A stretch of 64,000 bases of DNA. It comes from Candidatus Poribacteria bacterium. GTDB taxonomy: Bacteria; Poribacteria; WGA-4E; WGA-3G. The stretch spans positions 5,434,346 through 5,498,345 of the forward strand of contig OZ244804.1 of assembly GCA_965220065.1 (NCBI GenBank), given 5' to 3'. The notes beneath the pieces were generated by a model, which was not told the DNA's origin, made no database searches, and saw only the letters and a program-made list of their open reading frames with translations. Made by a program: the position numbers and the translations under genes. Shown in pieces: positions 1-64,000 of this stretch (position 1 is its first letter; the number at the start of each line of letters is the position of its first letter).

Positions 1-1225
1 CATCCCCTCGATTACGGAAAATTTGATCCCGTTGGCGATAGGTCAGGATATCGTGTGTGTCGTCAATATTGTCGATGATATGCCCATTCGCGATAAATAT
101 ATCTCGCCAACCATCGTTATCCGCATCGAGGAAACCTGTCCCGAATCCGACGAACAAGTAACTCTCTTTACCGAGATGTGCTTCATAAATGACATCGGTA
201 AACGTCCCGTCACCGTTGTTCCGGTAAAGCGCATTGGTTTCGTAAGAGAGGTTCGTAACGAAAATATCGAACCATCCGTCGCCGTTGTAATCGTTAGTGG
301 CAACACCCATCCCTGCTTGTGCAACGCCGTTGAAACTGTAAGCACACCCAGCGAGCAACGAAATTTCACTGAACGTTCCATCACCGTTGTTATAAAAAAA
401 ATCGTTTCGGGTATCGTCGTTTGCGACATAAAGGTCTGGAACACCATCGTTGTTGAAATCTGCTGAAACGACCCCTAACCCTTTTCCGTGAAACAAGCCA
501 CTAATACCTCCAACACCAGCTTCCTGACTAACATCCGTAAAAGTGCCGTCGCCGTTATTGCGATAGAGCGTATCGGGCGCGCCTTCAAACAGGGAAGGAT
601 GACAATAAGTTTGAATCCCGTCTTCCCCGCATGGACGGTAGGGAACATCCGTTGAATACACAAGATAGTTAACAACGAATAGGTCGAGGTGTCCGTCCCG
701 GTTATAGTCGAGGAAACACGCGCTGCTGCTCCAACTTGGATCGCCGACACCTGCGTGAGCCGTGACATCCGTAAAAGCACCATCACCGTTGTTCCGGTAG
801 AGAACATTAACTCCGAAATTAGTCACGTAAAGATCTACATCGCCATCGTTGTCGTAATCGGCGCAAGCGGCACCTTGTCCGTAGTTGCCGCGGTTGCTCA
901 CGCCTGCAGTCGTTGTGATGTCAGTAAAGGTGTTATCGCCATTGTTACGGTAGAGCGCGCTGAGTGTTTCGTTCGTTGACGACGAATCCTTCCAATAACC
1001 GCTATTCACAAGGTAGATGTCCAAATCACCATCGTTGTCGGCGTCAAAGAAGGCACCACCGGCACCGAGGGTTTCGGGAAGATGATATGCACCTTCAGCA
1101 CCATTGATGTGCCTAAAGTCGATGCCCGCCTGCTCAGTCACGTCCACGAATTGGATCGCGGCAGATGACGCCGAGAATGGCACACATATAAAGAAAATGA
1201 GGAGGCATATTCTTTTACTCTTCAT
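1..1225 (-). CDS. CRTAC1/ASPIC-UnbV-type FG-GAP (VCBS) repeat secreted protein, 3'-truncated by the window edge
   Basis: Absent from the ORF track because it has no stop in the window. My translation from ATG 1225 gives MKSKRICLLIFFICVPFSASSAAIQFVDVTEQAGIDFRH...FDADNDGDLDIYLVN...LYRNNGDNTFTD...ADYDNDGDVDLYVTN...DYNRDGHLDLFVVN. The same frame holds at DFNNDG (443-460). The ATG overlaps the stop of the upstream gene. Confidence 0.9.
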   Translation of the reverse strand, partial: MKSKRICLLIFFICVPFSASSAAIQFVDVTEQAGIDFRHINGAEGAYHLPETLGAGGAFFDADNDGDLDIYLVNSGYWKDSSSTNETLSALYRNNGDNTFTDITTTAGVSNRGNYGQGAACADYDNDGDVDLYVTNFGVNVLYRNNGDGAFTDVTAHAGVGDPSWSSSACFLDYNRDGHLDLFVVNYLVYSTDVPYRPCGEDGIQTYCHPSLFEGAPDTLYRNNGDGTFTDVSQEAGVGGISGLFHGKGLGVVSADFNNDGVPDLYVANDDTRNDFFYNNGDGTFSEISLLAGCAYSFNGVAQAGMGVATNDYNGDGWFDIFVTNLSYETNALYRNNGDGTFTDVIYEAHLGKESYLFVGFGTGFLDADNDGWRDIFIANGHIIDNIDDTHDILTYRQRDQIFRNRGD

Positions 1226-2126
1226 AATCTTTGGCGAGACGGAATCCGATAAAACTGGTCCCGATCGCTGGATATTGCCCAATTCGTGTGGAGCACCTCG
1301 CTAACTTTTCTTTGTTCAACCACGATCCTCCTCTTACAACGCGACGACTCCCGACCACCGGTCCCTTTGGGTTTCGATCAGGACTCTGGCGATAGTAGGT
1401 TTCGGAATACCAGTCAGCCACCCATTCCCAGACGTTGCCCGCCATGTCGTGTGTCCCGTAAGGACTTGCCCCTGTAGGATAGGAACCAACGGGTTGCGGG
1501 TACGCCCCTGGTTGCCTCCATATATTCGCGTGGACGATTGCTCCCTTGATGCGTTGTGTGAAGGTATTTCCCCAGGGCCATCGCCTCGCGTTTGTTCCGC
1601 GTGCCGCTTTTTCCCACTCCGCTTCGGTAGGTAGCCGCATGCCTCGCCACGTCGCGTAGGCAACAGCAGAATGCCATGATACTCCTATGACAGGATGGTT
1701 CGGTTTCGTTTTTGCGATGCGGGGCCATGTCCCAAATTCACCGTCATAACTGATAGGCGTGTGTTCACTACCGACGCCACCCTTTTCAACCCAAAACCGA
1801 TAATATTCAGCGTTGGTTACCTCCGTCTTACCGATATAATAGGCGTCCAGATAGATTTTGTGTGTGGGTGCTTCATTCGGCAGATCGTCATCGCTGCCCA
1901 TCGTGAAATGCCCCGCGGGGATGAGACACATGTCGGGTCCAGTCCACGCACAGGGTGAAAACGCCAAGAGGGTATAAAGTAAGACGGTTATCAGTCTTCG
2001 GTTATCAGTTTTCGGTAAGAGGTTTTCATGTAATAACAAATCTCTTTTTAACCGATAACTGACAACTGACAGCTGACTACCATTTTCCTGATCGCTATTC
2101 TTTGGTTTTTGACGTGAGACGTTCAT
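1215..2126 (-). CDS. FGE-sulfatase (SUMF1/EgtB/PvdO) fold protein, secreted; true start uncertain (ATG 2126 or TTG ~2038)
   Basis: Motifs IPAGHFTMGS, YYIGKTEVTNAEY, HPVIGVSW, RLPTEAEWEKAARG, DMAGNVWEW, RGGSW, GFRLA. Lacks the catalytic cysteine pair of true FGE after RGGS. Confidence 0.9.
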   Translation of the reverse strand: MNVSRQKPKNSDQENGSQLSVVSYRLKRDLLLHENLLPKTDNRRLITVLLYTLLAFSPCAWTGPDMCLIPAGHFTMGSDDDLPNEAPTHKIYLDAYYIGKTEVTNAEYYRFWVEKGGVGSEHTPISYDGEFGTWPRIAKTKPNHPVIGVSWHSAVAYATWRGMRLPTEAEWEKAARGTNARRWPWGNTFTQRIKGAIVHANIWRQPGAYPQPVGSYPTGASPYGTHDMAGNVWEWVADWYSETYYRQSPDRNPKGPVVGSRRVVRGGSWLNKEKLARCSTRIGQYPAIGTSFIGFRLAKDYEE

Positions 2127-3258
2127 ATTCTTGATAGGTTTTCTCGGCTTCTGTGTGTGCCCCAGCGAGTTTGTAAGCTTTGGAGAGATTCAGATAGAAG
2201 CGCGGTTCGGAAGGCTTTAAATGAATGGCTGTTTGATATTGTTCAATCGCTTCGGAATACTGTTCTAACATCAAATACGCACCGGCAAGGCTGTTGCGGT
2301 ACGTTGCGACGTTCGGTTTCTGCTGAACCGCTTTCTGGTACATCGCCACCGTCTGTTTGTAGTTCTGCTGTTGAAAGTGAGCGTATCCGAGTGCTTCATA
2401 GCCGCGCGTCTCTTGGGGCGCGAGTGCGATGTAACGTTCCAAAGATTGCGTCGCCTCAGCATAGAGCTGACGCTTGAGTTGGGTTCTACCAAGTCGGTAC
2501 CATGCTTCGGCATTGGTAGGGTTTAGTCTCACAAATCGCTTGAGATGTGTCAGTTGCTCTTCCTCAACAGAGAGGACCTCAAAACGTCGTAAATTCCGTT
2601 GTGCTACTTCTGTTTCCCCAATACGCCGATACGCCGTGCCTAAAGAGAAATGTGCCTTCGCGTGGAAGGGATCGATTTCAATGAGTGCTTTGAAAGTATC
2701 AATAGCGGATTGCCACGCCTCCTGTTGAAGAAAGGCATTCCCAAGCGTGTAGCGTGCTGTCAGCGAAGTTGGATCAAGTTTAAGTGCGTGTTGAAGTTCA
2801 CGAATGGCAGTATCGGTGAGATTATCACGAAAATAAGCGAGACCTAATAGGGTCCGTGTGCGTGCATGATCGGGATCCATCGCTACTATTTTCTGTAGGA
2901 TCTGTGTTGCCTGCGCGGTGTCCCCCAAGTGAACGAGTAGCACATCACCCAACTCATAATACGCCTCAATATAGTTTTCATCTGAGATTGTTGCCTGTCG
3001 AAACGCCTCAGCGGCGGCATGGGTCTCCTCGGCACCTTTATAAATCAATCCCAAAACGCAGTGTGCATCCGCCAACGATGCATCCAGTGTGACGGCTTTC
3101 TCTAAAGCGGTTCTCGCTTCTGCCTGCTCTCCATGAGCGAGCGCGCGTAATCCGGCGTCATACAATCGTGCCGCCTCGGGATGGTATCTCGGTGCGGCAA
3201 TGGTAAGCGGGGTCAGGAACAGTAGCAGAAACGCGAAAACGCGTATGAATGGAGTCAT
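2095..3258 (-). CDS. Tetratricopeptide repeat protein with signal peptide
   Basis: Many 34-aa TPR-like units (AHCVLGLIY, AYYELGDVL, AHFSLGTAY, AWYRLGRTQ); hydrophobic N-terminus. Confidence 0.9.
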   Translation of the reverse strand: MTPFIRVFAFLLLFLTPLTIAAPRYHPEAARLYDAGLRALAHGEQAEARTALEKAVTLDASLADAHCVLGLIYKGAEETHAAAEAFRQATISDENYIEAYYELGDVLLVHLGDTAQATQILQKIVAMDPDHARTRTLLGLAYFRDNLTDTAIRELQHALKLDPTSLTARYTLGNAFLQQEAWQSAIDTFKALIEIDPFHAKAHFSLGTAYRRIGETEVAQRNLRRFEVLSVEEEQLTHLKRFVRLNPTNAEAWYRLGRTQLKRQLYAEATQSLERYIALAPQETRGYEALGYAHFQQQNYKQTVAMYQKAVQQKPNVATYRNSLAGAYLMLEQYSEAIEQYQTAIHLKPSEPRFYLNLSKAYKLAGAHTEAEKTYQEYERLTSKTKE

Positions 3259-3281
3259 AGGTGCGAGGGAATAGGAGTGTA

Positions 3282-3311
3282 TAGGGACGGAGTTTTAACC
3301 CCGTCCCCTAC
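3282..3311 (-). repeat. GTAG-type REP palindrome
   Basis: Minus strand reads GTAG-GGGACGGGG-TTAAAA-CTCCGTCCC; intergenic. Confidence 0.75.
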
Positions 3312-3328
3312 CACTATATCTAACTTAA

Positions 3329-4192
3329 TTATTGTGACTTAATGTCCGCCCATGTTGTCGTTAGCCGTCCTTGAGGGGTGACAGGCGTTAAACCGAGGAC
3401 AGAGCCAAGACCATCGTTCATTATGTTTTGAATGTCGGCTTGTTCGAGGGGCACATTGAAAATGCCGATCTCGTCCATTAATCCCAATGCCTGTCTCTGG
3501 GTGGGTGTTCCCCCTAAATGGACATCGACCCCTGAAACGCCAAAAACACCGGTTGTATCCTGATCAATGTCAACTTCACCGTCAATGTAGAGGATTTTCT
3601 TTGCGCCGTCGTAGGTGAAGGCGAGGTGATGCCACTGATCGTCGTTGACTGTGGTCGGTCCGAAGAGCCAGCGCGGATTCAACTCACGGCTACCGACTTC
3701 GACTTTCCCCTGATTTCCACCTCTGCCGGGACCAAAAACATTCAGGATATTATTCCAATTGGTCGTAAAAGCGATGACCATGTGATCGTCCGCGCAGCAT
3801 CCACCGTGCGGATCGCCTTTCCTTTGGATTTTTACCCATGCGACGCCGGTGAAGGCTTCAGCGGTGCTGTCTAAACTTTCTGAATTTGCGACATTGACGT
3901 AGTCATCGTCCCCGTCGAGACTGAGTGCTTTTCCCCACTTGCCGCCATCGGTAACTTCTGCGCCGTTTATAAGTTCGCCATCGTTTCCGTAGCTGCTGGA
4001 ATCGCTCACATCGCCATCGTCAAAGAGCCAGACACCGACAGCGGTCTCACTGTCGACTGCGGCGAAACTCTGCAGTGGGATGAATGCCAATCCCAGTACC
4101 GCCAAAACACATAGTATTGCCCAATTTTTTGTCATTTTTACAAATCTCCTGTGAAGAGGTTTTAGAATACATTTTTCCAATGAAGCCTGCAT
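3329..4192 (-). CDS. LamG-like jellyroll domain protein with C-terminal TW-x-x-I-K tag; likely start 4135
   Basis: Signal peptide, VGVWLFDDG, GKWGKALSLDG, WHHLAFTYDG, LYIDG, MDEIGIFN; ends LTPVTPQGRLTTTWADIKSQ. AGGAG RBS precedes ATG 4135. Confidence 0.9.
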   Translation of the reverse strand: MQASLEKCILKPLHRRFVKMTKNWAILCVLAVLGLAFIPLQSFAAVDSETAVGVWLFDDGDVSDSSSYGNDGELINGAEVTDGGKWGKALSLDGDDDYVNVANSESLDSTAEAFTGVAWVKIQRKGDPHGGCCADDHMVIAFTTNWNNILNVFGPGRGGNQGKVEVGSRELNPRWLFGPTTVNDDQWHHLAFTYDGAKKILYIDGEVDIDQDTTGVFGVSGVDVHLGGTPTQRQALGLMDEIGIFNVPLEQADIQNIMNDGLGSVLGLTPVTPQGRLTTTWADIKSQ

Positions 4193-4515
4193 CTCGCAGG
4201 CAAACTTAATTTAGCATGAGAACGGGGGAACGTCAAGCAAAATTTTTAGCCGCATTTATTCGTTGTGAGTGAGAGGATGTGTTTATATGCTGGTCTGAAT
4301 GGCGGATTGCCGCGGATGAAATGGATTGCACGGATTTTGGTAGGTGTGTATTTTGGTGCCTTCAATCTTATAAGGGCGATATGTGTGTAGAAAAATGTCT
4401 CAGGAAAGATAGAGCCCCAGCGAGACGACAGGTGTGTAGAAAAGGAGCCGCCCCAAAGGAATAGTTTTCTTTCCATTGGATTTTAGCGTTTGCGGGGCGA
4501 CAGGTGTACCGCAGC

Positions 4516-4737
4516 TTATGAAGTTTTTTGCTGGTGCTTGGCGATGATTTTTCCTAATGCTCTCAAGGCATCGTTAACGGATTTCGCGTCCGGAAACATC
4601 TCGGCTACGTCGTCGTCAAGCCGAACCAAATTTGTTCCTGCGTGGTATCGATCCGCATATTTGCCTCGAACCCCTTTACTGAAATCATATTCATCGAGCA
4701 TGTCTGGATCATGTTGATTGGACGTAGTTTGACTCAT
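4516..4737 (-). CDS. BrnA-like antitoxin family protein; no toxin gene adjacent
   Basis: DEYDFSKGVRGKYA...TNLVRLDDDVAEMFPDAKSVNDALRAL matches the small antitoxin-type family usually found after BrnT toxins (recalled pattern). Confidence 0.7.
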   Translation of the reverse strand: MSQTTSNQHDPDMLDEYDFSKGVRGKYADRYHAGTNLVRLDDDVAEMFPDAKSVNDALRALGKIIAKHQQKTS

Positions 4738-4844
4738 GTTGGAATTCCAATCCCACGTTTTTCACTGTACCTGCCTGTTAGATGCCGAGTTTTTAATTGT
4801 AGCATTACATATTTTATAGGAGCGGATCAGTTCATTGACACTAC

Positions 4845-4942
4845 ATTATAACAAATTCGCTCCTAGAAGTCAAGTTACGGAGTTCGATCGTTCGATCAGA
4901 TAGCGACTTTTCCTTGAATGTCGCTATCAAATGTGCTATAAT
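4845..4942. promoter_or_regulatory. Back-to-back sigma70 promoters with a 9-bp inverted repeat over the + strand -35
   Basis: Minus: TTGACT (4873-4868), 17 bp, TG-n-TATAAT (4850-4845). Plus: TTGAAT (4914-4919), 17 bp, TG-n-TATAAT (4937-4942). Perfect IR GATAGCGAC (4899-4907) / GTCGCTATC (4920-4928). Confidence 0.75.
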
Positions 4943-5002
4943 TTTAAGAAGTAAAATCAATGAAGTCCCTGACTACTCTAAAGTTTATTTTCAGCATTAG
5001 GG

Positions 5003-5216
5003 ATGAACAAAAAATCATATAGCAGATACCGGAAATCAAAACGATGGGCAAACCAAACGCTGAATGATTATGAAGCGGGCAGGCTACAAATGTCGGAAAT
5101 GTGGGAGACACGTTACACAGGTCCATCACGAAACCTATAAACGCGTCGGCAGAGAACGTCTCAGCGACCTAACGGCGGTGTGTGGATGCTGCCATAAACG
5201 GGTTCATGGAAAGTAG
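5003..5216 (+). pseudogene. Small HNH endonuclease, disrupted (+1 frameshift and TGA at 5061); 50-aa core ORF 5064-5216 still open
   Basis: 5003 frame: MNKKSYSRYRKSKRWA. 5064 frame: MIMKRAGYKCRKCGRHVTQVHHETYKRVGRERLSDLTAVCGCCHKRVHGK-stop, with CxxC...VHH.TY...G.E...DL...C..CH...H HNH signature. Confidence 0.8.
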
Positions 5217-5259
5217 CAGCTTCTCTTAACGTTGGAGGATAGTACTCTTATTAAGAACT

Positions 5260-6147
5260 ATGCCAAATAATTCTATCGTAAATTTAGGTGATTTATCGAA
5301 ACCAGCGGATACTTTAATCAAAAAAATATCAAAGGCAGTCGGCGGTATCTTCGCCCCTTCCCAAACCAAGCGAAGGGCCCAAGCAGAAGCAGAGGCAACA
5401 ATAATCAAAGCACATGCCGAGGCAGAAGCATCCAAAATCGAAACCCAAGCCGAGATTGAGCGTGCCCAATTGTGTCAACGAGCGGTGCACCGCTTCATTG
5501 CAGAAGAAACGCAACGTCAGAAAAACATGGAAGACATTACTGCTAAGGCGTTGCTTTATCTGAATGAAGAGGCAGAGCCCGATGGCATGAATAATGACTG
5601 GATTGCAAATTTCTTCGATAAATGTCGAATAGTCTCTGACAGTCAAATGCAAAGTTTATGGTCCCGCATTTTGGCTGGAGAGGCAAACATTCCTGACACC
5701 TACTCAAAACGGACAGTTAATTTCATTTCAGAACTCGACAAGAACGATGCTGAACTGTTTACTAAGTTATGTGGTTTTTGTTGGACGGTTGAAAATTTTA
5801 CGCCGTTAATATTTGATGAAAGCGCGGAAATTTACAAGAGACACGGAATTAACTTTGAGACCTTGAATCATCTTGACAGTATTGGATTTATTAATTTTCA
5901 AAATGTTAACAGTCTCATGTGGGATTTTTCAACCAAGAGTACTGTCGGGCATGCCGTGCATTATTATGGTACCTCGCTTTGCTTGGAGGTACCCGAGTAT
6001 CGTAACAGTGTTGAGGTTGGGAAGGTGCATCTCACAAAAATCGGACAGGAACTTGCGCCAATATGTGGAAGCCAACCTATGGATGGTTTCTATGAGTATG
6101 TGAAGGAGCAATGGAAGGAATATTTGCCTATAGATGCGAAAGATTAA
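5260..6147 (+). CDS. DUF2806 family protein
   Basis: Q.NMEDITAKAL...DWIANFFDKCRIVSDSQMQSLWSRILAGE...YSKRTVNFISELDKNDAELF pattern; AT-rich relative to flanks. Confidence 0.8.
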   Translation: MPNNSIVNLGDLSKPADTLIKKISKAVGGIFAPSQTKRRAQAEAEATIIKAHAEAEASKIETQAEIERAQLCQRAVHRFIAEETQRQKNMEDITAKALLYLNEEAEPDGMNNDWIANFFDKCRIVSDSQMQSLWSRILAGEANIPDTYSKRTVNFISELDKNDAELFTKLCGFCWTVENFTPLIFDESAEIYKRHGINFETLNHLDSIGFINFQNVNSLMWDFSTKSTVGHAVHYYGTSLCLEVPEYRNSVEVGKVHLTKIGQELAPICGSQPMDGFYEYVKEQWKEYLPIDAKD

Positions 6148-6219
6148 TGACGCAGATAATTCTATACACATGCTAAAGTAGTTATCGAGGGTCAGTTATT
6201 AGAAACCGTAGTCTCCTCT

Positions 6220-6242
6220 GTAGGAGCGAGCTGTGCTCGCGA
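6220..6242 (+). repeat. Cognate REP upstream of RAYT
   Basis: GTAG-GAGCGAGCTGTGCTCGCGA: GTAG foot plus imperfect palindrome. Confidence 0.9.
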
Positions 6243-6273
6243 TACCATATATAAAAACTTATAGGAATATGCA

Positions 6274-6747
6274 ATGAAACAAGCACCCAACCGAGGACAC
6301 CGGCAACTCCGAAAAGGCAGAACCTCAATACCCGGTGCCTACTATTACCTCACACTCGCCACACTTAACAAAAAACCACTGCTCGCAACTCCCAAAATCG
6401 CAGACATTATTTTTCAAGCCTTTGACTGGCTCGAAACGAAAGAACGGCTCAGATGGTTTTGTGGGGTTGTGATGCCAGATCATATCCACGCCGTTATCCA
6501 ACTCGGCAGTCAGCAAACATTTTCCAAGCTTATACAATCCTTCAAAAGCCACACAGCGAAACAGGTTAATGCTTGCTTGGGACGTAGCGGTTCGCTTTGG
6601 CAAGCTGCTTACTATGAACATGGTATTCGGCGGGATGAATCATTAAATACCATTATTCAATATTGCTATCAGAACCCAGTGCGGTCAGGATTGGTAAAGG
6701 CTGCGAGGGATTATCCGTTTTGGTGGTGTAAATTTGAGATGGAATGA
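6274..6747 (+). CDS. rayT: REP-associated tyrosine transposase (RAYT, Y1 HUH family)
   Basis: YYLT..T, HUH motif VVMPDHIHAV, FKSHT, LWQ..YYEH.IR, catalytic Y..QNPV..GLV; flanked by inverted REPs. Confidence 0.9.
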   Translation: MKQAPNRGHRQLRKGRTSIPGAYYYLTLATLNKKPLLATPKIADIIFQAFDWLETKERLRWFCGVVMPDHIHAVIQLGSQQTFSKLIQSFKSHTAKQVNACLGRSGSLWQAAYYEHGIRRDESLNTIIQYCYQNPVRSGLVKAARDYPFWWCKFEME

Positions 6748-6775
6748 GGAAGATCGCGAGTAACACAGCAAAAAA

Positions 6776-6903
6776 TCGCGAGCGCAGCTCGCTCCTACAG
6801 AGGAGGTATGTGGTCTACTTTATCGCGAGCACACAGAAATACCCAAGCAAAAACACTCGCTCCTACAGAAGAAGGGGGAATCGCGAGCACAGCTCGCTCC
6901 TAC
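6776..6903 (-). repeat. Cluster of three cognate REPs downstream of RAYT, one with an expanded loop
   Basis: TCGCGAGCGCAGCTCGCTCCTAC 6776-6798; TCGCGAGC-[~25 nt insert]-CTCGCTCCTAC 6823-6866; TCGCGAGCACAGCTCGCTCCTAC 6881-6903. All inverted relative to 6220. Confidence 0.9.
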
Positions 6904-6915
6904 AACAAGTGTTCC

Positions 6916-9900
6916 TTATAGTGCAGGCAAATTTTTGACGATCTCCACCGTCTTCAAACTGACGGTGATAACACGCCCAACCAAATCCACAATATACCGC
7001 GGTTGATCAGCACGGTTCGGGTCATTCACAATTCCGCTCCGTTTGTCCGTCTTGACGCGATACTGATCCACCACCCACTCCAACGCTGAACGGTTGCCGA
7101 GCCGATACTTATAAGCCTCCGCAGGGATACCATCCAGCGTCAGGAACTCGTTGTATTTCAACTGCGTCTTATCTTTGGACAACCGCATCTTCTCAACGCG
7201 CCAATCTATCGGTAGCCCCGGCGTTTCGACGTTTCTTAGTTTATCGTATTTCGGAACGGATTCATAGTTGACGTGGAGGTCTGCTAACTCTGCACCGGCA
7301 TTAGCGAATCCCCAGAAGTCTTCGGCGTAGGGGATATGCGGGAGGTCGCGCTTGAGGTTCATCTCGTATTTCTCACGGTAGACGGGATGGTGCAGGAGAC
7401 CGTAGTTATAGTGGAAGATGTCCCACTTGGTAATGGTGTCGTCGTTGTAGTGGGTTCGGTATTCCGTTAACGCCCAATCGGTGATGTTCTCCTGTCGGTT
7501 GGTGCCGTCCTCATCGTAGGTGTAGAAGGGGAAGGATTGTTGTGGATCGCCATAGAAGTTCACATCGGGAATACATTGATTCATCAACACAGCAAACTCT
7601 TTTCGACCGTAACCCCCAACACAGATCACGCGGTTCTCGTTTTCAGTCTCTGGTATCGGAAAAACAGTGGGGAACACAAAGACACTATGATTCATAATTC
7701 GGTCAAAGAATAGATGTGTCTTTGTAAAGGGGCGGTAGAGAGCATATCGGAGTTTCGCATCTGAAAACTCAGCTATTTTGCCACTCTTAAACTGCCGTTT
7801 TAAAGCAGAACTCCAGCTGATTTTAGTATTGTCATACTCTACGAAATTATCTATATTCACAATTGACTTCTCTGGTGTGACCAGCCACTTTAATACCTGG
7901 GCATTGTAGAATCCTATCGTTTTCTGAACATTTTCAGCAAGAGTATCTTGGTTAAAATTGTAGACCCACGCATCGCGATTTGTACCGACTCCGAGGCTAT
8001 AGGTTTTATAGATAACACCCACCGTTGCACCTTTTATTCCTTTTGCTTCCTTCGTTCCTATCGGAATAAAGGTATCAAACTCGGGGTGGAGTCCTTCGGT
8101 GAGCCATGTATATCGGCCGTCGGGTGTCATCTGCTGCCACTCAATGTTTTGGTAGTGCTCCTTTGAATTGAGGTAATTATATTTTTCTTCTTTGCGCCAA
8201 AATTCGTCAACGCGAGCATAGAAGATTTCGGCGGGTTTTGAATCTGTTCTAACTGTACTTCTCTTGACGAAAAAATTGACGCTTACTCCGACCTGAATCC
8301 CGAAGACATTATGTGTTGTCCCTGACAACTTCGTATTCTGGCGGACATTCCCACCCAGATCCAGAATGTAAATTGCGTCAAAATCCTGCGCGAGGTGTTT
8401 CCGCATTCCATCAAATGTTGTTCTGTCCAGAAAACCGCTGTTTGTCACAAATGCTACAACGCCTTCTTCTCCAATTCGCTTTGATGCCCACAGGATCGCC
8501 TTTACATACGGATCTGAGAGTGATCTTTTGTTCGTCGCCTTTGAGGCACGCGAATATGTTTTTCGCAACAAAGCATCCATCGTCTCATACGTCCGATTTT
8601 TATTATTGTCGTTCTCGTTCACCTGTCCCATGTTATAGGGTGGATTGCCAATAACGACGAACATGTCCGCCGCCTTCTGTCTCTCGACCCGTTCTGTGTT
8701 TTCCTGTGTGAAGAGTTCTCCTTGTTCCTGCTCCATTAACTCAAACGTGTCAGCAAGCGCGATCCCTTCAAACGGCAGATACATCCCCGTGCGTTGGTAG
8801 TACTCCTGTTCGATGTTCAGGCTGGCGATGTAGTAAGGTAGGAGCATCACTTCGTTGCAGTGGAGTTCGTGACGGTATTTTTCCTCTAATGCCGTGCCTC
8901 GGATGTCCCGCATGAGTCGGACGATGAAGTTGCCCGTTCCGACGAACGGATCGATAATATGCACGCCGGTATCCGACAGCGACCGACCGAACTCGGTCTC
9001 CAAGATATGTGCGACGCTGTTGACCATGAAATCGACAATCGGTTGCGGTGTGTAGACGATGCCGTGTGTGTCCGCTACGTCCTCAGAGAATCCCTGAAAG
9101 AATTTTTCATAAAAGGTGTTGAGGAAATGCTGTTTTTGGGAGAAGTCTTTACAGAGCGCGGCGGCTTGCTCAATGGCGACATAGAACCGATCTAACGGTT
9201 TAAGAAACTCCTCGCGACTGAACGCCTCTCGGATGAGTTCATCAACGACATTTTCAATTTCACGTGCGATGATATTTCGGCGGGTGAAAGCGGAGTTGTT
9301 AAAGACGGTACGGAAGATTCGCTCGGTGAGAATATGTTGGATGAGCATCTCTTCGACGGCATCCTGTGAAAGTTCCGGGTTGATGGAGGTGCGGCAGGTA
9401 TCGTAGAAGTCGGTGAACGCCTTTTTGAAGGCTGGATCGGTTTCGTGGCGTTGCTCAATGAGTGCCTTTAGTTTGTTTGCGAGGTCTGGTACGTGTTCTC
9501 TGAAATCGGAAACTGCGGTCTGCCAGTTGCCGAGCGCGGGTGGGACGTAGGCGAACAGGTATTGGAGTGCGGCAATCAGATTGACGGGTTCGGTGATGTC
9601 GAGATCCAGCACCTCCACACCGTTCTGATACAGGATAACGCGTTGTGGGGTTTGGAAGAGAATATTGTCAAATGGGTAACCCGCCTCGCGTTTTTCCTGC
9701 ACCGCTCTGGCAAGGTTGTCGTCTATATCCTTCGCTTCCCAATAGGCGAGCGGGAGTCCGATTTCGTCGATGATTGCGCCATCAATAACGATGCGATTTC
9801 CTTTTGGAGCGCGCATCGGGTATTGTGGGACGAGCGTAGCCTTCACCTGCTTCGCGCAGGCATGCAGGAGGGTTTCAAGCGGTGAGCTGACGGCACCTTC

Positions 9901-9990
9901 GTGTGTAATGTCGTGTTGTTCGTATTGCTGCAGCGTGGCATAGTAGTCTCGGACTGCTTTGTGGTTGGGTTTGAGATTGAGTTTCGGCAT
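6916..9990 (-). CDS. Single-chain Type IIG / Type ISP-like restriction-modification enzyme (nuclease + N6-adenine MTase + specificity domain, no helicase)
   Basis: N-terminal D...WEAKD PD-(D/E)XK-like motif; GIVYTP; motif I IIDPFVGTGNF; motif IV GNPPY; C-terminal LYRPF, DIFHYNYGLLH, RSALEWVVDQY typical of ISP C-terminal regions. No DEAD/helicase motifs seen. Confidence 0.85.
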   Translation of the reverse strand: MPKLNLKPNHKAVRDYYATLQQYEQHDITHEGAVSSPLETLLHACAKQVKATLVPQYPMRAPKGNRIVIDGAIIDEIGLPLAYWEAKDIDDNLARAVQEKREAGYPFDNILFQTPQRVILYQNGVEVLDLDITEPVNLIAALQYLFAYVPPALGNWQTAVSDFREHVPDLANKLKALIEQRHETDPAFKKAFTDFYDTCRTSINPELSQDAVEEMLIQHILTERIFRTVFNNSAFTRRNIIAREIENVVDELIREAFSREEFLKPLDRFYVAIEQAAALCKDFSQKQHFLNTFYEKFFQGFSEDVADTHGIVYTPQPIVDFMVNSVAHILETEFGRSLSDTGVHIIDPFVGTGNFIVRLMRDIRGTALEEKYRHELHCNEVMLLPYYIASLNIEQEYYQRTGMYLPFEGIALADTFELMEQEQGELFTQENTERVERQKAADMFVVIGNPPYNMGQVNENDNNKNRTYETMDALLRKTYSRASKATNKRSLSDPYVKAILWASKRIGEEGVVAFVTNSGFLDRTTFDGMRKHLAQDFDAIYILDLGGNVRQNTKLSGTTHNVFGIQVGVSVNFFVKRSTVRTDSKPAEIFYARVDEFWRKEEKYNYLNSKEHYQNIEWQQMTPDGRYTWLTEGLHPEFDTFIPIGTKEAKGIKGATVGVIYKTYSLGVGTNRDAWVYNFNQDTLAENVQKTIGFYNAQVLKWLVTPEKSIVNIDNFVEYDNTKISWSSALKRQFKSGKIAEFSDAKLRYALYRPFTKTHLFFDRIMNHSVFVFPTVFPIPETENENRVICVGGYGRKEFAVLMNQCIPDVNFYGDPQQSFPFYTYDEDGTNRQENITDWALTEYRTHYNDDTITKWDIFHYNYGLLHHPVYREKYEMNLKRDLPHIPYAEDFWGFANAGAELADLHVNYESVPKYDKLRNVETPGLPIDWRVEKMRLSKDKTQLKYNEFLTLDGIPAEAYKYRLGNRSALEWVVDQYRVKTDKRSGIVNDPNRADQPRYIVDLVGRVITVSLKTVEIVKNLPAL

Positions 9991-10233
9991 AGCGGTATGA
10001 TAGCAGGTTTTGGGGGTAAGTCAAGAAAATTTGGGATAGAGATACATAGATATGTTATACTAAAATTATACAAGTTGCCACCGTTTTATCAATATAACAG
10101 CCCTTAGCAAGTTTCAATCCTTAACGTTCAAGTTTTGAATCCCCAATTGGGTTGGAAAGTTGGAAGTTTGGAAGTTCGGAATCCAGACACGCTCTAAATA
10201 CTTTTCACCCATCATTTCAATAAGGAGAAAACG

Positions 10234-10605
10234 ATGGACGGGAAACATCTACCTTGGCATTTACCCCTAACGGATTGGTTTCTGGGAGCGACGGTTTTAT
10301 TCGCAACCACTGGTACTGTCATCCTGTGTCGGTTTTTATGGCGGAAGTGGCAAGCGTGGCGGATTCAAAAGTTTCTCGAACAACGGTCAGCACTTGCATC
10401 ACCGGGCGCGCAGCAACTGACGGCACACGATAAGCAGGTCCTAACGAGGAGGATTCGGCGATCGGGAAACGAGCGTTTGGAGAAAAGTTTCGCCTTCCAA
10501 GGGAATGCCGATCTCTACGTTGCTATTGGGCTTTTCGGACTGGCAATGATCGCTTTGGTCTTGTTAGCCCTCGCAAATGGCTTCCACAAACACGGACTCC
10601 CATAA
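10234..10605 (+). CDS. Hypothetical membrane protein (two hydrophobic segments)
   Basis: AAGGAG RBS, two TM-like stretches, followed by an intrinsic terminator. Confidence 0.7.
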   Translation: MDGKHLPWHLPLTDWFLGATVLFATTGTVILCRFLWRKWQAWRIQKFLEQRSALASPGAQQLTAHDKQVLTRRIRRSGNERLEKSFAFQGNADLYVAIGLFGLAMIALVLLALANGFHKHGLP

Positions 10606-10622
10606 ATTCGGATATAATCGGC

Positions 10623-10652
10623 GCGGTGGACTTTGGTTCACCGCTTTTTTTT
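10623..10652 (+). terminator. Rho-independent terminator
   Basis: GCGGTGGAC-TTTG-GTTCACCGC followed by T8. Confidence 0.85.
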
Positions 10653-10941
10653 CAATGACCCTTAATTAAATCCGTGATAAAATATCAAACGAATGATTAA
10701 GACGAGTTAAGCGTCTACCCACGCATCACACATTTAACTCCATGTATCGTCACGAATTCTCAATTCCCAACTCTCTTCATAATTAAACGTGAGTTTAAAA
10801 ATAAAAATTGAAGCGTCTCGTAGGGAATCAACGCTGAATGCGCGTGTGGCATTCAACGGGGTTGAACGGAAATCTACTAAAAATCGTACACAGTACAGAG
10901 TGCTCAAGAGAGCAGAGAAACCTGGAATCACCAAAAACCGA

Positions 10942-11077
10942 GTGAAACCCAACACATTGTGATACTGACACGGTTTAGAATGTTGGGTTTCGCTAAACCT
11001 ATCTACCCGAAGGGTTCATTGAAGAACAGAACGCTGTGTATAGCGAAAATGCGCTTGTGGCTTTACCGCTCAACCCC
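10942..11077. repeat. Degenerate REP/REPIN-like repeats (GTTGGGTTTCG...CTCAACCC family)
   Basis: GTGAAACCCAACA 10942-10954, TGTTGGGTTTCGC 10981-10993, GCTCAACCC ~11068; related to 16703 and 19589. Confidence 0.6.
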
Positions 11078-11190
11078 GGTTCATGCTTTATAGCATGAAT
11101 ACCGTTGATTCCCTACATCCATATTTGTATTTCATTTTCCAACCCACGTTTAATTATCAAGTTCACGTTAATTAAAGGAGGTTATGACAG

Positions 11191-11949
11191 ATGAAAACCG
11201 TAATGGCGAATTTAATGCTTGTGATTTTAATCGTCCTGAGTCTAATGTTTGCGGACACGAGCACTGCAGAATTTGATATAGAAACCGTTACTGGAATGTG
11301 GCTTTTTGATGAGGGCAAGGGGAATACAGCAACGGATTCCTCTGAAAATGGTAACGATGGGAAATTCGAGAACGATCCGAAATGGACAAAGGACGGTAAG
11401 TTCGGATCGGCATTGGAGTTTGATGGAAACGAGAGTAAGGGACATGTCGTTGTCGGTGATTTGGGCTTGTCTGGGGAGGTTACATTGGTTTTGTGGGCAA
11501 ATCCGAGGGATGCCGCCAATGATGATCGGTTGATATCGAACATCAACGGTCCCACAAACCCGGCTTTCACGACTCGGTACCAAGGTGAAACCGTTGAAAT
11601 CTGGAGTAGCGCGTGGAAACCTGTCATCCCTAAATTTGATGACAATAAATGGGGACACTATGCGTTTGTATTCGATGGTGAGGGAAATGTAACGGGCTAT
11701 TACAATGGCGAAGAAGGTGAGACAGTTGCCGATACTTATACGTTTACGGAGATCGGTATTGGTGCGAATTTTTTAGATCAATGGGGTCAATATTTTTCCG
11801 GTCTCTTTGATGAAATTGCGTTTTTCAGTGTCGCGCTCACTAAAGATGACATCGAAGTCGTCATGACAAAAGGGCTGAAATCCGCGTTGGCTGTTTATCC
11901 CGCTGGGAAATTAACCACCATGTGGGGAAATATAAAAACCCACCCGTAA
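11191..11949 (+). CDS. LamG-like jellyroll domain protein with C-terminal TMWGNIK tag
   Basis: Signal peptide, GMWLFDEG.G..A.DSS.NGNDG, GKFGSALEFDG, WGHYAFVFDG, FDEIAFF; ends LAVYPAGKLTTMWGNIKTHP. Confidence 0.9.
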   Translation: MKTVMANLMLVILIVLSLMFADTSTAEFDIETVTGMWLFDEGKGNTATDSSENGNDGKFENDPKWTKDGKFGSALEFDGNESKGHVVVGDLGLSGEVTLVLWANPRDAANDDRLISNINGPTNPAFTTRYQGETVEIWSSAWKPVIPKFDDNKWGHYAFVFDGEGNVTGYYNGEEGETVADTYTFTEIGIGANFLDQWGQYFSGLFDEIAFFSVALTKDDIEVVMTKGLKSALAVYPAGKLTTMWGNIKTHP

Positions 11950-12044
11950 GGAATTGATAACTTCTCACTGCGGCGGAGTGTCTAATTAATTCTAAACTTT
12001 ACTATAAACACCCTTGGAGACCTCAAAATATATGGAGAATACGC

Positions 12045-15000
12045 ATGGAATATCACGTACTCATTACCCTTTTTGTCATAGCGGCATTGGTCTTAGCAAG
12101 TGAACTCAGTAGTGTAACGGCGGGTGAAATCGGAGGTCTCGTCGGTCATTGGAATTTTGATGACGGAACCGGTACCGACCTCTCTGGAAACGGGAATCAC
12201 GCTGTGCTTGGCGGAGCAAAGATTTATTCACTCGGTGAAGGACGTGCTTGTATTGAAACGATGTCCAAAGCCGAACCGATACGGATTCCGGTGTCTGAGA
12301 ACTCTCCACTTGCGATCTCGCGCGGTACTATCTGTTTTTGGCTAAATACGATATCGGATCGGTCCAACATCCTCAGATATAACAACGACGCTCTCGAACT
12401 CAACACCTATCGTGGCTGTTTTCAGGTGCGTTTCCGAGGTGAAAAGGATTTTGAATACTGGGAAGGGATTCTTGACTACGACTGGCCCAAGTACGACATG
12501 CGTGAGTGGGCGTTCTATCCGCATGTGAAAGCCTCCATCGGTGATTCCGAATGGCATCTATTCGCCGTTGCTTATGACGACGAAGCGAAGCAAATCGTAG
12601 GGTGGCGCGATGGGGAGCAGATCGCAACAGTTGATTTGTCAACAGTGGATACAGAGCCGCTACTTCGAGAGGGTTTAACAGAGATTCACACGGATGAACG
12701 CTTTGTCGGTTATCTCGATGATCTGCGCATCTATAATAAACCACTCACGGATGCCGAAATCCGTCAGATTTACGATGAGACCAAAGCCATCTATGCTGGA
12801 AGGCAGGACACGAACCCTACTGAAAGACGGCAGAATACTTACAAGTACCAAGAAAGAGACAGGACGCTCTATAAGGCGTGGCTACAGTTCAATCCGCTCG
12901 ATACAGAACAACGCAGTCAGGATTTATTCAGAACCATCGTTGCTGAGGGCGCGAATTCGACTGTCCAGACGGCTGCTTCTGAATTGGCACAGGCGGCGGA
13001 ATCCATGTTTAATTTCAAGCCTTCCGTTTCAGATGCTACCACTGTCGCTGGACCGAAGGTTATCCTCGGAACAGCCGATACCTCCGACTGGATCCGTGAT
13101 CGTGCTGAAGACCTCCAACTGGATCGCATCGAAGGGGACGGGTTCGTCATCAAGGCGATGGAAGGGGCGGTCGTTGTTGCCGGGAGGATACCCGCAGGGG
13201 TTATTTTTGGCACCTTCGATCTGATGCGTCGTATCCAGATTGGACAGGATCCGCTCACACTCGATGTACTGGAAAATCCGCAGGTGCCTATCCGCATGGT
13301 TGCACACTGGTCCTACTTTCGCGGACTTTTCGGTGATAGATGGCGGGGTGGCGGCAGAGACGATTCAATTTTCAGTTGGGAGGAGTTGCGTACCGGCGAT
13401 ACCAAACGCATCCGAGATTGGGTACGTATGTTGGCATCGTGCGGTTGGAATGCGCTCTGTCCGAGTGAGATTAACTGGCACTACCGAAACAACTTTCTGG
13501 AACATCTCGATGAGGTCGAAAAACTGGCAGACATCTGTCGAGACTACGGCATCAAACTCTATTGGAGTCCGAATTATCTCCTTGCACTCGACCCACAGAC
13601 CGCCGACACTCTCTATGCACGCGTGCCTGACTTCGGTGGCTATATGATGAAACTCGGTTCAGAGAAACAGAACGGCGACCCACGTCCGCAAATGACAAAC
13701 CGGATTGCGGATACACTGAAACCGTATGGCGGGAAGGTACTTGTGCGTGCGTTCGTCTATGGTAACCTTCGGTATACACCCGAACCTTACCGCAACCTAA
13801 TCCCCCACGATCTGTTTGCCCACGAGGACGGCAATTTCCGAGACAACGTCATTATCGTCCCGAAAGGAAGTCCTATGGATTGGGATCTGTGGGCACCGAT
13901 CCCCGCACTCGACGGCGCGATTGAGAAAAATCTCTATGGAAGTGAGCTCGTCATTGACAAAAGTTGGCCCGTCTCCTGGATCAAGAAGTGGAAGTGGTGG
14001 TTTGAACAAGACACATACCGCAACGGACCGGGGAGCTTGAACAAATTTAGTGTCGATTGCATCATGGGTGTCGCTATGATCTCGCCATCGCCAGCGTGGA
14101 CGGAATCTCCATTGAACGCCGTGAATTATTACGGATTGGGGCGACTCTCTTGGAACCCAGACCTAACCGTGGATGAGATCTACACGGAATGGATTCAGCA
14201 GACATTTGGCAATGATTCAGAGGTACGTGGGACAGTCAAAACGATTCTGATGATGCTTGAAGAAGTGACGCGTAAGTCCTACAACTACCGGGGTTATCGC
14301 GGTATATGGCTCGATTCCAGCGACCCGGGTATGACGGAAAACAAGACTCCCTATGTTGTCAATGAAGAAGGTGTAGGTGTTATGACACCTGCGTTGCGTG
14401 AGCGCGTGTTGGCACAGTATGCGCCAGGGCTTCGCAAAATATATGGAGACCCGTTGCGTGGGGAAGCACACCTTGTTACCTTCCACTTCACAGAACACGA
14501 TCATCAACTTTCTATCGGCAGGACCCTCATACAAGACATCTACGCCAACATGGAAGAGGGTGTTGAGATGGCATTGCAAGCCGCCGAACTCTGGAAAACG
14601 CTTGAAGGTAAAGTAGATCCGCACAGATACGAATACACCTTAAAAACCTTGGTAGATTATGCGGCGTCCGTACGCAGCCTCACCCTTAAGAAATGGGTAA
14701 CGAACTTTGAGAAGTATACGGGCAGAAAACGCAAGGAAACACTCGCAGGATTGACTGCAGAAGCACTTGCGAAAGTGGGCACATACAACGTACGGCATTT
14801 CGGCACCCTTGCCGATGGCAAATCGAACGATGCGAACGCGATTAACGAAGCAATCAGTGCCTGCCACGCCGCTGGAGGTGGCACGGTCTTCGTGCCGTCC
14901 GGTGTCTACGCAATCGGTTCCATTCACCTGAAAAGTCATGTTACCCTCGCGATTGATGCGGGTGCTGTCTTTAAGTTTTCCTTTCCTGAGACAGATGCGT

Positions 15001-15395
15001 CTCTACTTGTCGGAATAGACTTAGAGAACGTAAAAATCTACGGTCCTGGGTTCCTCGACGGCAGGAACAACACGTGTATCACCTTGAAACGCTGTAAAAA
15101 CGTGGAAATCCGGAACTTGAACGTCTATAGAGGTGGTGATTCCGCGATTCTATCTGAAGGTTGTGATGGGTTGCTCGTCGACAACGCTGACATCCGAACA
15201 GATGGGAATGGGCTTCATCTCTCCGGGTGCCAGAACGTGACGATTGCTTACTGTCGTATCGACGCTGTGCGCCGCGAGTATGGAAGACCCATAGGAGGCG
15301 GTGAGGCAATCAACGTCCATGGCGAAACGCTCCCATCTGAAAACATCACTGTTCAAGATTGCTTCCTCGTCAACGGAGGGGATCCTCTTCAATGA
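12045..15395 (+). CDS. Secreted multidomain protein: LamG + GH67 alpha-glucuronidase-like + pectate-lyase-3/GH28-like beta-helix
   Basis: LVGHWNFDDG...YLDDLRIYN (LamG); PDFGGY..K..SE, RAFVY, DGNFRDNV, NYYGLGRLSWNPDL, EW..QTFG, GRTLIQDIY (GH67); YNVRHFG..ADGKSND..AI..AI..C...GGGTVFVPSG.Y (beta-helix). Confidence 0.85.
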   Translation: MEYHVLITLFVIAALVLASELSSVTAGEIGGLVGHWNFDDGTGTDLSGNGNHAVLGGAKIYSLGEGRACIETMSKAEPIRIPVSENSPLAISRGTICFWLNTISDRSNILRYNNDALELNTYRGCFQVRFRGEKDFEYWEGILDYDWPKYDMREWAFYPHVKASIGDSEWHLFAVAYDDEAKQIVGWRDGEQIATVDLSTVDTEPLLREGLTEIHTDERFVGYLDDLRIYNKPLTDAEIRQIYDETKAIYAGRQDTNPTERRQNTYKYQERDRTLYKAWLQFNPLDTEQRSQDLFRTIVAEGANSTVQTAASELAQAAESMFNFKPSVSDATTVAGPKVILGTADTSDWIRDRAEDLQLDRIEGDGFVIKAMEGAVVVAGRIPAGVIFGTFDLMRRIQIGQDPLTLDVLENPQVPIRMVAHWSYFRGLFGDRWRGGGRDDSIFSWEELRTGDTKRIRDWVRMLASCGWNALCPSEINWHYRNNFLEHLDEVEKLADICRDYGIKLYWSPNYLLALDPQTADTLYARVPDFGGYMMKLGSEKQNGDPRPQMTNRIADTLKPYGGKVLVRAFVYGNLRYTPEPYRNLIPHDLFAHEDGNFRDNVIIVPKGSPMDWDLWAPIPALDGAIEKNLYGSELVIDKSWPVSWIKKWKWWFEQDTYRNGPGSLNKFSVDCIMGVAMISPSPAWTESPLNAVNYYGLGRLSWNPDLTVDEIYTEWIQQTFGNDSEVRGTVKTILMMLEEVTRKSYNYRGYRGIWLDSSDPGMTENKTPYVVNEEGVGVMTPALRERVLAQYAPGLRKIYGDPLRGEAHLVTFHFTEHDHQLSIGRTLIQDIYANMEEGVEMALQAAELWKTLEGKVDPHRYEYTLKTLVDYAASVRSLTLKKWVTNFEKYTGRKRKETLAGLTAEALAKVGTYNVRHFGTLADGKSNDANAINEAISACHAAGGGTVFVPSGVYAIGSIHLKSHVTLAIDAGAVFKFSFPETDASLLVGIDLENVKIYGPGFLDGRNNTCITLKRCKNVEIRNLNVYRGGDSAILSEGCDGLLVDNADIRTDGNGLHLSGCQNVTIAYCRIDAVRREYGRPIGGGEAINVHGETLPSENITVQDCFLVNGGDPLQ

Positions 15396-16633
15396 AGATC
15401 ACGGAAATTGAAGTTCACGAGATCACGCTTGAATACAAGGATTTTCTCGCCTACCAACTCAATCACTACTACGGTCCAATCCGGCGTACTGTCTATGTTG
15501 CTCGGACAGATACGGGCTTGGAGGGGTTGGGTGAGAGCGGGAGACGCGAACCTCAAGATGTGATTGATCCGTACATCGGGACAAATCCGTTTGACTGGAT
15601 GGGAGATGAGACCTCGCTTGGACTCGGAACGGCGATGTACGACTTGATGGGGAAAGCGGCAGGCGTGCCGGTGTATAAGTTATTCGGACAAAAGTATCGT
15701 TCATGGGTGCCTGTGGGCTGTTGGACTGTTTCGACCGACCCCACGCGCATGGCAAAAACCGTTGCTACATACGCCGCGCAAGGGTACACATGGATGAAAT
15801 ATCATCTCTCACCTTTTGAGAATGTCCTCGATCAGACCGAGGCGATGGAAGCCGTTGCACCGGAGGGGTTCAAGATCCACTACGACTTCACGATGGGCGG
15901 GACAGATGACCACATCCCTGAATTGGTTGATGCGTTGTCTCAATACCGGATCGCGGGTTGCTTTGAAGATCCATTACCCGGTGAAGACATACAGGGTTAC
16001 ATCGAACTCCGCCAACGCTCACGATTGCCGATTGTACTCCACCATTTTCCGATGGGAGCAACCTACGAAGTATTCATGAGACCTGCGGACATTTACATGC
16101 TCGGTCACGCGAAGATTGGCGATGCTATCCGACGCGCAGGGCTGTTTGCGGCGAAGGAGAGTCCGTTCATGCTTCAGAATGTGGGTGGGAATATCACGCG
16201 TGCGATGACAACCCACATGATGGCGGCGTTTCCAACGGCGACTTTCCATTTTCATTCAGATACTGAGACGTGGAAAACGGATGTGGTCAACGAGAACTTG
16301 ACACCGATTAACGGATTTGTGCGTGTCCCTGAATCCCCCGGACTCGGCGTGACGCTGAATCGTGATGAATTAGAGCGTCTGAAGTCTTTAAAACTACCGG
16401 AACAGGAACGGTGGATTCTCAAATCTCAATTCAAAAACGGGACGAGGATGTATAACATCGCCGATCCAAAAAATTCGCTTTTCATGGTGCGCCCGGATCG
16501 TAGCAGGCTAATTCCAATGCGCTACACTGCTCCTATTTCTACGACGTATTGGGATGACGATGGCAGTGCTGAATACCAAGAGACCTTCGCGCGTATTGAG
16601 CGGGAAGGCGTGGTTTTGGAGAAGAGTGTGTAG
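15392..16633 (+). CDS. Mandelate racemase/muconate lactonizing enzyme (enolase superfamily) dehydratase
   Basis: TDTGLEGLGE, AMYDLMGKAAGVPVYKLFG, FEDP, P..PGLGV. Likely start ATG 15392 overlaps the upstream TGA (ATGA), suggesting translational coupling. Confidence 0.9.
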   Translation: MKITEIEVHEITLEYKDFLAYQLNHYYGPIRRTVYVARTDTGLEGLGESGRREPQDVIDPYIGTNPFDWMGDETSLGLGTAMYDLMGKAAGVPVYKLFGQKYRSWVPVGCWTVSTDPTRMAKTVATYAAQGYTWMKYHLSPFENVLDQTEAMEAVAPEGFKIHYDFTMGGTDDHIPELVDALSQYRIAGCFEDPLPGEDIQGYIELRQRSRLPIVLHHFPMGATYEVFMRPADIYMLGHAKIGDAIRRAGLFAAKESPFMLQNVGGNITRAMTTHMMAAFPTATFHFHSDTETWKTDVVNENLTPINGFVRVPESPGLGVTLNRDELERLKSLKLPEQERWILKSQFKNGTRMYNIADPKNSLFMVRPDRSRLIPMRYTAPISTTYWDDDGSAEYQETFARIEREGVVLEKSV

Positions 16634-16702
16634 GAACTATTGTCTGAATCGCGGATTGCGGATACTTTCGTCTGAATCAGGATTTACTGGATTAGATACT
16701 CA

Positions 16703-16737
16703 GTTGGGTTTCGCTGGGGATACTCAACCCGACCTAC
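16703..16737 (-). repeat. GTAG-type REP (GTAGGTCGGGTTGAG...CGAAACCCAAC)
   Basis: Palindromic arms with a GTAG foot on the minus strand; intergenic. Confidence 0.75.
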
Positions 16738-16791
16738 AAGAACCGTCGGAGAAATTCTCAGAAATACCCATTTCCATTTTTTTTACCAATA

Positions 16792-16823
16792 TGCACCCTT
16801 TTCGCCGATAAATGTGTCTTTAA
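16792..16823 (+). promoter_or_regulatory. Putative ECF-sigma promoter (copy 1)
   Basis: TGCACC-CTTTTCGCCGATAAATGT-GTCTTTAA, closely matching 25751 and 25886. Confidence 0.55.
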
Positions 16824-16884
16824 GTTACAAGGTATGGAGAAGTTATAAAGCGTAGAAAATCTTGTCAAGGCGAAAACAAGGAGA

Positions 16885-17937
16885 GTGATAGTGCAAAATT
16901 TCTTTCCCGAGACCTTTGTTCGCATTTTCACGTTGGTGCTGCTGTGTGTAAACGTTTCCCCGCTTTTCGCAGAAGCCCCGACAACGCCCAAAATCCTGTT
17001 CACCTCCGCACATGATGGCAACCGAGAAATATACATCATGAATCCAGATGGTTCTGAACAGGTGAACCTGACCAAACATCCCGCAACTGACCAAGAAGCC
17101 GTCTGGTCCCCAACAGGTGAGCAGATTCTCTTCGTCTCCGATCGTCGTAGGACGCATGTCCGAGACCTTTATCTGATGGATTCTAATGGATCCAACGTCC
17201 GGCGCGTCTTCAAGAAGAAAATAGAAGGTTGGAGAACAGACCCGACCTGGTCACCCGACGGTAAACATATCGCTTACCGGCAGTGGGATCCGATCGGAGG
17301 CGGGGCAAGTGGGATGTACATTTTGACCTTAGGCGAACAAGAACCTGAATTCATCGGGAAGTTTTCTTCTCCAGTATGGTCGCCCGACGGGACAACAATC
17401 GCCTGCGGGACAGCGAGCCCAGGGCTAACATGGATTATCTTAATGGACGCTCGGACACGAAAGCATAAGCGTCTTCTACCCAAGAAAGCACTCCCTTGGC
17501 AGACCACTCCGTCTTGGTCAGCAACAAGCGATAAACTCGCTTTTTCTGGAAACAACCATCCCTTGCCTGGCATCAATGGTTTGGTGCTGAAGGAAGCCAG
17601 GGCACTGCACAACGCATGGCGGGATAAACAGACAATCTTCATCGTCAACCGAGACGGCACAGGGCTCAAACAAGTTCTTGCGGAAGACGGTTCCGATGCA
17701 TGGGCGCCCGCGTTATCGCCAAGTGGAGAGGAAGTCCTGTATACACAGGAAATTAACCAGCGGAATCAGGTTTTCAAAGTTGATGTAAATAGCGGAATTC
17801 GGACACAGTTGACGCACAATGGGATGCCCAGATTTGGAAATTTTGGCGGAGATTGGTTTGACCCGTCGTATGCATTGCCGGTTTCACCACAACCGCAGTT
17901 GCTCACCACAACATGGGGGGAAGTGAAAAAGAAGTAA
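16885..17937 (+). CDS. TolB-like PD40 beta-propeller protein with C-terminal TTWGEVK tag
   Basis: ILFTS..DGNREIYIMNPDG; repeated WSPTG/WSPDG; ends LPVSPQPQLLTTTWGEVKKK. Confidence 0.9.
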   Translation: MIVQNFFPETFVRIFTLVLLCVNVSPLFAEAPTTPKILFTSAHDGNREIYIMNPDGSEQVNLTKHPATDQEAVWSPTGEQILFVSDRRRTHVRDLYLMDSNGSNVRRVFKKKIEGWRTDPTWSPDGKHIAYRQWDPIGGGASGMYILTLGEQEPEFIGKFSSPVWSPDGTTIACGTASPGLTWIILMDARTRKHKRLLPKKALPWQTTPSWSATSDKLAFSGNNHPLPGINGLVLKEARALHNAWRDKQTIFIVNRDGTGLKQVLAEDGSDAWAPALSPSGEEVLYTQEINQRNQVFKVDVNSGIRTQLTHNGMPRFGNFGGDWFDPSYALPVSPQPQLLTTTWGEVKKK

Positions 17938-17995
17938 AGTAAGTCTACTGCATGGGAAAATCCGAGAAAACACCGGAAGCGATCAGCAATCAACA

Positions 17996-18095
17996 GTAGG
18001 GGCAGGTCTTGTGCCTACCCGTATGAGAATCGCGAGCATGCAGAAATCTCCAGAAACACCCAAGCAAAAACCCAAAGCAAAACACTCGCTCCTAC
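17996..18095. repeat. REP doublet: GTAGGGGCAGG...CCTACCC plus an inverted expanded-loop copy of the RAYT-cognate REP
   Basis: 17996-18021 GTAGGGGCAGGTCTTGTGCCTACCC; 18030-18095 TCGCGAGC-[insert containing GAAACACCCAAGCAAAAAC]-CTCGCTCCTAC. Confidence 0.8.
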
Positions 18096-18107
18096 AGGAA
18101 GTGTATG

Positions 18108-19475
18108 CTACAGCAAATCGAATGTCTGTCCGCCTTCTGTCTGCCAGTTGGTGAGATCGCCCAACGGAATTGTCCGCAACCCGACTTGAGCGTTTCCTGT
18201 GTAAAAAACGTATCCGACACTGTCCTTGGCGAACATACGGGGCCAGCCGACCCAGTTACTATCGAACTGGGCACTACCGATGCCGAGACCGGGCAGCGCA
18301 GGGTTCCTTGGATAGTATTCCCAGTTGACGAGGTCCTTTGAACGTGCAAGTCCTACGGTATCCCACCAACCGTGGTGAGACACACCCTCCGGTTTCCATG
18401 TGTTGCATCCCTCATACCACAGATACCACATATCATCGACCCGATTCAGGGATCTCGGCCGGACATGAATCGCGTCCCAGTTATCCAGTGTTTCGGGCCC
18501 GAAGACCGGATTCCGCTCGTCGGGATGCCAGTTCACCAAATCGTCGCTGTATAGGAGATACCCGCGATCTCCCGCTGATCCGCGCTTGGGCGACGGTGTA
18601 AATCCAGCATAGAAAAGAAGATAGCGGTGCGGTAGTCCTTCGGCGCGAATGAGATCGAACTCGTGGGCATGCGTGGGATGTTTGTAAACCGGATTATTCG
18701 CATACTGAGTGAATGGTCCCATCGGATGGTCAGCCATGGCTAACATGAATCCTTGCCACTCTGGGAACTTCTGTGCAGAGAACATGATAGCAACACGTCC
18801 CTCATCTGTGACGACAGCACCGCTGACATACAGATTGTCGTACGGTGTATCGAGATAGGAGACAATGGGTTCAAGATGCCCCTCCCACTGCTTTAGGTCT
18901 GGACTTACAGTTACACCGATTGACCGTCTTGAAGATCCCTCCTCATCGCCTGCCATGCCTGCCATGACGTACATGTAATGCAAGCCATCGTATTCAATAA
19001 TCGCACCCGGTATGACCTGTTTCTCATAGAAGGAACCTTTAGGACCCCGAGATATGACCGGTGTGGTAATCTCTTGGAGCCATGGGAGCGTTGTCACAGT
19101 GCAGGATTGGCGTTGGATACCTGATGGGGTTTCGACGCTGAGATGATTATCGGTCGGTTCATAAATATCTTCCCATTCACCCAAGGGACCCCGAATCCAA
19201 CCGGTCGTGTCATTGACCCAGAACCTGAAAAAATTGCCCTTCTTCAGAACCCTGACGTTCCACGGTGGTTTTCCGATGTTGTCATAAGTTTTCCAGACTC
19301 GCGTGTCGGTGCCGGTTTCGCGGACGATCTTGAATCCGTCCGTAGCAATCGCAAGGCACGCTTTCTTACCTAACGTTGTGTTTCCAGAGAAGAAGACTTT
19401 CACCGGTTCGGTGGTCAGTTCTCCTGACAGCACCAGATTCATTTCGTAGTTTCCGGTGACACGTCTTTCTATCAC
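18108..19475 (-). CDS. Five-bladed beta-propeller glycoside hydrolase-like protein (GH43/32/130 clan) with N-terminal extension
   Basis: Blade repeats (G..YEKQVIPGAII...MY, SPDLKQW, PMGPFTQYANNPV, SDDLVNW...NPVF, WYLWYEG, GLARSKDLVNW...NP). Confidence 0.7.
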   Translation of the reverse strand: MIERRVTGNYEMNLVLSGELTTEPVKVFFSGNTTLGKKACLAIATDGFKIVRETGTDTRVWKTYDNIGKPPWNVRVLKKGNFFRFWVNDTTGWIRGPLGEWEDIYEPTDNHLSVETPSGIQRQSCTVTTLPWLQEITTPVISRGPKGSFYEKQVIPGAIIEYDGLHYMYVMAGMAGDEEGSSRRSIGVTVSPDLKQWEGHLEPIVSYLDTPYDNLYVSGAVVTDEGRVAIMFSAQKFPEWQGFMLAMADHPMGPFTQYANNPVYKHPTHAHEFDLIRAEGLPHRYLLFYAGFTPSPKRGSAGDRGYLLYSDDLVNWHPDERNPVFGPETLDNWDAIHVRPRSLNRVDDMWYLWYEGCNTWKPEGVSHHGWWDTVGLARSKDLVNWEYYPRNPALPGLGIGSAQFDSNWVGWPRMFAKDSVGYVFYTGNAQVGLRTIPLGDLTNWQTEGGQTFDLL

Positions 19476-19502
19476 GTTTTTTGTCCTTTGTTCGGAATAA
19501 TT

Positions 19503-19691
19503 GTAGGTGTTTTTGCTTGGGTGTTTCCCCAGGTTAAGCGATTTGCGAAACCCAACAGATATAGTTGAATTGAGTTGTGCGTTGAATTGTTGGGTTTCAC
19601 TGGAATCTCGGTGTTTTCAGGTATTCTGAAACTTCAAAGATTTCTGTGCTAAACGTCCCTGATGTCGCATGCCCCGTTCAACCCAACCTAC
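19503..19691. repeat. Composite REPIN with expanded loops
   Basis: GTAGG + GTTTTTGCTTGGGTGTTTC cassette + GCGAAACCCAAC (19503-19556), then inverted GTTGGGTTTCAC...TTCAACCCAACCTAC (19589-19691) with a ~70-nt loop. Confidence 0.7.
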
Positions 19692-19732
19692 GGTAAAACC
19701 TGTAGTTTTAAATAGTATCTGCTGGTATCGAT

Positions 19733-21208
19733 CTATCCATAGGTGGTAGTTGGATCGAGTGGGTAAACCGGACGTCTTAACCTCTGGTAGCGATAACTGA
19801 AAAGGTTCGGGCTATGTACACCAGGGGTATCCACGTCCAAAATCTGGTGCGCAATGGGTGTGTAGTCTGCGCGGAAATGGACAGCGGATTTGAGGGCGAT
19901 GAGTTTACGCGCCGTCGGCTCAATCCCAACGCTCCGAAGCACTTGCGCATCGTAAGGTTGGATCCGCCTTTCCGTCAGGATAATCTCAATCCCACCAACC
20001 TGGACGACGGCGGTTCTGCCCATATTTCCAGCCGTGCCGCGCCCCATAGGACCTTTATGGATAAATCTACCGTCAGAGAGGGTTTTGACCAATCCTGTTA
20101 GCGCAACGGGTGCTCCGTGTTGTGTGTCCGTTTTGCCACCGACGTTCAATCGGACACCGCTTCCGACCCCTGCCTCAACTGCTTGGGCAACCGATTCGGG
20201 ATCAGCGATCACAGCGATGACTGCCTCTTGAACGTCTGCGTCTATAAACTTCTGTAGAATCGTTGTGCCGTCACAGGGACCGCCACCGCCAGGGTTATCT
20301 GCGCCATCAGCAAGGACAATCGGATTGCCGTCTGTGTGGTTGGCGATTTCGATTGCGTCTTCGACGGTGTGTAGGTTAAAGGTGAACTGCTCGCGCATCT
20401 CCCAAATATCAGCGGCAAATTGGTCAGCACGTGCCTCTGCGAGTGCCATATCACCGTTGGTAGTAACGAGCACTGAAACGCCGGCATCGGTTATATCGGC
20501 AAATGGAAACCCCATAGAGAGCGTTGCTGTCACAATACCGCTTTCGGTCTCAAGGGCATGAAGCGCGTTGATCACGTCTATCATCGGCGGTTTCATTGTG
20601 CACTGTGCAGGGGGTGCGGTCAGTAAAGGGAGTTGACGGTATGCCATCGTCGGCTGAATCTTCCCTTGGTTCATACCGAACAATAACTGACCTGCTTCAA
20701 ACCCGCGTTCGTAGCAGTCTACGTGCGGATAGGTATCGAACCCGATGATAACGTCGGAGAACTGTGCCATTTTGGCGGTGATATTGGCGTGTAAGTCAAG
20801 CGTTGTGACAATCCACGTTTCACCGACTATCTCACGTACCGTCTGAATCAGGTCTCCCTCGGCATCTTCAAGTTCATCTGTTACCATCGCGCCGTGTAAG
20901 TCGAGGAGCACGCCATCAAGTTTCCCGGCGTTCTGCAAAAGCGTTAGGAACTCTGCTTTAAGCGTCTGATAAGCGGCTTGCTCTACCATGCCGGAAGGTG
21001 TCGCAAACGCCCACAGGAGTGGAACGGGTTGTAAATTGAGCTGTTCAGCGACATCAAGGAAACCACCCGTAATGGTTCGAGTCCCTCGGAACGCGGCGAT
21101 AATCTCGTCACCGTGGTGGTAACTCCCCTTTTTGAAGTTATCAATGGTTGTCGCTACGGGTGAAAATGTATTCGTTTCGTGTCCGATGCAACCGACTGCG
21201 ATTCGCAT
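19733..21208 (-). CDS. mlrC: M81 family metallopeptidase (MlrC-like)
   Basis: MRIAVG...HETNTFS, LDLHGAM, TLDLHAN, YPHVD, ADGADNPGGG, KSAVHFRA. ATG 21208 with GGAG RBS is more plausible than the ORF-track start 21307. Confidence 0.9.
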   Translation of the reverse strand: MRIAVGCIGHETNTFSPVATTIDNFKKGSYHHGDEIIAAFRGTRTITGGFLDVAEQLNLQPVPLLWAFATPSGMVEQAAYQTLKAEFLTLLQNAGKLDGVLLDLHGAMVTDELEDAEGDLIQTVREIVGETWIVTTLDLHANITAKMAQFSDVIIGFDTYPHVDCYERGFEAGQLLFGMNQGKIQPTMAYRQLPLLTAPPAQCTMKPPMIDVINALHALETESGIVTATLSMGFPFADITDAGVSVLVTTNGDMALAEARADQFAADIWEMREQFTFNLHTVEDAIEIANHTDGNPIVLADGADNPGGGGPCDGTTILQKFIDADVQEAVIAVIADPESVAQAVEAGVGSGVRLNVGGKTDTQHGAPVALTGLVKTLSDGRFIHKGPMGRGTAGNMGRTAVVQVGGIEIILTERRIQPYDAQVLRSVGIEPTARKLIALKSAVHFRADYTPIAHQILDVDTPGVHSPNLFSYRYQRLRRPVYPLDPTTTYG

Positions 21209-21448
21209 GGGGTATCTCCTTACTTTAGGACGGTAGGTTGGAACTGACGCGTTTGAACGCTCCGCAAATCGTAAGATAAATATACCACACCTTTGCTGAC
21301 GGGACAAGTAAAAGTTTGAAAATATTAGGATCGCTTAGTTTCTACTATTTTCCTTGATTTTCGGTGGGAGTCGGGAATCGGAGTTCCCTCCTGCAGAAGA
21401 TGGATCCCAAGATTTTTGTTAATCAAAAAGCCGGGATTTGATAGAATA

Positions 21449-21570
21449 GTCGTCAGTTATTGGTTGTCAGTTATCGGTTAAGAGGTTTCTGGTAACAATC
21501 GCCCCGCTTGGAATATTCCGAGATCGCGTGAATTGTTAAAAAGCACCTCCTTAACCGCCCACCGAAAACC
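21449..21570. repeat. Heptamer-armed imperfect palindrome (TCAGTTR arms / AAGAGG...CCTCCTT core)
   Basis: GTCGTCAGTTATTGGTTGTCAGTTATCGGTTAAGAGG ... CCTCCTTAACCGCCCACCGAAAACC; same family as 1986, 22601, 27946, 32405, 39989, 42306. Confidence 0.7.
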
Positions 21571-21607
21571 ACTTAAAAGTTCCAACACTCATATAGGAGC
21601 AATCGCT

Positions 21608-22567
21608 ATGGAATATACCTATCTCGGTCGGAGTGGACTACAGGTGAGTCGTTTCTGTCTCGGCACCGTCAATTTTGGGAGGCATACGTCTGCAGAAGAT
21701 TCGTTGCCGGTCCTAAGTCGGGCACTGCAAGCCGGAATTAACTTTTTCGATACCGCTAACATTTATAACGATGGTTTAACAGAAACGATTGTTGGAAACT
21801 GGTTGGCAGAAGATAAAAGTCGGCGCGATCAGATTGTTCTGGCGACCAAGTTGTATGGTTCAACAGGTGAGGGACCTAATGATGGTCGTTTATCGGCTTA
21901 CCATATTCGTCGGGCATGTGAGGACAGCCTCCGTCGTCTGCAAACCGATCACATTGACCTTTATCAGATGCACCATATTGATCGTCGGACACCGTGGGAT
22001 GAGATTTGGCAAGGGATGGAACAATTGGTGCGTGAAGGCAAAATTTCATACGTCGGCAGTAGCAACTTCGCGGCGTGGCATATTGCCCGCGCACAGGGCA
22101 TTGCGACGCAACGCAATTTCCTCGGTCTTGTCTCAGAGCAGAGCGTGTATAATCTCCGCAGTCGGAAAATTGAACTTGAAGTGTTACCGTGCTGCCGAGA
22201 ACTCGGTTTGGCGGTGATTCCGTATAGTCCGATGGGGGGTGGACTGCTCTGCGGTGTACTGGATAACCCGACCACCGGACGACGGGGCAGGGAATCGCAC
22301 AGAGAAACGATCGCGATGCATCGATCACAGTTTGAAGCGTATGAAGCCCTTTGTGCCTCGATAGGAGAACCCCCTGCTAACGTTGCTTTGGCGTGGGTGC
22401 TCAGCAATCCAGACATTACAGCACCGATCATTGGACCCCGGACAATCGAACAACTTGCGGAGAACTTATCGGTCTTGGAATTGAAATTGGACGATGAAGT
22501 CCTCGCGAAACTTGATGAGATTTGGGAGGGTCCCGGTGGCGAAGCACCAGAGGCGTATGCGTGGTAA
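21608..22567 (+). CDS. Aldo/keto reductase
   Basis: LGRSGLQVSRFCLGT, FFDTANIY, LATK, IDLYQMHH, SEQSVYNL, PYSPMGGG, PIIGPRT; GGAG RBS before ATG 21608. Confidence 0.95.
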   Translation: MEYTYLGRSGLQVSRFCLGTVNFGRHTSAEDSLPVLSRALQAGINFFDTANIYNDGLTETIVGNWLAEDKSRRDQIVLATKLYGSTGEGPNDGRLSAYHIRRACEDSLRRLQTDHIDLYQMHHIDRRTPWDEIWQGMEQLVREGKISYVGSSNFAAWHIARAQGIATQRNFLGLVSEQSVYNLRSRKIELEVLPCCRELGLAVIPYSPMGGGLLCGVLDNPTTGRRGRESHRETIAMHRSQFEAYEALCASIGEPPANVALAWVLSNPDITAPIIGPRTIEQLAENLSVLELKLDDEVLAKLDEIWEGPGGEAPEAYAW

Positions 22568-22693
22568 GGATATAGTTACGGTTCGGCAACTTCGTTGCCT
22601 TTCGGTTTTCAGTTAAGAGGGTTAGTGGTAACAGAAGAAATAAAAAAGGTTCATGTCTCCGCAACTGATAATTGATAAAAGGAGTTAAGATCT

Positions 22694-23902
22694 ATGACTT
22701 ATGAGAATGAGCTTTTTCAGGAACGCGTCGTCCGTGTGGAACGTCCGTCAGCACATTGGACATTGTTGCGCGCCCCGAACGGTGAGTTCCTTGGCGCGTC
22801 TGACGCTGGGCTTGCGGTTTTTGATTATGTTGATGACAAGGCAATATGGGAGTCGGTTGAAGGTGGCACTGCGTATCGTCATGTGGTCACCGATCTTGCC
22901 CTTGAAGCGAAAGCGGCGGGTTCAGAGAAAGGTTGCTATCTTCAGCATAACGGTGCTCGACTTGCCAGTGACGGTACTGCAGCAGTCGATGAAGCGGCGG
23001 TCTTTTCTCCTGGGCATGGACCGGCGCACCTTCCATCGGAGTATCTAACAACACTCAAGGAGAACGGCTGGGTATGTCTCCCGTCCATTATAGCACCCGA
23101 CGTTGTTGAAGAATTGGAGCGGATTAGTTGTACCGGTCGATGGGACCACGAAACCTATGACCGAAGTACAGGATCACTGGTTAAGGGTATAGCCGTAGCA
23201 CAAGCGGCAACAGAACCGGTCTCCTTGTGGGTGATGCGCCAATACATGCAAACGAGTGAAATTCGACTCGGACACCCACCCGGTTTCGCTATACTCACGC
23301 CGGACGATGGTGAAAGGGATGTGCAAGGTTGGCACTCCGATTTCCCTTACCATTGGGGAATTTTTGCCACGAGAGGCATCGGTCCAGAAATACCACGGCA
23401 CAATTTCCCTGAATTGGTTATGGGTGTGCAGCGCAATCTCTGTGTCTCAGAATTCCGAAAAGAGAACGGGGCGACCTGCTTCAAACTCGGATCGCACGTA
23501 CTCGGCGAGGGACCACCAGACGCATGGGGTCCTGGACACATTTATAGACAACCAGGCTATCGTGCCACTCACGGATTGCCCTATAACGGACCGGAGGCAG
23601 ATGTTGTTGAGGCACCGGGTGGGAGTTATATCCTCTACGATTCAAGGGTTTGGCATCGCGCCGGGGTGAATCGGACAGAGCGGAAGCGAGCCGCAATATT
23701 GCAAGCCATCATCCCTATGTACATCATGCCGAAAACGGATACCAGCCGTGCCTATCGGAACTTCATTGAAAGCCCTCTCATTGAAGAATTGACACCGTTA
23801 GAACTGAAAGAACTTAAAGCCTTGATGATAACCAGAATCGAGGGCTCAGGTGGAAAACATGTTGTTACGACGGACGCAGCACTCAGCGAAATAGTTGAAT
23901 AG
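22694..23902 (+). CDS. Phytanoyl-CoA dioxygenase (PhyH) family protein with ~120-aa N-terminal extension
   Basis: LKENGWVCLPSII, WHSD, ENGAT...GSH, YDSRVWHRAGVNRT...R. Confidence 0.85.
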   Translation: MTYENELFQERVVRVERPSAHWTLLRAPNGEFLGASDAGLAVFDYVDDKAIWESVEGGTAYRHVVTDLALEAKAAGSEKGCYLQHNGARLASDGTAAVDEAAVFSPGHGPAHLPSEYLTTLKENGWVCLPSIIAPDVVEELERISCTGRWDHETYDRSTGSLVKGIAVAQAATEPVSLWVMRQYMQTSEIRLGHPPGFAILTPDDGERDVQGWHSDFPYHWGIFATRGIGPEIPRHNFPELVMGVQRNLCVSEFRKENGATCFKLGSHVLGEGPPDAWGPGHIYRQPGYRATHGLPYNGPEADVVEAPGGSYILYDSRVWHRAGVNRTERKRAAILQAIIPMYIMPKTDTSRAYRNFIESPLIEELTPLELKELKALMITRIEGSGGKHVVTTDAALSEIVE

Positions 23903-23951
23903 CCATCAACAGGCAGTAAGGAGGTTATCGTCTCATAAAAGCCTCCTGAAC

Positions 23952-23980
23952 GCAAGCCGCGTGCGGGCTTGCGGGACAAT
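23952..23980. repeat. Dispersed palindromic repeat, near-identical to 47985-48013
   Basis: GCAAGCCGCGTG(C/T)GGGCTTGCGGGACAAT; one mismatch between the copies. Confidence 0.85.
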
Positions 23981-24021
23981 GCCGAAAGCCGATGGCTGAC
24001 AGCCACTAAAAAGGAGCAAAA

Positions 24022-25482
24022 ATGGAAAAACGTCCAAATATTTTATGGTACTGTACAGATCAGCAACGTTTCGATACTATCGGCGCGTTGGGCAATCCGC
24101 ATATTAACACGCCAAGACTTGACGAATTCATGGGTCAGTCAGTCACATTCACCCACGCTTATTGCCAATCTCCCATCTGCACACCTTCTCGTGCGAGTTT
24201 TATGACCGGTATGTATCCTTCAGCCGTGAGCGTCACTGGCAATGGCAACCCGGTTTTCCCCAAATATTATGAAGATCGTCTGATAACCCATGCCTTAGCG
24301 CAAGACGGCTACGACTGTGGGTTAATCGGTAAACTCCATCTCGCGAGTGCCTTTGATGCCCAAGAACAGCGCGTGGATGACGGATACCGCTATTTCCAAT
24401 ATAGCCACGATCACGGGAAACCGACCGCGCTCGGACACGAATACGCAGATTGGCAACGCGCGCAGGGCTATGATCCTGAAGCGTTGATCGCCGAGAAGGC
24501 GCTCTCCCAAAAATATCCGAACGAGCGAGGACGGGTGCCAGAACCGACGCCCGATCGCGATAATATCCCGCCACATCTTCACCAGACCTACTGGTGCACC
24601 GAAAAAACAATCGAATTTATTGGGAAAAATCGACGAGAAAATCAGCCGTGGATGCTGAGTATCAATCCATTTGATCCACACCCGCCGTTTGACGCGCCTT
24701 GGGAATACTATCGACGGTATGACCCAGAATCACTGCCCGGTCCGCACTTTCAGGAGAGCGATATTGCTTTTCAGTCGAAATTGACGGATGCGGGTATCGA
24801 CTTTCAATCTCAGGCAAAGCCGCCTGCAGAATGGGACGATAAGCGGATGCAAGCGTCTTATTACGCGATGGTTGAACAACTCGATCATGAGTTCGGACGT
24901 ATCCTCGACCATCTTGATGCTGAAGGGCTGCGTGAAGATACGATTGTTATCTTCACTTCCGACCATGGAGAGGCACTTGGTGATCACGGGTTGGCATTCA
25001 AAGGGTGTCGTTTTTATGAAGGATCGGTGCGGGTGCCGCTAATGATTTCGTGGCCAACGCAGTTCTTGCAAGACGTGCAAAGCGATGCCCTCGTTGAACT
25101 GACCGATATTGTTCCTATGCTATATGATGCATCGGGTGTAGACATTCCGTACTACGTTCAAGGCAAATCCCTTGCGCCTCTGTTGCGCGGTGATATTCCT
25201 GCTAACGAGCATCGAGAGGCGGTTCGTTGTGAATTTTTCGACGCAATCTCAATGCCGGATCGGACGCACGCCACGATGTATCGGGATCGACGTTGGAAAC
25301 TCGTAACTTACCACAAAAAGGGACTTTGCGAACTTTACGACCTCGACAACGACCCTTGGGAACACAACGATCTTTCGGATCACGCCGATTATCAAGCCGT
25401 CAAATGGGAATTGATGCAGAAAAGTTTCGACGCAACCGTTTATGCACACCCTCAGATGATACCGCGTGTCGCTTCACATTAG
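24022..25482 (+). CDS. Sulfatase (Cys-type, formylglycine-dependent)
   Basis: RPNIL...TDQQR, CTPSRAS (CxPxR), GKLHL, PHPP, TSDHG, FYEGSVRVPL, ELYDLDNDPWE. Confidence 0.95.
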   Translation: MEKRPNILWYCTDQQRFDTIGALGNPHINTPRLDEFMGQSVTFTHAYCQSPICTPSRASFMTGMYPSAVSVTGNGNPVFPKYYEDRLITHALAQDGYDCGLIGKLHLASAFDAQEQRVDDGYRYFQYSHDHGKPTALGHEYADWQRAQGYDPEALIAEKALSQKYPNERGRVPEPTPDRDNIPPHLHQTYWCTEKTIEFIGKNRRENQPWMLSINPFDPHPPFDAPWEYYRRYDPESLPGPHFQESDIAFQSKLTDAGIDFQSQAKPPAEWDDKRMQASYYAMVEQLDHEFGRILDHLDAEGLREDTIVIFTSDHGEALGDHGLAFKGCRFYEGSVRVPLMISWPTQFLQDVQSDALVELTDIVPMLYDASGVDIPYYVQGKSLAPLLRGDIPANEHREAVRCEFFDAISMPDRTHATMYRDRRWKLVTYHKKGLCELYDLDNDPWEHNDLSDHADYQAVKWELMQKSFDATVYAHPQMIPRVASH

Positions 25483-25750
25483 CAAAACCGCTACATTGAT
25501 TTACTGGATAAGTGCGCTTTGTAAACTCGATTGGCGTGAATTTGGTTTAAGGGTTTAGCGGAAACACACAAGGGACTCCCACTGGTTAAATCTGCCCTGT
25601 TTCGTGCCGCTGGGTGTAGCGTATGTACCATTTTGTGCAGTTCCTTCTGGGCATTTCGCAAAAGATTCCGATTCAGACTGGCGTAGAATTTGCTGCTTGC
25701 TTTCGATTTTTAGATTAAAACTCAGGGACTTTGGTGATTTTCCGAGATTC

Positions 25751-25918
25751 TGCAACCTTTGCGCCTTAAAAGTGTGTCACTAAGAATTAACATGAGCTCG
25801 ATTTTAATAAGTTCAAACTAAGGTAAAGGGTTGCCTTGTGTCTTTACGTTTACATGTAGGTAGTTTTTGAGTTTCTCTAAAATTATGCACCGTTTCCGCT
25901 CAAAAGGTGCGTCACTAA
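25751..25918 (+). promoter_or_regulatory. Tandem putative ECF-sigma promoters upstream of moxR (copies 2 and 3)
   Basis: TGCAAC-CTTTGCGCCTTAAAAGTGT-GTCACTAA (25751-25783) and TGCACC-GTTTCCGCTCAAAAGGTGC-GTCACTAA (25886-25918); about three-quarters identical. Confidence 0.6.
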
Positions 25919-25984
25919 CAGTTGAATGGGATCATATACCACGTTTAAATCGAAGTAATCAGAGGTATAAAAGAAGGGAATTTT

Positions 25985-27004
25985 ATGGCGACGACCCGAA
26001 ATAATGACGGAATGCATGCCGATGACGTTGCGGCAATTGACGAACTCCGAAACGTCTACGACCAGTTAAAAGCATCGCTTGCGAAGATCATCATCGGTCA
26101 GGAGCAGGTCATCGAACACTTGGCGATATGTCTATTTTCTCAAGGACACGCCCTGTTAATGGGCGTTCCCGGCTTGGCGAAAACGTTGTTAGTCAGTCGG
26201 TTTGCTGAGACGATGGCGTTGCAATTCAGCCGAATCCAGTTCACGCCCGATCTCATGCCGATGGACATCACTGGCACCGACATCCTTCAGGAAGTTCCAG
26301 GTGGCAGACGGGAGTTCGAGTTCGTAAAGGGTCCCCTCTTTGCGAATCTCATTTTAGCAGATGAGATTAACCGAGCACCCTCAAAGACCCAAGCCGCTAT
26401 GCTTGAGGCGATGCAGGAATACAAAATCACTGTTATCGGCAGAACATATTCTCTGGATCCCCCCTTTTTTGTCTTAGCGACGCAAAACCCAATCGAACAG
26501 GAAGGCACCTATCCGTTACCGGAAGCGCAATTAGACCGATTCATGTTCAGAATTGAGGTGGACTATCCGGAGCGGCTTGAAGAGATTGAGATTGCCCGTA
26601 CGACGACGGGTGCGTCTCTCCCGACGCTGGAACATGTTCTGACCGGTGAGCGGGTGCGAGCGTTTCAAGACCTCGTGCGTCGCGTCCCTGTCGCCGAGCA
26701 CATCTACGAATTCGCCGTGGATCTCGCCCGAAGCACACGCCCAGGAGGTGATGCCGCACCTGACTGGTTGAAACCTCTGGTTGCTTGGGGTGCTGGTCCG
26801 CGGGCGGTTCAGTATCTAATTCTTGGTGCGAAAGCGCGTGCGGCACTCAGTGGAAGCTACATGGCACGACTTGAAGATGTTGTTGCGGTGGCGAATCCAG
26901 TGCTGGCGCATCGCGTTATTACCTCCTTCGCAGCCGAGTCTGAGAATATCACCAGTAAAGACATCGTCAACCGACTCGTTGAGGAGTTGTCTGAAGGAAA
27001 TTAA
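25985..27004 (+). CDS. moxR: MoxR family AAA+ ATPase
   Basis: GVPGLAKT, RIQFTPDLMP.DITG, LADEINRAPSKTQAAMLEAMQE, ATQNPIEQEGTYPLPEAQLDRF, GAGPRA. Confidence 0.97.
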   Translation: MATTRNNDGMHADDVAAIDELRNVYDQLKASLAKIIIGQEQVIEHLAICLFSQGHALLMGVPGLAKTLLVSRFAETMALQFSRIQFTPDLMPMDITGTDILQEVPGGRREFEFVKGPLFANLILADEINRAPSKTQAAMLEAMQEYKITVIGRTYSLDPPFFVLATQNPIEQEGTYPLPEAQLDRFMFRIEVDYPERLEEIEIARTTTGASLPTLEHVLTGERVRAFQDLVRRVPVAEHIYEFAVDLARSTRPGGDAAPDWLKPLVAWGAGPRAVQYLILGAKARAALSGSYMARLEDVVAVANPVLAHRVITSFAAESENITSKDIVNRLVEELSEGN

Positions 27005-27007
27005 CGG

Positions 27008-27916
27008 ATGCTGCAACTCAAACGAGATTACCTCGATCAGAAGGTTCTGGAACGGCTTTCGACGCTTCAACTGCACGCTCGGTTGCCTATGATCGGAAGC
27101 GTATCGGGCAAACATCGGAGTCCGATCCGCGGTTCGAGCCTTGAGTTTGCGGAGTACCGTAAGTACGTGCCGGGTGATGATCCACGAAGACTCGACTGGC
27201 GGGCTTACGCACGGAACGATCGTTACTACATTAAAGAGTTTGAGGCTGATACCAATTTACGGATGTGTTTAGTCGTTGATACCAGTGGTTCCATGAATTT
27301 CGCATACAACGGGACGAGTAAACTGGACTACGCTCGTCGTGTCGCTGGAACCTTAGCCTATATCGCAGCACAGCAGGGTGACGCTGTCGGACTCTACTGT
27401 GCCGGCACAGGGTTCCATAAAGAGATCCCACCGAAACGGAGTGCAACGCATCTGAGCGCGGTGCTCGATGAGTTAGGTGCAATGGAGGCATCCGGCGAGA
27501 CGGGATTGGGGAACGTTCTCCATGAAACCGCTGAACGCGTCCCGCAAAGGGCACTCATCGTCGTTCTTTCCGATCTGTTCATAGAACCGGAAGTTGTGCG
27601 GAACTGCCTTGAGCATCTACGATTCCGCAAGCACGATGTCGCGGTGTTTCATCTGCTGGAGCAGAGCGAGTTGGAATTGGAATTTGATCGTCCAATGCGT
27701 TTCGTTGACATGGAGGGCGGCGAACCTATATTGGCGGATCCAACAGTCATCGGCGCGCAATACCAGCAGGCACTCGAAATGTACCTCGAAAGTATGAACA
27801 CAGTCATTCAGGATACTGAAGTTGATTACCACCGTATCCGCATCAATGAGAACTATGACGACGTATTAGCGCGATTCCTATTGGGACGCACACCAAAGCG
27901 ACATAAAGGGTTGTAG
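27008..27916 (+). CDS. DUF58 (vWA-like) MoxR partner
   Basis: GKHRS...GSSLEFAEYRKY.PGDD.RRLDW, VDTSGSM, SKLDYA, SDLF. Confidence 0.95.
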   Translation: MLQLKRDYLDQKVLERLSTLQLHARLPMIGSVSGKHRSPIRGSSLEFAEYRKYVPGDDPRRLDWRAYARNDRYYIKEFEADTNLRMCLVVDTSGSMNFAYNGTSKLDYARRVAGTLAYIAAQQGDAVGLYCAGTGFHKEIPPKRSATHLSAVLDELGAMEASGETGLGNVLHETAERVPQRALIVVLSDLFIEPEVVRNCLEHLRFRKHDVAVFHLLEQSELELEFDRPMRFVDMEGGEPILADPTVIGAQYQQALEMYLESMNTVIQDTEVDYHRIRINENYDDVLARFLLGRTPKRHKGL

Positions 27917-27945
27917 GTTTTAGGTGCGGGTTGCTATGCAACCCT

Positions 27946-28032
27946 TTCGGTTATAAGTTTAGAGCGAGAGACTCTTAACTTATAACCAATAACCCATAAC
28001 GGAAAGCCTGCGCAGCAGGCGAACCGATAACC
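27946..28032. repeat. Heptamer-armed palindrome plus GCCTGCGCAGCAGGC hairpin
   Basis: TCGGTTATAAGTTTAGAG...CTCTTAACTTATAACC, then AAAGCCTGCGCAGCAGGCG, which also occurs at ~40103. Confidence 0.65.
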
Positions 28033-28042
28033 AAAATAAAAT

Positions 28043-30121
28043 ATGAATTTTCTACAACCGTTGGCATTAATTGCTCTCCCTTTAATCGCGTTACCGATCC
28101 TGATCCATCTCATTAATCAGCATCGGCACCGCACGATCCCTTGGGCAGCAATGATGTTCCTCATGAGCGCGAAGCGTATGAGTAAGGGCATGGCGCGTCT
28201 TCGGCATTTCCTTATCCTGTTGATGCGCGTACTTGCAGTAGCGGCTCTGATTTTCGTCGTCAGTCGACCGCTGTCCGGTGGGTGGTTGGGTAGCATCGGA
28301 ATGAGTAAACCCGATGCCACCTTGATACTTCTTGATCGTTCTGCCAGCATGGAAATTCGAGACTTACAAGCGGGTCAGTCGAAAAGATCTGCGGCACTGC
28401 AAAAGCTCGCACAATTGCTGGAGCAGGGCGATTACGGGACGCACTTGGTTCTGATTGACAGTGCGAGCGGTCAACTACAAGAAGTAGATTCACCGAAAGC
28501 ACTATTAGGGCTACCTACAATCGGACCAAGTGCCACGAGTGCAGATATTCCGGGTATGCTTGAGTCCGCCTTAGCGTATCTCAAAGCAAACAAGTCGGGA
28601 CGAGTTGACGTATGGATCTGTTCTGATTTGAGCGAGAACGATTGGGCTGTTGAAAGCGGACGCTGGCAAGCGATACGCGAAGAGTTTTCTCAGTTAGAGG
28701 GTGTACATCATTTCTTGCTTGCATACGCAAATTTGCCTTCAAGCAATTTCTCGGTAAGGGTAGAAAACGTACAACGGTGGGAACACGGCAACGATGCCGA
28801 ACTTGCCCTTGATGTGATAGTTCGGTCGAAGGGTAGCAGTGACACGACGCGGCAAGAATTTCCAATTGAATTTGAAGTTAACAACGTTCGTTCCGTCGTT
28901 GAAGTGGAACTCGACAGACAGGGTGCTTCTTTGCAGGGACACCGTATCCCGATTGATACCAAACTACGTTCAGGCTGGGGCTCGGTTGGGTTACCGGGTG
29001 ATGCGAATCCCTTAGACAACCGTTTTTTCTTCGTGTTTTCAGAACCAATGGTGCGAAGAGCCGTTGTTGTCAGTGATGATCTAAAAAATGGTGAAGCATT
29101 CCGTCGGGCACTTACCATTCCAACCGATTCTCGGCTCCAGCATCAGATTGAGGTTATCTCTGCGAATGACGTTGCAGAAATAGATTGGGAAAGTACAGGG
29201 GTATTAATCTGGCAGGCGGTTCTACCGAGCGGGGCAGTCGCAGATCAGATTGCGCAATTCGTTGACACCGGACGCGTAGTTATGTTCTTTCCACCGAGTC
29301 AAAACGCAGAGGAACGGCTGTTTGCTTCACGTTGGGGAGACTGGCAAACGCCCGGGAATAGCGGTCAGCCATCAGCCAATAGCCATTCTTTCAGTGTCTC
29401 ATGGTGGCGTGGCGATACAGATCTGCTGGCACACGTAGAGAGCGGAGACGCGTTGCCACTGAACGAACTACATACGTACAGATATCGCTCTTTTGAAAGC
29501 CTTGGGACACCATTGGCGAGGTTTGATGACAATGCTCCCCTGCTCACCCGTATCGCCACCGATCGGGGTGCGGTCTATTTCTGTAGTACGTTACCTACGG
29601 CACAATTTTCCTCTCTTGAACGCGAAGGGGTCATCTTTTACGTGATTCTACAACGGGCATTGGAGCAAGGTTGTCGCGCGTTGGCTGTGGCATCTCAACG
29701 CGATGCGGGTCCCGACATGTTAGCAGACCGCAATCAGTGGGAGTTAGTGGCTCCTGTGGACAATTCCGACGCGCCGCTGCATTTATCTTCACAACGCGGG
29801 CTACACGCTGGCGTATACCGGGACGGAGCATATTTGACAGCTGTGAACCGTAGCCAAATTGAAGACAGTGCTACGGCAGTCCCTATCGAGACGGTGGATG
29901 GGCTATTTGATGGCATGTCGTATCGGCGGATCGATGTTGATGTTGGTGACACATCTGCCTTAGCGAGCGAACTCTGGCGTATCTTTCTCTTTGCGATGAT
30001 AGTGGCACTTCTCGTAGAGGCGGTGCTAAGTCTACCGAGCAGAAGAAGCAGTCAGCGGGCGGAAACCATCAGCAGTCAGTTTTCGTCGCCTACCATTATT
30101 CCTTCTCGCCAGAACGAATAG
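28043..30121 (+). CDS. BatA-domain / vWA membrane protein
   Basis: MNFLQP...LPILIHL...R...I.WAAM.FL (BatA N-terminal double TM); MIDAS LLDRSASM; C-terminal TM. Confidence 0.85.
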   Translation: MNFLQPLALIALPLIALPILIHLINQHRHRTIPWAAMMFLMSAKRMSKGMARLRHFLILLMRVLAVAALIFVVSRPLSGGWLGSIGMSKPDATLILLDRSASMEIRDLQAGQSKRSAALQKLAQLLEQGDYGTHLVLIDSASGQLQEVDSPKALLGLPTIGPSATSADIPGMLESALAYLKANKSGRVDVWICSDLSENDWAVESGRWQAIREEFSQLEGVHHFLLAYANLPSSNFSVRVENVQRWEHGNDAELALDVIVRSKGSSDTTRQEFPIEFEVNNVRSVVEVELDRQGASLQGHRIPIDTKLRSGWGSVGLPGDANPLDNRFFFVFSEPMVRRAVVVSDDLKNGEAFRRALTIPTDSRLQHQIEVISANDVAEIDWESTGVLIWQAVLPSGAVADQIAQFVDTGRVVMFFPPSQNAEERLFASRWGDWQTPGNSGQPSANSHSFSVSWWRGDTDLLAHVESGDALPLNELHTYRYRSFESLGTPLARFDDNAPLLTRIATDRGAVYFCSTLPTAQFSSLEREGVIFYVILQRALEQGCRALAVASQRDAGPDMLADRNQWELVAPVDNSDAPLHLSSQRGLHAGVYRDGAYLTAVNRSQIEDSATAVPIETVDGLFDGMSYRRIDVDVGDTSALASELWRIFLFAMIVALLVEAVLSLPSRRSSQRAETISSQFSSPTIIPSRQNE

Positions 30122-30147
30122 TGTCGATAACATCTATTGATGGCTGA

Positions 30148-32406
30148 TTGCCAGCAAGGGACATAGTAATGCAAGAACAGCAGGGAAATCTTGAATTTTT
30201 CTCAAGCGGAACCTTCTTAGGTTTGAGCTTGGCTGTCATGATTGTGGCAGGTATATTGTGTTGGCTGGCGTGGCATCGCAGCGGTTATAGCAGGAAGACC
30301 GGAGGTCTTGAGTTGTTGCGTTTTGTATTGATTTGCTTGGTTGTTATAACTCTGAATCAACCCGAATGGCTACAAACGCAACTACCAGATCGGCGTTCCA
30401 CTCTCGCCGTGCTTTGGGACGAATCCAACAGCATGAAAACGCAGGATGTAATCGACGCACAAGACCTTTCTGGCACACCCAAAAGTCGCGCCGAGACGAT
30501 TCAACCCCTGATGTCTGAAGAGGTTTGGAAACCTTCTGATGCCAACGACCTGAGCGTCGTGTTTGAACCCTTCTCTTCACAGTTAGATCCGGCGGCGGAG
30601 GCAACGGATTTGAATGCCGGACTGTCGCAGGTTTTGGACACGCATGCAAATCTTCGGGGTGTTGTGCTATTGTCGGACGGTGATTGGAATATCGGGAACT
30701 CACCTGTTGAGGCGGCGACACGGTTTCGGATGCGGGGAATTCCCGTTTTCGCTGTTGGAGTGGGCAGTAAAGTGCCGTTACCGGACCTTGAATTGGTTAG
30801 CATGGATGCCCCGACGTATGCGGTTGTCAATAAGCAACTGCGTATCCCGTTCGTCGTGCGCAGCACTTTGGGACAGGATCGGGACGTAAGCGTCACCTTG
30901 ACGCAAGCCTATACAGGAAACCTGCGGGACAATGTAAATAAGCAATCAACGGTTACGAAGCTGATTCGTGTTTCGGCTATGAGCCAAGCACAAGAAAACA
31001 TGGTATGGACTCCGCCAGCAATCGGCGACTATACGCTAACAATGCGTATCCCGCGAGACACACAGGAATTAATCCCGGAAAACAATGAGATTTCTGTGCC
31101 AATATCAGTGCGTAAGGAACAATTGAAAGTCCTTGTCGTCGAATCCTATCCACGATGGGAGTATCGCTATTTACGCAACGCGTTGGAACGGGATCCCGGG
31201 GTTGAATTGACATGTCTACTTTTTCATCCCAAATTGCCCAAGGTTGGTGGAGGACGTAGTTATATCAAAAATTTCCCGACGACGAATGAACTAACTCGCT
31301 ACGATGTAGTATTCCTTGGTGATGTCGGTGTCGGAGAGAAGCAGTTAACAACGGAGCAAACACAAGATTTACGGCAACTTGTGAGTGCTCAGGCTTCTGG
31401 GCTCGTCTTTATGCCGGGACGGACTGGAATGCATGCGTCATTGATGTCCGGTCCGCTCGCGGATCTCTATCCTGTAGTTTTGGACGCGGCGACCCCGTAC
31501 GGTGTTGGTTCGGGTACACAGGGATATTTCGCGCTCACACAATTGGGTCAACGCAGTTTATTAACTCGCCTCGGAGAAACTGAGGAGATCAACCGTCAAG
31601 TGTGGCGAACGTTGCCGGGCTTCTACTGGTACGCTGGTGTCAAACGAGCCAAGGCGGGGACAGAAACTTTAGCGGTGCACGACGAAGTCGCGACGGCTTC
31701 GGGACGAGTGCCGCTCATTGTGACCAAAACGTACGGTGCAGGCAAAGTGTTGTTTATGGGAACGGATAGCGCATGGCGTTGGCGACAAGGTGTTGAGGAT
31801 AAGTATCACTACCGCTTCTGGAGCCAAGTCGCCCGGTGGATGGCATATCGTCGACAGATGGCACAAGGCGAATCGATACGGCTGTTTTATTCGCCAGACC
31901 GACCACAGGTCGATGATGCTGTAATGTTAAACGCTAATGTGAACGATCCATTGGGTGCCCCATTGGATAGAGGCTCGGTTGTTGTGCAGGCGATTTCACC
32001 ATCAGGTAAAACACAAACAATCCGGTTGCAACCGGGTGAAGGAGATGCCATCGGGTTATTCACCGGTTCGTTTACCCCAAAAGAATCTGGCAATTATCGA
32101 CTCGTTGCCAGCAGTTCGGAGACTGGGGCTTCGATACAGACCGATCTATCGGTTCAAGGTTTAAATCGGGAGCAACAAGGGCGTTTGGCGCGTTTTGAGG
32201 TCTTAGATGAAATCGCTAAAATTACAGATGGCAAGTTAGTGTCGGTTTCTGAGGTGCGAAGCCTGTTGGATTATCTCGCCGATTTGCCGGAGCCTGAACC
32301 GACGGTGCATCGCACACGGATCTGGGCACACCCACTTTGGACAGGACTTCTCATCCTACTTCTTGGCTTGTTCTGGATTGCGAGAAAAATGACGGGGGCT
32401 GTGTAG
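30148..32406 (+). CDS. vWA + glutamine-amidotransferase-like membrane protein of the MoxR cluster
   Basis: N-terminal TMs, WDESNSM MIDAS, LLSDG, P.WEYRYLRNALERD, YGAGKVLF...DSAWRWR, HYRFWSQ..RW, C-terminal TM. Confidence 0.8.
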   Translation: MPARDIVMQEQQGNLEFFSSGTFLGLSLAVMIVAGILCWLAWHRSGYSRKTGGLELLRFVLICLVVITLNQPEWLQTQLPDRRSTLAVLWDESNSMKTQDVIDAQDLSGTPKSRAETIQPLMSEEVWKPSDANDLSVVFEPFSSQLDPAAEATDLNAGLSQVLDTHANLRGVVLLSDGDWNIGNSPVEAATRFRMRGIPVFAVGVGSKVPLPDLELVSMDAPTYAVVNKQLRIPFVVRSTLGQDRDVSVTLTQAYTGNLRDNVNKQSTVTKLIRVSAMSQAQENMVWTPPAIGDYTLTMRIPRDTQELIPENNEISVPISVRKEQLKVLVVESYPRWEYRYLRNALERDPGVELTCLLFHPKLPKVGGGRSYIKNFPTTNELTRYDVVFLGDVGVGEKQLTTEQTQDLRQLVSAQASGLVFMPGRTGMHASLMSGPLADLYPVVLDAATPYGVGSGTQGYFALTQLGQRSLLTRLGETEEINRQVWRTLPGFYWYAGVKRAKAGTETLAVHDEVATASGRVPLIVTKTYGAGKVLFMGTDSAWRWRQGVEDKYHYRFWSQVARWMAYRRQMAQGESIRLFYSPDRPQVDDAVMLNANVNDPLGAPLDRGSVVVQAISPSGKTQTIRLQPGEGDAIGLFTGSFTPKESGNYRLVASSSETGASIQTDLSVQGLNREQQGRLARFEVLDEIAKITDGKLVSVSEVRSLLDYLADLPEPEPTVHRTRIWAHPLWTGLLILLLGLFWIARKMTGAV

Positions 32407-32634
32407 CAGTCAGCGGTCAGGGGTTTTGCTTGGGTGTTTCCCCAGATTTTTCTCAAAAAATCCGTTCAGTCGTCAGTTAAGAGCGTTTTTTTTAGTGAAA
32501 TTGATAACCGAAAATACCGAGCCTGAAACGAAGTAGAAGCCGATTCTACGGAGAAAAGTCTGAATCAGGATTTACGAGATAATCCTAAGCGCGCAGCCCG
32601 TAACGTAGCGGAGGGTAGATCCACGGAGGAAAAC

Positions 32635-35600
32635 ATGAAAATCCAAACTCACCTGACCGAACCGCAAGGAAAAATTAAAATACCGCCGCGCCTGAAAGCG
32701 ACACTCGAACAGTACCAAAAACGGGTATGGATGGTCAAACTCGCTGAAGGTGTACTGGCGGCAATCTTTGGTATCCTTCTTTCATATATCATCGTTTTTT
32801 GCTTGGACCGGGTATTCGATACGCCGATGCTTCTACGGGTGCTTATCTTAGGAATTGGGATGGTAGGGATGATCTTTCTCTTACCGATGAAGTACTACAA
32901 TTGGGTTTGGAAACATCGGCAATTGGATGGTGTCGCTCGATTGTTGCAGCAAAAGTTTCCACGTTTTGGGGATCACGTGCTCGGCATCGTAGAATTAGCG
33001 CGCAATAGAGAGGATCAATTGTCAAGTCCGACGCTGGTCGAGGCAGCCATGCGTCAGGTTGATGCCGAGGTCGCAAGACACAATTTGGCAGATGCGGTTC
33101 CCAATCCACGGCATCGCCGCTGGGCATGGGCGGCTGCCCTCCCATTGGTGTTGGTAGCGATCGGAGCATTTGTAATACCCGCAACGAGTTGGAATACCTT
33201 CGCTCGGTGGCTGACCCCGTGGCGTGATGTGGCGCGTTACACCTTTGCACAATTGGAGGATGAATCAGGTTTACGTGTGGTTCCGTACGCCGAACCTTTT
33301 GATGTGGAAGCACGTTTAAAAGACAACTCGCCGTGGAAACCTGAGTCAGGAGAAGCCCGCTACGCAGACCAAGTCCCGGTGGTTGCGACGCGAGATGAAG
33401 CAACGTACCGATTTCAATTACCACCTCAAACAAGGGATGGACGGCTCACGCTTCGAGTCGGAGATGCCCGACGTTCTATTCCAATCGAACCCAAATTGCG
33501 TCCTGCCCTGACGAAACTTATTGCCGAGGTCGAATTGCCAACCTATTTGCAACGCCGTGAACCACTGGTGGAAGATGTCCGCGGTGGGACGCTGAGTTTG
33601 TTGAAGGGGAGCACCGCAGTCTTAGAAGCCACAGCAACACGAGAACTCGCAGAAGCGACTTTGAACAATCATCCACAACGCGTTGATGGCGCGCGTGTGA
33701 CGACTGAGCCTATCAGGGTCGTAGGAGGGGTTTCTAACCCCGATACCTTACTCCAGTTGGCGTGGCGTGATCGCTTTGGGCTCGCTGCCCGTGAACCGCA
33801 AGTGATACAGTTAGAGGTGCGAGAAGATGAATCCCCGATGGTTAACTTCAATAAACTCAAGAACAATCGTGTTGTCCTTTCGAGCGAGGTCCTCACCTTT
33901 GAGATTCAGGCGGCAGATGATTTTGGTGTGAAGCGAGTGGGTCTGGAATGGGAAGGCATTGGTAACCCGATCCACAACCCCGAACCTACACATGGTGAAA
34001 AAACGGTATCATCAGGTACACCAACGACAGATATTATGACTGTTGCTGCCACATTTTCTGCTGTGCGGGAAAATGTCCGTCCACAGAGTCTACGTCTGCG
34101 TGCTTTCGCTGAGGATTATTTTCCCGGTCGCGAACGCGTGCGTTCACCGGATCTCGTCATACATGTGCTGACGCCAGCGGAACACTTCAAGTGGTTGGTA
34201 GGGCAGATGGAACTCTGGATGGGTGCGGCACAGGAGGTCCACGATAAAGAATTGCAGTTGCACGAAACCAATCGCGAGCTGCGAGACCTATCCCCTGAAG
34301 CACTTGACGACCCAGCACAGCGCAGGAAACTGCAAAATCAGGCGGCGGCGGAACGTGCCAACGCTGCGCGACTTGACAGTCTCATTGAACTTGGTACCGA
34401 GTTGGTGCAAGAAGCAACAAAAAACGAGGAATTTGATCCGAATCAGCTTGAATCATGGGCAGAAATACTCCAGAAGTTAGAGGAGATCGCGGGACAGAGA
34501 ATGCCTTCTGTCGCTGACTTACTTGCACGTGCCGCTGAGGCACCTGGACTGAATAGTAGCCAGCGACCAGACATCAGCAGTCAGCAAGAAGCCTCTCCTC
34601 CGACAGCAGGGGGACCCCCATCTCCTTCCAGAGGTGAACCTGATAATTTGGAGAACGTGGAGAAATATGGACCTGAGAGCAAGACGCCTCCTGAAGGTTT
34701 AGACGAGATGCCTGAAGATCCGAATATTCCTGGTCCCGGGGTCAACGTAGACCGAAGTAATCAACCAGAAGGCAAGCCGGGTTACATACCTGCCAATCCG
34801 ACGCCGCGTGTCCTTGATGTTGAATCCGGTTTCAACGAGGAAGAAGAGGCAGGACAGGCACCACAAGTCATCGGTGGCTTAGGCATTCCTACGACGACCC
34901 TCAAAGGGAGCGGTAGAAAAAATGAGGGGGAGGAAGAATCCTCAGCCCCTCAGACAGCAGAACTCGTCTTGGAAGCGGTTAAAGAACAGCAAGAATTATT
35001 GGATGCCTTTGCAGAGTTGGCAGAAGAAATGAACAAATTGCTCACGGGTTTTGAAAACAGCACGTTCGTGAAACGCCTGAAGGCGGCATCGAGACGGCAG
35101 ATTGACATCGCTGTGGACCTGAACAATCTGGACGGTTTCGGTCAAGATGCAAGTGATGCAGTGGAGGATGCATCTGACCGAGAACGATTGGCTGAAAAAG
35201 AAATCGCTGAGTCTAAGGTAGCATCTACACTCCTGCAGGACATGGCGGCTTATGCCGACCGACGACCGTCCGAAGGTTTCTCACGCGTTCTTTCGGAGAT
35301 GCAAGACGCTATTGTGTCCGACCAGATGCAGGACATAGCAGGAGCGATTGTTAAGGACAATTTTATTGGTGAATCAACGATTGAGGCGGAATTCTGGGCG
35401 GATACGTTGGATCGGTGGGCAGAGCAGTTGGTGGATCCGCTCCCTGAAGGGGGACCGCCAGGAGAGATGGGGCTGGTTGAACTGCCGAATCTACCACCGG
35501 AAATCGTCGTGGAAGTCATGCGTATCATCAACCGTGAAATCCAATTGCGTGAAGAGACACGGGAACTTGAGCAGGCGAAGGAAGCCCTTACTACCGATGA

Positions 35601-36057
35601 ATACCGCGAGCGTAGCATCGCATTGTATGACACACAAATAACGTTGACCGAGGATACCCGCGAGGTAGAGGCACAGATCAGCCTCTTACCGGATGCACAC
35701 GAACGCTTTATCCAGAATCAACTTGAGAAGGTAGCAAACGCCGCCGAGGTTATGGAGGAGGTCGAAGATATCCTTGCAGAACCAAACACCGGTCCCAGAG
35801 CGATTGCGGCTATAACGGAGGTAATTGAAATCCTACTCCAAACCGGACGGGTTCCAAACGCGCCTATGATAACAACAGCACCGCCAGCTACTGCTTCTGC
35901 TTTGATGCTCCTCGGTGTCGGTGATGACACCGGCAGAGCTTCTATCGAGAATCGTTCACCCAGACAGGCAACTGGAAAAACAGGGCGCGTCTTACCGGAA
36001 GAGTTCCGCCAAGGTTTGGACGCTTATTTCAATGCTTTAGAAGGGAAAAACCGATGA
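32635..36057 (+). CDS. Large membrane-anchored coiled-coil protein (DUF4175-like) of the MoxR cluster
   Basis: Three N-terminal TMs, beta-rich middle (AADDFGV), long acidic coiled-coil and Pro/Gly-rich C-half ending LPEEFRQGLDAYF. Confidence 0.7.
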   Translation: MKIQTHLTEPQGKIKIPPRLKATLEQYQKRVWMVKLAEGVLAAIFGILLSYIIVFCLDRVFDTPMLLRVLILGIGMVGMIFLLPMKYYNWVWKHRQLDGVARLLQQKFPRFGDHVLGIVELARNREDQLSSPTLVEAAMRQVDAEVARHNLADAVPNPRHRRWAWAAALPLVLVAIGAFVIPATSWNTFARWLTPWRDVARYTFAQLEDESGLRVVPYAEPFDVEARLKDNSPWKPESGEARYADQVPVVATRDEATYRFQLPPQTRDGRLTLRVGDARRSIPIEPKLRPALTKLIAEVELPTYLQRREPLVEDVRGGTLSLLKGSTAVLEATATRELAEATLNNHPQRVDGARVTTEPIRVVGGVSNPDTLLQLAWRDRFGLAAREPQVIQLEVREDESPMVNFNKLKNNRVVLSSEVLTFEIQAADDFGVKRVGLEWEGIGNPIHNPEPTHGEKTVSSGTPTTDIMTVAATFSAVRENVRPQSLRLRAFAEDYFPGRERVRSPDLVIHVLTPAEHFKWLVGQMELWMGAAQEVHDKELQLHETNRELRDLSPEALDDPAQRRKLQNQAAAERANAARLDSLIELGTELVQEATKNEEFDPNQLESWAEILQKLEEIAGQRMPSVADLLARAAEAPGLNSSQRPDISSQQEASPPTAGGPPSPSRGEPDNLENVEKYGPESKTPPEGLDEMPEDPNIPGPGVNVDRSNQPEGKPGYIPANPTPRVLDVESGFNEEEEAGQAPQVIGGLGIPTTTLKGSGRKNEGEEESSAPQTAELVLEAVKEQQELLDAFAELAEEMNKLLTGFENSTFVKRLKAASRRQIDIAVDLNNLDGFGQDASDAVEDASDRERLAEKEIAESKVASTLLQDMAAYADRRPSEGFSRVLSEMQDAIVSDQMQDIAGAIVKDNFIGESTIEAEFWADTLDRWAEQLVDPLPEGGPPGEMGLVELPNLPPEIVVEVMRIINREIQLREETRELEQAKEALTTDEYRERSIALYDTQITLTEDTREVEAQISLLPDAHERFIQNQLEKVANAAEVMEEVEDILAEPNTGPRAIAAITEVIEILLQTGRVPNAPMITTAPPATASALMLLGVGDDTGRASIENRSPRQATGKTGRVLPEEFRQGLDAYFNALEGKNR

Positions 36058-37001
36058 CAAATGCCCAAAAAACCCCTATCCCGTTCGAGATGTTCGCGAG
36101 TTTCAAGAGGATTGAGACGGGCAATCCGATTATTTCTCTGCCTCCACCCCTTTGGGCGGCAGCGACCCATGCCATTATCGTTGATGGGACAGTCCATTAT
36201 ATCTGGTGCAAGCGCGATCTCGGTGTGCGCTGGTTGATAATGCATGCAACAGCTCCAATCAGTGATCTCACCGACATCACACAGGATGCTCGGAATCCTG
36301 TCCTTGAGCCTTCAGTGGACGGTTTTGATAACGCAGCCGTTGAGTACCCCTTCCCGTTCCTGAATCCCGCTGACGGTAAGTTTTACATGTACTATCGAGG
36401 CAAGGGGAAAACAACCCCTGAACAGACAGGGCTACTTGTGTGCGATGGGGACCTTGGCGAGTGGCGGCGTGTCCGAGACATCCCCGTCATTCCTGCGGAT
36501 ACCGAACACGAACGGCACGGCGCAAGTCACCCCTCGGTTGTAGTAGAAGGAGATACGATTCACATTGTTTATACAGGGAAGGCAACACGATCCTTCGGGG
36601 AGGGATTGACGATGTGTCACGCGACCGCACCGACGAGCGACCCTGCATCGGTCACAAAAAATCCTGACAATCCCGTTTTTACGGGGAGCGGACAAGCGTG
36701 GGACAGTCGAGCCGTTCGTGAAACCGAATTGTTCAAAGGTCCAGAATACTTCCATATTCTCTACGGTGGATACGATGGTGAAATCTGGCGAATTGGACAC
36801 GTGCGCACCCGCGATTTCCGGGCATTCGAGCCGAACCCTTATAACCCGGTATTCACACCGTCGGATGATCCGGAGGCCTTCGATTGCGATGGTGTACTAA
36901 CAGGGCAGATCTTTGAAATTGAGGACACTTACGCCATGCTCTACGCCGGCAAGAAGGGTCAGGAATGGCAGACGGGTTTGGCTACACTCCGAGAAACTTA
37001 G
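36054..37001 (+). CDS. Five-bladed beta-propeller glycosidase-like protein
   Basis: NPVLEPS..GFD..AVEYP, FYMYYRG, HPSVV, NP.NPVF..S...WD, MLYAG, TGLA; start overlaps the upstream stop. Confidence 0.75.
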   Translation: MTNAQKTPIPFEMFASFKRIETGNPIISLPPPLWAAATHAIIVDGTVHYIWCKRDLGVRWLIMHATAPISDLTDITQDARNPVLEPSVDGFDNAAVEYPFPFLNPADGKFYMYYRGKGKTTPEQTGLLVCDGDLGEWRRVRDIPVIPADTEHERHGASHPSVVVEGDTIHIVYTGKATRSFGEGLTMCHATAPTSDPASVTKNPDNPVFTGSGQAWDSRAVRETELFKGPEYFHILYGGYDGEIWRIGHVRTRDFRAFEPNPYNPVFTPSDDPEAFDCDGVLTGQIFEIEDTYAMLYAGKKGQEWQTGLATLRET

Positions 37002-37016
37002 AGGAGGACTGAACAG

Positions 37017-38855
37017 ATGCGTCATTTGCGATTTGTGTTAATAGCGATTGCTTGTATCGGCATGTCGCGTGGTGTTGTTTTTGCACAGGACGATGCGCTG
37101 GAGGGTGGGACAGTCCGTGGACTGATTACCGACTTAACGCCAGCGCAGAACCCAATTGAGGGCGTTGAGGTCAAGATTGTTGCCCAAGACAGCGGAAAGG
37201 CATGGACAACAAAAACGGATGCTGACGGCGAGTACAAACACGCTGGGCTTCCCCCCGGGCACTACATGATTAGCATATCTAAAGAGGGGTACAATGAGCG
37301 GGTTGGAAAACCTGTTACTGTCGTTGATGGCGGCGACCACTTTATCTCCCTCAAAATGACGGAGAAGGGCGATATCGAACCCCGCAAAAAAAGGCTGGAC
37401 GTTCTTGTCAAACAACGAGCTGGTGTCGTCAAACAACGAATTATGTCTCTGCTCGAACGTGTCGTCGAAAATGTTGGTAAGCGTTACGATTTGGACGAGG
37501 GAGTTGTCAATGCCCTTCATCAGTCAATTCTTAATTCAATTGAGGGTACGTTGGAACAGGGTGGAGATCTGGGGGGCTTCGCAAAGTCGATGGAGGAAGG
37601 AAACGTGCCGTTGCTTGAAACGATATTATCGCATCCCGGCTGTCAAGCAGAGTTCCAGAAACACTTGAGCGAGACGCAGCTTCAGGATTATTTGGAATTT
37701 ACGGCGGCACGACAACAACGAGATCGACAGGCGGTCGTTCATTGGATCACTGTCGCACTCGATAAGGAACTCAGTTTGAGAGCAGATCAACGCGAAAAGG
37801 TTGTGCAGTCGCTACTTGACACAATAGAGAACAAACTCTTTCCGACTTCAATGGGTGCCTTGTGGTTCAGTCCAGAACAGGCGGCGCAGCTGATGCACTA
37901 CAGGTTGAAACTCTCGCTGGATGGCGTTTTGAGTGAGGCACAGTCCAAAGTCTGGCAGGGATTGGTTAACGCGAATACAAACACAGAACAAGTCTTTGTC
38001 GTCGTACCCGAAGCCCACATTAAGGAAGTAATCAAGGTTGAGAAGATAGATGGGGAAGACGTTGCCGCCCTGAACAAGAGGTTTGGGTTTATCCCCAATG
38101 AACCAGACGAGCATCTTGGGATAGAGAAAGAATTTAAAATAGCGATCGATGATATAATGATTGACCAGCCAAGGAAGCAACCTTGGATTGAAATTAACGC
38201 CGATACAGCGGAATCTCCAGAGCAAATGATGGAGATCGCTGAAGCCAAACTTGCGGCGCATACCGAGTTGTTAGGTGCTCTTGATGAACGTGCGACTCGA
38301 CGCTTGGTACTCGTTGCCAAAGGTGTGGTGCAACAGTACTTTGAAGCCCAAGACGAAGCTCGCGAAGCGATATCCCGGGAGGTCGAAGCGGATCTCACGA
38401 AGAAAGTTGAAGATGGCAAAATGACTCGTGAAGAGGCAGCAGCGATGCTCAAATTTACGGTGAGAAATGCGATGGATGAATTATCTAAAGATGGAGGGTC
38501 AAAGGCTGACATTACAGAACATCCGCTGTATCAACAGGCAATTAAGGATGTGCTTTCTGAAGAGGCATTTGCGGCGTATAGTGAACATCAAGCTGAAAGA
38601 GAGGCTTTACGTCAACAGGCATTGCGTGATATAGTGGTGGCGTGTATGGATATGCAACTGCTTTTAGGGAACACACAGCGGAAGCAATTGGAAACGGCAG
38701 CATCGCAGTTGGTTCCCGGTCCGCTTAAGGAAGGAAGTTCTTCTATCTCAATGTTTTTTCAACTTTTTCCACAGACGGTAGATTTTGAAGTCCTGACCCC
38801 ACGGCAGCGGACGGAGTTTGAACGTGTGTTCGGTCCGATTGCGTGGAGGAGGTAA
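37017..38855 (+). CDS. Secreted protein with carboxypeptidase-regulatory-like (transthyretin-fold) domain and duplicated helical region
   Basis: Signal peptide; GTVRGLITD...PIEGVEV...TKTDADGEY...LPPGHY.ISISKEGY; two similar helical segments. Confidence 0.7.
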   Translation: MRHLRFVLIAIACIGMSRGVVFAQDDALEGGTVRGLITDLTPAQNPIEGVEVKIVAQDSGKAWTTKTDADGEYKHAGLPPGHYMISISKEGYNERVGKPVTVVDGGDHFISLKMTEKGDIEPRKKRLDVLVKQRAGVVKQRIMSLLERVVENVGKRYDLDEGVVNALHQSILNSIEGTLEQGGDLGGFAKSMEEGNVPLLETILSHPGCQAEFQKHLSETQLQDYLEFTAARQQRDRQAVVHWITVALDKELSLRADQREKVVQSLLDTIENKLFPTSMGALWFSPEQAAQLMHYRLKLSLDGVLSEAQSKVWQGLVNANTNTEQVFVVVPEAHIKEVIKVEKIDGEDVAALNKRFGFIPNEPDEHLGIEKEFKIAIDDIMIDQPRKQPWIEINADTAESPEQMMEIAEAKLAAHTELLGALDERATRRLVLVAKGVVQQYFEAQDEAREAISREVEADLTKKVEDGKMTREEAAAMLKFTVRNAMDELSKDGGSKADITEHPLYQQAIKDVLSEEAFAAYSEHQAEREALRQQALRDIVVACMDMQLLLGNTQRKQLETAASQLVPGPLKEGSSSISMFFQLFPQTVDFEVLTPRQRTEFERVFGPIAWRR

Positions 38856-38860
38856 TCCTA

Positions 38861-39985
38861 ATGAAGGTTTCAAAGTCTGTGAAGTGTGCTAAAGTCCATA
38901 AGGTTGCCAACAACTTTCGATACACTCGCGAACTTTTTTATTTTATTTTTCTGGTGCTGCTGGTCATATTTTCAACCGGGTCGGCAAATGCACAGAATGT
39001 TGCCCTCCGTTATGGTACAGGTGTACCTGCGGCAGTTCGGATCATCAATGATCGCGGTTTACGCTATCTCGCGAACTCCCAAATGGAGAACGGGGGATGG
39101 TCAGGCGCGGGGAGCGGACCCGGCGTAACAGGGATTTGTGTCATGGCACTGATGGCAAGTGGCGAAGACCCAGATTTCGGTCCTTATGCCACGAACATCC
39201 GTAAAGCCTTGCAGAACATCATCTCCAATCAGGATGCGAGAACGGGATACATCGGCGGAACGTGGAGCGGACACGGATCCATGTACCAGCACGGTTTTGC
39301 CTTGTTGGCACTGTCCGAAGCGTATGGCGCAGTCAACGAGCGACTGCTCTGGGAAGGGAGCGACATTCCGCCTGAACGGCGGCGCACCCTTAGTGAGGCG
39401 TTGGAATTGGCGGTGCGCTCTTCGTTAACTTCACAGCAAAAGAATCCATGGGGTGCTTGGCGTTACTCCCCGGATTCCCAAGATGCCGACACAACTGTGG
39501 CTGGAACCGTGTTGATGGGCATACTCGGTGCTCGAAACGCTGGCATCGAGATCCCCAACGAAGCCGTTGACAAGGCTGTGAGTTTTTTTCAGACGCACAC
39601 AATGCAAAACGGGAGTGTAACATATCAGATGACGAGCAGTCACGGTGGCGGACTCACTCGTTCAGCAATAGGTGTCCTGATTTATGCGATTGCGAAAAGA
39701 AAAGATACCCCTGAATACAAAGCCGCTTCTGAGTTCATCAAGCGTCGAATAGACCATCGTGGCAGTGGGCATCTGTTCTATAATCTCTACTATATGGCGC
39801 AAGCACTGTTTCAAAGTGACTTTGAGGCGTGGAAGGCTTGGAATCAGAGAACCATCGAGTGGCTCCAAGAAACGCAGGCAGAAGATGGCAGTTTCTCGAG
39901 TTCCCATGGCAGAGCCTACGGCACGGGTATGGCTATCCTTGCTTTGGCATTGAACTATCGCCTCTTACCCATTTATGAAAGGTGA
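38861..39985 (+). CDS. Prenyltransferase/squalene oxidase repeat (alpha/alpha-barrel) protein
   Basis: GL.YLA.SQ..NGGW, MY.HGFALLAL.E, GAWRYSP...DADTT, AQALFQ, Q.EDGSF; GGAGG RBS before ATG 38861. Confidence 0.85.
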   Translation: MKVSKSVKCAKVHKVANNFRYTRELFYFIFLVLLVIFSTGSANAQNVALRYGTGVPAAVRIINDRGLRYLANSQMENGGWSGAGSGPGVTGICVMALMASGEDPDFGPYATNIRKALQNIISNQDARTGYIGGTWSGHGSMYQHGFALLALSEAYGAVNERLLWEGSDIPPERRRTLSEALELAVRSSLTSQQKNPWGAWRYSPDSQDADTTVAGTVLMGILGARNAGIEIPNEAVDKAVSFFQTHTMQNGSVTYQMTSSHGGGLTRSAIGVLIYAIAKRKDTPEYKAASEFIKRRIDHRGSGHLFYNLYYMAQALFQSDFEAWKAWNQRTIEWLQETQAEDGSFSSSHGRAYGTGMAILALALNYRLLPIYER

Positions 39986-39988
39986 ATA

Positions 39989-40130
39989 GTCGTCAGTACA
40001 GTTTTTCTAAGAAAAACCTTTCAGTTCTCAGTTAAGATTTTCTGGCGGTAACGATACATGGAACTGCCACAAGCCTCTCTTTAACTGAAAACTGTTAACT
40101 GAAAGCCTGCGCAGCAGGCGTACTGACAAC
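39989..40130. repeat. Heptamer-armed palindrome plus hairpin, fused to the downstream RBS
   Basis: TCAGTTCTCAGTTAAGA...CTCTTTAACTGAAAACTGTTAACTGAAAGCCTGCGCAGCAGGCGTACTGACAAC-TAAAAAAGGAG-ATG 40146. Confidence 0.7.
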
Positions 40131-40145
40131 TAAAAAAGGAGAGAT

Positions 40146-42659
40146 ATGATGCAATGGAATCTAAAAAGCCTGCTTGTTGTGGTTACCGCGGCGTTGGTGG
40201 TATCATGGACTCCAATAATACAAGCTCAGCAAATCGAAATCTGGCAATCCGATATGCAAACATTGCGTTGGAAAAATGGCGATGTCCTTCCCGGTAAGTT
40301 GTTGGAAAGTGCTTCTGGCGTGATCCACTGGTCATCACCGTACTTTTCGGATGATCTGGTTGTTGATATTGGTGTATTGGATTCGGTTGTTTTCCCAAAG
40401 CAGTCCGCACCAGCAATGGAGGCTTTTCGCGTCGGCACCGTATCCGGGGATATCTGGATCGCTGACATAGATGATTCGGATGAGGAGACCTTTCTCTTCT
40501 CCAGTGAGCGACACGGTCGGTTTCGAGTGAACCGTGAAGCGATCTATACTCTTGAACGTCGGGTGCACCCGAATCTTATTTTCGACGGTTCCCAACTGAC
40601 GAATTGGGAATTACCCAAACAGGATGCGAACCAGCCCATATTGCTGTTTGGTGGGAATGCGTTACCGGATTGGTATGCGGATCGTGGTGGGCATCCACGG
40701 ACAGATAAAGTCAAGGCGAAAATTTTTCACGCCCTTGACTGGCCCCAACGTTTTGAGATTGACTTGGAGTTAGCATCTGCGACGCGTCCGCCGGGCTTTG
40801 TTTTCGCACTTGGCAAAAATTTATATGAGGCATTGCGGCTGGAAACTTGGGTTAACGAACTCGTCGTCGTTCAAGGCACACTGTTCGAACCAGTATTGAC
40901 AATCCAGCCGGATCGGCGAAACTTCCGCTTACGTCTTGCTTATGATGGGGACACCGGTGTACTGGAGGTGTTTGATTTTGCGGGCAACTTACTGCTGAAA
41001 TTGGACGAGGTCGGGCAGACAGTTAAGGAATCCGGTCCCTATGTCTACAATCGAGGCCAAAATTTGACGGTGCGGCGGTTAAGGGTTTATCGGCAGCCTA
41101 TTGGTTCCACAAAGCAACAAATGGATCCTTCCAAGCCGCGAGTTCACATGATGAATGGGCAAGTCGTTTATGGGAAGTTGTTTGTCGAGAAAGAAAGTAC
41201 TTATGTCCTTGATGAAGATGGGAATCGGTATGACATCGACATCCAACAAATTGACCGTGTTGTTCAGCCTGGTGCGGCATTCGTCGAAATGGAACAACCC
41301 GTTGCCTTGACCTATCCCGACGGTGCGGTCTTGCGGGGCAAGATTGCACAGGTGAACCCAGGAAGTGTATTGTTACAGACTGCGTTCTCAAATGAACCGA
41401 TAGAATGTGTGTTTGCAGGTGCCTCACTGCTTCGTGTGGAATTAAGTGGTCCCAAGAATCACGGACAGATTGAAGACGAGGATAGATTATTTCACCCGTC
41501 GGGGAATCTCCGTGGCCGCGTTCACTTTGACGTGAAGGACGGATCGTTCATTCGTTGGAAACCTGTCGGTGCGTCGGAAGCTGTGCGACTGGCAAATATC
41601 CGGAGAGCCCACATAGAACGCAACAACAGACGCGCATCGAAGATGTATCCCTTTGACACGTCGCGGTTCCGTCATATATTGCATCTGAAGAGCGGAGAGA
41701 TCATTCCATGTCAAATTTCATCATACGATGAAAAGACCGTCGGTTTCCAGTCACCTTTTATCAGCGCGCACCTTATGGATTCGACATACGTGAAAGCACT
41801 GGAGTTCTCTGGTAGAACACATGCGAACTATATTGATACGGTGCATTCGACCAACAGCAAACGTTCCTATATCAATCTTGGAGAAGGAAATCGAAACCAT
41901 AGGATCGTAATCCGCAATGTAGAATGGGAAGGACAGGAGAAACTCGAGGGATTTTTTGGAGAGGGTGGCGAGATAGATGTGAGAGAAGGCGAGATCAGAT
42001 TAATGATAGATGGCAAGGAAATCAAGGTACATCCTGACCAGAATTTAGACGAAGTTATCTTCGATGTATTTCATGATGGCGCACCTAAAAACCGCAAGTT
42101 AGATGTAAAATTGGAGCATGCGTTAACCGTCCCGCGTTTCAATCGGGACACCCCACCGAGCCATATTCTCGTAGCAGAGAACGGGGATATGAAACGAGGC
42201 AAGCTACTGGGCTTCAATGGAGAAACGATCCAGTTTGATTCTAAACTACGCCAGTTTTCTGTTCCTATAGACCGTGTGGCACGGGTGGTCGATGTGAGCA
42301 AAGAAGTCGTCAGCGATCAGCAAAGAAGTCGTCAGTTAACAGTTAACAGTCGTCAGTTAAAAGATAGAGTTGTTAAACCAGAGCCCTCTTTCTCTTTAAC
42401 TGATAATCGACGACTGACAACTGACAACCACTCTGAGGTCTGTGTCAGATTAACGGATAGTTCTATTCTGATTTTTGAACCGCTTGAGATCAAAGATGAT
42501 GCGTTATTGGGACGTTCGCCGATCTACGGAGAAATAACGGTTCCGATCGCAAGTATCCAGCATCTCTATCTCGGAGACACGACAGCGTCGTTTGCACCTG
42601 CCTTTGAAGCATGGGTGATCCGACCGGCGAAAGAGCCGGTGTTCAGCAACGAGCCGTAA
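40146..42659 (+). CDS. Secreted hypothetical protein with about six beta-rich L-x-x-x-NG-D-x-x-x-G-x-L modules
   Basis: Signal peptide; LRWKNGDVLPGKLL, VHMMNGQVVYGKLF, LTYPDGAVLRGKIA, LHLKSGEIIPCQIS, LVAENGDMKRGKLL, VRLTDSSILIFEPL. Confidence 0.75.
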   Translation: MMQWNLKSLLVVVTAALVVSWTPIIQAQQIEIWQSDMQTLRWKNGDVLPGKLLESASGVIHWSSPYFSDDLVVDIGVLDSVVFPKQSAPAMEAFRVGTVSGDIWIADIDDSDEETFLFSSERHGRFRVNREAIYTLERRVHPNLIFDGSQLTNWELPKQDANQPILLFGGNALPDWYADRGGHPRTDKVKAKIFHALDWPQRFEIDLELASATRPPGFVFALGKNLYEALRLETWVNELVVVQGTLFEPVLTIQPDRRNFRLRLAYDGDTGVLEVFDFAGNLLLKLDEVGQTVKESGPYVYNRGQNLTVRRLRVYRQPIGSTKQQMDPSKPRVHMMNGQVVYGKLFVEKESTYVLDEDGNRYDIDIQQIDRVVQPGAAFVEMEQPVALTYPDGAVLRGKIAQVNPGSVLLQTAFSNEPIECVFAGASLLRVELSGPKNHGQIEDEDRLFHPSGNLRGRVHFDVKDGSFIRWKPVGASEAVRLANIRRAHIERNNRRASKMYPFDTSRFRHILHLKSGEIIPCQISSYDEKTVGFQSPFISAHLMDSTYVKALEFSGRTHANYIDTVHSTNSKRSYINLGEGNRNHRIVIRNVEWEGQEKLEGFFGEGGEIDVREGEIRLMIDGKEIKVHPDQNLDEVIFDVFHDGAPKNRKLDVKLEHALTVPRFNRDTPPSHILVAENGDMKRGKLLGFNGETIQFDSKLRQFSVPIDRVARVVDVSKEVVSDQQRSRQLTVNSRQLKDRVVKPEPSFSLTDNRRLTTDNHSEVCVRLTDSSILIFEPLEIKDDALLGRSPIYGEITVPIASIQHLYLGDTTASFAPAFEAWVIRPAKEPVFSNEP

Positions 42660-42773
42660 TCCATTACGAGAATGCCAAAAAACATAGCCTGCGACACCGG
42701 CGCAGGCGGATCTACGTAAAGGCACTTTAAAACCTCAATTTCACCTGACCAAACCGCAAGGAATAATTAAAAA

Positions 42774-44687
42774 ATGAGCGTGAGAGCGATTCTGATCGGT
42801 TTGGCACTCGTCATTATCCAGACAGCAATTACCCCCTATAACGACTACTATCTCCAAGGAACAGATATCGCCGGAAATCATTTTCCTTTGGGGACAGTGT
42901 TCACACTGATTTTTCTCACCCTGGTCGTCAATCCCATTCTGAAGAAAGTATTTCCCCGAGCGGTGCTAAATCCAGGGGAATTGATGATAGTCTGGGTTAT
43001 GATGGTCATCAGTTCAGCGATCCCATCGAAGGGAATGGTCGGGTATTTACTTCCTTATCTGGCGGCACCCGTCTATTTCGCTACACCTGAGAATGAGTGG
43101 GCAGAAACGCTTCATCCGCACTTCCCTGAATGGTTAATTGTGTGGGATGAGCATGCCGTCACCGATTTCTATGAAGGAGAATCAATTGTCCCTTGGGGAC
43201 TCTGGGCAAAGCCGCTCGTTGTTTGGACAGTTTTTATCTTATTGTTCTATGCGCTGACGATCTGTGTATCGATTGTGTTAAGGAAACAGTGGGTTGAGCG
43301 CGAAAGGTTCATCTTCCCGCTGGTTACTGTGCCTGTGGAGATGGTTCAGCAAACCTCAATGCACGCGGGTCTGAACAGTTTGTTCAGGAATCGGCTCGTG
43401 TGGGTCGGTTTTGGAATCGCTGCCTTTTTTCATCTACTCAACGGACTGCACGAGTATTTCCCTGCCCTTCCGCGCATTCCGAATCGGTATGATTTGTACA
43501 CCCCATTCACGGAGCGTCCATGGATTGTGATGGGCTGGTGGCCCCAATTTCGGTTCTTTCTTTATTTTTCGGTTATCGGTATAACCTACTTTCTCGCCAT
43601 GGAGGTGTCTTTCAGTTGCTGGTTTTTCTTCCTATTCTTCAAGTTACAGTACATCATCATCAACGCCTTCGCGATCCCTATCAGCCCATGGATCTCTGCC
43701 AGAGGACAGACAATGGCGGCATACGTGGTTATGGTGCTTGCCTTTCTACTTAACAGTCGAACCCATATCACAGATCTCCTGAAACGAACGTTTCTGGAGT
43801 CTTCTGCTTCCACAACGATCGACGATTCTGATGAAGTATTGCCGTATAGATGGGCAGTTCTGGGAACAGTGTTTAGTTTTCTGTTGCTTGCGGGTCTCTG
43901 CGTCTACGCGGGGATGTCGCTTTGGGTTGCTTGTAGCATTCTTGTGCTGTTCCTGATTGCTTCTACGGCATTATCGTGGATGGTTGTCAACGGAGGAATG
44001 CTACTGATCCAAGCACCGATGTATCCCGTAGAATACTTTGAAATTATTGCGGGTTCGAGAATCATTAACGCAAACAGTTTGGCACTCTTAGGGTTCCAGC
44101 GGGTAATGATGCGCGACTGGGGCGGCATTTTGATGCCGAGCGTTCTGCACGGATTTAAAGCGGCGGATCCGGTCGGACTAAATCGAAGAAGCGTCCTCGG
44201 CGCAATGGTGCTGGCTATTGTTGTTGCTATCGGTGTTTCCTATGCGGCATCGTTGCCTTTGATTTATGAAAAAGGTGGCTTAAATCTGCAGAGGGGTCCC
44301 TTCGTCGGATCACCGAGATATTTTAATCATATGGTTTCACTGATTCAGTATCCGAAAGACCCGAAATTAGGAGAGGCGTACAGTATGCTTTTGGGAGCTG
44401 GAATCACTGGCTTTCTACTGATTATGCAGCGTCAATTTATGTGGTGGCAACTTCACCCGATTGGATATGTGATGGGTGCGGTTTATTCCTCCTATTTCCT
44501 CTGGTCTTGTATATGTATTGGCTGGTTTTTGAAGTATCTGGCACTGAAATCAGGTGGGATTGGATCCTATCGAAGACTTCGACCATTGTTTATGGGGTTG
44601 GTTATCGGTGAGTTTGGTATTGTGGGGTTTTGGATGATCATCGGGATGGTTACAGGCGTGAATTACCAAGGTGCCTTACCCGGATAA
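42774..44687 (+). CDS. DUF6785/DUF6784-type polytopic membrane protein
   Basis: [43 protein letters not shown]...YR..RP.F.GLV.GE; clear paralogue of 61100-63031. Confidence 0.75.
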
Positions 44688-44794
44688 TTTTTTCTACTTG
44701 TTTCTTGAGCGTCCGTGTACACACTCATACCCAACGCTCGTTAAAAAATACAAGGCACTCAAGGGTTTCCGTTCAGATTGCTAAGGAGGTAACC

Positions 44795-45769
44795 ATGAAG
44801 TTGACGTTTCCTAAAAGAATCACAAAGTTGCTCTGTTTACAGAAGTGTTTTTTAGCAGTAATGACAGGTCTTTTCATCGTATTGGCAGCTCAGATACCAG
44901 CGGCGGATATGAAGATCGCCTTTACTTCAAACCGAGATGGTAATTCTGAAATCTATGTGATGAATGCCAATGGAACAAACCCTGTCAGACTTACTGATAA
45001 CCCTGCAGCAGACAGCAGTCCCACTTGGTCTCCAGACGGTAAGCGCATCGCTTTTACCTCGAACCCAAAGGGCGTTTACGATATCTATGCAATAAATGCT
45101 GATGGGACAAACCGTATCAATCTTACGCGAAACTCGTCAGGCGACTTTGGTGCCGACTGGTCTCCGGACGGAACGCAAATCGTCTACGGCTCAAACATAG
45201 GGAACGAAGAGATCTATATCATGGACGCCGATGGTGCTAATCCGAGGAATCTCTCACGGCATGCAAAAGCAGATCGTCACCCAGATTGGTCTCCGGATGG
45301 AACAAAAATAGTGTTTACCTCAGACCGGGACGGTGATCGTGAAATCTATGTGGTAAAAGCCGGAGGGGGTAGACCGATTCAACTGACGAAAAACCTGGAG
45401 CCGTGGGACAGGGCTGCTGATTGGTCTCCAGATGGTAAGCGTATTGCCTTCACTTCAGGCAGAGATGGTGATTTTGAAATCTATGTGATGGATGCCGATG
45501 GTTCTAACACCATTCAATTGACTCACAACCTATTCGCATTAGATGATAACGCTGCCTGGTCTCCGGATGGGACAAAAATCGCTTTCAGTTCTGACCGAGA
45601 GGGTGAGTTCGACATCTATGTAATGGATGACGACGGTTCGAATCCTGTCAATCTCACTCATAATCAGCCTGGAAGGAATAGAGGTCCCGCTTGGCAGCCG
45701 ATCCCCTTAGCGGTTTCGCCACAAGAAAAGTTGGTGACGTTGTGGGGAAATCTCAAAAGCAAGCAGTAA
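44795..45769 (+). CDS. TolB-like PD40 beta-propeller protein with C-terminal TLWGNLK tag
   Basis: Five to six [17 protein letters not shown]...LT...WSPDG repeats; AAGGAGG RBS before ATG 44795; ends [20 protein letters not shown]. Confidence 0.92.
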
Positions 45770-45842
45770 CCTTATCGGGAATGAGATAGGGAAGCGCGTT
45801 AGCGAAAAGCGATGTATGCGCAAAATACACCCATACAGAAAT

Positions 45843-46976
45843 TTAGGCGATGCCAAAATGATCAGACCCGGGCATAAGATGTTCTCTGGCAACGTCGGCG
45901 TTGATCTCGACACCGAGTCCCGGCTGCTCTGGCACCACAAACGCGCTATCTTGCATAAGCGGTTCGTCGGAAATTGCGAGATCCCATCGCCATTCAACCT
46001 GATCAGCGTGATATGGGAGTTCCATAACGATGAAATTCCGCACAGCGGCACAGACATGCGCCGTTGCCGTCATCCCGATTGGTGATGTGATATTGTGTGC
46101 CGCAAATGGGATGTAATAGAGATCTGCCAGATCCGCAATCTTTTTCGCCTCAAGTATCCCGCCCGTTCCAGATACATCGACGTGAAGCATATCACAGGCT
46201 TGCGTCTGAATGAGTTCTCTGAAACCGTCCCGACGAAATAGGAATTCTCCGGTACAGATAGGAATAGAGGTCGCGGCAGTGACTTTTGCCATCGCTTCGA
46301 CGTTGTCATTCGGCACTGGGTCCTCCAAGAACATTATATCAAATGGCTCTAAGCGTTCGGCAAGTTTCATCGCTGAATGCGTGCTGAATAGGCTGTGACA
46401 GTCAATACTGATGTCGATCTCGTCCCCAGCCGCCTCTCGTGCGGCGGCGACCAACGATGTCATCTTCTGCAATTCCGCTGTACTGAGTTCCCGATTGACC
46501 GCATCCTGCTTGAGTTCGTTTGCAGAGTTGTCAATGTCGAATTTGATTGCTTGATAGCCGTCTGCAACGCCTTCTCTGGCGCGTTGCGCCCAACCCTCCG
46601 GGGTGTTACCTTTTCCATGTCCGACATCGGCATAGAGCCGGATACGATCCCGATACTTTCCACCTAACAGTCGATAGACAGGTACGCCGAGGCTCTTTCC
46701 AAGCAGATCCCACAGTGCGGTCTCTATCCCACCGATAGCCGATAAACCCATTGCGTATCGGTTGCTAGCGGCACCAATCATTCGGTGGTAGAGAGGTTCT
46801 ATATTTCTTGGGTCCGCACCGACGAGTGTATTCTTATATTGCAGGACAATTTCAGCGATTCCCGCGCCAGGATGCGCCTCGCCTATCCCTGTCAATCCGT
46901 CATCGGTTTCGATCTGGACGTAGTTCCACTGTTTGTACCCCTTGAGTGTCATCGCTTTTACATCGGTAATTTTCAT
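45843..46976 (-). CDS. Mandelate racemase/galactonate-dehydratase-like enolase superfamily enzyme
   Basis: ETDDGLTGIGE, IETALWDLLGK, AIKFD, IDCH, FLEDP, TGE, AHN, PGLGVE. Confidence 0.9.
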   Translation of the reverse strand: MKITDVKAMTLKGYKQWNYVQIETDDGLTGIGEAHPGAGIAEIVLQYKNTLVGADPRNIEPLYHRMIGAASNRYAMGLSAIGGIETALWDLLGKSLGVPVYRLLGGKYRDRIRLYADVGHGKGNTPEGWAQRAREGVADGYQAIKFDIDNSANELKQDAVNRELSTAELQKMTSLVAAAREAAGDEIDISIDCHSLFSTHSAMKLAERLEPFDIMFLEDPVPNDNVEAMAKVTAATSIPICTGEFLFRRDGFRELIQTQACDMLHVDVSGTGGILEAKKIADLADLYYIPFAAHNITSPIGMTATAHVCAAVRNFIVMELPYHADQVEWRWDLAISDEPLMQDSAFVVPEQPGLGVEINADVAREHLMPGSDHFGIA

Positions 46977-47044
46977 GTATGTTCCTTTCGTGTATGAGAT
47001 CGGTTAAAAGGTCAATAGGTGTTGCAATCCGAAGAAATTTGATA

Positions 47045-47839
47045 TTATTTTCGTTTCAAGAGACTGTCCAAAGGGGTATATTCATTCTCTTGAGGTAACT
47101 CCGAAACAATAACGCGCCCGTTCCGTTTGAAGAGTTTATACGCCTTCGCATTTGGCACCGAGGCAAGCACACGGTAATGGTTTCCAACAATCTCAATCGC
47201 GGCGTTATTGTCACATGCAATTCCGATACCACCTCGTTTATCAATCATTTTTGAGAAGGCATCTTCCCGCTTCTCGAAATGGTAATGCGGACAATATACA
47301 GCATTGATGAATCCCAATCCACTCACACGGATATAGTCCCACTCTACGTTGCTGGAGAAGGAACGAGAATCACTGCAACCGTATTTGAACCAGCAAATCG
47401 CGCCTGCGCTGAGACCCGACAGAACAATACCACGAGACGCGGCTTCTGCTAACACCGTATCCAACCCCAACCGCCGCCATATTTTCATCATCCTGTAGGT
47501 GTTTCCGCCACCGACATAAATCAGATCTGACTCCAACACCAACGCTGACATTTTCTCAAACGCCGGAGGATTCTGAATCAGGTTGAGGATGCGCGTTTGA
47601 CACCCGAAATGCTCACCGTAGCATGCCTCGAAGGTCTCTACGTATCCAGCGGCGTCACCGCTGGCGGTCGGAATAAAGAGTGCCTTTGGTCGTTCTTTGC
47701 CGGTCAACTCAATGATGCGTTTGTCGATGTCGGCGGTTTCCAGCATTTTAAGTTCTCCACCACCGATCGCAACAATTTTTCTGGCTGTGTTCACCAAATC
47801 ATCTCCGAAAGGGTTCCTACGTGTATTGGTTAGAAACAC
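47045..47839 (-). CDS. pepE: Peptidase E (S51 family)
   Basis: IVAIGGG, FIPTASGD, IYVGGGNT, GLSAG nucleophile, CPHY; probable start near 47791 (GTG). Confidence 0.9.
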   Translation of the reverse strand: MFLTNTRRNPFGDDLVNTARKIVAIGGGELKMLETADIDKRIIELTGKERPKALFIPTASGDAAGYVETFEACYGEHFGCQTRILNLIQNPPAFEKMSALVLESDLIYVGGGNTYRMMKIWRRLGLDTVLAEAASRGIVLSGLSAGAICWFKYGCSDSRSFSSNVEWDYIRVSGLGFINAVYCPHYHFEKREDAFSKMIDKRGGIGIACDNNAAIEIVGNHYRVLASVPNAKAYKLFKRNGRVIVSELPQENEYTPLDSLLKRK

Positions 47840-47984
47840 TCAATTCTATTGCGTCTGCTAAGCATTCATGATAACATATCTCTTGAGATTGTGCAACAGC
47901 GACGGAAGGTTTTTAATTATTCCTTGCGGTTAGAGAGCGTGACGTTGGACTTTGAGGTTTCTTTCTGAAATCCGCTCTTCATGC

Positions 47985-48022
47985 GCAAGCCGCGTGTGGG
48001 CTTGCGGGACAATACGAGCTAC
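47985..48022 (-). repeat. GTAG-footed REP-like repeat
   Basis: Minus strand GTAGCTCGTATTGTCCCGCAAGCCCACACGCGGCTTGC; partner copy at 23952. Confidence 0.75.
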
Positions 48023-48050
48023 GGGCTGAGTGATATAAGGAGATCAATTA

Positions 48051-48941
48051 ATGGCAGATCAGAAAATTAAGACCGCTTATGAGCAGGACGGTTATGTGGT
48101 AGTTAAGGATCTTATCGATGATCGGGACTTAGAGCCGATTCGCGACTTTATCAAGGCGAAGGTTGATACGTATAGCCGTGAGCTACATAGTGAAGGAAAG
48201 CTATCGTCGCGCTACGAAAATGAGTCATTTGAGCGGCGTTATGCGGCGATCTGCGAAGAGTTGGATATATTACCCCGCAACTGGTCTTTTGGTATGTATG
48301 GACGTGAGTTTTACGACCTCTACAATCTCCCTGGTGTTCTGGATGTGCTTCGTCTTCTTTTGGGTCCTGAAGTCTCGAATATAGGCACGCCTGCGTTACG
48401 GACGAAACTCCCAGGAAGCGTGATTACTTCGTTTCCATGGCACCAAGACAGCCAATATTTGGACCAGTCGACGATCGGGAAGAAGGAGAAACACACAGGC
48501 GGTCTCCACATGGTTACGGTATGGGTGCCGCTAGTGGAGGCGACAGTCGAAAATGGATGTTGCTGGGTGATTCCGGGGAGTCACCGTTGGGGTTTGCTGG
48601 ACGGTGCGCGCGGTGCGGATTCAAACGTCCGGATGGAAGAGGATGTTGAGACACGTGGCACGCCAGTGCCTATCCCTCTCAAACCCGGTGGTGCTTTGTT
48701 CATGTCGAACCTCTGCGTACACACCAGCAAAGTGAACACGACGCGAAAATCCCGTTGGAGTATCGACTTCCGCTACTTTCCCACACCCGACCGAGCAGAC
48801 TTGACTGCCGAAGTGCGCGAAGCCGCCGAATTCGTGAAAACTAAAGCTTTGAGAGGCAGTCGGGTGCCGCTTGTCGTTCTCACTGAAGGTCGTAAGCCGA
48901 CGTGGGAAGAGTGGGACGCAGCGCATCGTAAATTGGATTGA
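48051..48941 (+). CDS. Phytanoyl-CoA dioxygenase (PhyH) family protein
   Basis: YEQDGYVVV, FPWHQD, TVWVPL..AT.ENGC..VIPGSH, VHTS.VN....RWSIDFRY. Confidence 0.92.
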   Translation: MADQKIKTAYEQDGYVVVKDLIDDRDLEPIRDFIKAKVDTYSRELHSEGKLSSRYENESFERRYAAICEELDILPRNWSFGMYGREFYDLYNLPGVLDVLRLLLGPEVSNIGTPALRTKLPGSVITSFPWHQDSQYLDQSTIGKKEKHTGGLHMVTVWVPLVEATVENGCCWVIPGSHRWGLLDGARGADSNVRMEEDVETRGTPVPIPLKPGGALFMSNLCVHTSKVNTTRKSRWSIDFRYFPTPDRADLTAEVREAAEFVKTKALRGSRVPLVVLTEGRKPTWEEWDAAHRKLD

Positions 48942-49158
48942 ATGGGTGTGAACCGAACGCTATTCAGGGAACTTCAGCTACCTTTGTAACGGTTTGTTGA
49001 CTATGTTGTGTTTACACTTGAAAGTGTATTGACATTCTCGGATGACCCATCTGGTTGGGATTGAGCAGGCACTATAACGACGTTTGATGCCACTACTCGT
49101 CCAGGCTAACCTAATACCATTTCTGAATAAACGTTTCTCATTAGCGAAAAAACCGTTC

Positions 49159-49182
49159 GTAGTGGCGCAATTCATTGCGCCT
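49159..49182 (+). repeat. GTAG-type REP
   Basis: GTAGT-GGCGCAAT-TC-ATTGCGCC. Confidence 0.8.
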
Positions 49183-49187
49183 GTTAC

Positions 49188-49262
49188 ATGCAGAAACTTC
49201 CTAGTGCACGCGACCCTGAAGGCAGTTTCGGTTTCCGATGTGTGAAAGATGTGATCCCCTAA
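49188..49262 (+). pseudogene. C-terminal remnant of an FGE-sulfatase-fold gene
   Basis: MQKLPSARDPEGSFGFRCVKDVIP-stop; GFRC is the terminal motif of this fold. The stop lies in a 12-nt tandem duplication GTGATCCC(C/T)TAA. Confidence 0.55.
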
Positions 49263-49299
49263 GTGATCCCTTAAGTGCTGACCTTATCAAATACTGTAT

Positions 49300-51168
49300 T
49301 CACTCCCAAGTCGCGTCTTGCATCAAACTGGCTTGAAGATTGAAGAGTTGCGCGTAAAGTCCGCCAGTTTTCATCAACTGCTCGTGTTTACCTTGCTCTG
49401 TTATCTTACCACCGTCTAATACAATAATCCAATCGGCATTGATGGTTGCCGCTAATCGGTGCGTAATAAAAAGCGTCGTCACGCCGGACATCATTTCCTT
49501 TAGTTTCATGAATAATTCATATTCTGCTCTCGGATCAAGCGCAGCAGAGGGCTCGTCGAGCATGAAGAAACTTCCTTGCTTTGCCAATGCTCTGGCGAGT
49601 CCAACTTTTTTCCATTGTCCGCCGGAAAGCTCCGTGCCACCAAACTCTTTTGATAAAATCTCAGAAAGCCGATTCGCATCAATTTCCGTTGATGGTGCAA
49701 ATCCAGCCTCATCCAAAACTCGTACGACATCCCTATCAGATCCTTGACCGAGTAGCACATTCTCAGCAAGCGTCAAGGCATACTGGCTCGAATCTTGAAA
49801 TAAGACTTTCGTATGTTTGAACCATTCTGAAGTGTTAGCAGAAGAAAGCGGAACGCCGTTAACGAGGACTTGTCCCTGTGTTGGTGGGTATAATCCGATA
49901 GCCATCTTCGCGATCGTGCTTTTACCTGCAGCATTCTCACCAACAAGTGCTGTCATCTTGCCCGGTTGTAACTCCAAGTTGATATCTTTCACAGCAAATG
50001 TATCCGATCCCGGATACTGAAACGAAACCCCTTTAAAAGTAATCGTTGGCAGCTTTCTGTTCTTCAGAAGATCGGGCATTTGTGAGGCACTGCTTTCGCT
50101 TTCTTCCGCTGGGATTTCCATTTTCAGAACCCTTCGGATGCTCAATACATACAATCCATGCTCGAACAACGAAGATATCCCAACAAAAACCCGATACGCA
50201 GTGCTCTGTGTGCTGGTAACCGCCTGAATGTACATGGCTATCATACCAACCGTCACGGTTCCAGCCTCAATTGACTGCAAGACCATGAACAGCACAAGTA
50301 CAAAACCCGCCGCCATACACAACCCACCTGCAATTTGATAAACCATTCGCTTAAGACTTTGACGACGCTCCGCGGTGAACCAAGTCCTAAAAACTTGACT
50401 GTATTTTTCAAAAAGCCAATGCATTGCATTCCAAATACGGAGTTCTCTACAGGTTGTTCTACCCGACCAGATCCCTGATAAAAAACCCATCTTTCTCCGA
50501 AGAATTGACAATCTCTCGGTCAGTTCCCAACTCTGTTTGATAATGTGTTGATCTAAAAGGATATATGGGAGTGTAATCGCAACGACGGCTACCGCTAACC
50601 AAGGGCTTAACTGACTCAATAGCACGAACATCGACCCAAACATGACTAAATCGCTGCCTAAATCAATAGTCGCTGTAAAAATTTGTGGGATCCGATCTTT
50701 TGTGCCGTTAGCCATCTCCAAATTATTATAAATCTCCGCGGATTCAAGTGAAATATAGGGCAGTTTTGAGGTCTTTTCCATCAGATCCATCGTAATATCA
50801 TTCAGCAGATGGTTCGACAAGACACCACCAAGCCAACCCCGGAGCGGTGTAATAAGCCGTTGCACCGCAAAGAGCCCCCCTTGCAGCCCAAACACAAGAC
50901 CGACCTCTCTAAGTGTCGCTGTTCCTTGAACGTAGTCAACTGACCGGTCAACAACTTTACTAAAAATGTAAAGGCTCGCAACCGGTTGCAGACTTAAAAT
51001 CAGAGCCATGAAGATCATAGATGTAGCCAAGAAAAAATGCCTCCGTAATACGATCCCTAATACCCAAAAAATCGCTATGAGTCGACGCAAGACATTGGTA
51101 CTTTCCATGGATATGTTCCCCTTTTTTTCGACAGATGGATACCTGTCAAATGCCGTTACTGCTTCCAA
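49300..51168 (-). CDS. ABC exporter, fused permease + ATPase
   Basis: Six TM-like segments; Walker A GENAAGKST, LSGGQW, Walker B MLDEP, ITHRL; probable start ~51109. Confidence 0.93.
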   Translation of the reverse strand: MEAVTAFDRYPSVEKKGNISMESTNVLRRLIAIFWVLGIVLRRHFFLATSMIFMALILSLQPVASLYIFSKVVDRSVDYVQGTATLREVGLVFGLQGGLFAVQRLITPLRGWLGGVLSNHLLNDITMDLMEKTSKLPYISLESAEIYNNLEMANGTKDRIPQIFTATIDLGSDLVMFGSMFVLLSQLSPWLAVAVVAITLPYILLDQHIIKQSWELTERLSILRRKMGFLSGIWSGRTTCRELRIWNAMHWLFEKYSQVFRTWFTAERRQSLKRMVYQIAGGLCMAAGFVLVLFMVLQSIEAGTVTVGMIAMYIQAVTSTQSTAYRVFVGISSLFEHGLYVLSIRRVLKMEIPAEESESSASQMPDLLKNRKLPTITFKGVSFQYPGSDTFAVKDINLELQPGKMTALVGENAAGKSTIAKMAIGLYPPTQGQVLVNGVPLSSANTSEWFKHTKVLFQDSSQYALTLAENVLLGQGSDRDVVRVLDEAGFAPSTEIDANRLSEILSKEFGGTELSGGQWKKVGLARALAKQGSFFMLDEPSAALDPRAEYELFMKLKEMMSGVTTLFITHRLAATINADWIIVLDGGKITEQGKHEQLMKTGGLYAQLFNLQASLMQDATWE

Positions 51169-51217
51169 AAAAACCGTGTTTTATAGTAAATTCCATAATT
51201 ACGTCAACACTTTTAGT

Positions 51218-51274
51218 GTAGCGTAGACTGTGAGTCTGCGTGCGAAAGAGGCACAAACTAACAGTTTATGCTAC
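51218..51274. repeat. Inverted GTAG-REP doublet (REPIN)
   Basis: GTAGCGTAGACTGTGAGTCTGCG on plus; GTAGCATAAACTGTTAGTTTGTG on minus. Confidence 0.8.
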
Positions 51275-51629
51275 ATCCGTCAACCTATTTTTCGACGTTA
51301 CTATAAAAGCCAGAGAATGAAGACGATCAATTATGATACCTCTTTATAATTAGAGACACGACTTTGGGTGAAAAGGGTGCATAATGCAGAATATAAACAC
51401 TTACTGGAACTACAAGATGACATCCCGTGAGATTTGAACCCGATGCTCACGATGCCCAAATTGTTCGCAAGAGGCCTCTCTTGCTCTTATTTTAGCACAT
51501 AATATTCAAAGTTCAACAAGTTACACGGAGGTGAAAGCGCAAAGCCTGCGACACTGCGGCGTGAAGTGACCCGATATAACAAGATGGTGGGTGTTGGTTG
51601 TGAGCGGCAGGCACAAGGGGAGTGTAAAG

Positions 51630-51747
51630 TTTCAGAGTATTCAGAGTAAAATCGGAAAATTGTCAGGTTTGACAAGAGGCTAAAAAGCCACGCCCTGACA
51701 GGGTTTTGAGCGTTTTTTTCAAAGGTTCTTGGAGATTTACTCTGAAA
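51630..51747. mobile_element. MITE-like element with terminal inverted repeats
   Basis: TTTCAGAGTA and TCAGAGTAAAATC (51630-51653) versus GATTTACTCTGAAA (51734-51747); no ORF inside. Confidence 0.5.
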
Positions 51748-51908
51748 TTGTATCGGTCGCGATCAGGAGGGTACGCCCCATACAGTAAGAGGACGTGGGT
51801 GTGTATCCTGATTATCACAACCTGCTGTCCTTAAGTCGTGCGATTGTACAGCATTCGACGAGTCCGACTTTGGCATAACGCGCCGCTGGCGATGGTAGTT
51901 CAAAAGAC

Positions 51909-53282
51909 TCACACATCATAGCGCGCGAAAGATAGAAATGCTCCCATAAAGAAGACCACATTGAATAGAAACAGGAGTAGGATGTCCAAACTCGCTTCGG
52001 CAAACGAGGTGGAAAAATCGGAAGGGGTATCGTCAAATTTTGGAATCTTATCCAGGCTGATTTGCGTCTCCCTCAATTTCTGTCTTTCCGCATCTTCAAG
52101 AAAAACATTGGGATTGCAAGGGTATTCTTCGTATGTAAACTGTAGGAGGCGGTGCCGATATTCAATCGCCTTTTTGAAAAACTGCTCGTAATGTTTAATG
52201 CCGGTACCGACCAACGCCTCACAACCGATTTGATAGATTGCCGTTGGGGATATACGGGATATATTCTGCGCCAGTTTCACTTGATAGAGTTGTTGTTGGC
52301 GGTATTCATTGTAGATTGATTGCTGGGCATCGGCTATTTTGGCAGAACGGGTCAAAGGTTCGCCGAGCGACCAGTGTGCGCTAAATCTACCTTCGCCGTA
52401 TCGCTTACGGATCTCGTGCGTCGTATCATTTGCCCGTCTGGCGATCGTTTCCTCATCAGGGAGTTCCGCCAATCGACTTGCCAGCAATCCGCCTGTCCTC
52501 GGGATAAACACCACAAAACACACCCAAACCAAAAGGAGGAGGACGAGGCTGACCGATGAGGCTCTCGTTAAGCAGGAGATGAACAGCCCAAGTGTAGCGA
52601 AAACAGAAATATAGAGGACTGAAAACAGGACGATGCCTCCAATCTGCAACCAATAGGTCGACTCAAAAGGCACAATGCCGAAAAGGGAGATGATGAGGGT
52701 GTTCATACAAATCCCGATGATCAAAGGAATCGCGAGGCTGATGATTGTGCCGATGTATTTCCCGAATAGTAGGGTTGCGCGAGGCAGCGAATTGGAAAGA
52801 CAGAGGCGGAGTGTTCCTGTTTCCCTCTCACCTGAGACGCTGTCATAGGTCATCGCAAACGCCGCAAAACTCAAAATAACGCCGACGGTAAACACCCAAT
52901 CCAATGCGTCGAATCTCTGGAGTGTGTAGTTTCTCCGTAGGAGCGTTTGGGGACCAGCGAGTTCAAACGCATCCACTGCAAAGGCGTTCGGTAAGTCTTT
53001 TTCATGCCCTTCAGCAATGAATCCCAATGGACTTGGTGAACGATATATGAGCAGGTTTGGTCCGAAACTGACTACAGCGTGTAAACCTTTCTTCGCTTTC
53101 TCTTTCAGAATATCCATGTTTTCACTGACATTTTCACCGTAATCTGCAACCTGTTGGCGGTAGTCGAGGATATACAGGACACTTCCCATCAACATTAAGA
53201 CGATTACCAGAAGCAACGTCAGGACGAAACGAAGACTCTGTAGATGATCTAAAAGTTCTCTCCAGATAATTTCATGTAGCAT
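51909..53282 (-). CDS. ABC-2 type transporter permease subunit
   Basis: I.WRELLDHLQS.RF, YDSVSGERETGTL.L.LSN, GKYIG, RISP..IY; paralogue of the next gene. Confidence 0.85.
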   Translation of the reverse strand: MLHEIIWRELLDHLQSLRFVLTLLLVIVLMLMGSVLYILDYRQQVADYGENVSENMDILKEKAKKGLHAVVSFGPNLLIYRSPSPLGFIAEGHEKDLPNAFAVDAFELAGPQTLLRRNYTLQRFDALDWVFTVGVILSFAAFAMTYDSVSGERETGTLRLCLSNSLPRATLLFGKYIGTIISLAIPLIIGICMNTLIISLFGIVPFESTYWLQIGGIVLFSVLYISVFATLGLFISCLTRASSVSLVLLLLVWVCFVVFIPRTGGLLASRLAELPDEETIARRANDTTHEIRKRYGEGRFSAHWSLGEPLTRSAKIADAQQSIYNEYRQQQLYQVKLAQNISRISPTAIYQIGCEALVGTGIKHYEQFFKKAIEYRHRLLQFTYEEYPCNPNVFLEDAERQKLRETQISLDKIPKFDDTPSDFSTSFAEASLDILLLFLFNVVFFMGAFLSFARYDV

Positions 53283-53286
53283 CTTA

Positions 53287-54825
53287 TCACCTCACCTCGC
53301 TTTTCAGGAACATCGCTCCGGTAATCAGAAACAGCAGGATGTTGAGAAAAATCAGGTAGACTAAATCTGGGAAAGCACCTCCGAGAGCGACGTTTCCCCA
53401 CGTGGTTCCACTGGTAAAGGCAGGCATGCCACTTGAGTCGAGCGGTGCCACGTCCTCCCATTCTTTCGGTGTGACGTTTTTGAAAAACGCGTCCTCGTCC
53501 GATGCTACGAGTCCAGCTTGTGAGGGCATATCGTTGAGATTGACAGGCGTGAACCAGCTGATACTTGAGAAAGCACCTTGTTCTTGCATGTATGCCATCA
53601 GTGCCTTTCGGTAATCCTGTGCTTGATGGATGAACCGCTCATGTCGCCGTAAATCCGTGCCGGACAGACCCGCGGAAAGGTTATAGTAAATCCATGCAGG
53701 AGAAAGTCTGGAAAGGGTTTCAGCCAAAACGGTCTGTCTTTTCAGCGAACGGTAGTATCCCTGATAGAGGTTTCCGATTTGCTCTGCGTATTCGATGCGC
53801 TGTGGAATGTAAAATTTGGCACCGTCGAGATACCAGAGCATCGCTTCTCTGGATGCTGTTAGCACTTGGAAAGCAAATGGCAGATTTCCGCTGACCACGC
53901 CGTATCCTGTTGCAAAATACGAACTACTTCGATGCGCTACGCCGTAATCCATGATTTTCTCCCAAAACGCTATCTCGATTGCCGCGCGCTCTATATTAAC
54001 CACCGATTTGGAGGGTATCGGTCGAACCTGTTTTGCAATATACACCGCACCGTTTGGGATGATGAACACAATCACAATCCAGAGGAATAGCAACCAGACG
54101 AGTGCCCGCGCTGACCGCTGGGTGATTGCTGAAATTAGCATTGAAAGCAGGAAAAAGACGGAAAGATATAACGCCAAAGCCGCGAACAGTAGAGCGAACC
54201 GGTTCCATTCAGCGATGTGAAATTCTATCATCGGGTTTGTACTTATCAATATAGCCGCGGCTATCCAGCCGATCGCGAGTGGCACCAGAAGACTTGCCAT
54301 CCCACCGAGATATTTCCCAATCAGAATATGATATTTCGACACTGGGTTTGATGTGATAAGTGCGAGTGTCCCGCTTTCACGCTCACCACAGATGACATCG
54401 TAAGCGATCGAAATCACAAATAGGCTGAACGCAATCTGAACCATGAGCACTGCGTCAACAGCGGAAAAAACGTTCAGAAGTGGGTTGCCACCGCCGAGTA
54501 TTTTCGCCTCTATCGGGACATCTTCGTAGGAGACCTTTAATGTGCTTCCGAGTTGCCTCTCCATCCCTAAGCAGATAACGCTTAAAGGTTCAGGTGGTTT
54601 TACCACGTCTACCCGCAGGTGCGAATAAACCTTCACGTCTTCAAGCGCATCCCGGTATTCAATCTCTGCCGCATTGTGTACGCTGAGTCGCTTTTCGTAA
54701 TCCTCCATCAGAACATACGTACTGGTGACGAAAAGCGCGAGGCAGACGATTAACCCGATGAGTAGACGGAGGGAAACGATGTTTTCTGTGAACTCTCTTT
54801 TGGCAATTACCCAGATGAGGGACAT
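53287..54825 (-). CDS. ABC-2 type transporter permease subunit
   Basis: IAKREFTENIVS.R, YDVICGERESGTL, GKYLGG, RLSP..IY. Confidence 0.85.
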   Translation of the reverse strand: MSLIWVIAKREFTENIVSLRLLIGLIVCLALFVTSTYVLMEDYEKRLSVHNAAEIEYRDALEDVKVYSHLRVDVVKPPEPLSVICLGMERQLGSTLKVSYEDVPIEAKILGGGNPLLNVFSAVDAVLMVQIAFSLFVISIAYDVICGERESGTLALITSNPVSKYHILIGKYLGGMASLLVPLAIGWIAAAILISTNPMIEFHIAEWNRFALLFAALALYLSVFFLLSMLISAITQRSARALVWLLFLWIVIVFIIPNGAVYIAKQVRPIPSKSVVNIERAAIEIAFWEKIMDYGVAHRSSSYFATGYGVVSGNLPFAFQVLTASREAMLWYLDGAKFYIPQRIEYAEQIGNLYQGYYRSLKRQTVLAETLSRLSPAWIYYNLSAGLSGTDLRRHERFIHQAQDYRKALMAYMQEQGAFSSISWFTPVNLNDMPSQAGLVASDEDAFFKNVTPKEWEDVAPLDSSGMPAFTSGTTWGNVALGGAFPDLVYLIFLNILLFLITGAMFLKSEVR

Positions 54826-54863
54826 CTAACAGTCTCCAATTAGTGGTGAGAAAAGTGAGCGGT

Positions 54864-55331
54864 TTAGTTTTGGGATTGTGCCTTCACTGCTTCCGCGACG
54901 AGTGTCTCCAAATTTTTCCCTCTCGCTTTATGTGTAATTAATCTGCCTTCCCTATCAATGAGCCACATTTCAGGAACACCAGAGATATCATACTGTTGTA
55001 AAAGTGAATACGCTGGCGTGTCGAAAATTTGTCGCCACCGAATGCCGTTTATTTTAATGTAGTTACGCAGCATAGTGTAACTACGCAGTATCGCTTCTTC
55101 ACTATCAAGGTTGACCCCAATAATATCGAATCCCGCATCTTTATAGGTATCGTAAACTTTCTTGAAATTTGGCATTTCCGCGGTGCAAGAATCGTTCTGC
55201 ACCTCCCAAAAATGAAGTAGGGTGACTTTTCCACGATACTCTTGAAGTGAAATCGGATTCCCATCAAAGTCAATCACAGAAAAGTCAGAGACAGGCTTTG
55301 TCATCGGCGGGACAGATGAAGACATGTGCAT
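54864..55331 (-). CDS. TlpA/ResA-like thioredoxin-fold protein with NxxC instead of CxxC
   Basis: DF...D.DG..ISL.EYRGKV.LL.FW, C..EMP, F.IIGVNLD, GVP..WLIDREG; active site WEVQNDSC. Confidence 0.8.
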   Translation of the reverse strand: MHMSSSVPPMTKPVSDFSVIDFDGNPISLQEYRGKVTLLHFWEVQNDSCTAEMPNFKKVYDTYKDAGFDIIGVNLDSEEAILRSYTMLRNYIKINGIRWRQIFDTPAYSLLQQYDISGVPEMWLIDREGRLITHKARGKNLETLVAEAVKAQSQN

Positions 55332-55404
55332 CTGTCAAGTATTTCGGATGAAGATCCGAGAGCTATTTCGGAAACTATGCTTGCACATCATTCAAATCGC
55401 GAGT

Positions 55405-55833
55405 CTATTCATCAAGTTCTTCTTGTGTCGGTACCTTCTGTTTGGCCGCCTTTTCAAACATCGATTGAAGACTCACCAGAGATGTCGCAATTGATTCCAG
55501 TGCCTCTACTTCGCGGATCCGAAGTTCATCTTCCTCCGAGACGGATGTCTCAAGTTGGTTTAACCCAGCCTTTGCGTTTGACTCAGTCTCGTCTGACTCA
55601 ACCTTGTTTGACTTAGCCTCTCTTGGCGCAGAAGTGCTGACGGAAAGGTCATTGACGTATCGGGAACGCAAATGTATTTTGAGAGTCTCCTGTAACTCAA
55701 TAATCTCTGGATCATTCAGAGCCTTCTGAACCACACTGCGGTGTATACCGGTAGCCTCCGCTATCTGGTTCACAGACGGTTGTCTCAGCGACTCCTGCGC
55801 TATACGTAATTTCTCCTCGTAAGAAATCAACAT
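55405..55833 (-). CDS. Hypothetical protein with N-terminal helix-turn-helix
   Basis: PSVNQIAEATGIHRSVVQKAL; GGAGG RBS; consensus promoter upstream. Confidence 0.65.
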   Translation of the reverse strand: MLISYEEKLRIAQESLRQPSVNQIAEATGIHRSVVQKALNDPEIIELQETLKIHLRSRYVNDLSVSTSAPREAKSNKVESDETESNAKAGLNQLETSVSEEDELRIREVEALESIATSLVSLQSMFEKAAKQKVPTQEELDE

Positions 55834-55882
55834 TTCTCATTTCCTCCTTGTCATTTTATGCCATATTCTGTTGTATTTTGTA

Positions 55883-55911
55883 ATTATAACACATAAAATA
55901 TCAAATATCAA
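55883..55911 (-). promoter_or_regulatory. sigma70 promoter
   Basis: TTGATA, 17 bp, TG-n-TATAAT on the minus strand. Confidence 0.7.
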
Positions 55912-56046
55912 TAAAAAATTATATTTTTTGACATATTATGACAATTTTTGCCACATTTTTCTTAATCGGTGTAAAATGCCAAATACTATCCGCTTGGACA
56001 CTTTCAATGTCTAATTCTCCTGATTTCTCACTTTTTTTCCCGATCA

Positions 56047-56071
56047 GGTGCGGTTGTGAAACCGCACCTAC
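56047..56071 (-). repeat. GTAG-type REP
   Basis: Minus strand GTAG-GTGCGGTT-TCAC-AACCGCACC. Confidence 0.8.
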
Positions 56072-56144
56072 CGGGTTTGGGGTAAAAATCGGACTGAAAG
56101 ATGGAGAACTGAATGGCTCTGCCACTTCTTATGTCGAGTTTACG

Positions 56145-56672
56145 TTAAAAATAGGCATGTATGCCCATTCCTACGTAAACACCAGCGATCCCTTTAGATT
56201 GTAATTCGGTTTTTTCCCTACCAAACCCTTGACCGACGCCTATGTTCAAACCGAGCGGAATCCCTCCGAGTGAGAACACAAGTTCGCCTCCAAAAGCGAG
56301 TCCACCGCCTAACGTCGTAGATTTGACGATTTCGTCACGTAAATCCGGCTCTTTTTTATATCGCCATCCGCCTTCTAAGGTGAAATAGAGTCGGGATCTG
56401 TGCCACCTACCGTGGTGCTCGAATATGGCGTACGAAACGCCGCCTCCTAACATGTGGTCGCTGTTCTGGTCGTTGAGAATAAAGCGTCCAACGGTTTGAA
56501 GGTATACGGGTGCCAGTCCAGTATAACGAAAACTAACGCCACCAAATTCAGAGGTGGCTCCCTGAAGTCCAATACCAAAATTCTTGGTGAGGTCGGGCTC
56601 TTGCGCCTGAACCGAGAAACTGAGGGTTAATCCTGCCAAAATGCAGATTAGGCAAAAAACTGTGCGTGTCAT
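56145..56672 (-). CDS. Putative small outer-membrane beta-barrel protein
   Basis: Signal peptide, Gly/aromatic alternating beta-strands, C-terminal aromatic ending GIHAYF. Confidence 0.6.
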   Translation of the reverse strand: MTRTVFCLICILAGLTLSFSVQAQEPDLTKNFGIGLQGATSEFGGVSFRYTGLAPVYLQTVGRFILNDQNSDHMLGGGVSYAIFEHHGRWHRSRLYFTLEGGWRYKKEPDLRDEIVKSTTLGGGLAFGGELVFSLGGIPLGLNIGVGQGFGREKTELQSKGIAGVYVGMGIHAYF

Positions 56673-56690
56673 TGTTTTTCTCCTTTTTGT

Positions 56691-58373
56691 TTATTGAGCG
56701 ATCAGTAGTGTCACTCGGTGCGAATCAGTCGTAGATGGATGATACATGAGAATGTCTTGTTTACTGTCCTTGTTGAGATCTACCAGCCGGGTATTCCGTT
56801 CGTCCATAGGCAAGGTGACCGCGACTTTTTTGGGCTGTCGTGCTAACAGTTCCGGTCCCGGGACACCGACAAAGACTTGTAGTTCTTCCCGGCTCTTCCC
56901 CACCAGCAGATCTAAGCGTCTGTCGCCGTTCACATCCCCCATCAGTACCGGCGAGAAGAATATGTTTTGTTTGTCAAAGAAGTTAATGTCCGGTCTGATT
57001 TTATGCGTGGCAGTTGGGTTGTCTGGATAGATGCCGTCTTTGATACGATAGAACTCAACATCCATCATGATGGAATTACCGAGGAGCGCACGCATCATCC
57101 CCGCGACACCTATATTTACGTCTCTGAAGATAACGTCTATTTCACCATCCGTATCGAAATCTTGCAACCAGACGGACGAATAGCCTGAGTGCTGCAATCC
57201 ACCCGCTCTTCCTCGCGGTTGGATTACCGTGCTTGCCTCTCGTGCGAACAGGATGCCGTCGGGTGTCGGCGTGCCGAAATGCACCTCGTATAGGCTGCGT
57301 TGGTTCAATACACTCCGTCCGTCCAGCGAAAGGATCATCATGTCAGCAACACCATCGCCATTCACGTCGCCGAACGCGTACAGCACCTTCAACGTCGTGC
57401 TCTCTCTGAAACCAAAGATGAGCGAGAACGTATCCTCGCCACTGAATCCAAAGGCAATCGAGTAGGCACCGTCAGTGTCAAATGGAATATCAACAGTGAA
57501 AATCTCTGGCACCATGGAAAACATCCCATTGGAATCCTGGCGATAAATGTCGAAATGGTCCCTGTTCCAGAACACGAGATCACTGTGTCCATCTTGGTCG
57601 TAGTCCATTTGGTGAACACGACTCAGATACCAAGGTATCGTCAAAGCGGTTATTCCGACTTCGCGGTAACTGCGGGTATCGTCCAAGGCACTTTCGTCGA
57701 GAAAGGGTTCGGGCGGTCCGAGTTTTATTGGGTCGGTGAATGAGCCGTTGCTCATTTGCGTGGCTACCCAAAAACCATCAATATCCGGCATTACCACGTC
57801 GTCGAGACCGTCAAGGTTGATGTCCCGAGTGATGTCAATATGGGGGATGCTACTGCTCCCCGTAGCGTTGTAACTCGCAGTGATTTCAACCAAGGCGTGT
57901 TCCACCGCGGAATCAGGATCAAACCAGTTCAAGCGACCTTGTTCGTACGTGATTAGGCAATCGCGTCCACCGATGTTTGCGACATCAATAAATAGTGCTT
58001 CAGGACGCAGAGGAGCGTCAAGTCTCAGCACCCAAATACCATCAACAAACGCATAGATACGCAACTGCGGATTACCGTTCTCATCAACGTCAACCGTGGC
58101 AAGTTCCGCGATAGTGCCTCCGAGAAAAAATCCTGTCAAAACGGTTTGATGTTTGGCAGTACCAGTGGCGACTTCATACTCATCGAAAGTGAATCCCGCA
58201 GGAGCAGGCACCATCGGATCGATCGCCTCGTTGGACAGTCCTAAGCAACTCGACAGGAATACGCTGAGAACCAATATGAGGAACAGGTTTCGTCGATAAT
58301 ACCTTGTTCGCTCAGTTACTGATCCCAGTTTTGCAATAAAAAAGTGTTTGCGGACTGGGTTTCGCTTTTTCAT
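56691..58373 (-). CDS. FG-GAP/VCBS repeat lipoprotein
   Basis: Lipobox LSSC; DINLDGLDDVV, DYDQDGHSDLV, DVNGDGVADM, DFDTDGEIDV, DVNGDRRLDLLV, DLNKDSKQDIL. Confidence 0.88.
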   Translation of the reverse strand: MKKRNPVRKHFFIAKLGSVTERTRYYRRNLFLILVLSVFLSSCLGLSNEAIDPMVPAPAGFTFDEYEVATGTAKHQTVLTGFFLGGTIAELATVDVDENGNPQLRIYAFVDGIWVLRLDAPLRPEALFIDVANIGGRDCLITYEQGRLNWFDPDSAVEHALVEITASYNATGSSSIPHIDITRDINLDGLDDVVMPDIDGFWVATQMSNGSFTDPIKLGPPEPFLDESALDDTRSYREVGITALTIPWYLSRVHQMDYDQDGHSDLVFWNRDHFDIYRQDSNGMFSMVPEIFTVDIPFDTDGAYSIAFGFSGEDTFSLIFGFRESTTLKVLYAFGDVNGDGVADMMILSLDGRSVLNQRSLYEVHFGTPTPDGILFAREASTVIQPRGRAGGLQHSGYSSVWLQDFDTDGEIDVIFRDVNIGVAGMMRALLGNSIMMDVEFYRIKDGIYPDNPTATHKIRPDINFFDKQNIFFSPVLMGDVNGDRRLDLLVGKSREELQVFVGVPGPELLARQPKKVAVTLPMDERNTRLVDLNKDSKQDILMYHPSTTDSHRVTLLIAQ

Positions 58374-58389
58374 TTTATTTCTCCATATA

Positions 58390-58420
58390 TTAACATATCT
58401 AAATAAATGAACAGTGTTAA
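58390..58420. promoter_or_regulatory. Putative TetR operator, copy 1
   Basis: TTAACATATCTAAATAAATGAACAGTGTTAA immediately upstream of ATG 58373. Confidence 0.7.
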
Positions 58421-58450
58421 CCTATACATAAAAAAATATAACCGATGGAT

Positions 58451-60169
58451 CTATTGAGCGATCAGCATCGTCACTCGATGCGGTTCAGTTCCCGGAGCCA
58501 ATTTCGGTGCGCCGTGAGCATCCCGTAGTGTGAATGGGTGATGCATAAGGATATCTTGCACCCCGTCCTTGTTGAGGTCCACCAGCCAAGTGTATTCTTC
58601 GTCGTTGGGAACAGCGATCTTCACCTCCTGAGGTTGTCGAGCAAATATTTCTGGTCCCGGCACGCCGCTGAAGACGACCATAATCCGAGGGTGATCCGCG
58701 ATGAGGAGATCCGAGCGACCATCGCCAGTAACATCCCCGATGCGTAAGGTTGCGTTGAACGCACGCGGGTAACTTTTTTGAGTTTTCCGTCTCTCGTGTG
58801 TTGCACCTCGAAGCACGATGGCCAGTGGCACCCATCCCGGCTCACGATGGCTGGGTACTCCGTCCAGAGCGATTCCACGGGTGGTGTTAGGTGTGTCGAG
58901 ATAACGGCCTTCTTCCATTTGGTAGAACTCAAGACCCAGCCCGATGTCATCCCCCATGAATCCCTTGATGCTCTTCCAAATGCTGCCTTTGAGGAATTCA
59001 AGATTAATAGTCGTGATCATCAGATCCATCTGACCATCGCGATTGAAGTCGTGCCGGTCCATCCTCAGCTGAACGTTCTCATCCGACTGGAACGCGATGT
59101 CAAGGTCTCCTGAAAAAGCGATACCGCCATCGGATGTTGACGCGCCAAAATGCACCTCATAACTGGAGTGCTTTTTGGAGATGTCCCTGCCTGAAAGGTT
59201 GAAAACCACTAAGTCAGCGATATCATCACCGTTCAGGTCTGACAATGAGTGCAGTATTTTTCCTGTCATGTCTCCAGTGTCGAGTAAGGAGCCCCGATCC
59301 GAGTCGAATGTCACATCGGTTAGAAAGGTTTTAGCCTTCGGTGCAAACAGCCCGCGTTCATCTTGAAGATGAACCTTGAAGTGGTTTTCGTCCCAGAACA
59401 CCAGGTCGGTCCGACCATCTCTATCGTAGTCGATTTCATAGACTCGGCTCTGAGACCACGGGTTGTACCGATATCCGTCGGCTCCGAGAATCCTCTCCAT
59501 CTCAGTAGGAGGACCGATTTTTACTTTCTCGGCAAACACGCCATCGCTCATCTGGATGAACATCCAGAAGCCATCGGCATCAGGCACTACCAAGTCATCG
59601 CGGGCGTCATTATTCACGTCCTGAGTGACATCTACATGGGGAATTTCGCGCTCGCGAGGTGGCTTGAAGTCGGAAGTAACCGCCACCAATGGGTGTTCTG
59701 TCGCTGCGTCCGGATCGAACCAGTTCAGACGTCCCCTCTCATACGTGATTAATCGATCACGTCCACCGATGTTTGCCACATCAACGAACAACACTTCTGG
59801 ACGTAGCGTTGTGTCGAGTTTCGGTGTCCAAGTATTGTCAACAAACGCGTAAATGCGTAAGCGTCGGTTGTCGTTCTCATCAATGTGCACCACGGCAATT
59901 TCAGCGAAATCACTACCGGACAGGAATCCCGTCAGAACGGTCTGGCGTTCCACAGCACCAATAACGATTTCGTACTGATCGAAAGTAAATTCGGCGTGAG
60001 CAGGCACCGTCGAATCGGCGGCTGCGTTGGGAAGTTCCGAGTAACTCGATAGGAACACAACAAAAATTAGCATGGCAAACAGACTTCGTCGATAACATCT
60101 TATCCGTTCGGTTACGGAGTTTGGTTCTGTAGCAGAAAAGTGTTTGAGGTAGAGGTCTTGCTTTTTCAT
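58451..60169 (-). CDS. FG-GAP/VCBS repeat secreted protein, tandem paralogue without lipobox
   Basis: Collinear with 56691-58373; LSSY replaces LSSC; DVNNDARDDLV, DYDRDGRTDLV, DLNGDDIADLV, DFNRDGQMDL, DVTGDGRSDLL. Confidence 0.88.
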   Translation of the reverse strand: MKKQDLYLKHFSATEPNSVTERIRCYRRSLFAMLIFVVFLSSYSELPNAAADSTVPAHAEFTFDQYEIVIGAVERQTVLTGFLSGSDFAEIAVVHIDENDNRRLRIYAFVDNTWTPKLDTTLRPEVLFVDVANIGGRDRLITYERGRLNWFDPDAATEHPLVAVTSDFKPPREREIPHVDVTQDVNNDARDDLVVPDADGFWMFIQMSDGVFAEKVKIGPPTEMERILGADGYRYNPWSQSRVYEIDYDRDGRTDLVFWDENHFKVHLQDERGLFAPKAKTFLTDVTFDSDRGSLLDTGDMTGKILHSLSDLNGDDIADLVVFNLSGRDISKKHSSYEVHFGASTSDGGIAFSGDLDIAFQSDENVQLRMDRHDFNRDGQMDLMITTINLEFLKGSIWKSIKGFMGDDIGLGLEFYQMEEGRYLDTPNTTRGIALDGVPSHREPGWVPLAIVLRGATHERRKTQKSYPRAFNATLRIGDVTGDGRSDLLIADHPRIMVVFSGVPGPEIFARQPQEVKIAVPNDEEYTWLVDLNKDGVQDILMHHPFTLRDAHGAPKLAPGTEPHRVTMLIAQ

Positions 60170-60185
60170 TTTATTTCTCCATATA

Positions 60186-60216
60186 TTAACATAGATAAAT
60201 AAATTTACAGTGTTAA
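60186..60216. promoter_or_regulatory. Putative TetR operator, copy 2
   Basis: TTAACATAGATAAATAAATTTACAGTGTTAA upstream of ATG 60169. Confidence 0.7.
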
Positions 60217-60263
60217 GTTATAGGTGAAAAAATATATTTGACTTTCGCCAAATAGTTTTGAAT

Positions 60264-60890
60264 CTATGCTTTTAAACCTTCAATTGTTGTATGAATTACG
60301 GTGTCAATCAATTTGTCTTTCTCAGTCCAAGGGAAATCAGGGAAATCAATCAGGAGCAATGTGACACCGTGAACCGCCGACCACAGTACCTGACCGGTGG
60401 TTTCGATATCCGCTTGGCGGAATCGTTTCTGTTGGATGCATTCAGAGACCATTTCACGTAAGTAATTGAACACCTTTTCGCCAACCGATCCTTCTTGCAG
60501 CCCTAAATCCTTCTGGAACTGAGGGCGGATGACAAACGTCAGCTTGTAATCTTGCGGATACTTGAGACCGAACTCGACGTAGGCTTGCCCACTTCTTCTG
60601 AGGGTTTCAACCGGGTCGCTTTTATCATTTTTTAGTTGCTCAAGTGTGTTCAACAGATTCAGAAGTGTTTCTTTGCAGACCGAATCTAACAGATCTGCCT
60701 TGTCCTTGAAATAGAGATAGATCGTCGTCGGTGAGTATTCGATCTTGTTAGCAATCTTTCGCATGGAGACGTTCTCATACCCTTCACAGACAAACAACTC
60801 TCGTGCCGCAACAAGGATTTGCCGCCGTAACTGTTCTTTCTCTCTTGCTCTTCGTTCTTTCGTACCCATCGCTTTAACCTTTGTTTCCAT
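60264..60890 (-). CDS. TetR/AcrR family transcriptional regulator
   Basis: ILVAARELF...GYENVSMRKIA..IEYSPTTIYLYFKDK..LL; WSAVHG. Confidence 0.95.
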   Translation of the reverse strand: METKVKAMGTKERRAREKEQLRRQILVAARELFVCEGYENVSMRKIANKIEYSPTTIYLYFKDKADLLDSVCKETLLNLLNTLEQLKNDKSDPVETLRRSGQAYVEFGLKYPQDYKLTFVIRPQFQKDLGLQEGSVGEKVFNYLREMVSECIQQKRFRQADIETTGQVLWSAVHGVTLLLIDFPDFPWTEKDKLIDTVIHTTIEGLKA

Positions 60891-60892
60891 GA

Positions 60893-60953
60893 TTTACATA
60901 GTAATCTAAATTAACAGTGTAAATATTATATCACATGTTTTTCTCTTTGTCAA
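60893..60953 (-). promoter_or_regulatory. Consensus sigma70 promoter of tetR with operator copy 3
   Basis: TTGACA (60953-60948), 17 bp, TATAAT (60930-60925); operator TTTACATAGTAATCTAAATTAACAGTGTAAA (60893-60923) lies between -10 and the ATG. Confidence 0.8.
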
Positions 60954-61099
60954 TTTTTTTTTTGACTTCGCACGAGACACGACTTTAGACCCAACGCTAA
61001 AGCATTGGGATTGTTAAGGGCGTCTCTTCAAATCAAGAGAGTTCCCCGACGGTGGCAGATGCCTTTTGAAGTTCCGGCTTGAGAATGTGAGCAAACACC

Positions 61100-63031
61100 T
61101 TAACTCAGCAAGATTCGATAACCCGTGCTGACGCCCGTTGCCATTCCAACAAGTGCCCAGATTCCAGCGCAGGTCATCTCGCCAAGCACAAGCCCAAGGA
61201 ATATTGGCCTCGCACCTCGATACATTCTCAATCCCCCGTACCTGATGAGAGTATACTTCATCATCCAGCCCAGAAAGATTGAGGGCCACAGCTTGAATGA
61301 GGCCCAAGAACTCAGCATTGTATATCCGATTGGATGAAGCGGCCACCACACGAAAATCCTTCTCAGCCACATCAACAGCCCCATGAACAGGCTACCTCCG
61401 ACCATAAAACCTGTGTTCGTCCAGTCCGTCCCGGTATCGGCACTAACGAGCACAGAAGTCAGCCACCGCATGTCGCCCGCCCCACCTGTGTACGGTGCAC
61501 GATGTGCATAGCTGACGTTGAGGACGGAATAATATGAGACAAGGGTTCCGATAACCATCGCCGCGCCCATAGCTATTAACAGCCCCCTCCGTCTGACCTT
61601 GACTTCATCGGCCGCCTTGAGACCGTTTACGACATACGGCATCATAATCTCCCTCAAGTCGCGCGTGAGAGAAACGGGATGCATAAACAGCGATGTCATG
61701 GTTGAAGGATTGATTCTCGCCGAACCCAGCGTCGTAAAGAGCACGTAATGCGCTGAATACGAAGGATTGACAAAAGGAATTCCGCCGTGGATGACTTGCC
61801 ATGTCAAGACAATGTAAATTCCGAGAAGCACCAGCACAAAAAGCAGTGCGAATCCCAACGACATTCCCATCAGATGATTTGCATACGCCAGCAGCAATAT
61901 CCCGCCGATGAGACCGATAATTGTCAAACCAGAGGGCATCGCCTCGTTTGCGTCATCGCTTTTGCGAAAGGCACTGACGAGCATGCTTCTGATGTGATGC
62001 CGTGCTTTGAAAAGGATGTAGATAACAAAGGTGAGGCACGCACCAATTTCCTGAGAAGCACTGAACGAATACGCGTTGTGTTGCACGCCTGGACCTTTGG
62101 TGATTTGGAAACCGAGCATCGAACCGATAAGACATTGGAGTTTGAAAAATAGAAAGAAAAACCAGAGGCTTAACGACACCTCAAGCGGCAGTAAATAGCT
62201 GAACCCCACTATCGAACAATACAAGTTGAGTTGCAAAGGTTTCAGTGCACTCCAAGGCTTTTCAATTAAGTAGGGATGGGGATTGAATCGGACGGGAAAT
62301 TCCGGCGCGCCAGGGAAGAACGCATGCAGGCCGTTTAACGTGTGAATGCATAGGGGAACGGCAAATCCGATCCATAATGCTCTGTTCCTGAAGAATGAAT
62401 TTCTCGATCCCGGCGGGTTATTTGCCATCTCCACAGGCAACACAACCAGCGGAAAGCTACACCGCTCAATCTCGACCCATTGTCTGCGCAGCAGCACCGA
62501 GAGACATATCACAACGAAGTAGAGGACAAACACGTAAAGTGTCCAAGCGAATAGAGGTATCAGCCATGCCCCCCAGGGGATGGATTCACCCGAAAAGATG
62601 CCTTCATGAAAGGATTTGATAGCATTCTCATCACGAACAACGCGCCAGTCGGGAATATAGTGATGGAAAAGTGCTTGCCAATCATTTTCGGGTGTTGCAA
62701 AATACTGGTAGGCGACAAGCGGGCGAAACGCATATCTCATCATGCCTGTCGAAGGGATGCCGGAGGCGGCTGCCATGATACACCAGATCGTCACCAATTC
62801 ACCCGCCGAGAGTGCGAGTTTGGGAGAAACTGCGCTCAAGATGCGGTTGCCAATCAGTACCAGGATAGTCAGGACAAAAAATGGACCGACAGGAAAATGA
62901 CCGCCAGCGAGAAAGACATTGCGAATCACGTAATCATTGTAAGGCGCAATCATACATTCCCCGGCGGCACAGACTAGCCCAATGACAACTGCCCGCGATG
63001 ATATGCTAACAGATTTGCTCGTTTTGTCCAT
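61100..63031 (-). CDS. DUF6785/DUF6784-type polytopic membrane protein
   Basis: Same motif set as 42774-44687. ATG 63031 (MDKTSK...SRAVVIGL) avoids overlap with the upstream gene. Confidence 0.75.
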   Translation of the reverse strand: MDKTSKSVSISSRAVVIGLVCAAGECMIAPYNDYVIRNVFLAGGHFPVGPFFVLTILVLIGNRILSAVSPKLALSAGELVTIWCIMAAASGIPSTGMMRYAFRPLVAYQYFATPENDWQALFHHYIPDWRVVRDENAIKSFHEGIFSGESIPWGAWLIPLFAWTLYVFVLYFVVICLSVLLRRQWVEIERCSFPLVVLPVEMANNPPGSRNSFFRNRALWIGFAVPLCIHTLNGLHAFFPGAPEFPVRFNPHPYLIEKPWSALKPLQLNLYCSIVGFSYLLPLEVSLSLWFFFLFFKLQCLIGSMLGFQITKGPGVQHNAYSFSASQEIGACLTFVIYILFKARHHIRSMLVSAFRKSDDANEAMPSGLTIIGLIGGILLLAYANHLMGMSLGFALLFVLVLLGIYIVLTWQVIHGGIPFVNPSYSAHYVLFTTLGSARINPSTMTSLFMHPVSLTRDLREIMMPYVVNGLKAADEVKVRRRGLLIAMGAAMVIGTLVSYYSVLNVSYAHRAPYTGGAGDMRWLTSVLVSADTGTDWTNTGFMVGGSLFMGLLMWLRRIFVWWPLHPIGYTMLSSWASFKLWPSIFLGWMMKYTLIRYGGLRMYRGARPIFLGLVLGEMTCAGIWALVGMATGVSTGYRILLS

Positions 63032-63044
63032 TTGAAATGTCCAA

Positions 63045-64000
63045 TTAGTCGAGGGGCGTGTCTGCCTCAAGCACTCGGCGTGCCGCAGAGGAGAGCCTTC
63101 CTTCCGCCGCGGCCCGTTCCACCCAATGGGCAGGTATGCCATTTGTCCATTTAGCAGGGCTTGCGTCGGGGTCTGGTGTCCGATACGCTATCAGCAAGCC
63201 CCATCGGGTCGGGGTTCCTGGCTTGCGATGTCCGACATGATGTGGCATGTGATGGGGAAACGAGACCATGCTCCCGGGCGGTAGCGAGAAGCGTACCATT
63301 TCCAACGGCTTGCCGGTGAAGGCGTGGATCTTTCCCTTCAGCCAGCCCGCTTTCATAGCAGCGTCATCATCGGGTCGCTCGGTGCTCCATTTGTACGGAA
63401 TGCGGTAGAGATGCGCACCCGGGATGACCCCAAGTTCCCCACCCTCCTCGATGGTTGCCCCTTCCGGGTAGCAGAGTGTCCGAATACACTGCCGTTGCAG
63501 ATACTCGGTGGTAAGGGCGTCTCCGGTACCGATAGGATCTTCGACCTCGTACTGCCCCTGCCGATACTGGTGCGCATGCCACCGCCGCCCTATTGATCCC
63601 GGTGTCCGGTTGAGCATATTGCAGTGGTCGAGTATGAAGCGGTCACCGAAAAGTTTGGTGAATAGTTCCATCATCTGAGGATGGGCGGTGGCGACATCCC
63701 TGATGAAGTCGTCGTATCCAATCGAGAAATGTTCCGGCATGACTCCCTGCGACTTGTACCCGCGTGTCACCAACGCAGGACCTGGACCGAACAGTCCGTG
63801 GTCGCGCATGTATTGATTCAGTCCTCGTGGCATGAAGCGCATCTGCTCTGAGCCACCGCAACACGTCTCCAAAAATTCCGGGGTGATTTGCTCCGGCAAC
63901 GGCGGCTGTAGCCCCCGGCCCGCAAAGTCGATGGCAGCCCAGTCGGTGTCCATGACGATCTCATCGTTCATCTGTTGTAACTTCTGCAAGCTCTCCGTCC
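63045..64000 (-). CDS. PhyH-like Fe(II)/2OG-fold dioxygenase with HxH motif; 5' end probably beyond the window
   Basis: WHAH, GGELGVIPGAH, LPPGSMVSFPHHMPH, RWGLLIAY; frame stays open to the window edge. Confidence 0.75.
   Translation of the reverse strand, partial: TESLQKLQQMNDEIVMDTDWAAIDFAGRGLQPPLPEQITPEFLETCCGGSEQMRFMPRGLNQYMRDHGLFGPGPALVTRGYKSQGVMPEHFSIGYDDFIRDVATAHPQMMELFTKLFGDRFILDHCNMLNRTPGSIGRRWHAHQYRQGQYEVEDPIGTGDALTTEYLQRQCIRTLCYPEGATIEEGGELGVIPGAHLYRIPYKWSTERPDDDAAMKAGWLKGKIHAFTGKPLEMVRFSLPPGSMVSFPHHMPHHVGHRKPGTPTRWGLLIAYRTPDPDASPAKWTNGIPAHWVERAAAEGRLSSAARRVLEADTPLD

Follow-up and report, generated by a model that had tools for sequence, protein, structure and literature searches.

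Why do exported proteins of unrelated fold end in the same short peptide? The question is raised by the 64-kb window, i.e., the whole stretch of DNA analyzed here, which comes from a Candidatus Poribacteria MAG and in which four ORFs, two encoding LamG proteins and two encoding PD40 propellers, carry a common C-terminal peptide of about 20 residues. The sequence-only reading had described this peptide as a tag shared by four unrelated secreted proteins, and translation reproduced the quoted letters at all four C-termini. The tails had also been located correctly, while the ranges given for them included the stop codon and the first gene lies on the minus strand. According to translation and a regex search, the tail of LamG protein 1, LTPVTPQGRLTTTWADIKSQ, is encoded at 3332..3391 (minus strand; stop codon 3329-3331), that of LamG protein 2, LAVYPAGKLTTMWGNIKTHP, at 11887..11946 (plus strand), and that of PD40 propeller 1, LPVSPQPQLLTTTWGEVKKK, at 17875..17934 (plus strand). 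The tail of PD40 propeller 2, found in the same way at 45707..45766 (plus strand), is the most divergent of the four. Together, the tails follow the pattern V-x-P-x2-3-K/R-L-T-T-x-W-G/A-x-I/V/L-K, with two to three residues after the lysine. When the whole 64-kb window was searched in six frames with L.T.W[GA].[ILV]K, four sites were obtained, each two to three residues ahead of the stop of a long ORF, and no match was present beyond the four carrier C-termini. By chance, 0.005 matches are expected on average (maximum 1 in 200 composition-preserving shuffles of the window).

The four carriers share an export signal and the tail, and two folds lie in between. Pfam assigned Laminin_G_3 to the first two and PD40 to the last two, as had been proposed. 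Carrier gene 1 (3329..4135, minus strand, within the ORF 3329-4192) encodes a signal peptide, a Laminin_G_3 domain (PF13385, E 4.9e-19) and the tail, and its true start is likely the ATG at 4135 (MTKNWAIL...). Carrier gene 2 (11191..11949, plus strand) encodes 252 aa of the same layout (PF13385, E 1.3e-15). The product of carrier gene 3 (16885..17937, plus strand) comprises a signal peptide, a PD40 beta-propeller (PF07676, E 9.4e-19) and the tail in 350 aa, and is TolB-like according to NCBIfam. Carrier gene 4 (44795..45769, plus strand, within the ORF 44630-45769; likely true start ATG 44795, MKLTFPK...) encodes a signal peptide, six PD40 repeats (PF07676, E 2.7e-55) and the tail. Signal-peptide-like N-terminal segments were present in four of four carriers, in agreement with the sequence-only reading, and a lipobox Cys was absent from all four. 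The tail marks a subset of the window's proteins, since the LamG-GH67 protein, the FG-GAP proteins and the TPR protein end without it.

Carrier gene 1 heads a conserved operon composed of the LamG carrier, a secreted TPR protein (2095-3258) and an FGE-sulfatase-domain protein (1215-2126), and this trio recurs in locus L073 and about eight other loci. Orthologues of LamG protein 1 at L005, L006 and L010-L012 end in the identical tail. For PD40 propeller 1, a homologue search with the last 40 residues revealed conservation of the tail in at least 120 orthologues; as the list contains orthologues only, it bears on conservation and not on modularity.

The spread of the tail was determined with a pattern derived from the four window tails, which was run against 185,579 species genomes. 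It gave 499 matches, 102 of which were confirmed, and among the best 80 of these 102 every named genome belonged to Poribacteria. Likewise, all named orthologues of the window PD40 protein and of its DUF6785 neighbor are from Candidatus Poribacteria. Genome loci and window together provided 124 distinct tail-coding sequences, all of them 1-8 residues from the stop, and in the genome loci tail genes often occur in two to three neighboring genes. The resulting consensus is [LAT]-[AP]-V-[ESDY]-P-x-[GDN]-K-L-[TA]-T-T-W-[GA]-x-[IL]-K-[ST], with 0-9, usually two to three, residues from the lysine to the stop; the residues after the lysine are variable, and polar or basic. No variation occurs at L, W and the final K, and hardly any at V and the middle threonine (T2, 122/124). 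V-E-P is found in about half of the tails (E in 63 and P in 104 of 124).

A profile was then built from 106 tails (20 match positions) without any carrier sequence. Searched against 1.84 billion representative proteins, it matched 275 protein clusters at E<=1e-3. Among the best 150 of the 275 matches, 149 end 0-15 residues from the C-terminus, and 102 do so at two to three residues. The lone non-terminal match, a tape-measure-like protein with five tandem VTKTWGEIKS repeats, was taken to be a partial chance resemblance. With the exact pattern, at least 120 stretches were retrieved from metagenome contigs (JGI and others), whose names indicate groundwater ('Hain' contigs) and other non-sponge metagenomes. 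Among the metagenome matches listed, 153 of 154 tails lie 0-14 residues from the stop, and contigs from groundwater, lakes and sediment show the same core. In all, about 430 tails were tallied, and these are terminal apart from isolated cases (124/124, 149/150 and 153/154). For one member of a cluster, the recorded source is the sponge Geodia barretti, presumably owing to symbiont DNA in the host assembly. Viral contigs yielded no tail, either with the profile or with the exact pattern KLTTTWGx[hydrophobic]K. A padded 700-aa query ending in two consensus tails returned nine word-sharing candidates, none at E<=10, which hints that long carriers are rare. Extrapolation from four tails per 64 kb to the 5.4-Mb genome gives, as a rough guess, about 100 or more carriers per genome.

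The tail appears to be undescribed in public resources. No NCBIfam or Pfam model matched the tails in scans of whole proteins (E<=1 and E<=0.1) or of isolated tails (E<=10), and a PDB sequence search with the tail profile returned chance matches only, with no solved structure of related sequence. The literature searched (the motif, secretion or sorting in Poribacteria, DUF6785 and metaproteomics) contained no description of the motif or of an equivalent poribacterial signal.

The tail might be no protein tag at all, being either an integral terminal strand of the folds that precede it or a DNA or RNA element (terminator, repeat or recombination site) lying over the 3' ends of the genes. REP-like repeats located just downstream of several carrier genes (e.g., 11943-12024) would fit an element of this kind. 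However, synonymous positions are fully scrambled: at the conserved tail residues, all six Leu codons, all four Thr and all four Gly codons and both Lys codons are used. Selection therefore acts on the protein and not on the DNA, and a conserved DNA or RNA element or a recent gene conversion was ruled out. In addition, the tail follows many unrelated folds. After trimming of the tail, the carriers of the genome loci fell into ten BLAST-unrelated groups, and among these carriers and the profile hits at least 12 unrelated Pfam families were represented (Laminin_G_3, PD40, DUF4960, 3keto-disac_hyd/DUF1080, CBM9, LTD, Kelch, BNR/YCF48-like, esterase, DUF4440, Big_5 and cohesin), which bears out the modularity claimed for the four window proteins. 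Laminin_G_3 proteins of about 250-300 aa form the majority, the LTD (lamin-tail-domain) carrier is a giant of more than 1000 aa, and at least two carrier groups are without a Pfam match. In many of these unrelated folded domains, the tail directly follows the last structural element.

AlphaFold2 models, computed with family alignments, place the tail outside both window folds (mean pLDDT of 81.5 for the LamG model and 87.0 for the PD40 propeller). In LamG protein 2, residue 234 is the last of the sandwich with its closing helices, and the pLDDT is below 50 for residues 236-252. In PD40 propeller 1, the last blade strand spans residues 319-325, and residues 331-350 have a pLDDT of 46-54. No domain follows the LamG or the PD40 fold in these models, and the tail as an integral fold strand was rejected, as it lies outside both predicted folds at a pLDDT below 55. 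With codon, AlphaFold2 and carrier-family evidence all against it, the proposal that the tail is no tag was refuted, and we give it next to no chance. An origin of the tail as a PD40 blade fragment (PF07676, hairpin W-S-P-D-G-K-x-I-A-F) was also rejected: hhalign gave a probability of 1.5%, with only x-x-V-x-P-x-G-K aligning between the tail profile and the PD40 repeats, and the tail was without a Pfam match.

The carriers are also marked for export. A signal-peptide-like h-region was found in 98 of 104 complete carriers (94%), compared with 76 of 204 other ORFs at the same loci; pairing with Sec-type signal peptides is the rule, and the carriers are not cytoplasmic proteins. We regard it as highly likely that the tail is a portable C-terminal tag which is selected at the protein level, lies outside the folds of its carriers and is borne by exported proteins. 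The sequence-only reading had gone further and interpreted the tag as a sorting signal. The modular, terminal, exported and helix-free character of the tail stood, while the sorting role is drawn from this anatomy and from analogy.

How such a tag might work is a question of what reads it. We lean, with modest confidence, towards a helix-free linear tag that is read in trans by a conserved envelope component and anchors or sorts Sec-exported binding modules. A role in sorting, anchoring or docking is suggested by the anatomy of the tail and by analogy with known signals. The four window tails are copies of a phylum-wide C-terminal linear motif, which we term the TTWG tail. The tail would probably be disordered on its own and be recognized in trans by one conserved poribacterial envelope component. 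The low-confidence AlphaFold2 models draw its core as a helix and not as a strand (residues 240-248 in the LamG and 343-349 in the PD40 protein). Judged from its letters, the tail looks more like a hairpin, with a P-x-G-K turn, a Thr-rich stretch and alternate conserved residues in L-T-W-x-K. This turn and the alternate-residue face suggest binding as a beta-hairpin or edge strand, which is a guess in view of the helix drawn by AlphaFold2, and its place so close to the terminus points to a need for a free end. Small glycan-binding and propeller modules may in this way be retained, displayed or handed over on the cell envelope. The tail would then serve its carriers as lipid anchors, PEP-CTERM or T9SS CTDs serve proteins of other phyla.

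A dedicated reader could be encoded near the tail genes. All ORFs of about 200 loci (1.16 Mb) were clustered, and neither a universal neighbor nor a recurrent peptidase was detected; no reader, protease or translocon was found among the neighbors at these loci. The neighbor genes track the carrier subfamily; besides the operon partners of carrier gene 1, their products include CarboxypepD_reg and DUF362 proteins, sulfatases, PhyH dioxygenases, GFO/IDH/MocA oxidoreductases, an SSF symporter and enolase-superfamily enzymes, their common theme being the utilization of glycans and sulfated glycans. A polytopic DUF6785/DUF6784 membrane protein was considered as the reader. It is encoded at 42774-44687, directly upstream of carrier gene 4, and besides the window it adjoins tail genes of different families at 12 of about 200 loci. 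Three paralogue loci were fetched independently; in all three, no tail gene is present within 5 kb and the gene lies in a GHL10-sulfatase-DUF6785 operon. The window probably also contains a second DUF6785 paralogue (61100-63142). The candidate was rejected on account of the three loci and the probable two paralogues in the window, and it is read as a permease of glycan-utilization (catabolic) loci.

The closest relatives in layout are PEP-CTERM/exosortase signals (TIGR02595, PF07589) and LPXTG, GlyGly-CTERM and PGF-CTERM signals, which like the tail measure about 20-25 aa, are strictly C-terminal and portable, occur on Sec-exported cargo of many families and are lineage-restricted. In PEP-CTERM phyla, too, the typical cargo includes small LamG/lectin-like proteins. 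A small Pro motif opens both the tail (V-E-P) and PEP-CTERM (V-P-E-P), and both often end basic. In contrast to PEP-CTERM, with its TM helix of about 20 residues, the tail continues with a polar stretch of only 12 residues from P to the final K (x-G-K-L-T-T-T-W-G-x-I-K), as the sequence-only reading had recognized in stating that there is no TM helix. Isolated tails gave no match to TIGR02595 or PF07589 at E<=10, and the 124 tails contain neither an LPXTG-type pentapeptide nor a hydrophobic helix. An outer-membrane beta-signal was excluded, since the last residues of the tails vary and are polar or basic, in place of a terminal Phe or Trp, and also because the carriers are soluble LamG or propeller folds and not beta-barrels.

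Sortase, exosortase and PorU remove or exchange their C-terminal signals. By analogy, the tail might be a processing site or C-terminal propeptide, cut for instance near V-E-P by a periplasmic or outer-membrane peptidase or transpeptidase, and then removed or exchanged for a link to glycan, lipid or peptidoglycan. Such processing would agree with the strictly terminal position of the tail and with V-E-P, spacer and basic end, a layout loosely reminiscent of PEP-CTERM. Yet no TM helix would hold the substrate at a membrane-embedded enzyme, no sorting-signal model matched at E<=10, and no peptidase recurs beside tail genes. Moreover, the best-conserved part of the tail lies downstream of V-E-P, which would be odd if this part were discarded. 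We consider processing of this kind rather unlikely.

T9SS type A CTDs (TIGR04183/PF18962) resemble the tail in being C-terminal, free of a TM helix and borne by signal-peptide-bearing proteins, often glycan-binding or propeller cargo. This corresponds to the signal-peptide-like N-termini of 98/104 carriers and to the terminal position in 149/150 and 153/154 cases. However, type A CTDs fold into beta-sandwiches of 70-100 aa, while the tail measures about 17 aa, is a linear motif and shows no sequence similarity to them; no HMM match was obtained for the tail of about 20 residues, and no folded domain was predicted by AlphaFold2. T9SS-type CTDs were described in Poribacteria, with no Por structural genes in the single-cell genomes (Kamke et al. 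2014, PMC3909097). We found such a CTD at the poribacterial genome locus L029 as well, and tail and CTD are normally located on different proteins. A single groundwater contig, L130, combines the two: a signal peptide and body are followed by a complete tail, …GKLTTTWGRIKEDK, which keeps its usual three-residue extension, and directly by a T9SS-type CTD, LFQNYPNPFNPETWIPYQL…, closely resembling that of L029. The tandem order shows that tail and CTD are not simply interchangeable. For the processing proposal, it is of note that the L130 tail adjoins precisely the site at which a T9SS-type CTD would be cleaved off. Removal of the CTD at the usual boundary would re-expose a normal tail end; this one case therefore suggests that the tail acts after, and separately from, export.

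Docking of the cellulosome type offers another comparison, and dockerin-cohesin docking is abundant in Poribacteria. Like the tail, dockerins are C-terminal and would link secreted proteins of various kinds to one partner without a covalent bond. They differ in forming a Ca2+-binding, duplicated EF-hand-like fold of 60-70 aa, while the tail has one third of that length and lacks such repeats; dockerins also tolerate internal positions, whereas the tail is terminal. Pfam detected no PF00404 match on any carrier scanned, and the tail spans 17-20 aa. One carrier, P0256 (179 aa), consists of a signal peptide, a single cohesin and the tail, with nothing else, which is the layout of an anchoring scaffoldin. 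By the logic of cellulosomes, a protein with a single cohesin has a use only when its opposite end holds it at the cell, and P0256 may therefore be taken as a hint, by analogy, at an anchoring role of the tail.

The cohesin-only carrier could also speak for self-association, in which strand exchange joins the tails of different carriers, or a tail and an acceptor groove on another carrier, and builds a mixed lectin/propeller lattice that needs no receptor. Tandem arrays of two to three carriers from different families (L027, L053, L054, L064, L077 and L079) and the beta-strand-like alternation in the conserved face are in line with such a lattice. On the other hand, the carriers have no other common element that could serve as acceptor, the folds predicted by AlphaFold2 are complete and leave no open edge for a donor strand, and many tail genes stand alone (e.g., L083). 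Self-association appears improbable to us, and a separate envelope component as binding partner remains our preferred reading.

A partner could be dispensable if the tail inserted into the membrane by itself. C-terminal amphipathic helices anchor MinD and FtsA in the cytoplasm, and the anchors of PBP5 and PBP6 of E. coli, like the tail, are short, C-terminal and free of a TM helix and follow a Sec-exported soluble domain, with no dedicated machinery needed. In such a receptor-independent anchor, the core KLTTTWGxIK would form a short amphipathic helix in the plane of the membrane leaflet, L, W and I sharing one face between flanking Lys residues. The low-confidence helix drawn by AlphaFold2 (LamG residues 240-248, PD40 residues 343-349), the spacing of the invariant L, W and K at i, i+4 and i+8, the terminal position and the lack of dedicated neighbor genes would suit a self-sufficient anchor. 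However, the hydrophobic residues number only three, and Thr-Thr-Thr and Gly are poor helix formers. The anchors of PBP5 and PBP6 have a higher hydrophobicity and little sequence conservation, while the tail is rich in Thr and Gly and nearly invariant across the phylum. Amphipathic anchors conserve a pattern and not a sequence, whereas the tail keeps T2 (122/124), W, K, G/A and V-x-P phylum-wide. This sequence specificity points to a protein partner, and we judge a membrane anchor of this type to be unlikely.

A more far-reaching proposal is put forward tentatively, as possible but doubtful. The TTWG tail could be the address label of an unrecognized sorting or surface-display pathway of the diderm envelope, with a dedicated candidate receptor or transpeptidase that would handle about 100 lectin-like, propeller and cohesin modules binding sponge or environmental glycans. 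In that case, the tail would be the first C-terminal signal for sorting or anchoring in bacteria to belong neither to the tripartite signals with a TM helix nor to the folded domains. Earlier short C-terminal sorting signals each pointed the way to a machine of their own, namely sortase, exosortase, rhombosortase and the T9SS, and a tag that is conserved, portable, free of a helix and present on many exported proteins of a genome implies another machine or a common docking partner. The phylum Poribacteria is uncultivated and dominant in many sponge microbiomes. The cargo of the tail consists mostly of carbohydrate-binding modules and propellers, plus a cohesin, and is encoded at loci with sulfatase, glycosidase and permease genes; capture of host or environmental glycans by these bacteria is probably organized by the tag.

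The tag also provides a one-line rule by which many 'hypothetical' poribacterial proteins can be annotated as envelope-targeted, and the tail peptide can serve as bait for finding the reader. The common tryptic peptide LTTTWGxIK is usable as a proteomic marker; one sponge metaproteome reported only six poribacterial proteins. At the RNA level, a 798-nt contig from a sponge metatranscriptome spans 11205-12002, including the tail and the stop of carrier gene 2, and represents a relative with 95% identity, although DNA carry-over in such libraries is possible. The REP-like repeats at 11943-12024 showed very high depth in RNA contigs.

A single protein carried the TTWG tail, the roughly 20-residue peptide that ends four secreted proteins of the window, at a non-terminal position, the only such case among about 430 tails tallied. 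In this secreted 599-aa protein, encoded on a Hainich groundwater metagenome contig (L130:667-2463, minus strand), the complete tail (…GKLTTTWGRIKEDK) was followed directly by a 90-aa T9SS-type C-terminal domain (CTD; LFQNYPNPFNPETWIPYQL…), which closely resembled the poribacterial CTD of locus L029. Among the best 150 of 275 matches, the tail profile gave one internal match, namely the 692-aa tape-measure-like protein P0190, with VPWVTKTWGEIKSAF in each of its five perfect tandem 40-residue repeats; P0190 is probably unrelated to the TTWG tag. A minimal carrier, P0256 (179 aa; L083:10001-10540), consisted of a signal peptide and the tail with a single cohesin domain between them, and its gene was solitary among housekeeping genes.

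The first LamG-tail gene of the window opened a three-gene operon (1215-4135, minus strand) in the order LamG-tail protein, TPR protein, which bore a signal peptide, and FGE-sulfatase-domain protein. This operon was conserved in about eight poribacterial loci, e.g., L073:2281-5213 (plus strand), and in locus L144 a caspase (Peptidase_C14) domain was fused to the FGE-sulfatase domain. In other Poribacteria (loci L005, L006 and L010-L012), the two LamG-tail genes were divergent and adjacent, with 0.5-1.5 kb between them; in the window they were parted by about 7 kb (4193-11190) encoding DUF2806, a 157-aa ORF and a 1024-aa Type ISP restriction-modification gene, which looks like an inserted defence islet. 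In sponge metatranscriptome assemblies, the summed contig depth over positions 11943-12024, directly past the second LamG stop codon, was 400-1300x, and there were many loose contig ends on either side; depth and ends fit a multi-copy REP-like repeat.

Genes for DUF6785/DUF6784 polytopic membrane proteins repeatedly adjoined tail genes of differing families, both in the window (42774-44687, plus strand) and in loci L026, L067, L113, L119, L134, L140, L146, L151, L173, L183, L184 and L201. Positions 61100-63142 (minus strand) probably encode a second window copy, as judged from similarity at the C-terminus. A literature search for these proteins returned no paper. Elsewhere, their genes lay in GHL10-sulfatase-oxidoreductase operons without tail genes, and they are probably permeases of glycan-utilisation loci, from a family not yet characterised.

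Follow-up and report, generated by a model that had tools for sequence, protein, structure and literature searches.

A probable stand-alone Belisama-type defence gene behind a broken HNH nuclease gene in a restriction-linked variable slot of Candidatus Poribacteria

Results

The locus described here is a small defence islet in the genome of a Candidatus Poribacteria bacterium, a sponge symbiont, and lies within a stretch of 64,000 nucleotides that was analysed as a whole (referred to below as the window). The best explanation of the islet, and a reasonably likely one, is that its DUF2806 gene is an active, stand-alone gene of the Belisama type that occupies a variable slot, and that the small HNH nuclease gene ahead of it stands outside its mechanism and has been lost. 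Judged from family membership and genomic setting, the gene is probably a stand-alone defence gene in a restriction-linked hotspot. As one more probable Belisama-type gene among some 8,600 clusters it adds little in itself, beyond extending the setting of the family to uncultivated sponge symbionts and reinforcing its frequent placement in or beside restriction-modification loci. The slot anchored by the HNH gene is the more original and more useful outcome.

Organisation of the locus

The features of the islet, in window coordinates, are as follows.

4516..4737, minus strand: gene for a 73-aa small protein (open reading frame), divergent from the HNH promoter
4845..4873, minus strand: promoter-like site of the 73-aa gene, TTGACT-17-TATAAT, 11/12 positions
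4899..4942, plus strand: predicted promoter of the HNH-cargo unit, with TTGAAT at 4914-4919, a 17-nt spacer and TG-TATAAT at 4935-4942
5003..5216, plus strand: pseudogene of a Poribacteria-specific 70-72-aa HNH nuclease, with a frameshift and a TGA
5260..6147, plus strand: intact DUF2806 (Belisama-like) gene, 295 aa, PF10987 at E=1.1e-38
6210..6247, no strand assigned: palindromic repeat of REP type, GTAGGAGCGAGC...GCTCGC, bordering the cargo on its 3' side
6274..6747, plus strand: REP-associated tyrosine transposase (RAYT) gene, NF047646 at E=1.3e-38, also PF01797
6916..9990, minus strand: Type ISP/IIG-like restriction-modification gene encoding a single chain of 1024 aa, oriented convergently to the HNH-cargo unit

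Several elements of the first-pass annotation of this DNA were borne out. The HNH-DUF2806 unit is AT-rich, as had been noted, with a G+C content of 42.9% compared with 49.2% for the whole window, which places it in the lowest 3% among equal-sized windows. The HNH remnant ends 43 nt before the DUF2806 start codon at 5260, and both were correctly placed under one promoter (TTGAAT-17-TG-TATAAT, 4914-4942), there being no terminator-like site in the interval between them. A perfect 9-bp inverted repeat, GATAGCGAC/GTCGCTATC (4899-4907 / 4920-4928), brackets the -35 element, and the promoter is conserved together with the HNH gene in relatives. A contig from a sponge metatranscriptome begins at 4949, just past the predicted promoter coordinates, and RNA-derived contigs from such libraries, in which DNA carry-over is possible, cover 4949-5236 and 5281-5464.

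The flanks had been described as an orphan antitoxin gene on one side and a Type IIG/ISP-like gene on the other, and only the second of these assignments stood. The 73-aa protein has no family match in Pfam, NCBIfam, PHROGs, PADLOC or PDB, and no antitoxin family could be assigned to it. Among 18 related loci, 5 have a copy of its gene (82-94% identical) next to the HNH gene, and the gene is absent from the syntenic metagenome contig L001. The product of 6916-9990 combines in one chain a coupler (ISP_coupler, PF22240), an N6-adenine methyltransferase (N6_Mtase, PF02384) and a Type ISP C-terminal specificity domain (Type_ISP_C, PF18135, E=5.5e-98), the arrangement that defines a Type ISP/IIG enzyme, and matches the PADLOC model REase_MTase_IIG at E=3.7e-242. 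Unlike classical Type ISP enzymes it has no helicase-like motor, covering model positions 734-1638 of 1646. The RAYT gene and REP repeats intervene between DUF2806 and the restriction gene.

The HNH gene of the window is a pseudogene

The small Cys-rich HNH gene reported in the first pass, with its frameshift, its TGA at 5061 and its core at 5064-5216, was recovered here. The frame opened by the ATG at 5003 reads MNKKSYSRYRKSKRW. At the Trp15 codon (5045-5047) one surplus G in the run 5046-5048 causes a +1 frameshift, and in the downstream HNH frame a TGA at 5061-5063 occupies codon 20, where relatives have Arg or Gln. The TGA is followed directly by ATG (5064), ATT and ATG (5070), and a 50-codon core, reading ...KRAGYKCRKCGRHVTQVHHETYKRVGRERLSDLTAVCGCCHKRVHGK, is open from 5064 to the TAG at 5214-5216. 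This core retains the zinc-finger and histidine motif CxxC...HH...CxxCH...H, in the form CRKCG...VHHETY...CGCCHKRVH, but the window holds no uninterrupted HNH frame from the family start codon. Compared with intact copies, it therefore carries the inserted G, the stop at codon 20 and a degraded ribosome-binding stretch ahead of 5003, where relatives have GAGG. The core scores 19.3 bits on Pfam HNH (PF01844), under the cut-off of 21.4, and gives several matches to PHROG HNH families at 1e-4 to 1e-6.

Both lesions are carried exactly, with 0 differences and 0 gaps, by contigs from four public runs of three studies (spanning 4800-5215, 4800-5144, 4863-5345 and 4992-5453). Since contigs of all four runs agree with the window, the frameshift and the stop are not assembly errors. 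The HNH gene of the window is a true pseudogene; its intact form is a small, lineage-specific nuclease gene and serves as the anchor of the slot.

In genomes of the same genus the region is present at ~80% nucleotide identity, and many of these genomes have an uninterrupted HNH gene of 70-72 aa (in L088, for example, MNKKSYSRYRKSRRWQTKRQTVMKRAGYKC...). Intact 71-aa relatives score 22.1-24.7 bits on PF01844, over the cut-off, and the intact proteins can be aligned to the HNH domains found in IscB and in group II intron maturases. The zinc finger CxxC...HH...CxxCH...H is common to them and to the beta-beta-alpha-metal domains of IscB, the maturases and phage HNH proteins. They differ from these in being stand-alone, only 70-72 aa long and very basic, and the copy in the window differs further in being disrupted. 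Median pairwise dN/dS among 26 intact copies is 0.083 (0.048 in the core and 0.21 in the first 22 codons), and the gene is under strong purifying selection in the relatives.

The DUF2806 gene

The 295-aa protein scores 133.7 bits on PF10987, against a cut-off of 24.5, and covers model positions 1-220 of 221. Its start codon and conserved residues agree with the family alignments, and a genome-wide search found 5260-6147 to be the single DUF2806 copy in this genome. Comparison with the 83%-identical orthologue on L001 gives a dN/dS of 0.23, and the gene is under purifying selection.

The AlphaFold2 model built from a 116-sequence alignment (pLDDT 90.1, pTM 0.78) predicts a poorly ordered N-terminus, one helix of ~70 residues (32-100) and a compact alpha/beta C-terminal domain. 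An earlier model from a 24-sequence alignment (pLDDT 40.6) was discarded. The protein has no recognisable enzyme motif; Foldseek comparison of the model with PDB returned nothing at E<=0.001, and the family profile found no solved relative among PDB sequences. PADLOC, with 2023 models that are older than Belisama, gave no match to the protein.

The first-pass annotation had stated that DUF2806 has no known function, which is outdated, and had proposed an anti-phage role, which is made plausible by a tested family member, Belisama. Belisama is a single-gene DUF2806 abortive-infection system from a chromosomal integron cassette of Vibrio cholerae N16961; it confers protection at low MOI and unrecoverable lysis at high MOI, is toxic when over-expressed, and has homologues in 70 genera (Darracq et al., bioRxiv 10.1101/2024.07.02.601686). 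Its authors also state a distant homology with Abi-alpha (bioRxiv 10.1101/2024.07.02.601686). As in Belisama, the DUF2806 domain fills most of the window protein, no partner gene is conserved, many genera have been reached by horizontal transfer, and the promoter is supplied by the slot. Belisama, however, sits in an integron, whereas the window gene lies in Poribacteria, behind a broken HNH gene and facing a Type ISP/IIG gene. The two proteins are linked via the family, the nearest Vibrio homologue compared (L050) being 53% identical to the window protein.

Abi-alpha (PF14337; AbiAlpha in DefenseFinder) is a prophage-borne abortive-infection protein of Enterococcus. Two close relatives of the window protein, P0053 and P0074, score 28.3 and 24.2 bits on PF14337, under the cut-off of 29, and such relatives align to positions 15-196 of its 196. 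The window protein itself gives no match to PF14337 at E<=0.1, and an hhalign comparison of the DUF2806 profile with one PF14337-bearing Poribacteria family, itself narrow and barely over the cut-off, was not significant (probability 0.9%). On account of the sub-cut-off relatives, the lack of a match in the window and the null hhalign result, the protein is filed under DUF2806 and not under Abi_alpha. The resemblance to Abi-alpha that had been proposed in the first pass thus survives as a plausible, distant superfamily link suggested by the relatives, and fails for the window protein taken singly.

DUF2806 genes outside this lineage

With 8,584 clusters at E<=0.001 the DUF2806 family ranks as a very large one, and it is horizontally mobile across phyla. 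Eighty loci outside this lineage, with homologues 47-61% identical, were compared; their hosts include Entotheonella, Latescibacterota, Acidobacteriota, Chloroflexota, Planctomycetota, Vibrio and two archaea. An HNH homologue was found in 0/80 of these loci, and an HNH-type zinc-finger motif within 2 kb of DUF2806 likewise in 0/80. Immediate neighbours include HsdS (7 loci), Fic (6), Type III Mod (4), Type ISP (3), PIN (3) and AbiEii-like AAA_21 (2), and HsdM occurs in 6 loci, HsdR in 6 and Type ISP in 8 within 3.5 kb. No neighbour family is common to more than 8 of the 80 loci, as is expected of a gene that has no conserved partner. Restriction-modification operons hold or adjoin DUF2806 in about 20 of the 80 (roughly a quarter), and from the counts of HsdS, HsdM, HsdR, Mod and Type ISP neighbours it follows that DUF2806 often rides in or beside such operons. 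A temperate Sinorhizobium phage also carries a DUF2806 homologue, 39% identical.

PrrC, in the EcoprrI Type I locus, is an abortive-infection or guard gene embedded in a restriction operon. The DUF2806 genes found between or beside hsdM, hsdS and hsdR, Type III mod and res, or Type ISP genes in those ~20 of 80 loci recall this arrangement, as does the window copy facing its Type ISP/IIG gene. The likeness is one of gene position, DUF2806 having neither the anticodon-nuclease nor the ATPase domain of PrrC-type genes.

A variable slot behind the HNH gene

Homology between the window and congeneric genomes ends just past the HNH stop codon, and a single HNH protein sequence recurs unchanged in four contexts, which diverge ~39 nt past its stop. 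In metagenomes that contain the window sequence, depth drops about two- to three-fold at ~5208 and contigs break there, as would be seen where co-existing strains have the HNH gene in common but carry different cargo. About 37 HNH loci of Poribacteria were surveyed, with genes in the related loci called simply as longest open reading frames. The gap from HNH to the next gene is 21-69 nt, and the following cargo was found.

Fusion of a trypsin-like protease to TPR repeats: 7 loci
REase-like protein of 283 aa, weakly matching a restriction-endonuclease fold: 5 loci
FRG-TPR, FRG-DUF2806 or other FRG proteins (match to PADLOC candidate PDC-S15): 4-5 loci
Subtilase: 3 loci
PDC-S45-like protein: 2 loci
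Mrr-type Type IV restriction enzyme: 1 locus
Classic DUF2806: the window, L001, L130 and, as a truncated copy, L119
No cargo: ~9 loci

At least eight unrelated cargo types thus stand behind the same HNH gene in Poribacteria, and the FRG-DUF2806 fusion lies 3' of an intact HNH gene in L093 and L114. A Type ISP/IIG homologue (69-81% identical) faces the slot in 12 of the 16 loci that were fully read. The promoter and the 70-72-aa HNH gene form the fixed 5' flank of this variable slot in Poribacteria, and the convergent restriction gene is usually its other edge.

Defence hotspots with conserved flanks include those of P2 and P4 prophages, core defence hotspots and integron cassette arrays. The Poribacteria slot resembles these in having a fixed flank, here promoter plus HNH, followed by interchangeable and mostly promoter-less single genes of defence type, and in cargo that varies at strain level inside one metagenome. 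Unlike them, it is anchored by a 71-aa HNH gene instead of an integrase or phage gene; compared with integron arrays, no attC-like site or recombinase was identified, and the slot has so far been seen in Poribacteria only. The HNH gene, with its nearly invariant protein, provides a sequence landmark for a strain-variable defence position in this group. Among the genes that it marks are uncharacterised ones, namely those for the 283-aa REase-like protein, the FRG-DUF2806 fusions, and the FRG-TPR and trypsin-TPR proteins. Since the landmark marks diverse defence-type genes, it could help in finding new defence genes in the microbiomes of sponges.

HNH integrity and the adjoining cargo

Four of the approximately 37 Poribacteria HNH loci adjoin a classic DUF2806 gene, and the HNH gene is damaged in all four. 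In the three in which DUF2806 is intact and directly 3' (the window, L001 and L130) the lesions are independent: L001 has TGG>TAG at the Trp codon, unlike the lesions of the window, and L130 a 5' deletion together with a change of a zinc-binding Cys to Arg. In the fourth, L119, both genes are broken. Conversely, the HNH gene is intact in 18-19 of the 19 loci with other intact cargo. The comparison of HNH loss beside DUF2806 (3/3) with that beside other cargo (0-1/19) gives a Fisher p of 6.5e-4 to 2.6e-3, a value that ignores shared ancestry and derives from few loci. In L140 an intact HNH gene is followed by a REase-like gene and only then by a DUF2806 gene; with DUF2806 in second position the HNH gene has thus been kept, and it is direct adjacency alone that goes with HNH loss.

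Most simply, a DUF2806 gene that suffices by itself would render the HNH gene superfluous or disadvantageous. Such a reading is in line with a stand-alone DUF2806 and counts against a dedicated pair.

Discussion

In the explanation favoured here, DUF2806 (5260-6147) would be the working part of the islet and would act alone as an abortive-infection gene. Related genomes fill the HNH slot with different single genes of defence type, and in this genome the occupant is DUF2806. Its transcription would start at the strong promoter (4914-4942) and run across the HNH remnant, and the divergent 73-aa protein may control that promoter via the inverted repeat over the -35 element. The protein would presumably sense a phage cue and kill through oligomerisation or a partner, such that infected cells, as in Belisama-type action, would lyse or die ahead of phage release. 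The HNH gene has been lost here to the frameshift and the stop, and independently in the other genomes examined in which a classic DUF2806 gene comes directly after it.

The islet also raises the question of whether the tiny HNH protein is a functional partner of the cargo or of the restriction enzyme, or a mere flank of the hotspot. One alternative has the HNH protein working together with the cargo or with the Type ISP/IIG enzyme in a modular system of several genes; classic DUF2806 would then be an intruding cassette that took the place of the native partner, and HNH would have decayed afterwards. Strong conservation of the HNH gene (dN/dS 0.083), the short gaps to the cargo, the likeness of all cargo to defence effectors, the adjacent Type ISP gene in 12 of 16 loci, and the decay of HNH both with broken cargo and beside DUF2806 all speak for such a role. 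However, ~9 loci have the HNH gene without any cargo, conserved sequences flanking recombination hotspots are as a rule bystanders, and the Type ISP gene of the window is intact although its HNH gene is broken, and we regard this alternative as unlikely, if with an appreciable chance of being correct. Much the same can be said of a wider proposal, which we hold to be possible at a low level of confidence, that HNH is not a bystander at all: promoter and HNH gene would form a dedicated expression head for the slot, HNH serving either as a nuclease partner shared by the cargo or as an enzyme that exchanges cassettes at its own 3' end, and becoming unneeded or harmful when a DUF2806 killer takes the first position.

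A second alternative, raised in the first pass for a restart at 5064, is that a shortened HNH protein of 48-50 aa, restarted from the ATG at 5064 or 5070, acts with DUF2806 or with the restriction enzyme. Indeed, the core frame is intact with all zinc and His ligands present, comparison with L001 gives it a dN/dS of 0.13 from just 9 substitutions, an ACG>ATG change supplies a start codon immediately behind the TGA, and five independent lesions (in the window, L001, L118, L129 and L131) fall in codons 10-20, upstream of a conserved Met/Leu. Against this, 5064 is not preceded by a Shine-Dalgarno-like sequence, and 5003 has lost its own; intact copies show selection on the first 22 residues as well (dN/dS 0.21), and these residues align inside the IscB HNH domain; and zinc-binding cysteines are gone in L130 and L119, which amounts to true decay. 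Residual function of a restarted 50-aa HNH protein is accordingly unlikely, and the alternative as a whole improbable.

Decidedly improbable, too, is a reading in which DUF2806 has no part in defence and is spread by horizontal transfer as a regulator or as a passenger, be it neutral or selfish. Such a role would be in keeping with the lack of an enzyme motif and of a PDB fold match, with the testing of one family member, and with the extreme mobility of the family across phyla. It accords poorly with the purifying selection indicated for the window gene, with the repeated occurrence of the family within restriction operons and beside Fic, PIN and AbiEii-type genes, with the homologue in a temperate phage, and with the published abortive-infection phenotype of the relative Belisama.

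Least probable of all, and highly doubtful, is the dedicated two-gene anti-phage system of the first-pass annotation, in which HNH is the nuclease effector, DUF2806 the sensor and the present copy a decaying costly module: the 43-nt gap, the common promoter with no terminator between the genes, the recurrence of the pairing in L001, L130 and L119, the FRG-DUF2806 genes after intact HNH in L093 and L114, and the tendency of HNH to be broken where the cargo is broken (L118, L129, L119) are all compatible with it, but HNH is found in 0/80 DUF2806 loci elsewhere, the same HNH precedes at least eight unrelated cargo types (proteases, REase-like, Mrr and FRG-TPR genes among them), DUF2806 is under purifying selection while HNH is broken in 3/3 direct pairings with an intact DUF2806, and Belisama acts as a single gene.

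The 3' side of the cargo was considered separately. REP hairpins were entertained as a constant, integron-like 3' boundary of the cargo, an idea that found no support, because palindromes follow only some of the cargo and the genomes are rich in REP sequences. At the repeat at 6210-6247 depth jumps 5-15 fold and many contigs break, and the same repeat lies 3' of DUF2806 in L001 and L130 as well.

Cargo of the HNH slot and its surroundings

The variable position just 3' of the 70-72-aa HNH gene in Poribacteria accommodates cargo other than classic DUF2806, and the features considered here, in the window and in related loci (L-numbers), are as follows.

Features in the window and in related loci
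4899-4928, perfect 9-bp inverted repeat (GATAGCGAC/GTCGCTATC) flanking the -35 element of the HNH-cargo promoter
6210-6247, REP-type palindrome (GTAGGAGCGAGC...GCTCGC), just 3' of DUF2806
L093/L114/L139 (G007), 1773-2975, FRG-DUF2806 fusion gene, 401 aa
L090/L104, L109, L116 and L111, genes 3' of HNH encoding 283-284-aa proteins, an uncharacterised family
L140 (G127), 6263-8044, tandem cargo, an REase-like gene then DUF2806

In the FRG-DUF2806 fusion, the FRG domain replaces the N-terminal helix of DUF2806, and the gene is located immediately 3' of an intact HNH gene and opposite a Type ISP gene. The 283-284-aa family is among the most frequent cargo types of the slot; the sole match of these proteins is a weak one to Tox-REase-9, in the C-terminal half. 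The slot is also able to carry two cargo genes in tandem, as in L140, where both are situated behind a single intact HNH gene. The HNH gene itself has been disrupted in L091/L131/L149 (G004), where a TnpB/IS605 OrfB-type gene is inserted in its 3' end and the interrupted gene additionally bears a -1 frameshift.

In a single low-depth contig from sequencing run X1 (depth 2.4), position 4955 is directly followed by 6216, so that the entire HNH-DUF2806 unit is missing. This join, one side of which comprises 30 nt, is weakly supported but may represent an empty-slot variant within the population.

Upstream of the unit, the inverted repeat could serve as an operator for the divergently encoded 73-aa protein, which is encoded next to HNH in 5 of the 18 related loci. 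The REP palindrome, where metagenomic depth rises 5-15-fold and numerous contigs break, goes with the neighbouring RAYT gene; this palindrome is present 3' of DUF2806 in two further genomes also (L001 and L130). The match of the 1024-aa 'Type ISP' protein (6916-9990) is confined to positions 734-1638 of the 1646-position model. Unlike classical Type ISP enzymes, this protein is without a helicase-like motor; its N-terminal region is short and contains a D...EAK motif, and it thus resembles a Type IIG enzyme.

DUF2806 in other settings

In Latescibacterota and Nitrospinota loci (L005, L008, L012, L018 and L020), the operon order hsdM - Fic-domain gene - DUF2806 - hsdS - ... - hsdR recurs, with intergenic gaps of 14-98 nt, indicating that the two accessory genes lie within one Type I restriction operon. 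Additionally, the mcr-1.1-pap2 cassette is reported to be inserted into a DUF2806-domain gene on E. coli IncX4 plasmids (PMC8221240), hence members of the family are plasmid cargo also.

Follow-up and report, generated by a model that had tools for sequence, protein, structure and literature searches.

A heptamer-armed palindromic repeat, probably a tolerated passenger in the linker of a conserved secreted protein of Poribacteria

A palindromic element built from tandem 7-nt units lies in frame within a gene for a secreted protein of Candidatus Poribacteria. It was found in a stretch of 64,000 nt of contig OZ244804.1 (positions 5,434,346 to 5,498,345), here called the window. We consider it likely that the element is a copy of a lineage-specific repeat family in the linker of a conserved secreted protein, that it is translated as a disordered spacer of ~44 aa, and that it is a tolerated passenger rather than an adaptive module. 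The initial annotation of this DNA had described a two-armed member of an intergenic repeat family at 42306-42431, read without stops between beta modules of a protein, and had likened it to the Rickettsia palindromic elements (RPEs). The two-armed structure and the family membership were confirmed by the anatomy of the element, the order of its arms across the genome and a match of its loop. The stop-free reading was reproduced within the ORF, and an AF2 model places the encoded residues between the last two modules.

The host gene (40146..42659, plus strand) was identified as an ORF whose translation is an 837-aa secreted protein of multiple beta modules. A Pfam search of the protein matched no family, and its central domain is a ConA/lectin-like beta-sandwich. 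The protein has more than 500 homologues, of which 120 are 70-100% identical; the homologue set comprised 1016 representatives. The protein is conserved across Poribacteria. The AF2 model has a mean pLDDT of 71.6, and a Foldseek search with it returned generic lectin-like and jelly-roll matches with TM values of 0.13-0.17 over the whole query. Such matches are uninformative about the function of the protein beyond the ConA-like domain. A second heptamer element (window 40022-40130) ends ~16 nt upstream of the start codon of the host gene.

For the 62 codons that follow the element, comparison with 11 orthologues gives dN/dS values of 0.11-0.27. Purifying selection acts on the downstream module; therefore, the element is read through. 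A pseudogene, which the initial annotation had raised as a possibility, was rejected on the strength of these dN/dS values and of an ORF that remains uninterrupted in more than 100 orthologues. Metatranscriptome contigs aligned to the region with at most two mismatches cover 41823-42285 and end at the repeat, and none of them crosses the element. DNA contigs of other runs cross it with 0-1 differences.

The whole element spans 42300..42431 on the plus strand and corresponds to residues ~719-762 (KEVVSDQQRSRQLTVNSRQLKDRVVKPEPSFSLTDNRRLTTDNH). In the frame of the ORF, 42306-42431 is read as VSDQQRSRQLTVNSRQLKDRVVKPEPSFSLTDNRRLTTDNH. The layout consists of (TCRGnnn) units, AAGAG, a loop, CTCTT and (nnnCYGA) units, all given here on the plus strand. 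Direct repeats of 21-22 nt occupy the left side (42297..42366), with AGCAAAGAAGTCGTCAG.. present twice and AGTCGTCAGTTAA.. three times (repeat families D1 and D2). The outer left units are TCAGCGA and TCAGCAA (42310-42323), and the inner left arm comprises TCAGTTA, ACAGTTA, ACAGTCG and TCAGTTA (42332-42359). The left half of the inner stem, AAAAGATAGAG (42359-42369), is followed by the loop TTGTTAAACCAGAGC (42370-42384) and the right half CCTCTTTCTCTTTAA (42385-42399), and this central part (42359..42399) encodes KDRVVKPEPSFSL. The inner AAGAG...CTCTT stem is represented by AAAAGATAGAG and CCTCTTTCTCTT. The right arm contains the units CTGATAA, TCGACGA, CTGACAA and CTGACAA (42400-42427); together with the terminal CCAC (42400..42431), it is translated as TDNRRLTTDNH. 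The recurrence of TDNRRL near position ~2000, pointed out in the initial annotation, is present in the ORF at 1215-2126 on the minus strand. TRF reported period 7 with the unit CAGTTAA. The inverted repeats have 71% complementarity over 35-nt arms and 85% over 20-nt arms. The RNA fold of the element has an energy of -38 kcal/mol (z = -2.6), and 2 of 200 shuffles were equally stable.

Two codons occupy places where regular units would end the reading frame. At CGT (42351-42353), a third ACAGTTA unit would create an in-frame TAA; at CGA (42408-42410), a canonical CTGA unit would create an in-frame TGA. The best genomic matches of the element have AACCGAC or AACTGAT at the right-arm unit bearing this CGA. 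The gene's frame has no stop codon within the element; therefore, the element is probably transcribed and translated with the gene. In the AF2 model, residues 720-761 have pLDDT values of 24-30, which predicts disorder for the encoded segment, and they lie between the strands of the final two beta modules (673-716 and 765-809). One predicted tryptic peptide spanning the element is VVKPEPSFSLTDNR.

The element is a genuine member of a family of heptamer-armed palindromes. We defined the family by a left arm of at least three TCRG units and a right arm of at least three CYGA units with period 7, in that order and within at most 200 nt. This core rule replaced an earlier regular expression, CRGTT..CRGTT, which missed the copy at 42300-42431 with its right-arm unit GACTG. 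The rule picks out the studied element at genome positions 5476655-5476769 (window 42310-42424). Three TCAG words at period 7 occur 110 times in the genome, whereas period 6 or 8 gives 0-2 occurrences, and the top period-7 words genome-wide are AACT, ACTG, CTGA and TAAC. Arm pairs in the left-then-right order number 213, whereas the reverse order, which served as a control, gives 10. The genome carries ~160 two-armed copies with lengths of 65-185 nt (median 95 nt), and AAGAG...CTCTT junctions are visible throughout the family. A stretch of 59 nt of the studied element, including the loop, matches an intergenic copy at genome 497865-497923 (blastn-short; 83%, E = 0.002), and the loop word TTGTTAAACCAGAnCCCTCTTT is found again at genome 2381691, where 22 nt align at 95% (2381691-2381712).

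Outside the first unit of each arm, the family shows the terminal motif AAT[AG]G[CT] (320 termini). The studied element agrees with this motif at 4/6 positions at its 5' end (AGAAGT) and at 5/6 at its 3' end (reverse complement AGTGGT). An nhmmer search with ungapped 40-nt arm-junction profiles made from intergenic copies gave two weak matches in the window, the studied element not being among them; these profiles are too short and the junction lengths too variable for the search to have power. A position upstream of a start codon was seen for some copies, among them that at 40022-40130 (13/15 at an open-frame edge). An Rfam scan of 39900-42700 with E values up to 1 found no family, and blastn against a plasmid collection gave no match. 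The genome has three loci for Y1 transposases (PF01797). None of them has heptamer arms within 300 nt, and a hairpin family of another kind flanks one of them.

In our sample of poribacterial genomes, the repeats are all but confined to a single genus. Four TCAG words at period 7 gave 10-174 matches per genome in 25/25 sampled genomes of this genus and zero in 15/16 genomes from other genera of the order. Palindromes with TCAG-core heptamer arms are also found in Acidobacteriota, Desulfobacterota, Omnitrophota, Gemmatimonadota, Dehalococcoidia and cyanobacteria MAGs.

The initial annotation had raised the possibility that homologues without the repeats possess an equivalent linker. In outgroup homologues of the host protein, the site is indeed taken up by a linker, although a shorter one (18-26 aa versus ~44-48 aa) that is unrelated in sequence and free of period-7 units. 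Therefore, the element did not give rise to the linker but sits in, or lengthens, one that already existed. Among the orthologues, the linker varies from 14 to 61 aa in steps of 21 nt, and its pairwise identity is 26%, compared with 78% for the rest of the protein (118 orthologues). Orthologue P0003, which is 98% identical to the host protein, is without exactly SRQLTVN (21 nt, three units). This 21-nt unit is scattered among the orthologues, being missing from P0003 and P0006-17 and present in P0004, P0005 and P0018. Likewise, the hairpin potential persists in part of the orthologues and has disappeared from the rest. The genus yielded no empty site, since all orthologues and a paralogue lineage of 55-60% identity carry some version of the element; therefore, we infer the insertion from the outgroup comparison only. 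The segment has persisted across the whole genus at dS values up to ~1.5, and it could have gained a function.

The studied copy is one of 22 out of ~160 (~14%) that lie well inside open frames of at least 200 codons. Pfam support was obtained for 16 of the 17 host ORFs scanned. The hosts include PdxA, CarA, LpxK, RecD2, PBP1, TlyA and a ROK protein, and some of these are housekeeping enzymes. In PdxA, the copy forms an insertion of 36-38 aa between the residues equivalent to 171 and 174 of PDB 4jqp_A, and this insertion is absent from other genera. CarA has 37 aa at the element site versus 15 aa in the E. coli protein, and RecD2 has 50-65 aa versus 8-14 aa in outgroups. The PdxA and RecD2 copies are clean insertions relative to the outgroups, as was anticipated in the initial annotation for in-frame segments of this kind. 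Its proposal that the element behaves like an RPE is supported for the host gene and extends to the 21 other in-ORF copies, to which these two belong.

The element could instead be a native low-complexity linker rich in Q, S, T, D and N that evolved in place, its likeness to the intergenic repeats being a coincidence or the product of local heptamer slippage, with no insertion of a pre-formed repeat. Outgroup homologues already possess a linker at the site, the genus offers no empty site, and slippage alone can lengthen heptamer arrays, so that gradual growth in situ is conceivable. The segment has, however, the complete two-armed architecture in the correct order, and its AAGAG/CTCTT stem and loop match intergenic copies at 83-95%. 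The same architecture recurs in 21 unrelated ORFs, including enzyme folds that have 2-14 residues at the site in outgroups, and the genera with non-repeat linkers are also those without the family. On this evidence, we regard an origin purely in place as improbable.

We give still less credence to a role of the element at the level of nucleic acid, as a site for a TAACTGA regulator, an mRNA pause or processing hairpin, or a template-strand signal, with the peptide as a by-product. Several observations would fit such a role. The element has been kept at one site throughout the genus, and the sense strand of the studied copy still forms a stable fold (-35 to -39 kcal/mol). The antisense-strand hairpin is strong in 22/22 in-ORF copies (mean -38 kcal/mol), and the copy preceding the host-gene start lies at a position typical of the repeats described by MacGregor 2015 (PMC4679880). 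However, the hairpin potential is gone on both strands in several orthologues (L006-L011, z near 0), the sequence identity of the segment is only 26%, and the host genes are functionally unrelated. In addition, avoidance of stop codons (CTGA to CCGA) alone would largely produce the strand asymmetry of the hairpins.

A contingency locus, in which gain or loss of a single 7-nt unit shifts the frame and toggles the last beta module (phase variation) while compensating changes in the arms re-code the loop, is scarcely credible. In its favour, 7 is not divisible by three, the arms are tandem arrays with 21-nt length polymorphism between strains of 97-98% identity, and the protein is secreted and probably surface-exposed. 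Against it, every orthologue examined is in frame through the element, the runs aligned to the region show no indel variants (in contigs, which hide rare variants), the central (R/K)PK(A/P)S keeps one frame in distant orthologues, and many hosts are housekeeping enzymes in which switching would be harmful.

The reading that we prefer, a family copy tolerated in the linker of a conserved secreted protein, can be put as a sequence of steps. In the ancestor of the genus, the element would have entered an existing linker or replaced a part of it, and it may have survived there because a flexible linker accommodates added residues. The substitutions found exactly at the would-be TAA and TGA codons may have been selected after the insertion or may have been a precondition of its survival. 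The arms probably changed in length by slipped-strand mispairing, and, inside a coding sequence, the frame would be kept only by changes of 21 nt (three units) or multiples of it. Slippage in such steps would therefore make the linker hypervariable among orthologues.

A broader proposal, which we put forward with considerable doubt, is that palindromes with TCAG-core heptamer arms form a cross-phylum class, propagated by themselves or by an enzyme, that is intrinsically translatable and generates disordered linkers and loops of rapidly varying length. Because (TCAGCnn)n is stop-free in every forward frame, the units are intrinsically translatable. In coding copies, the mRNA strand would be kept unfolded while the template strand forms a hairpin with G-T wobbles (22/22), and a strand-specific mechanism or function at the level of ssDNA might still be active.

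Most records of in-frame 'selfish' palindromes come from Rickettsia and a few proteobacteria. The same behaviour now appears in an uncultured phylum of sponge symbionts, with a structurally different repeat. The heptamer build leads to rules that can be checked: stop-free units, survival within genes by multiples of 21 nt only and loss of the hairpin on the coding strand. The family is a natural experiment on the tolerance and retention of inserted peptides by proteins over the lifetime of a genus (PdxA, CarA, RecD2, LpxK and PBP1). In practical terms, heptamer segments break metagenome and metatranscriptome assemblies and inflate the apparent divergence in alignments of poribacterial proteins.

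In a literature search, we came across no description of two-armed heptamer palindromes, of this family in Poribacteria or of in-frame family copies inside conserved enzymes. Cyanobacterial STRR heptamer arrays, reportedly described by Mazel et al. in 1990, share the tandem heptamer structure; their unit sequences differ from the poribacterial units, and they are not known to be two-armed palindromes. MITEs such as ERIC, BOX, Nezha and others make in-frame fusions (review PMC10969869). Like the heptamer family, they are short, non-coding and open to read-through once inside a gene, but the heptamer family appears to be without the long terminal inverted repeats of an IS; our search for a parent element covered Y1 transposases.

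REPs and REPINs are mobilised by RAYTs and include intragenic copies (Di Nocera et al. 2013, PMC3733652; Bertels and Rainey 2011, PMC3116915). They share with the present family the abundance of short palindromes, a conserved unpaired end motif, frequent pairing and occasional in-frame positions. However, a REP stem consists of 8-15 bp of unique sequence, whereas the poribacterial arms are tandem heptamers, and the median element is 95 nt versus 20-40 bp. In place of the GTAG/CGTC tag, the poribacterial termini mostly bear ATAG or ATGG and less often GTAG, and heptamer arms flank no Y1-transposase locus of this genome (0/3). The genome also contains other REP families, along with the Y1 transposases.

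The heptamer family had been thought unreported in the initial annotation. This appears to hold for the two-armed and poribacterial form, but the core heptamer is known from TAACTGA/TCAGTTA direct repeats in Beggiatoaceae, cyanobacteria and Bacteroidetes (MacGregor 2015, PMC4679880), and a post-transcriptional regulator that recognises TAACTGA has been proposed for Beggiatoaceae. Those repeats are translated as LITDN-stop in the forward direction and as open LSVISYQ/SVISYQL-type peptides in reverse. The two sets share the core heptamer, a mostly intergenic location that often ends just before a start codon and a patchy distribution across phyla. The studied element itself has TCAGTTA units and TAACTGA in its right arm, and its LTDNRRLTTDN corresponds to the forward reading with Arg replacing the stop. 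In contrast, the MacGregor arrays consist of 2-6 exact units with one inverted case in 170 sets, and their few intragenic copies are at protein ends. The poribacterial arrays are inverted pairs of degenerate units around an AAGAG/CTCTT stem-loop, and copies lie in the middle of conserved enzymes.

The closest behavioural parallel is that with RPEs, which are ~100-150 bp long, conserved in sequence and tagged with CGTC at one end (Ogata et al. 2000, as summarised in PMC10969869 and PMC3733652). As outlined there, they are lineage-specific palindromes that occur both between genes and in frame within many unrelated, conserved genes, including metabolic and housekeeping ones, at tolerant sites of host proteins that remain conserved; the same is seen here. 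The poribacterial arms differ in being tandem 7-nt units (TCRGnnn) around a variable loop, with a length of 65-185 nt. CGTC is near just 25/320 poribacterial termini, where the motif is AAT[AG]G[CT]. The poribacterial copies are ancient, orthologous across the genus and hypervariable in length, and they belong to another phylum. Given the unit structure and the phylum, homology of the heptamer family to RPEs is unlikely; the likeness in behaviour is supported.

The heptamer-armed palindrome (window 42300–42431) lies inside a plus-strand ORF of 837 codons (40146–42659), which encodes a secreted multi-module beta protein. The sequence quoted in the initial annotation is present at 42306–42431 and, as claimed there, is read without stops, giving VSDQQRSRQLTVNSRQLKDRVVKPEPSFSLTDNRRLTTDNH in the host frame. 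On the plus strand, the left arm consists of the outer units TCAGCGA and TCAGCAA (42310–42323) and the inner units TCAGTTA, ACAGTTA, ACAGTCG, and TCAGTTA (42332–42359). The right arm comprises CTGATAA, TCGACGA, CTGACAA, and CTGACAA (42400–42427). The interior between the arms contains AAAAGATAGAG, a 15-nt loop, and CCTCTTTCTCTTTAA. A repeat finder detected inverted repeats with arms of 35 nt at 71% complementarity and arms of 20 nt at 85%, together with direct repeats of 21–22 nt on the left side. The predicted RNA fold has an energy of −38 kcal/mol (z = −2.6).

The source genome is a single contig of 5.54 Mb whose relatives are named Candidatus Poribacteria. Genome-wide, three TCAG words at a 7-nt spacing occur 110 times, compared with 0–2 times at a spacing of 6 or 8, and CTGA exhibits the same period-7 excess. 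A TCRG array is followed by a CYGA array in 213 cases, and the opposite order is found in 10. Pairing of TCRG-unit and CYGA-unit arrays not more than 200 nt apart, followed by merging, yielded approximately 160 two-armed elements, whose median length is 95 nt. They have in common an AAGAG...CTCTT inner stem around a variable loop and a terminal motif, AAT[AG]G[CT]. The target was detected by the same rules. In blastn-short searches, it aligned over 59 nt including the loop (83%) with an intergenic copy at genome 497865–497923, and its loop word matched a copy at genome 2381691 (95% over 22 nt). The proposed membership in an intergenic repeat family is thus borne out by both the arm rules and the loop alignments.

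The lodging of elements within reading frames is a general behaviour in this genome, with 22 copies located deep within open frames of 200 codons or more. Pfam domains were assigned to 16 of the 17 host ORFs scanned. The enzyme and housekeeping hosts are LpxK, a TlyA-like FtsJ/S4 protein, Ldh_2, CarA, a ROK protein, PdxA, RecD2, a class A PBP (whose ORF has a second copy), SLT, and a WbaP-like transferase. The envelope or secreted hosts are a T2SS-K-like protein, two Omp85/POTRA proteins, BatA/VWA (two copies), and a C25 peptidase. In PdxA, the element forms an insertion of 36–38 aa between residues 171 and 174 of PDB 4jqp_A. With the element deleted from the query, PdxA proteins from other genera align to it colinearly; within the genus, a version or remnant of the element is present in every orthologue. 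The corresponding segment of CarA has 37 aa, compared with 15 aa in E. coli CarA, and the RecD2 site has 50–65 aa in the genus and 8–14 aa in the outgroups.

Rules for translation follow from the heptamer units. Three TCAGCnn units (21 nt) are read as the codons TCA, GCn, nTC, AGC, nnT, CAG, and Cnn, none of which can be a stop; therefore, an arm of this type can be read through in any of the three forward frames. In a right arm of (nnnCTGA)3, TGA comes into frame once per three units. The target has TCGA at the unit where this TGA would fall (codon CGA, 42408–42410), and in its left arm CGT (42351–42353) occupies the position at which a third ACAGTTA unit would create TAA. In gene orientation, left arms carry TCAG in 94% of the in-ORF copies and 64% of the intergenic copies, and right arms carry CCGA in 68% and 35%, respectively. 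This bias weakens the sense-strand fold of the in-ORF copies, which is weaker than the antisense fold in all 22 (mean −26.5 and −38.2 kcal/mol; Wilcoxon p = 5e-7). Intergenic copies have no net strand bias in folding. Stop avoidance explains the right-arm change. It does not account for the left-arm TCAG excess, for which selection against mRNA hairpins or an amino-acid or codon preference may be responsible.

More than 500 homologues of the host protein were found, including 120 full-length ones at 70–100% identity, and a 50%-identity library contains 1016 representatives. The 62 codons 3' of the element have dN/dS values of 0.11–0.27 against 11 orthologues, indicating that selection acts on the frame running through it. 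In an AlphaFold2 model from a 39-sequence alignment, residues 720–761 have pLDDT values below 50 (block means 24–30) and are flanked by beta modules at 673–716 and 765–809. Window 41823–42285 is covered by contigs with at most 2 mismatches in two sponge metatranscriptome runs; no RNA contig across the repeat itself was found in such runs. DNA contigs from other runs span the element with 0–1 differences. The host gene is at the end of a MoxR/BatA/vWA-type cluster, and its product may therefore belong to that system. The next gene downstream (window 42774–44687) encodes a DUF6785 and DUF6784 protein (E = 4e-152).

A variable segment with heptamer-like DNA is found at the target site in every within-genus orthologue and in a paralogue lineage of 55–60% identity. 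Among 118 orthologues, it has a length of 14–61 aa (median 33) and a pairwise identity of 26%, compared with 78% in the remaining protein. An orthologue of 98% identity, P0003, lacks exactly SRQLTVN, that is, 21 nt or three units, and this unit is patchily present across more distant orthologues. Such a length pattern fits recurrent slippage in frame-preserving steps. The four-unit TCAG pattern has 10–174 matches per genome in 25 genomes of the genus and none in 15 of 16 genomes from the order's other genera. The homologues of these genera have a linker of 18–26 aa at the target site with no period-7 units. The interpretation of in-frame insertion is supported, but the site already had a linker. 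The segment may, less probably, have grown in place, since no empty site at the target position was found among the orthologues examined within the genus. The evidence is explained most economically if a linker was already there when the element inserted, early in the evolution of the genus, and the element has been changing in length since then.

The entire spacer 5' of the host gene (window about 39985–40135) is taken up by a second copy of the family. The AATAG terminus of this copy adjoins the TGA stop of ORF 38843–39985, and its right arm stops approximately 16 nt before ATG 40146, immediately preceding a GGAG ribosome-binding site. A complete two-armed copy at 1991–2076 is located at the 5' edge of minus-strand ORF 1215–2126, which encodes an FGE/sulfatase-modifying-like protein; it reads ..KTDNRRLITVLLYTLLAFSPCAW provided that translation starts at ATG 2126. 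Of 15 further copies in the genome, 13 are 1–49 codons from the upstream boundary of a long open frame and, therefore, probably lie just upstream of true starts. A position just upstream of start codons is typical for TAACTGA repeats (MacGregor 2015, PMC4679880).

The genome also contains other small repeats. The commonest 14–16-mers, for example ACCGAACCGCAAGG (169 copies), CTGCGCCGTTGTTGCA (128), and GTAGGTTGGGTTGA (138), are outside the heptamer family, indicating several further high-copy families. A weak Y1-transposase match (PF01797, 41 bits) at window 6337–6666 (genome 5440682–5441011) has no flanking heptamer arms. The hairpins that flank a stronger Y1 locus (genome 5226007–5226351) belong to a different family (CCGCTCCAGCGGAGCGG).

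One genome per species was scanned for the exact pattern of four TCRG units and the AAGAG junction, and at least 119 stretches were found, compared with approximately 1 expected by chance in the collection. The matches are mostly from Poribacteria; among the matches listed, 31 of 80 are from other phyla, and 11 of these 31 have an inverted arm within 200 nt downstream. These hairpins (loci L112–L186 of the scan, e.g., L131:3867–3990, L114, L120, L186, and L130) are in MAGs of Acidobacteriota, Desulfobacterota/Deltaproteobacteria, Omnitrophota, Gemmatimonas, Dehalococcoidia, and cyanobacteria. Judging from these pattern matches, the two-armed TCAG-heptamer hairpin is a broader architecture that extends beyond Poribacteria.

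We found nothing relevant in the literature on repeats in Poribacteria. The heptamer itself, for which the initial annotation named no report, has been described before: TAACTGA/TCAGTTA direct repeats have been published from Beggiatoaceae, cyanobacteria, and Bacteroidetes (MacGregor 2015, PMC4679880). They have LITDN-stop and open reverse readings, as in the poribacterial family, and a few copies at protein ends; inverted arrangement is limited to one case in that study, which makes no mention of Poribacteria. Rickettsia palindromic elements (RPEs) and intragenic REPs have been treated elsewhere (PMC10969869 and PMC3733652). In-frame copies in many genes are the pattern of both RPEs and the poribacterial family, and REPs show it more rarely. 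However, the target lacks the CGTC tag and the unique-sequence stems, and it has no flanking RAYT, the Y1 transposase that mobilises REP elements. By these defining features, it is neither an RPE nor a REP, yet it works like an RPE. The target thus represents a new family whose kind of behaviour is already known.
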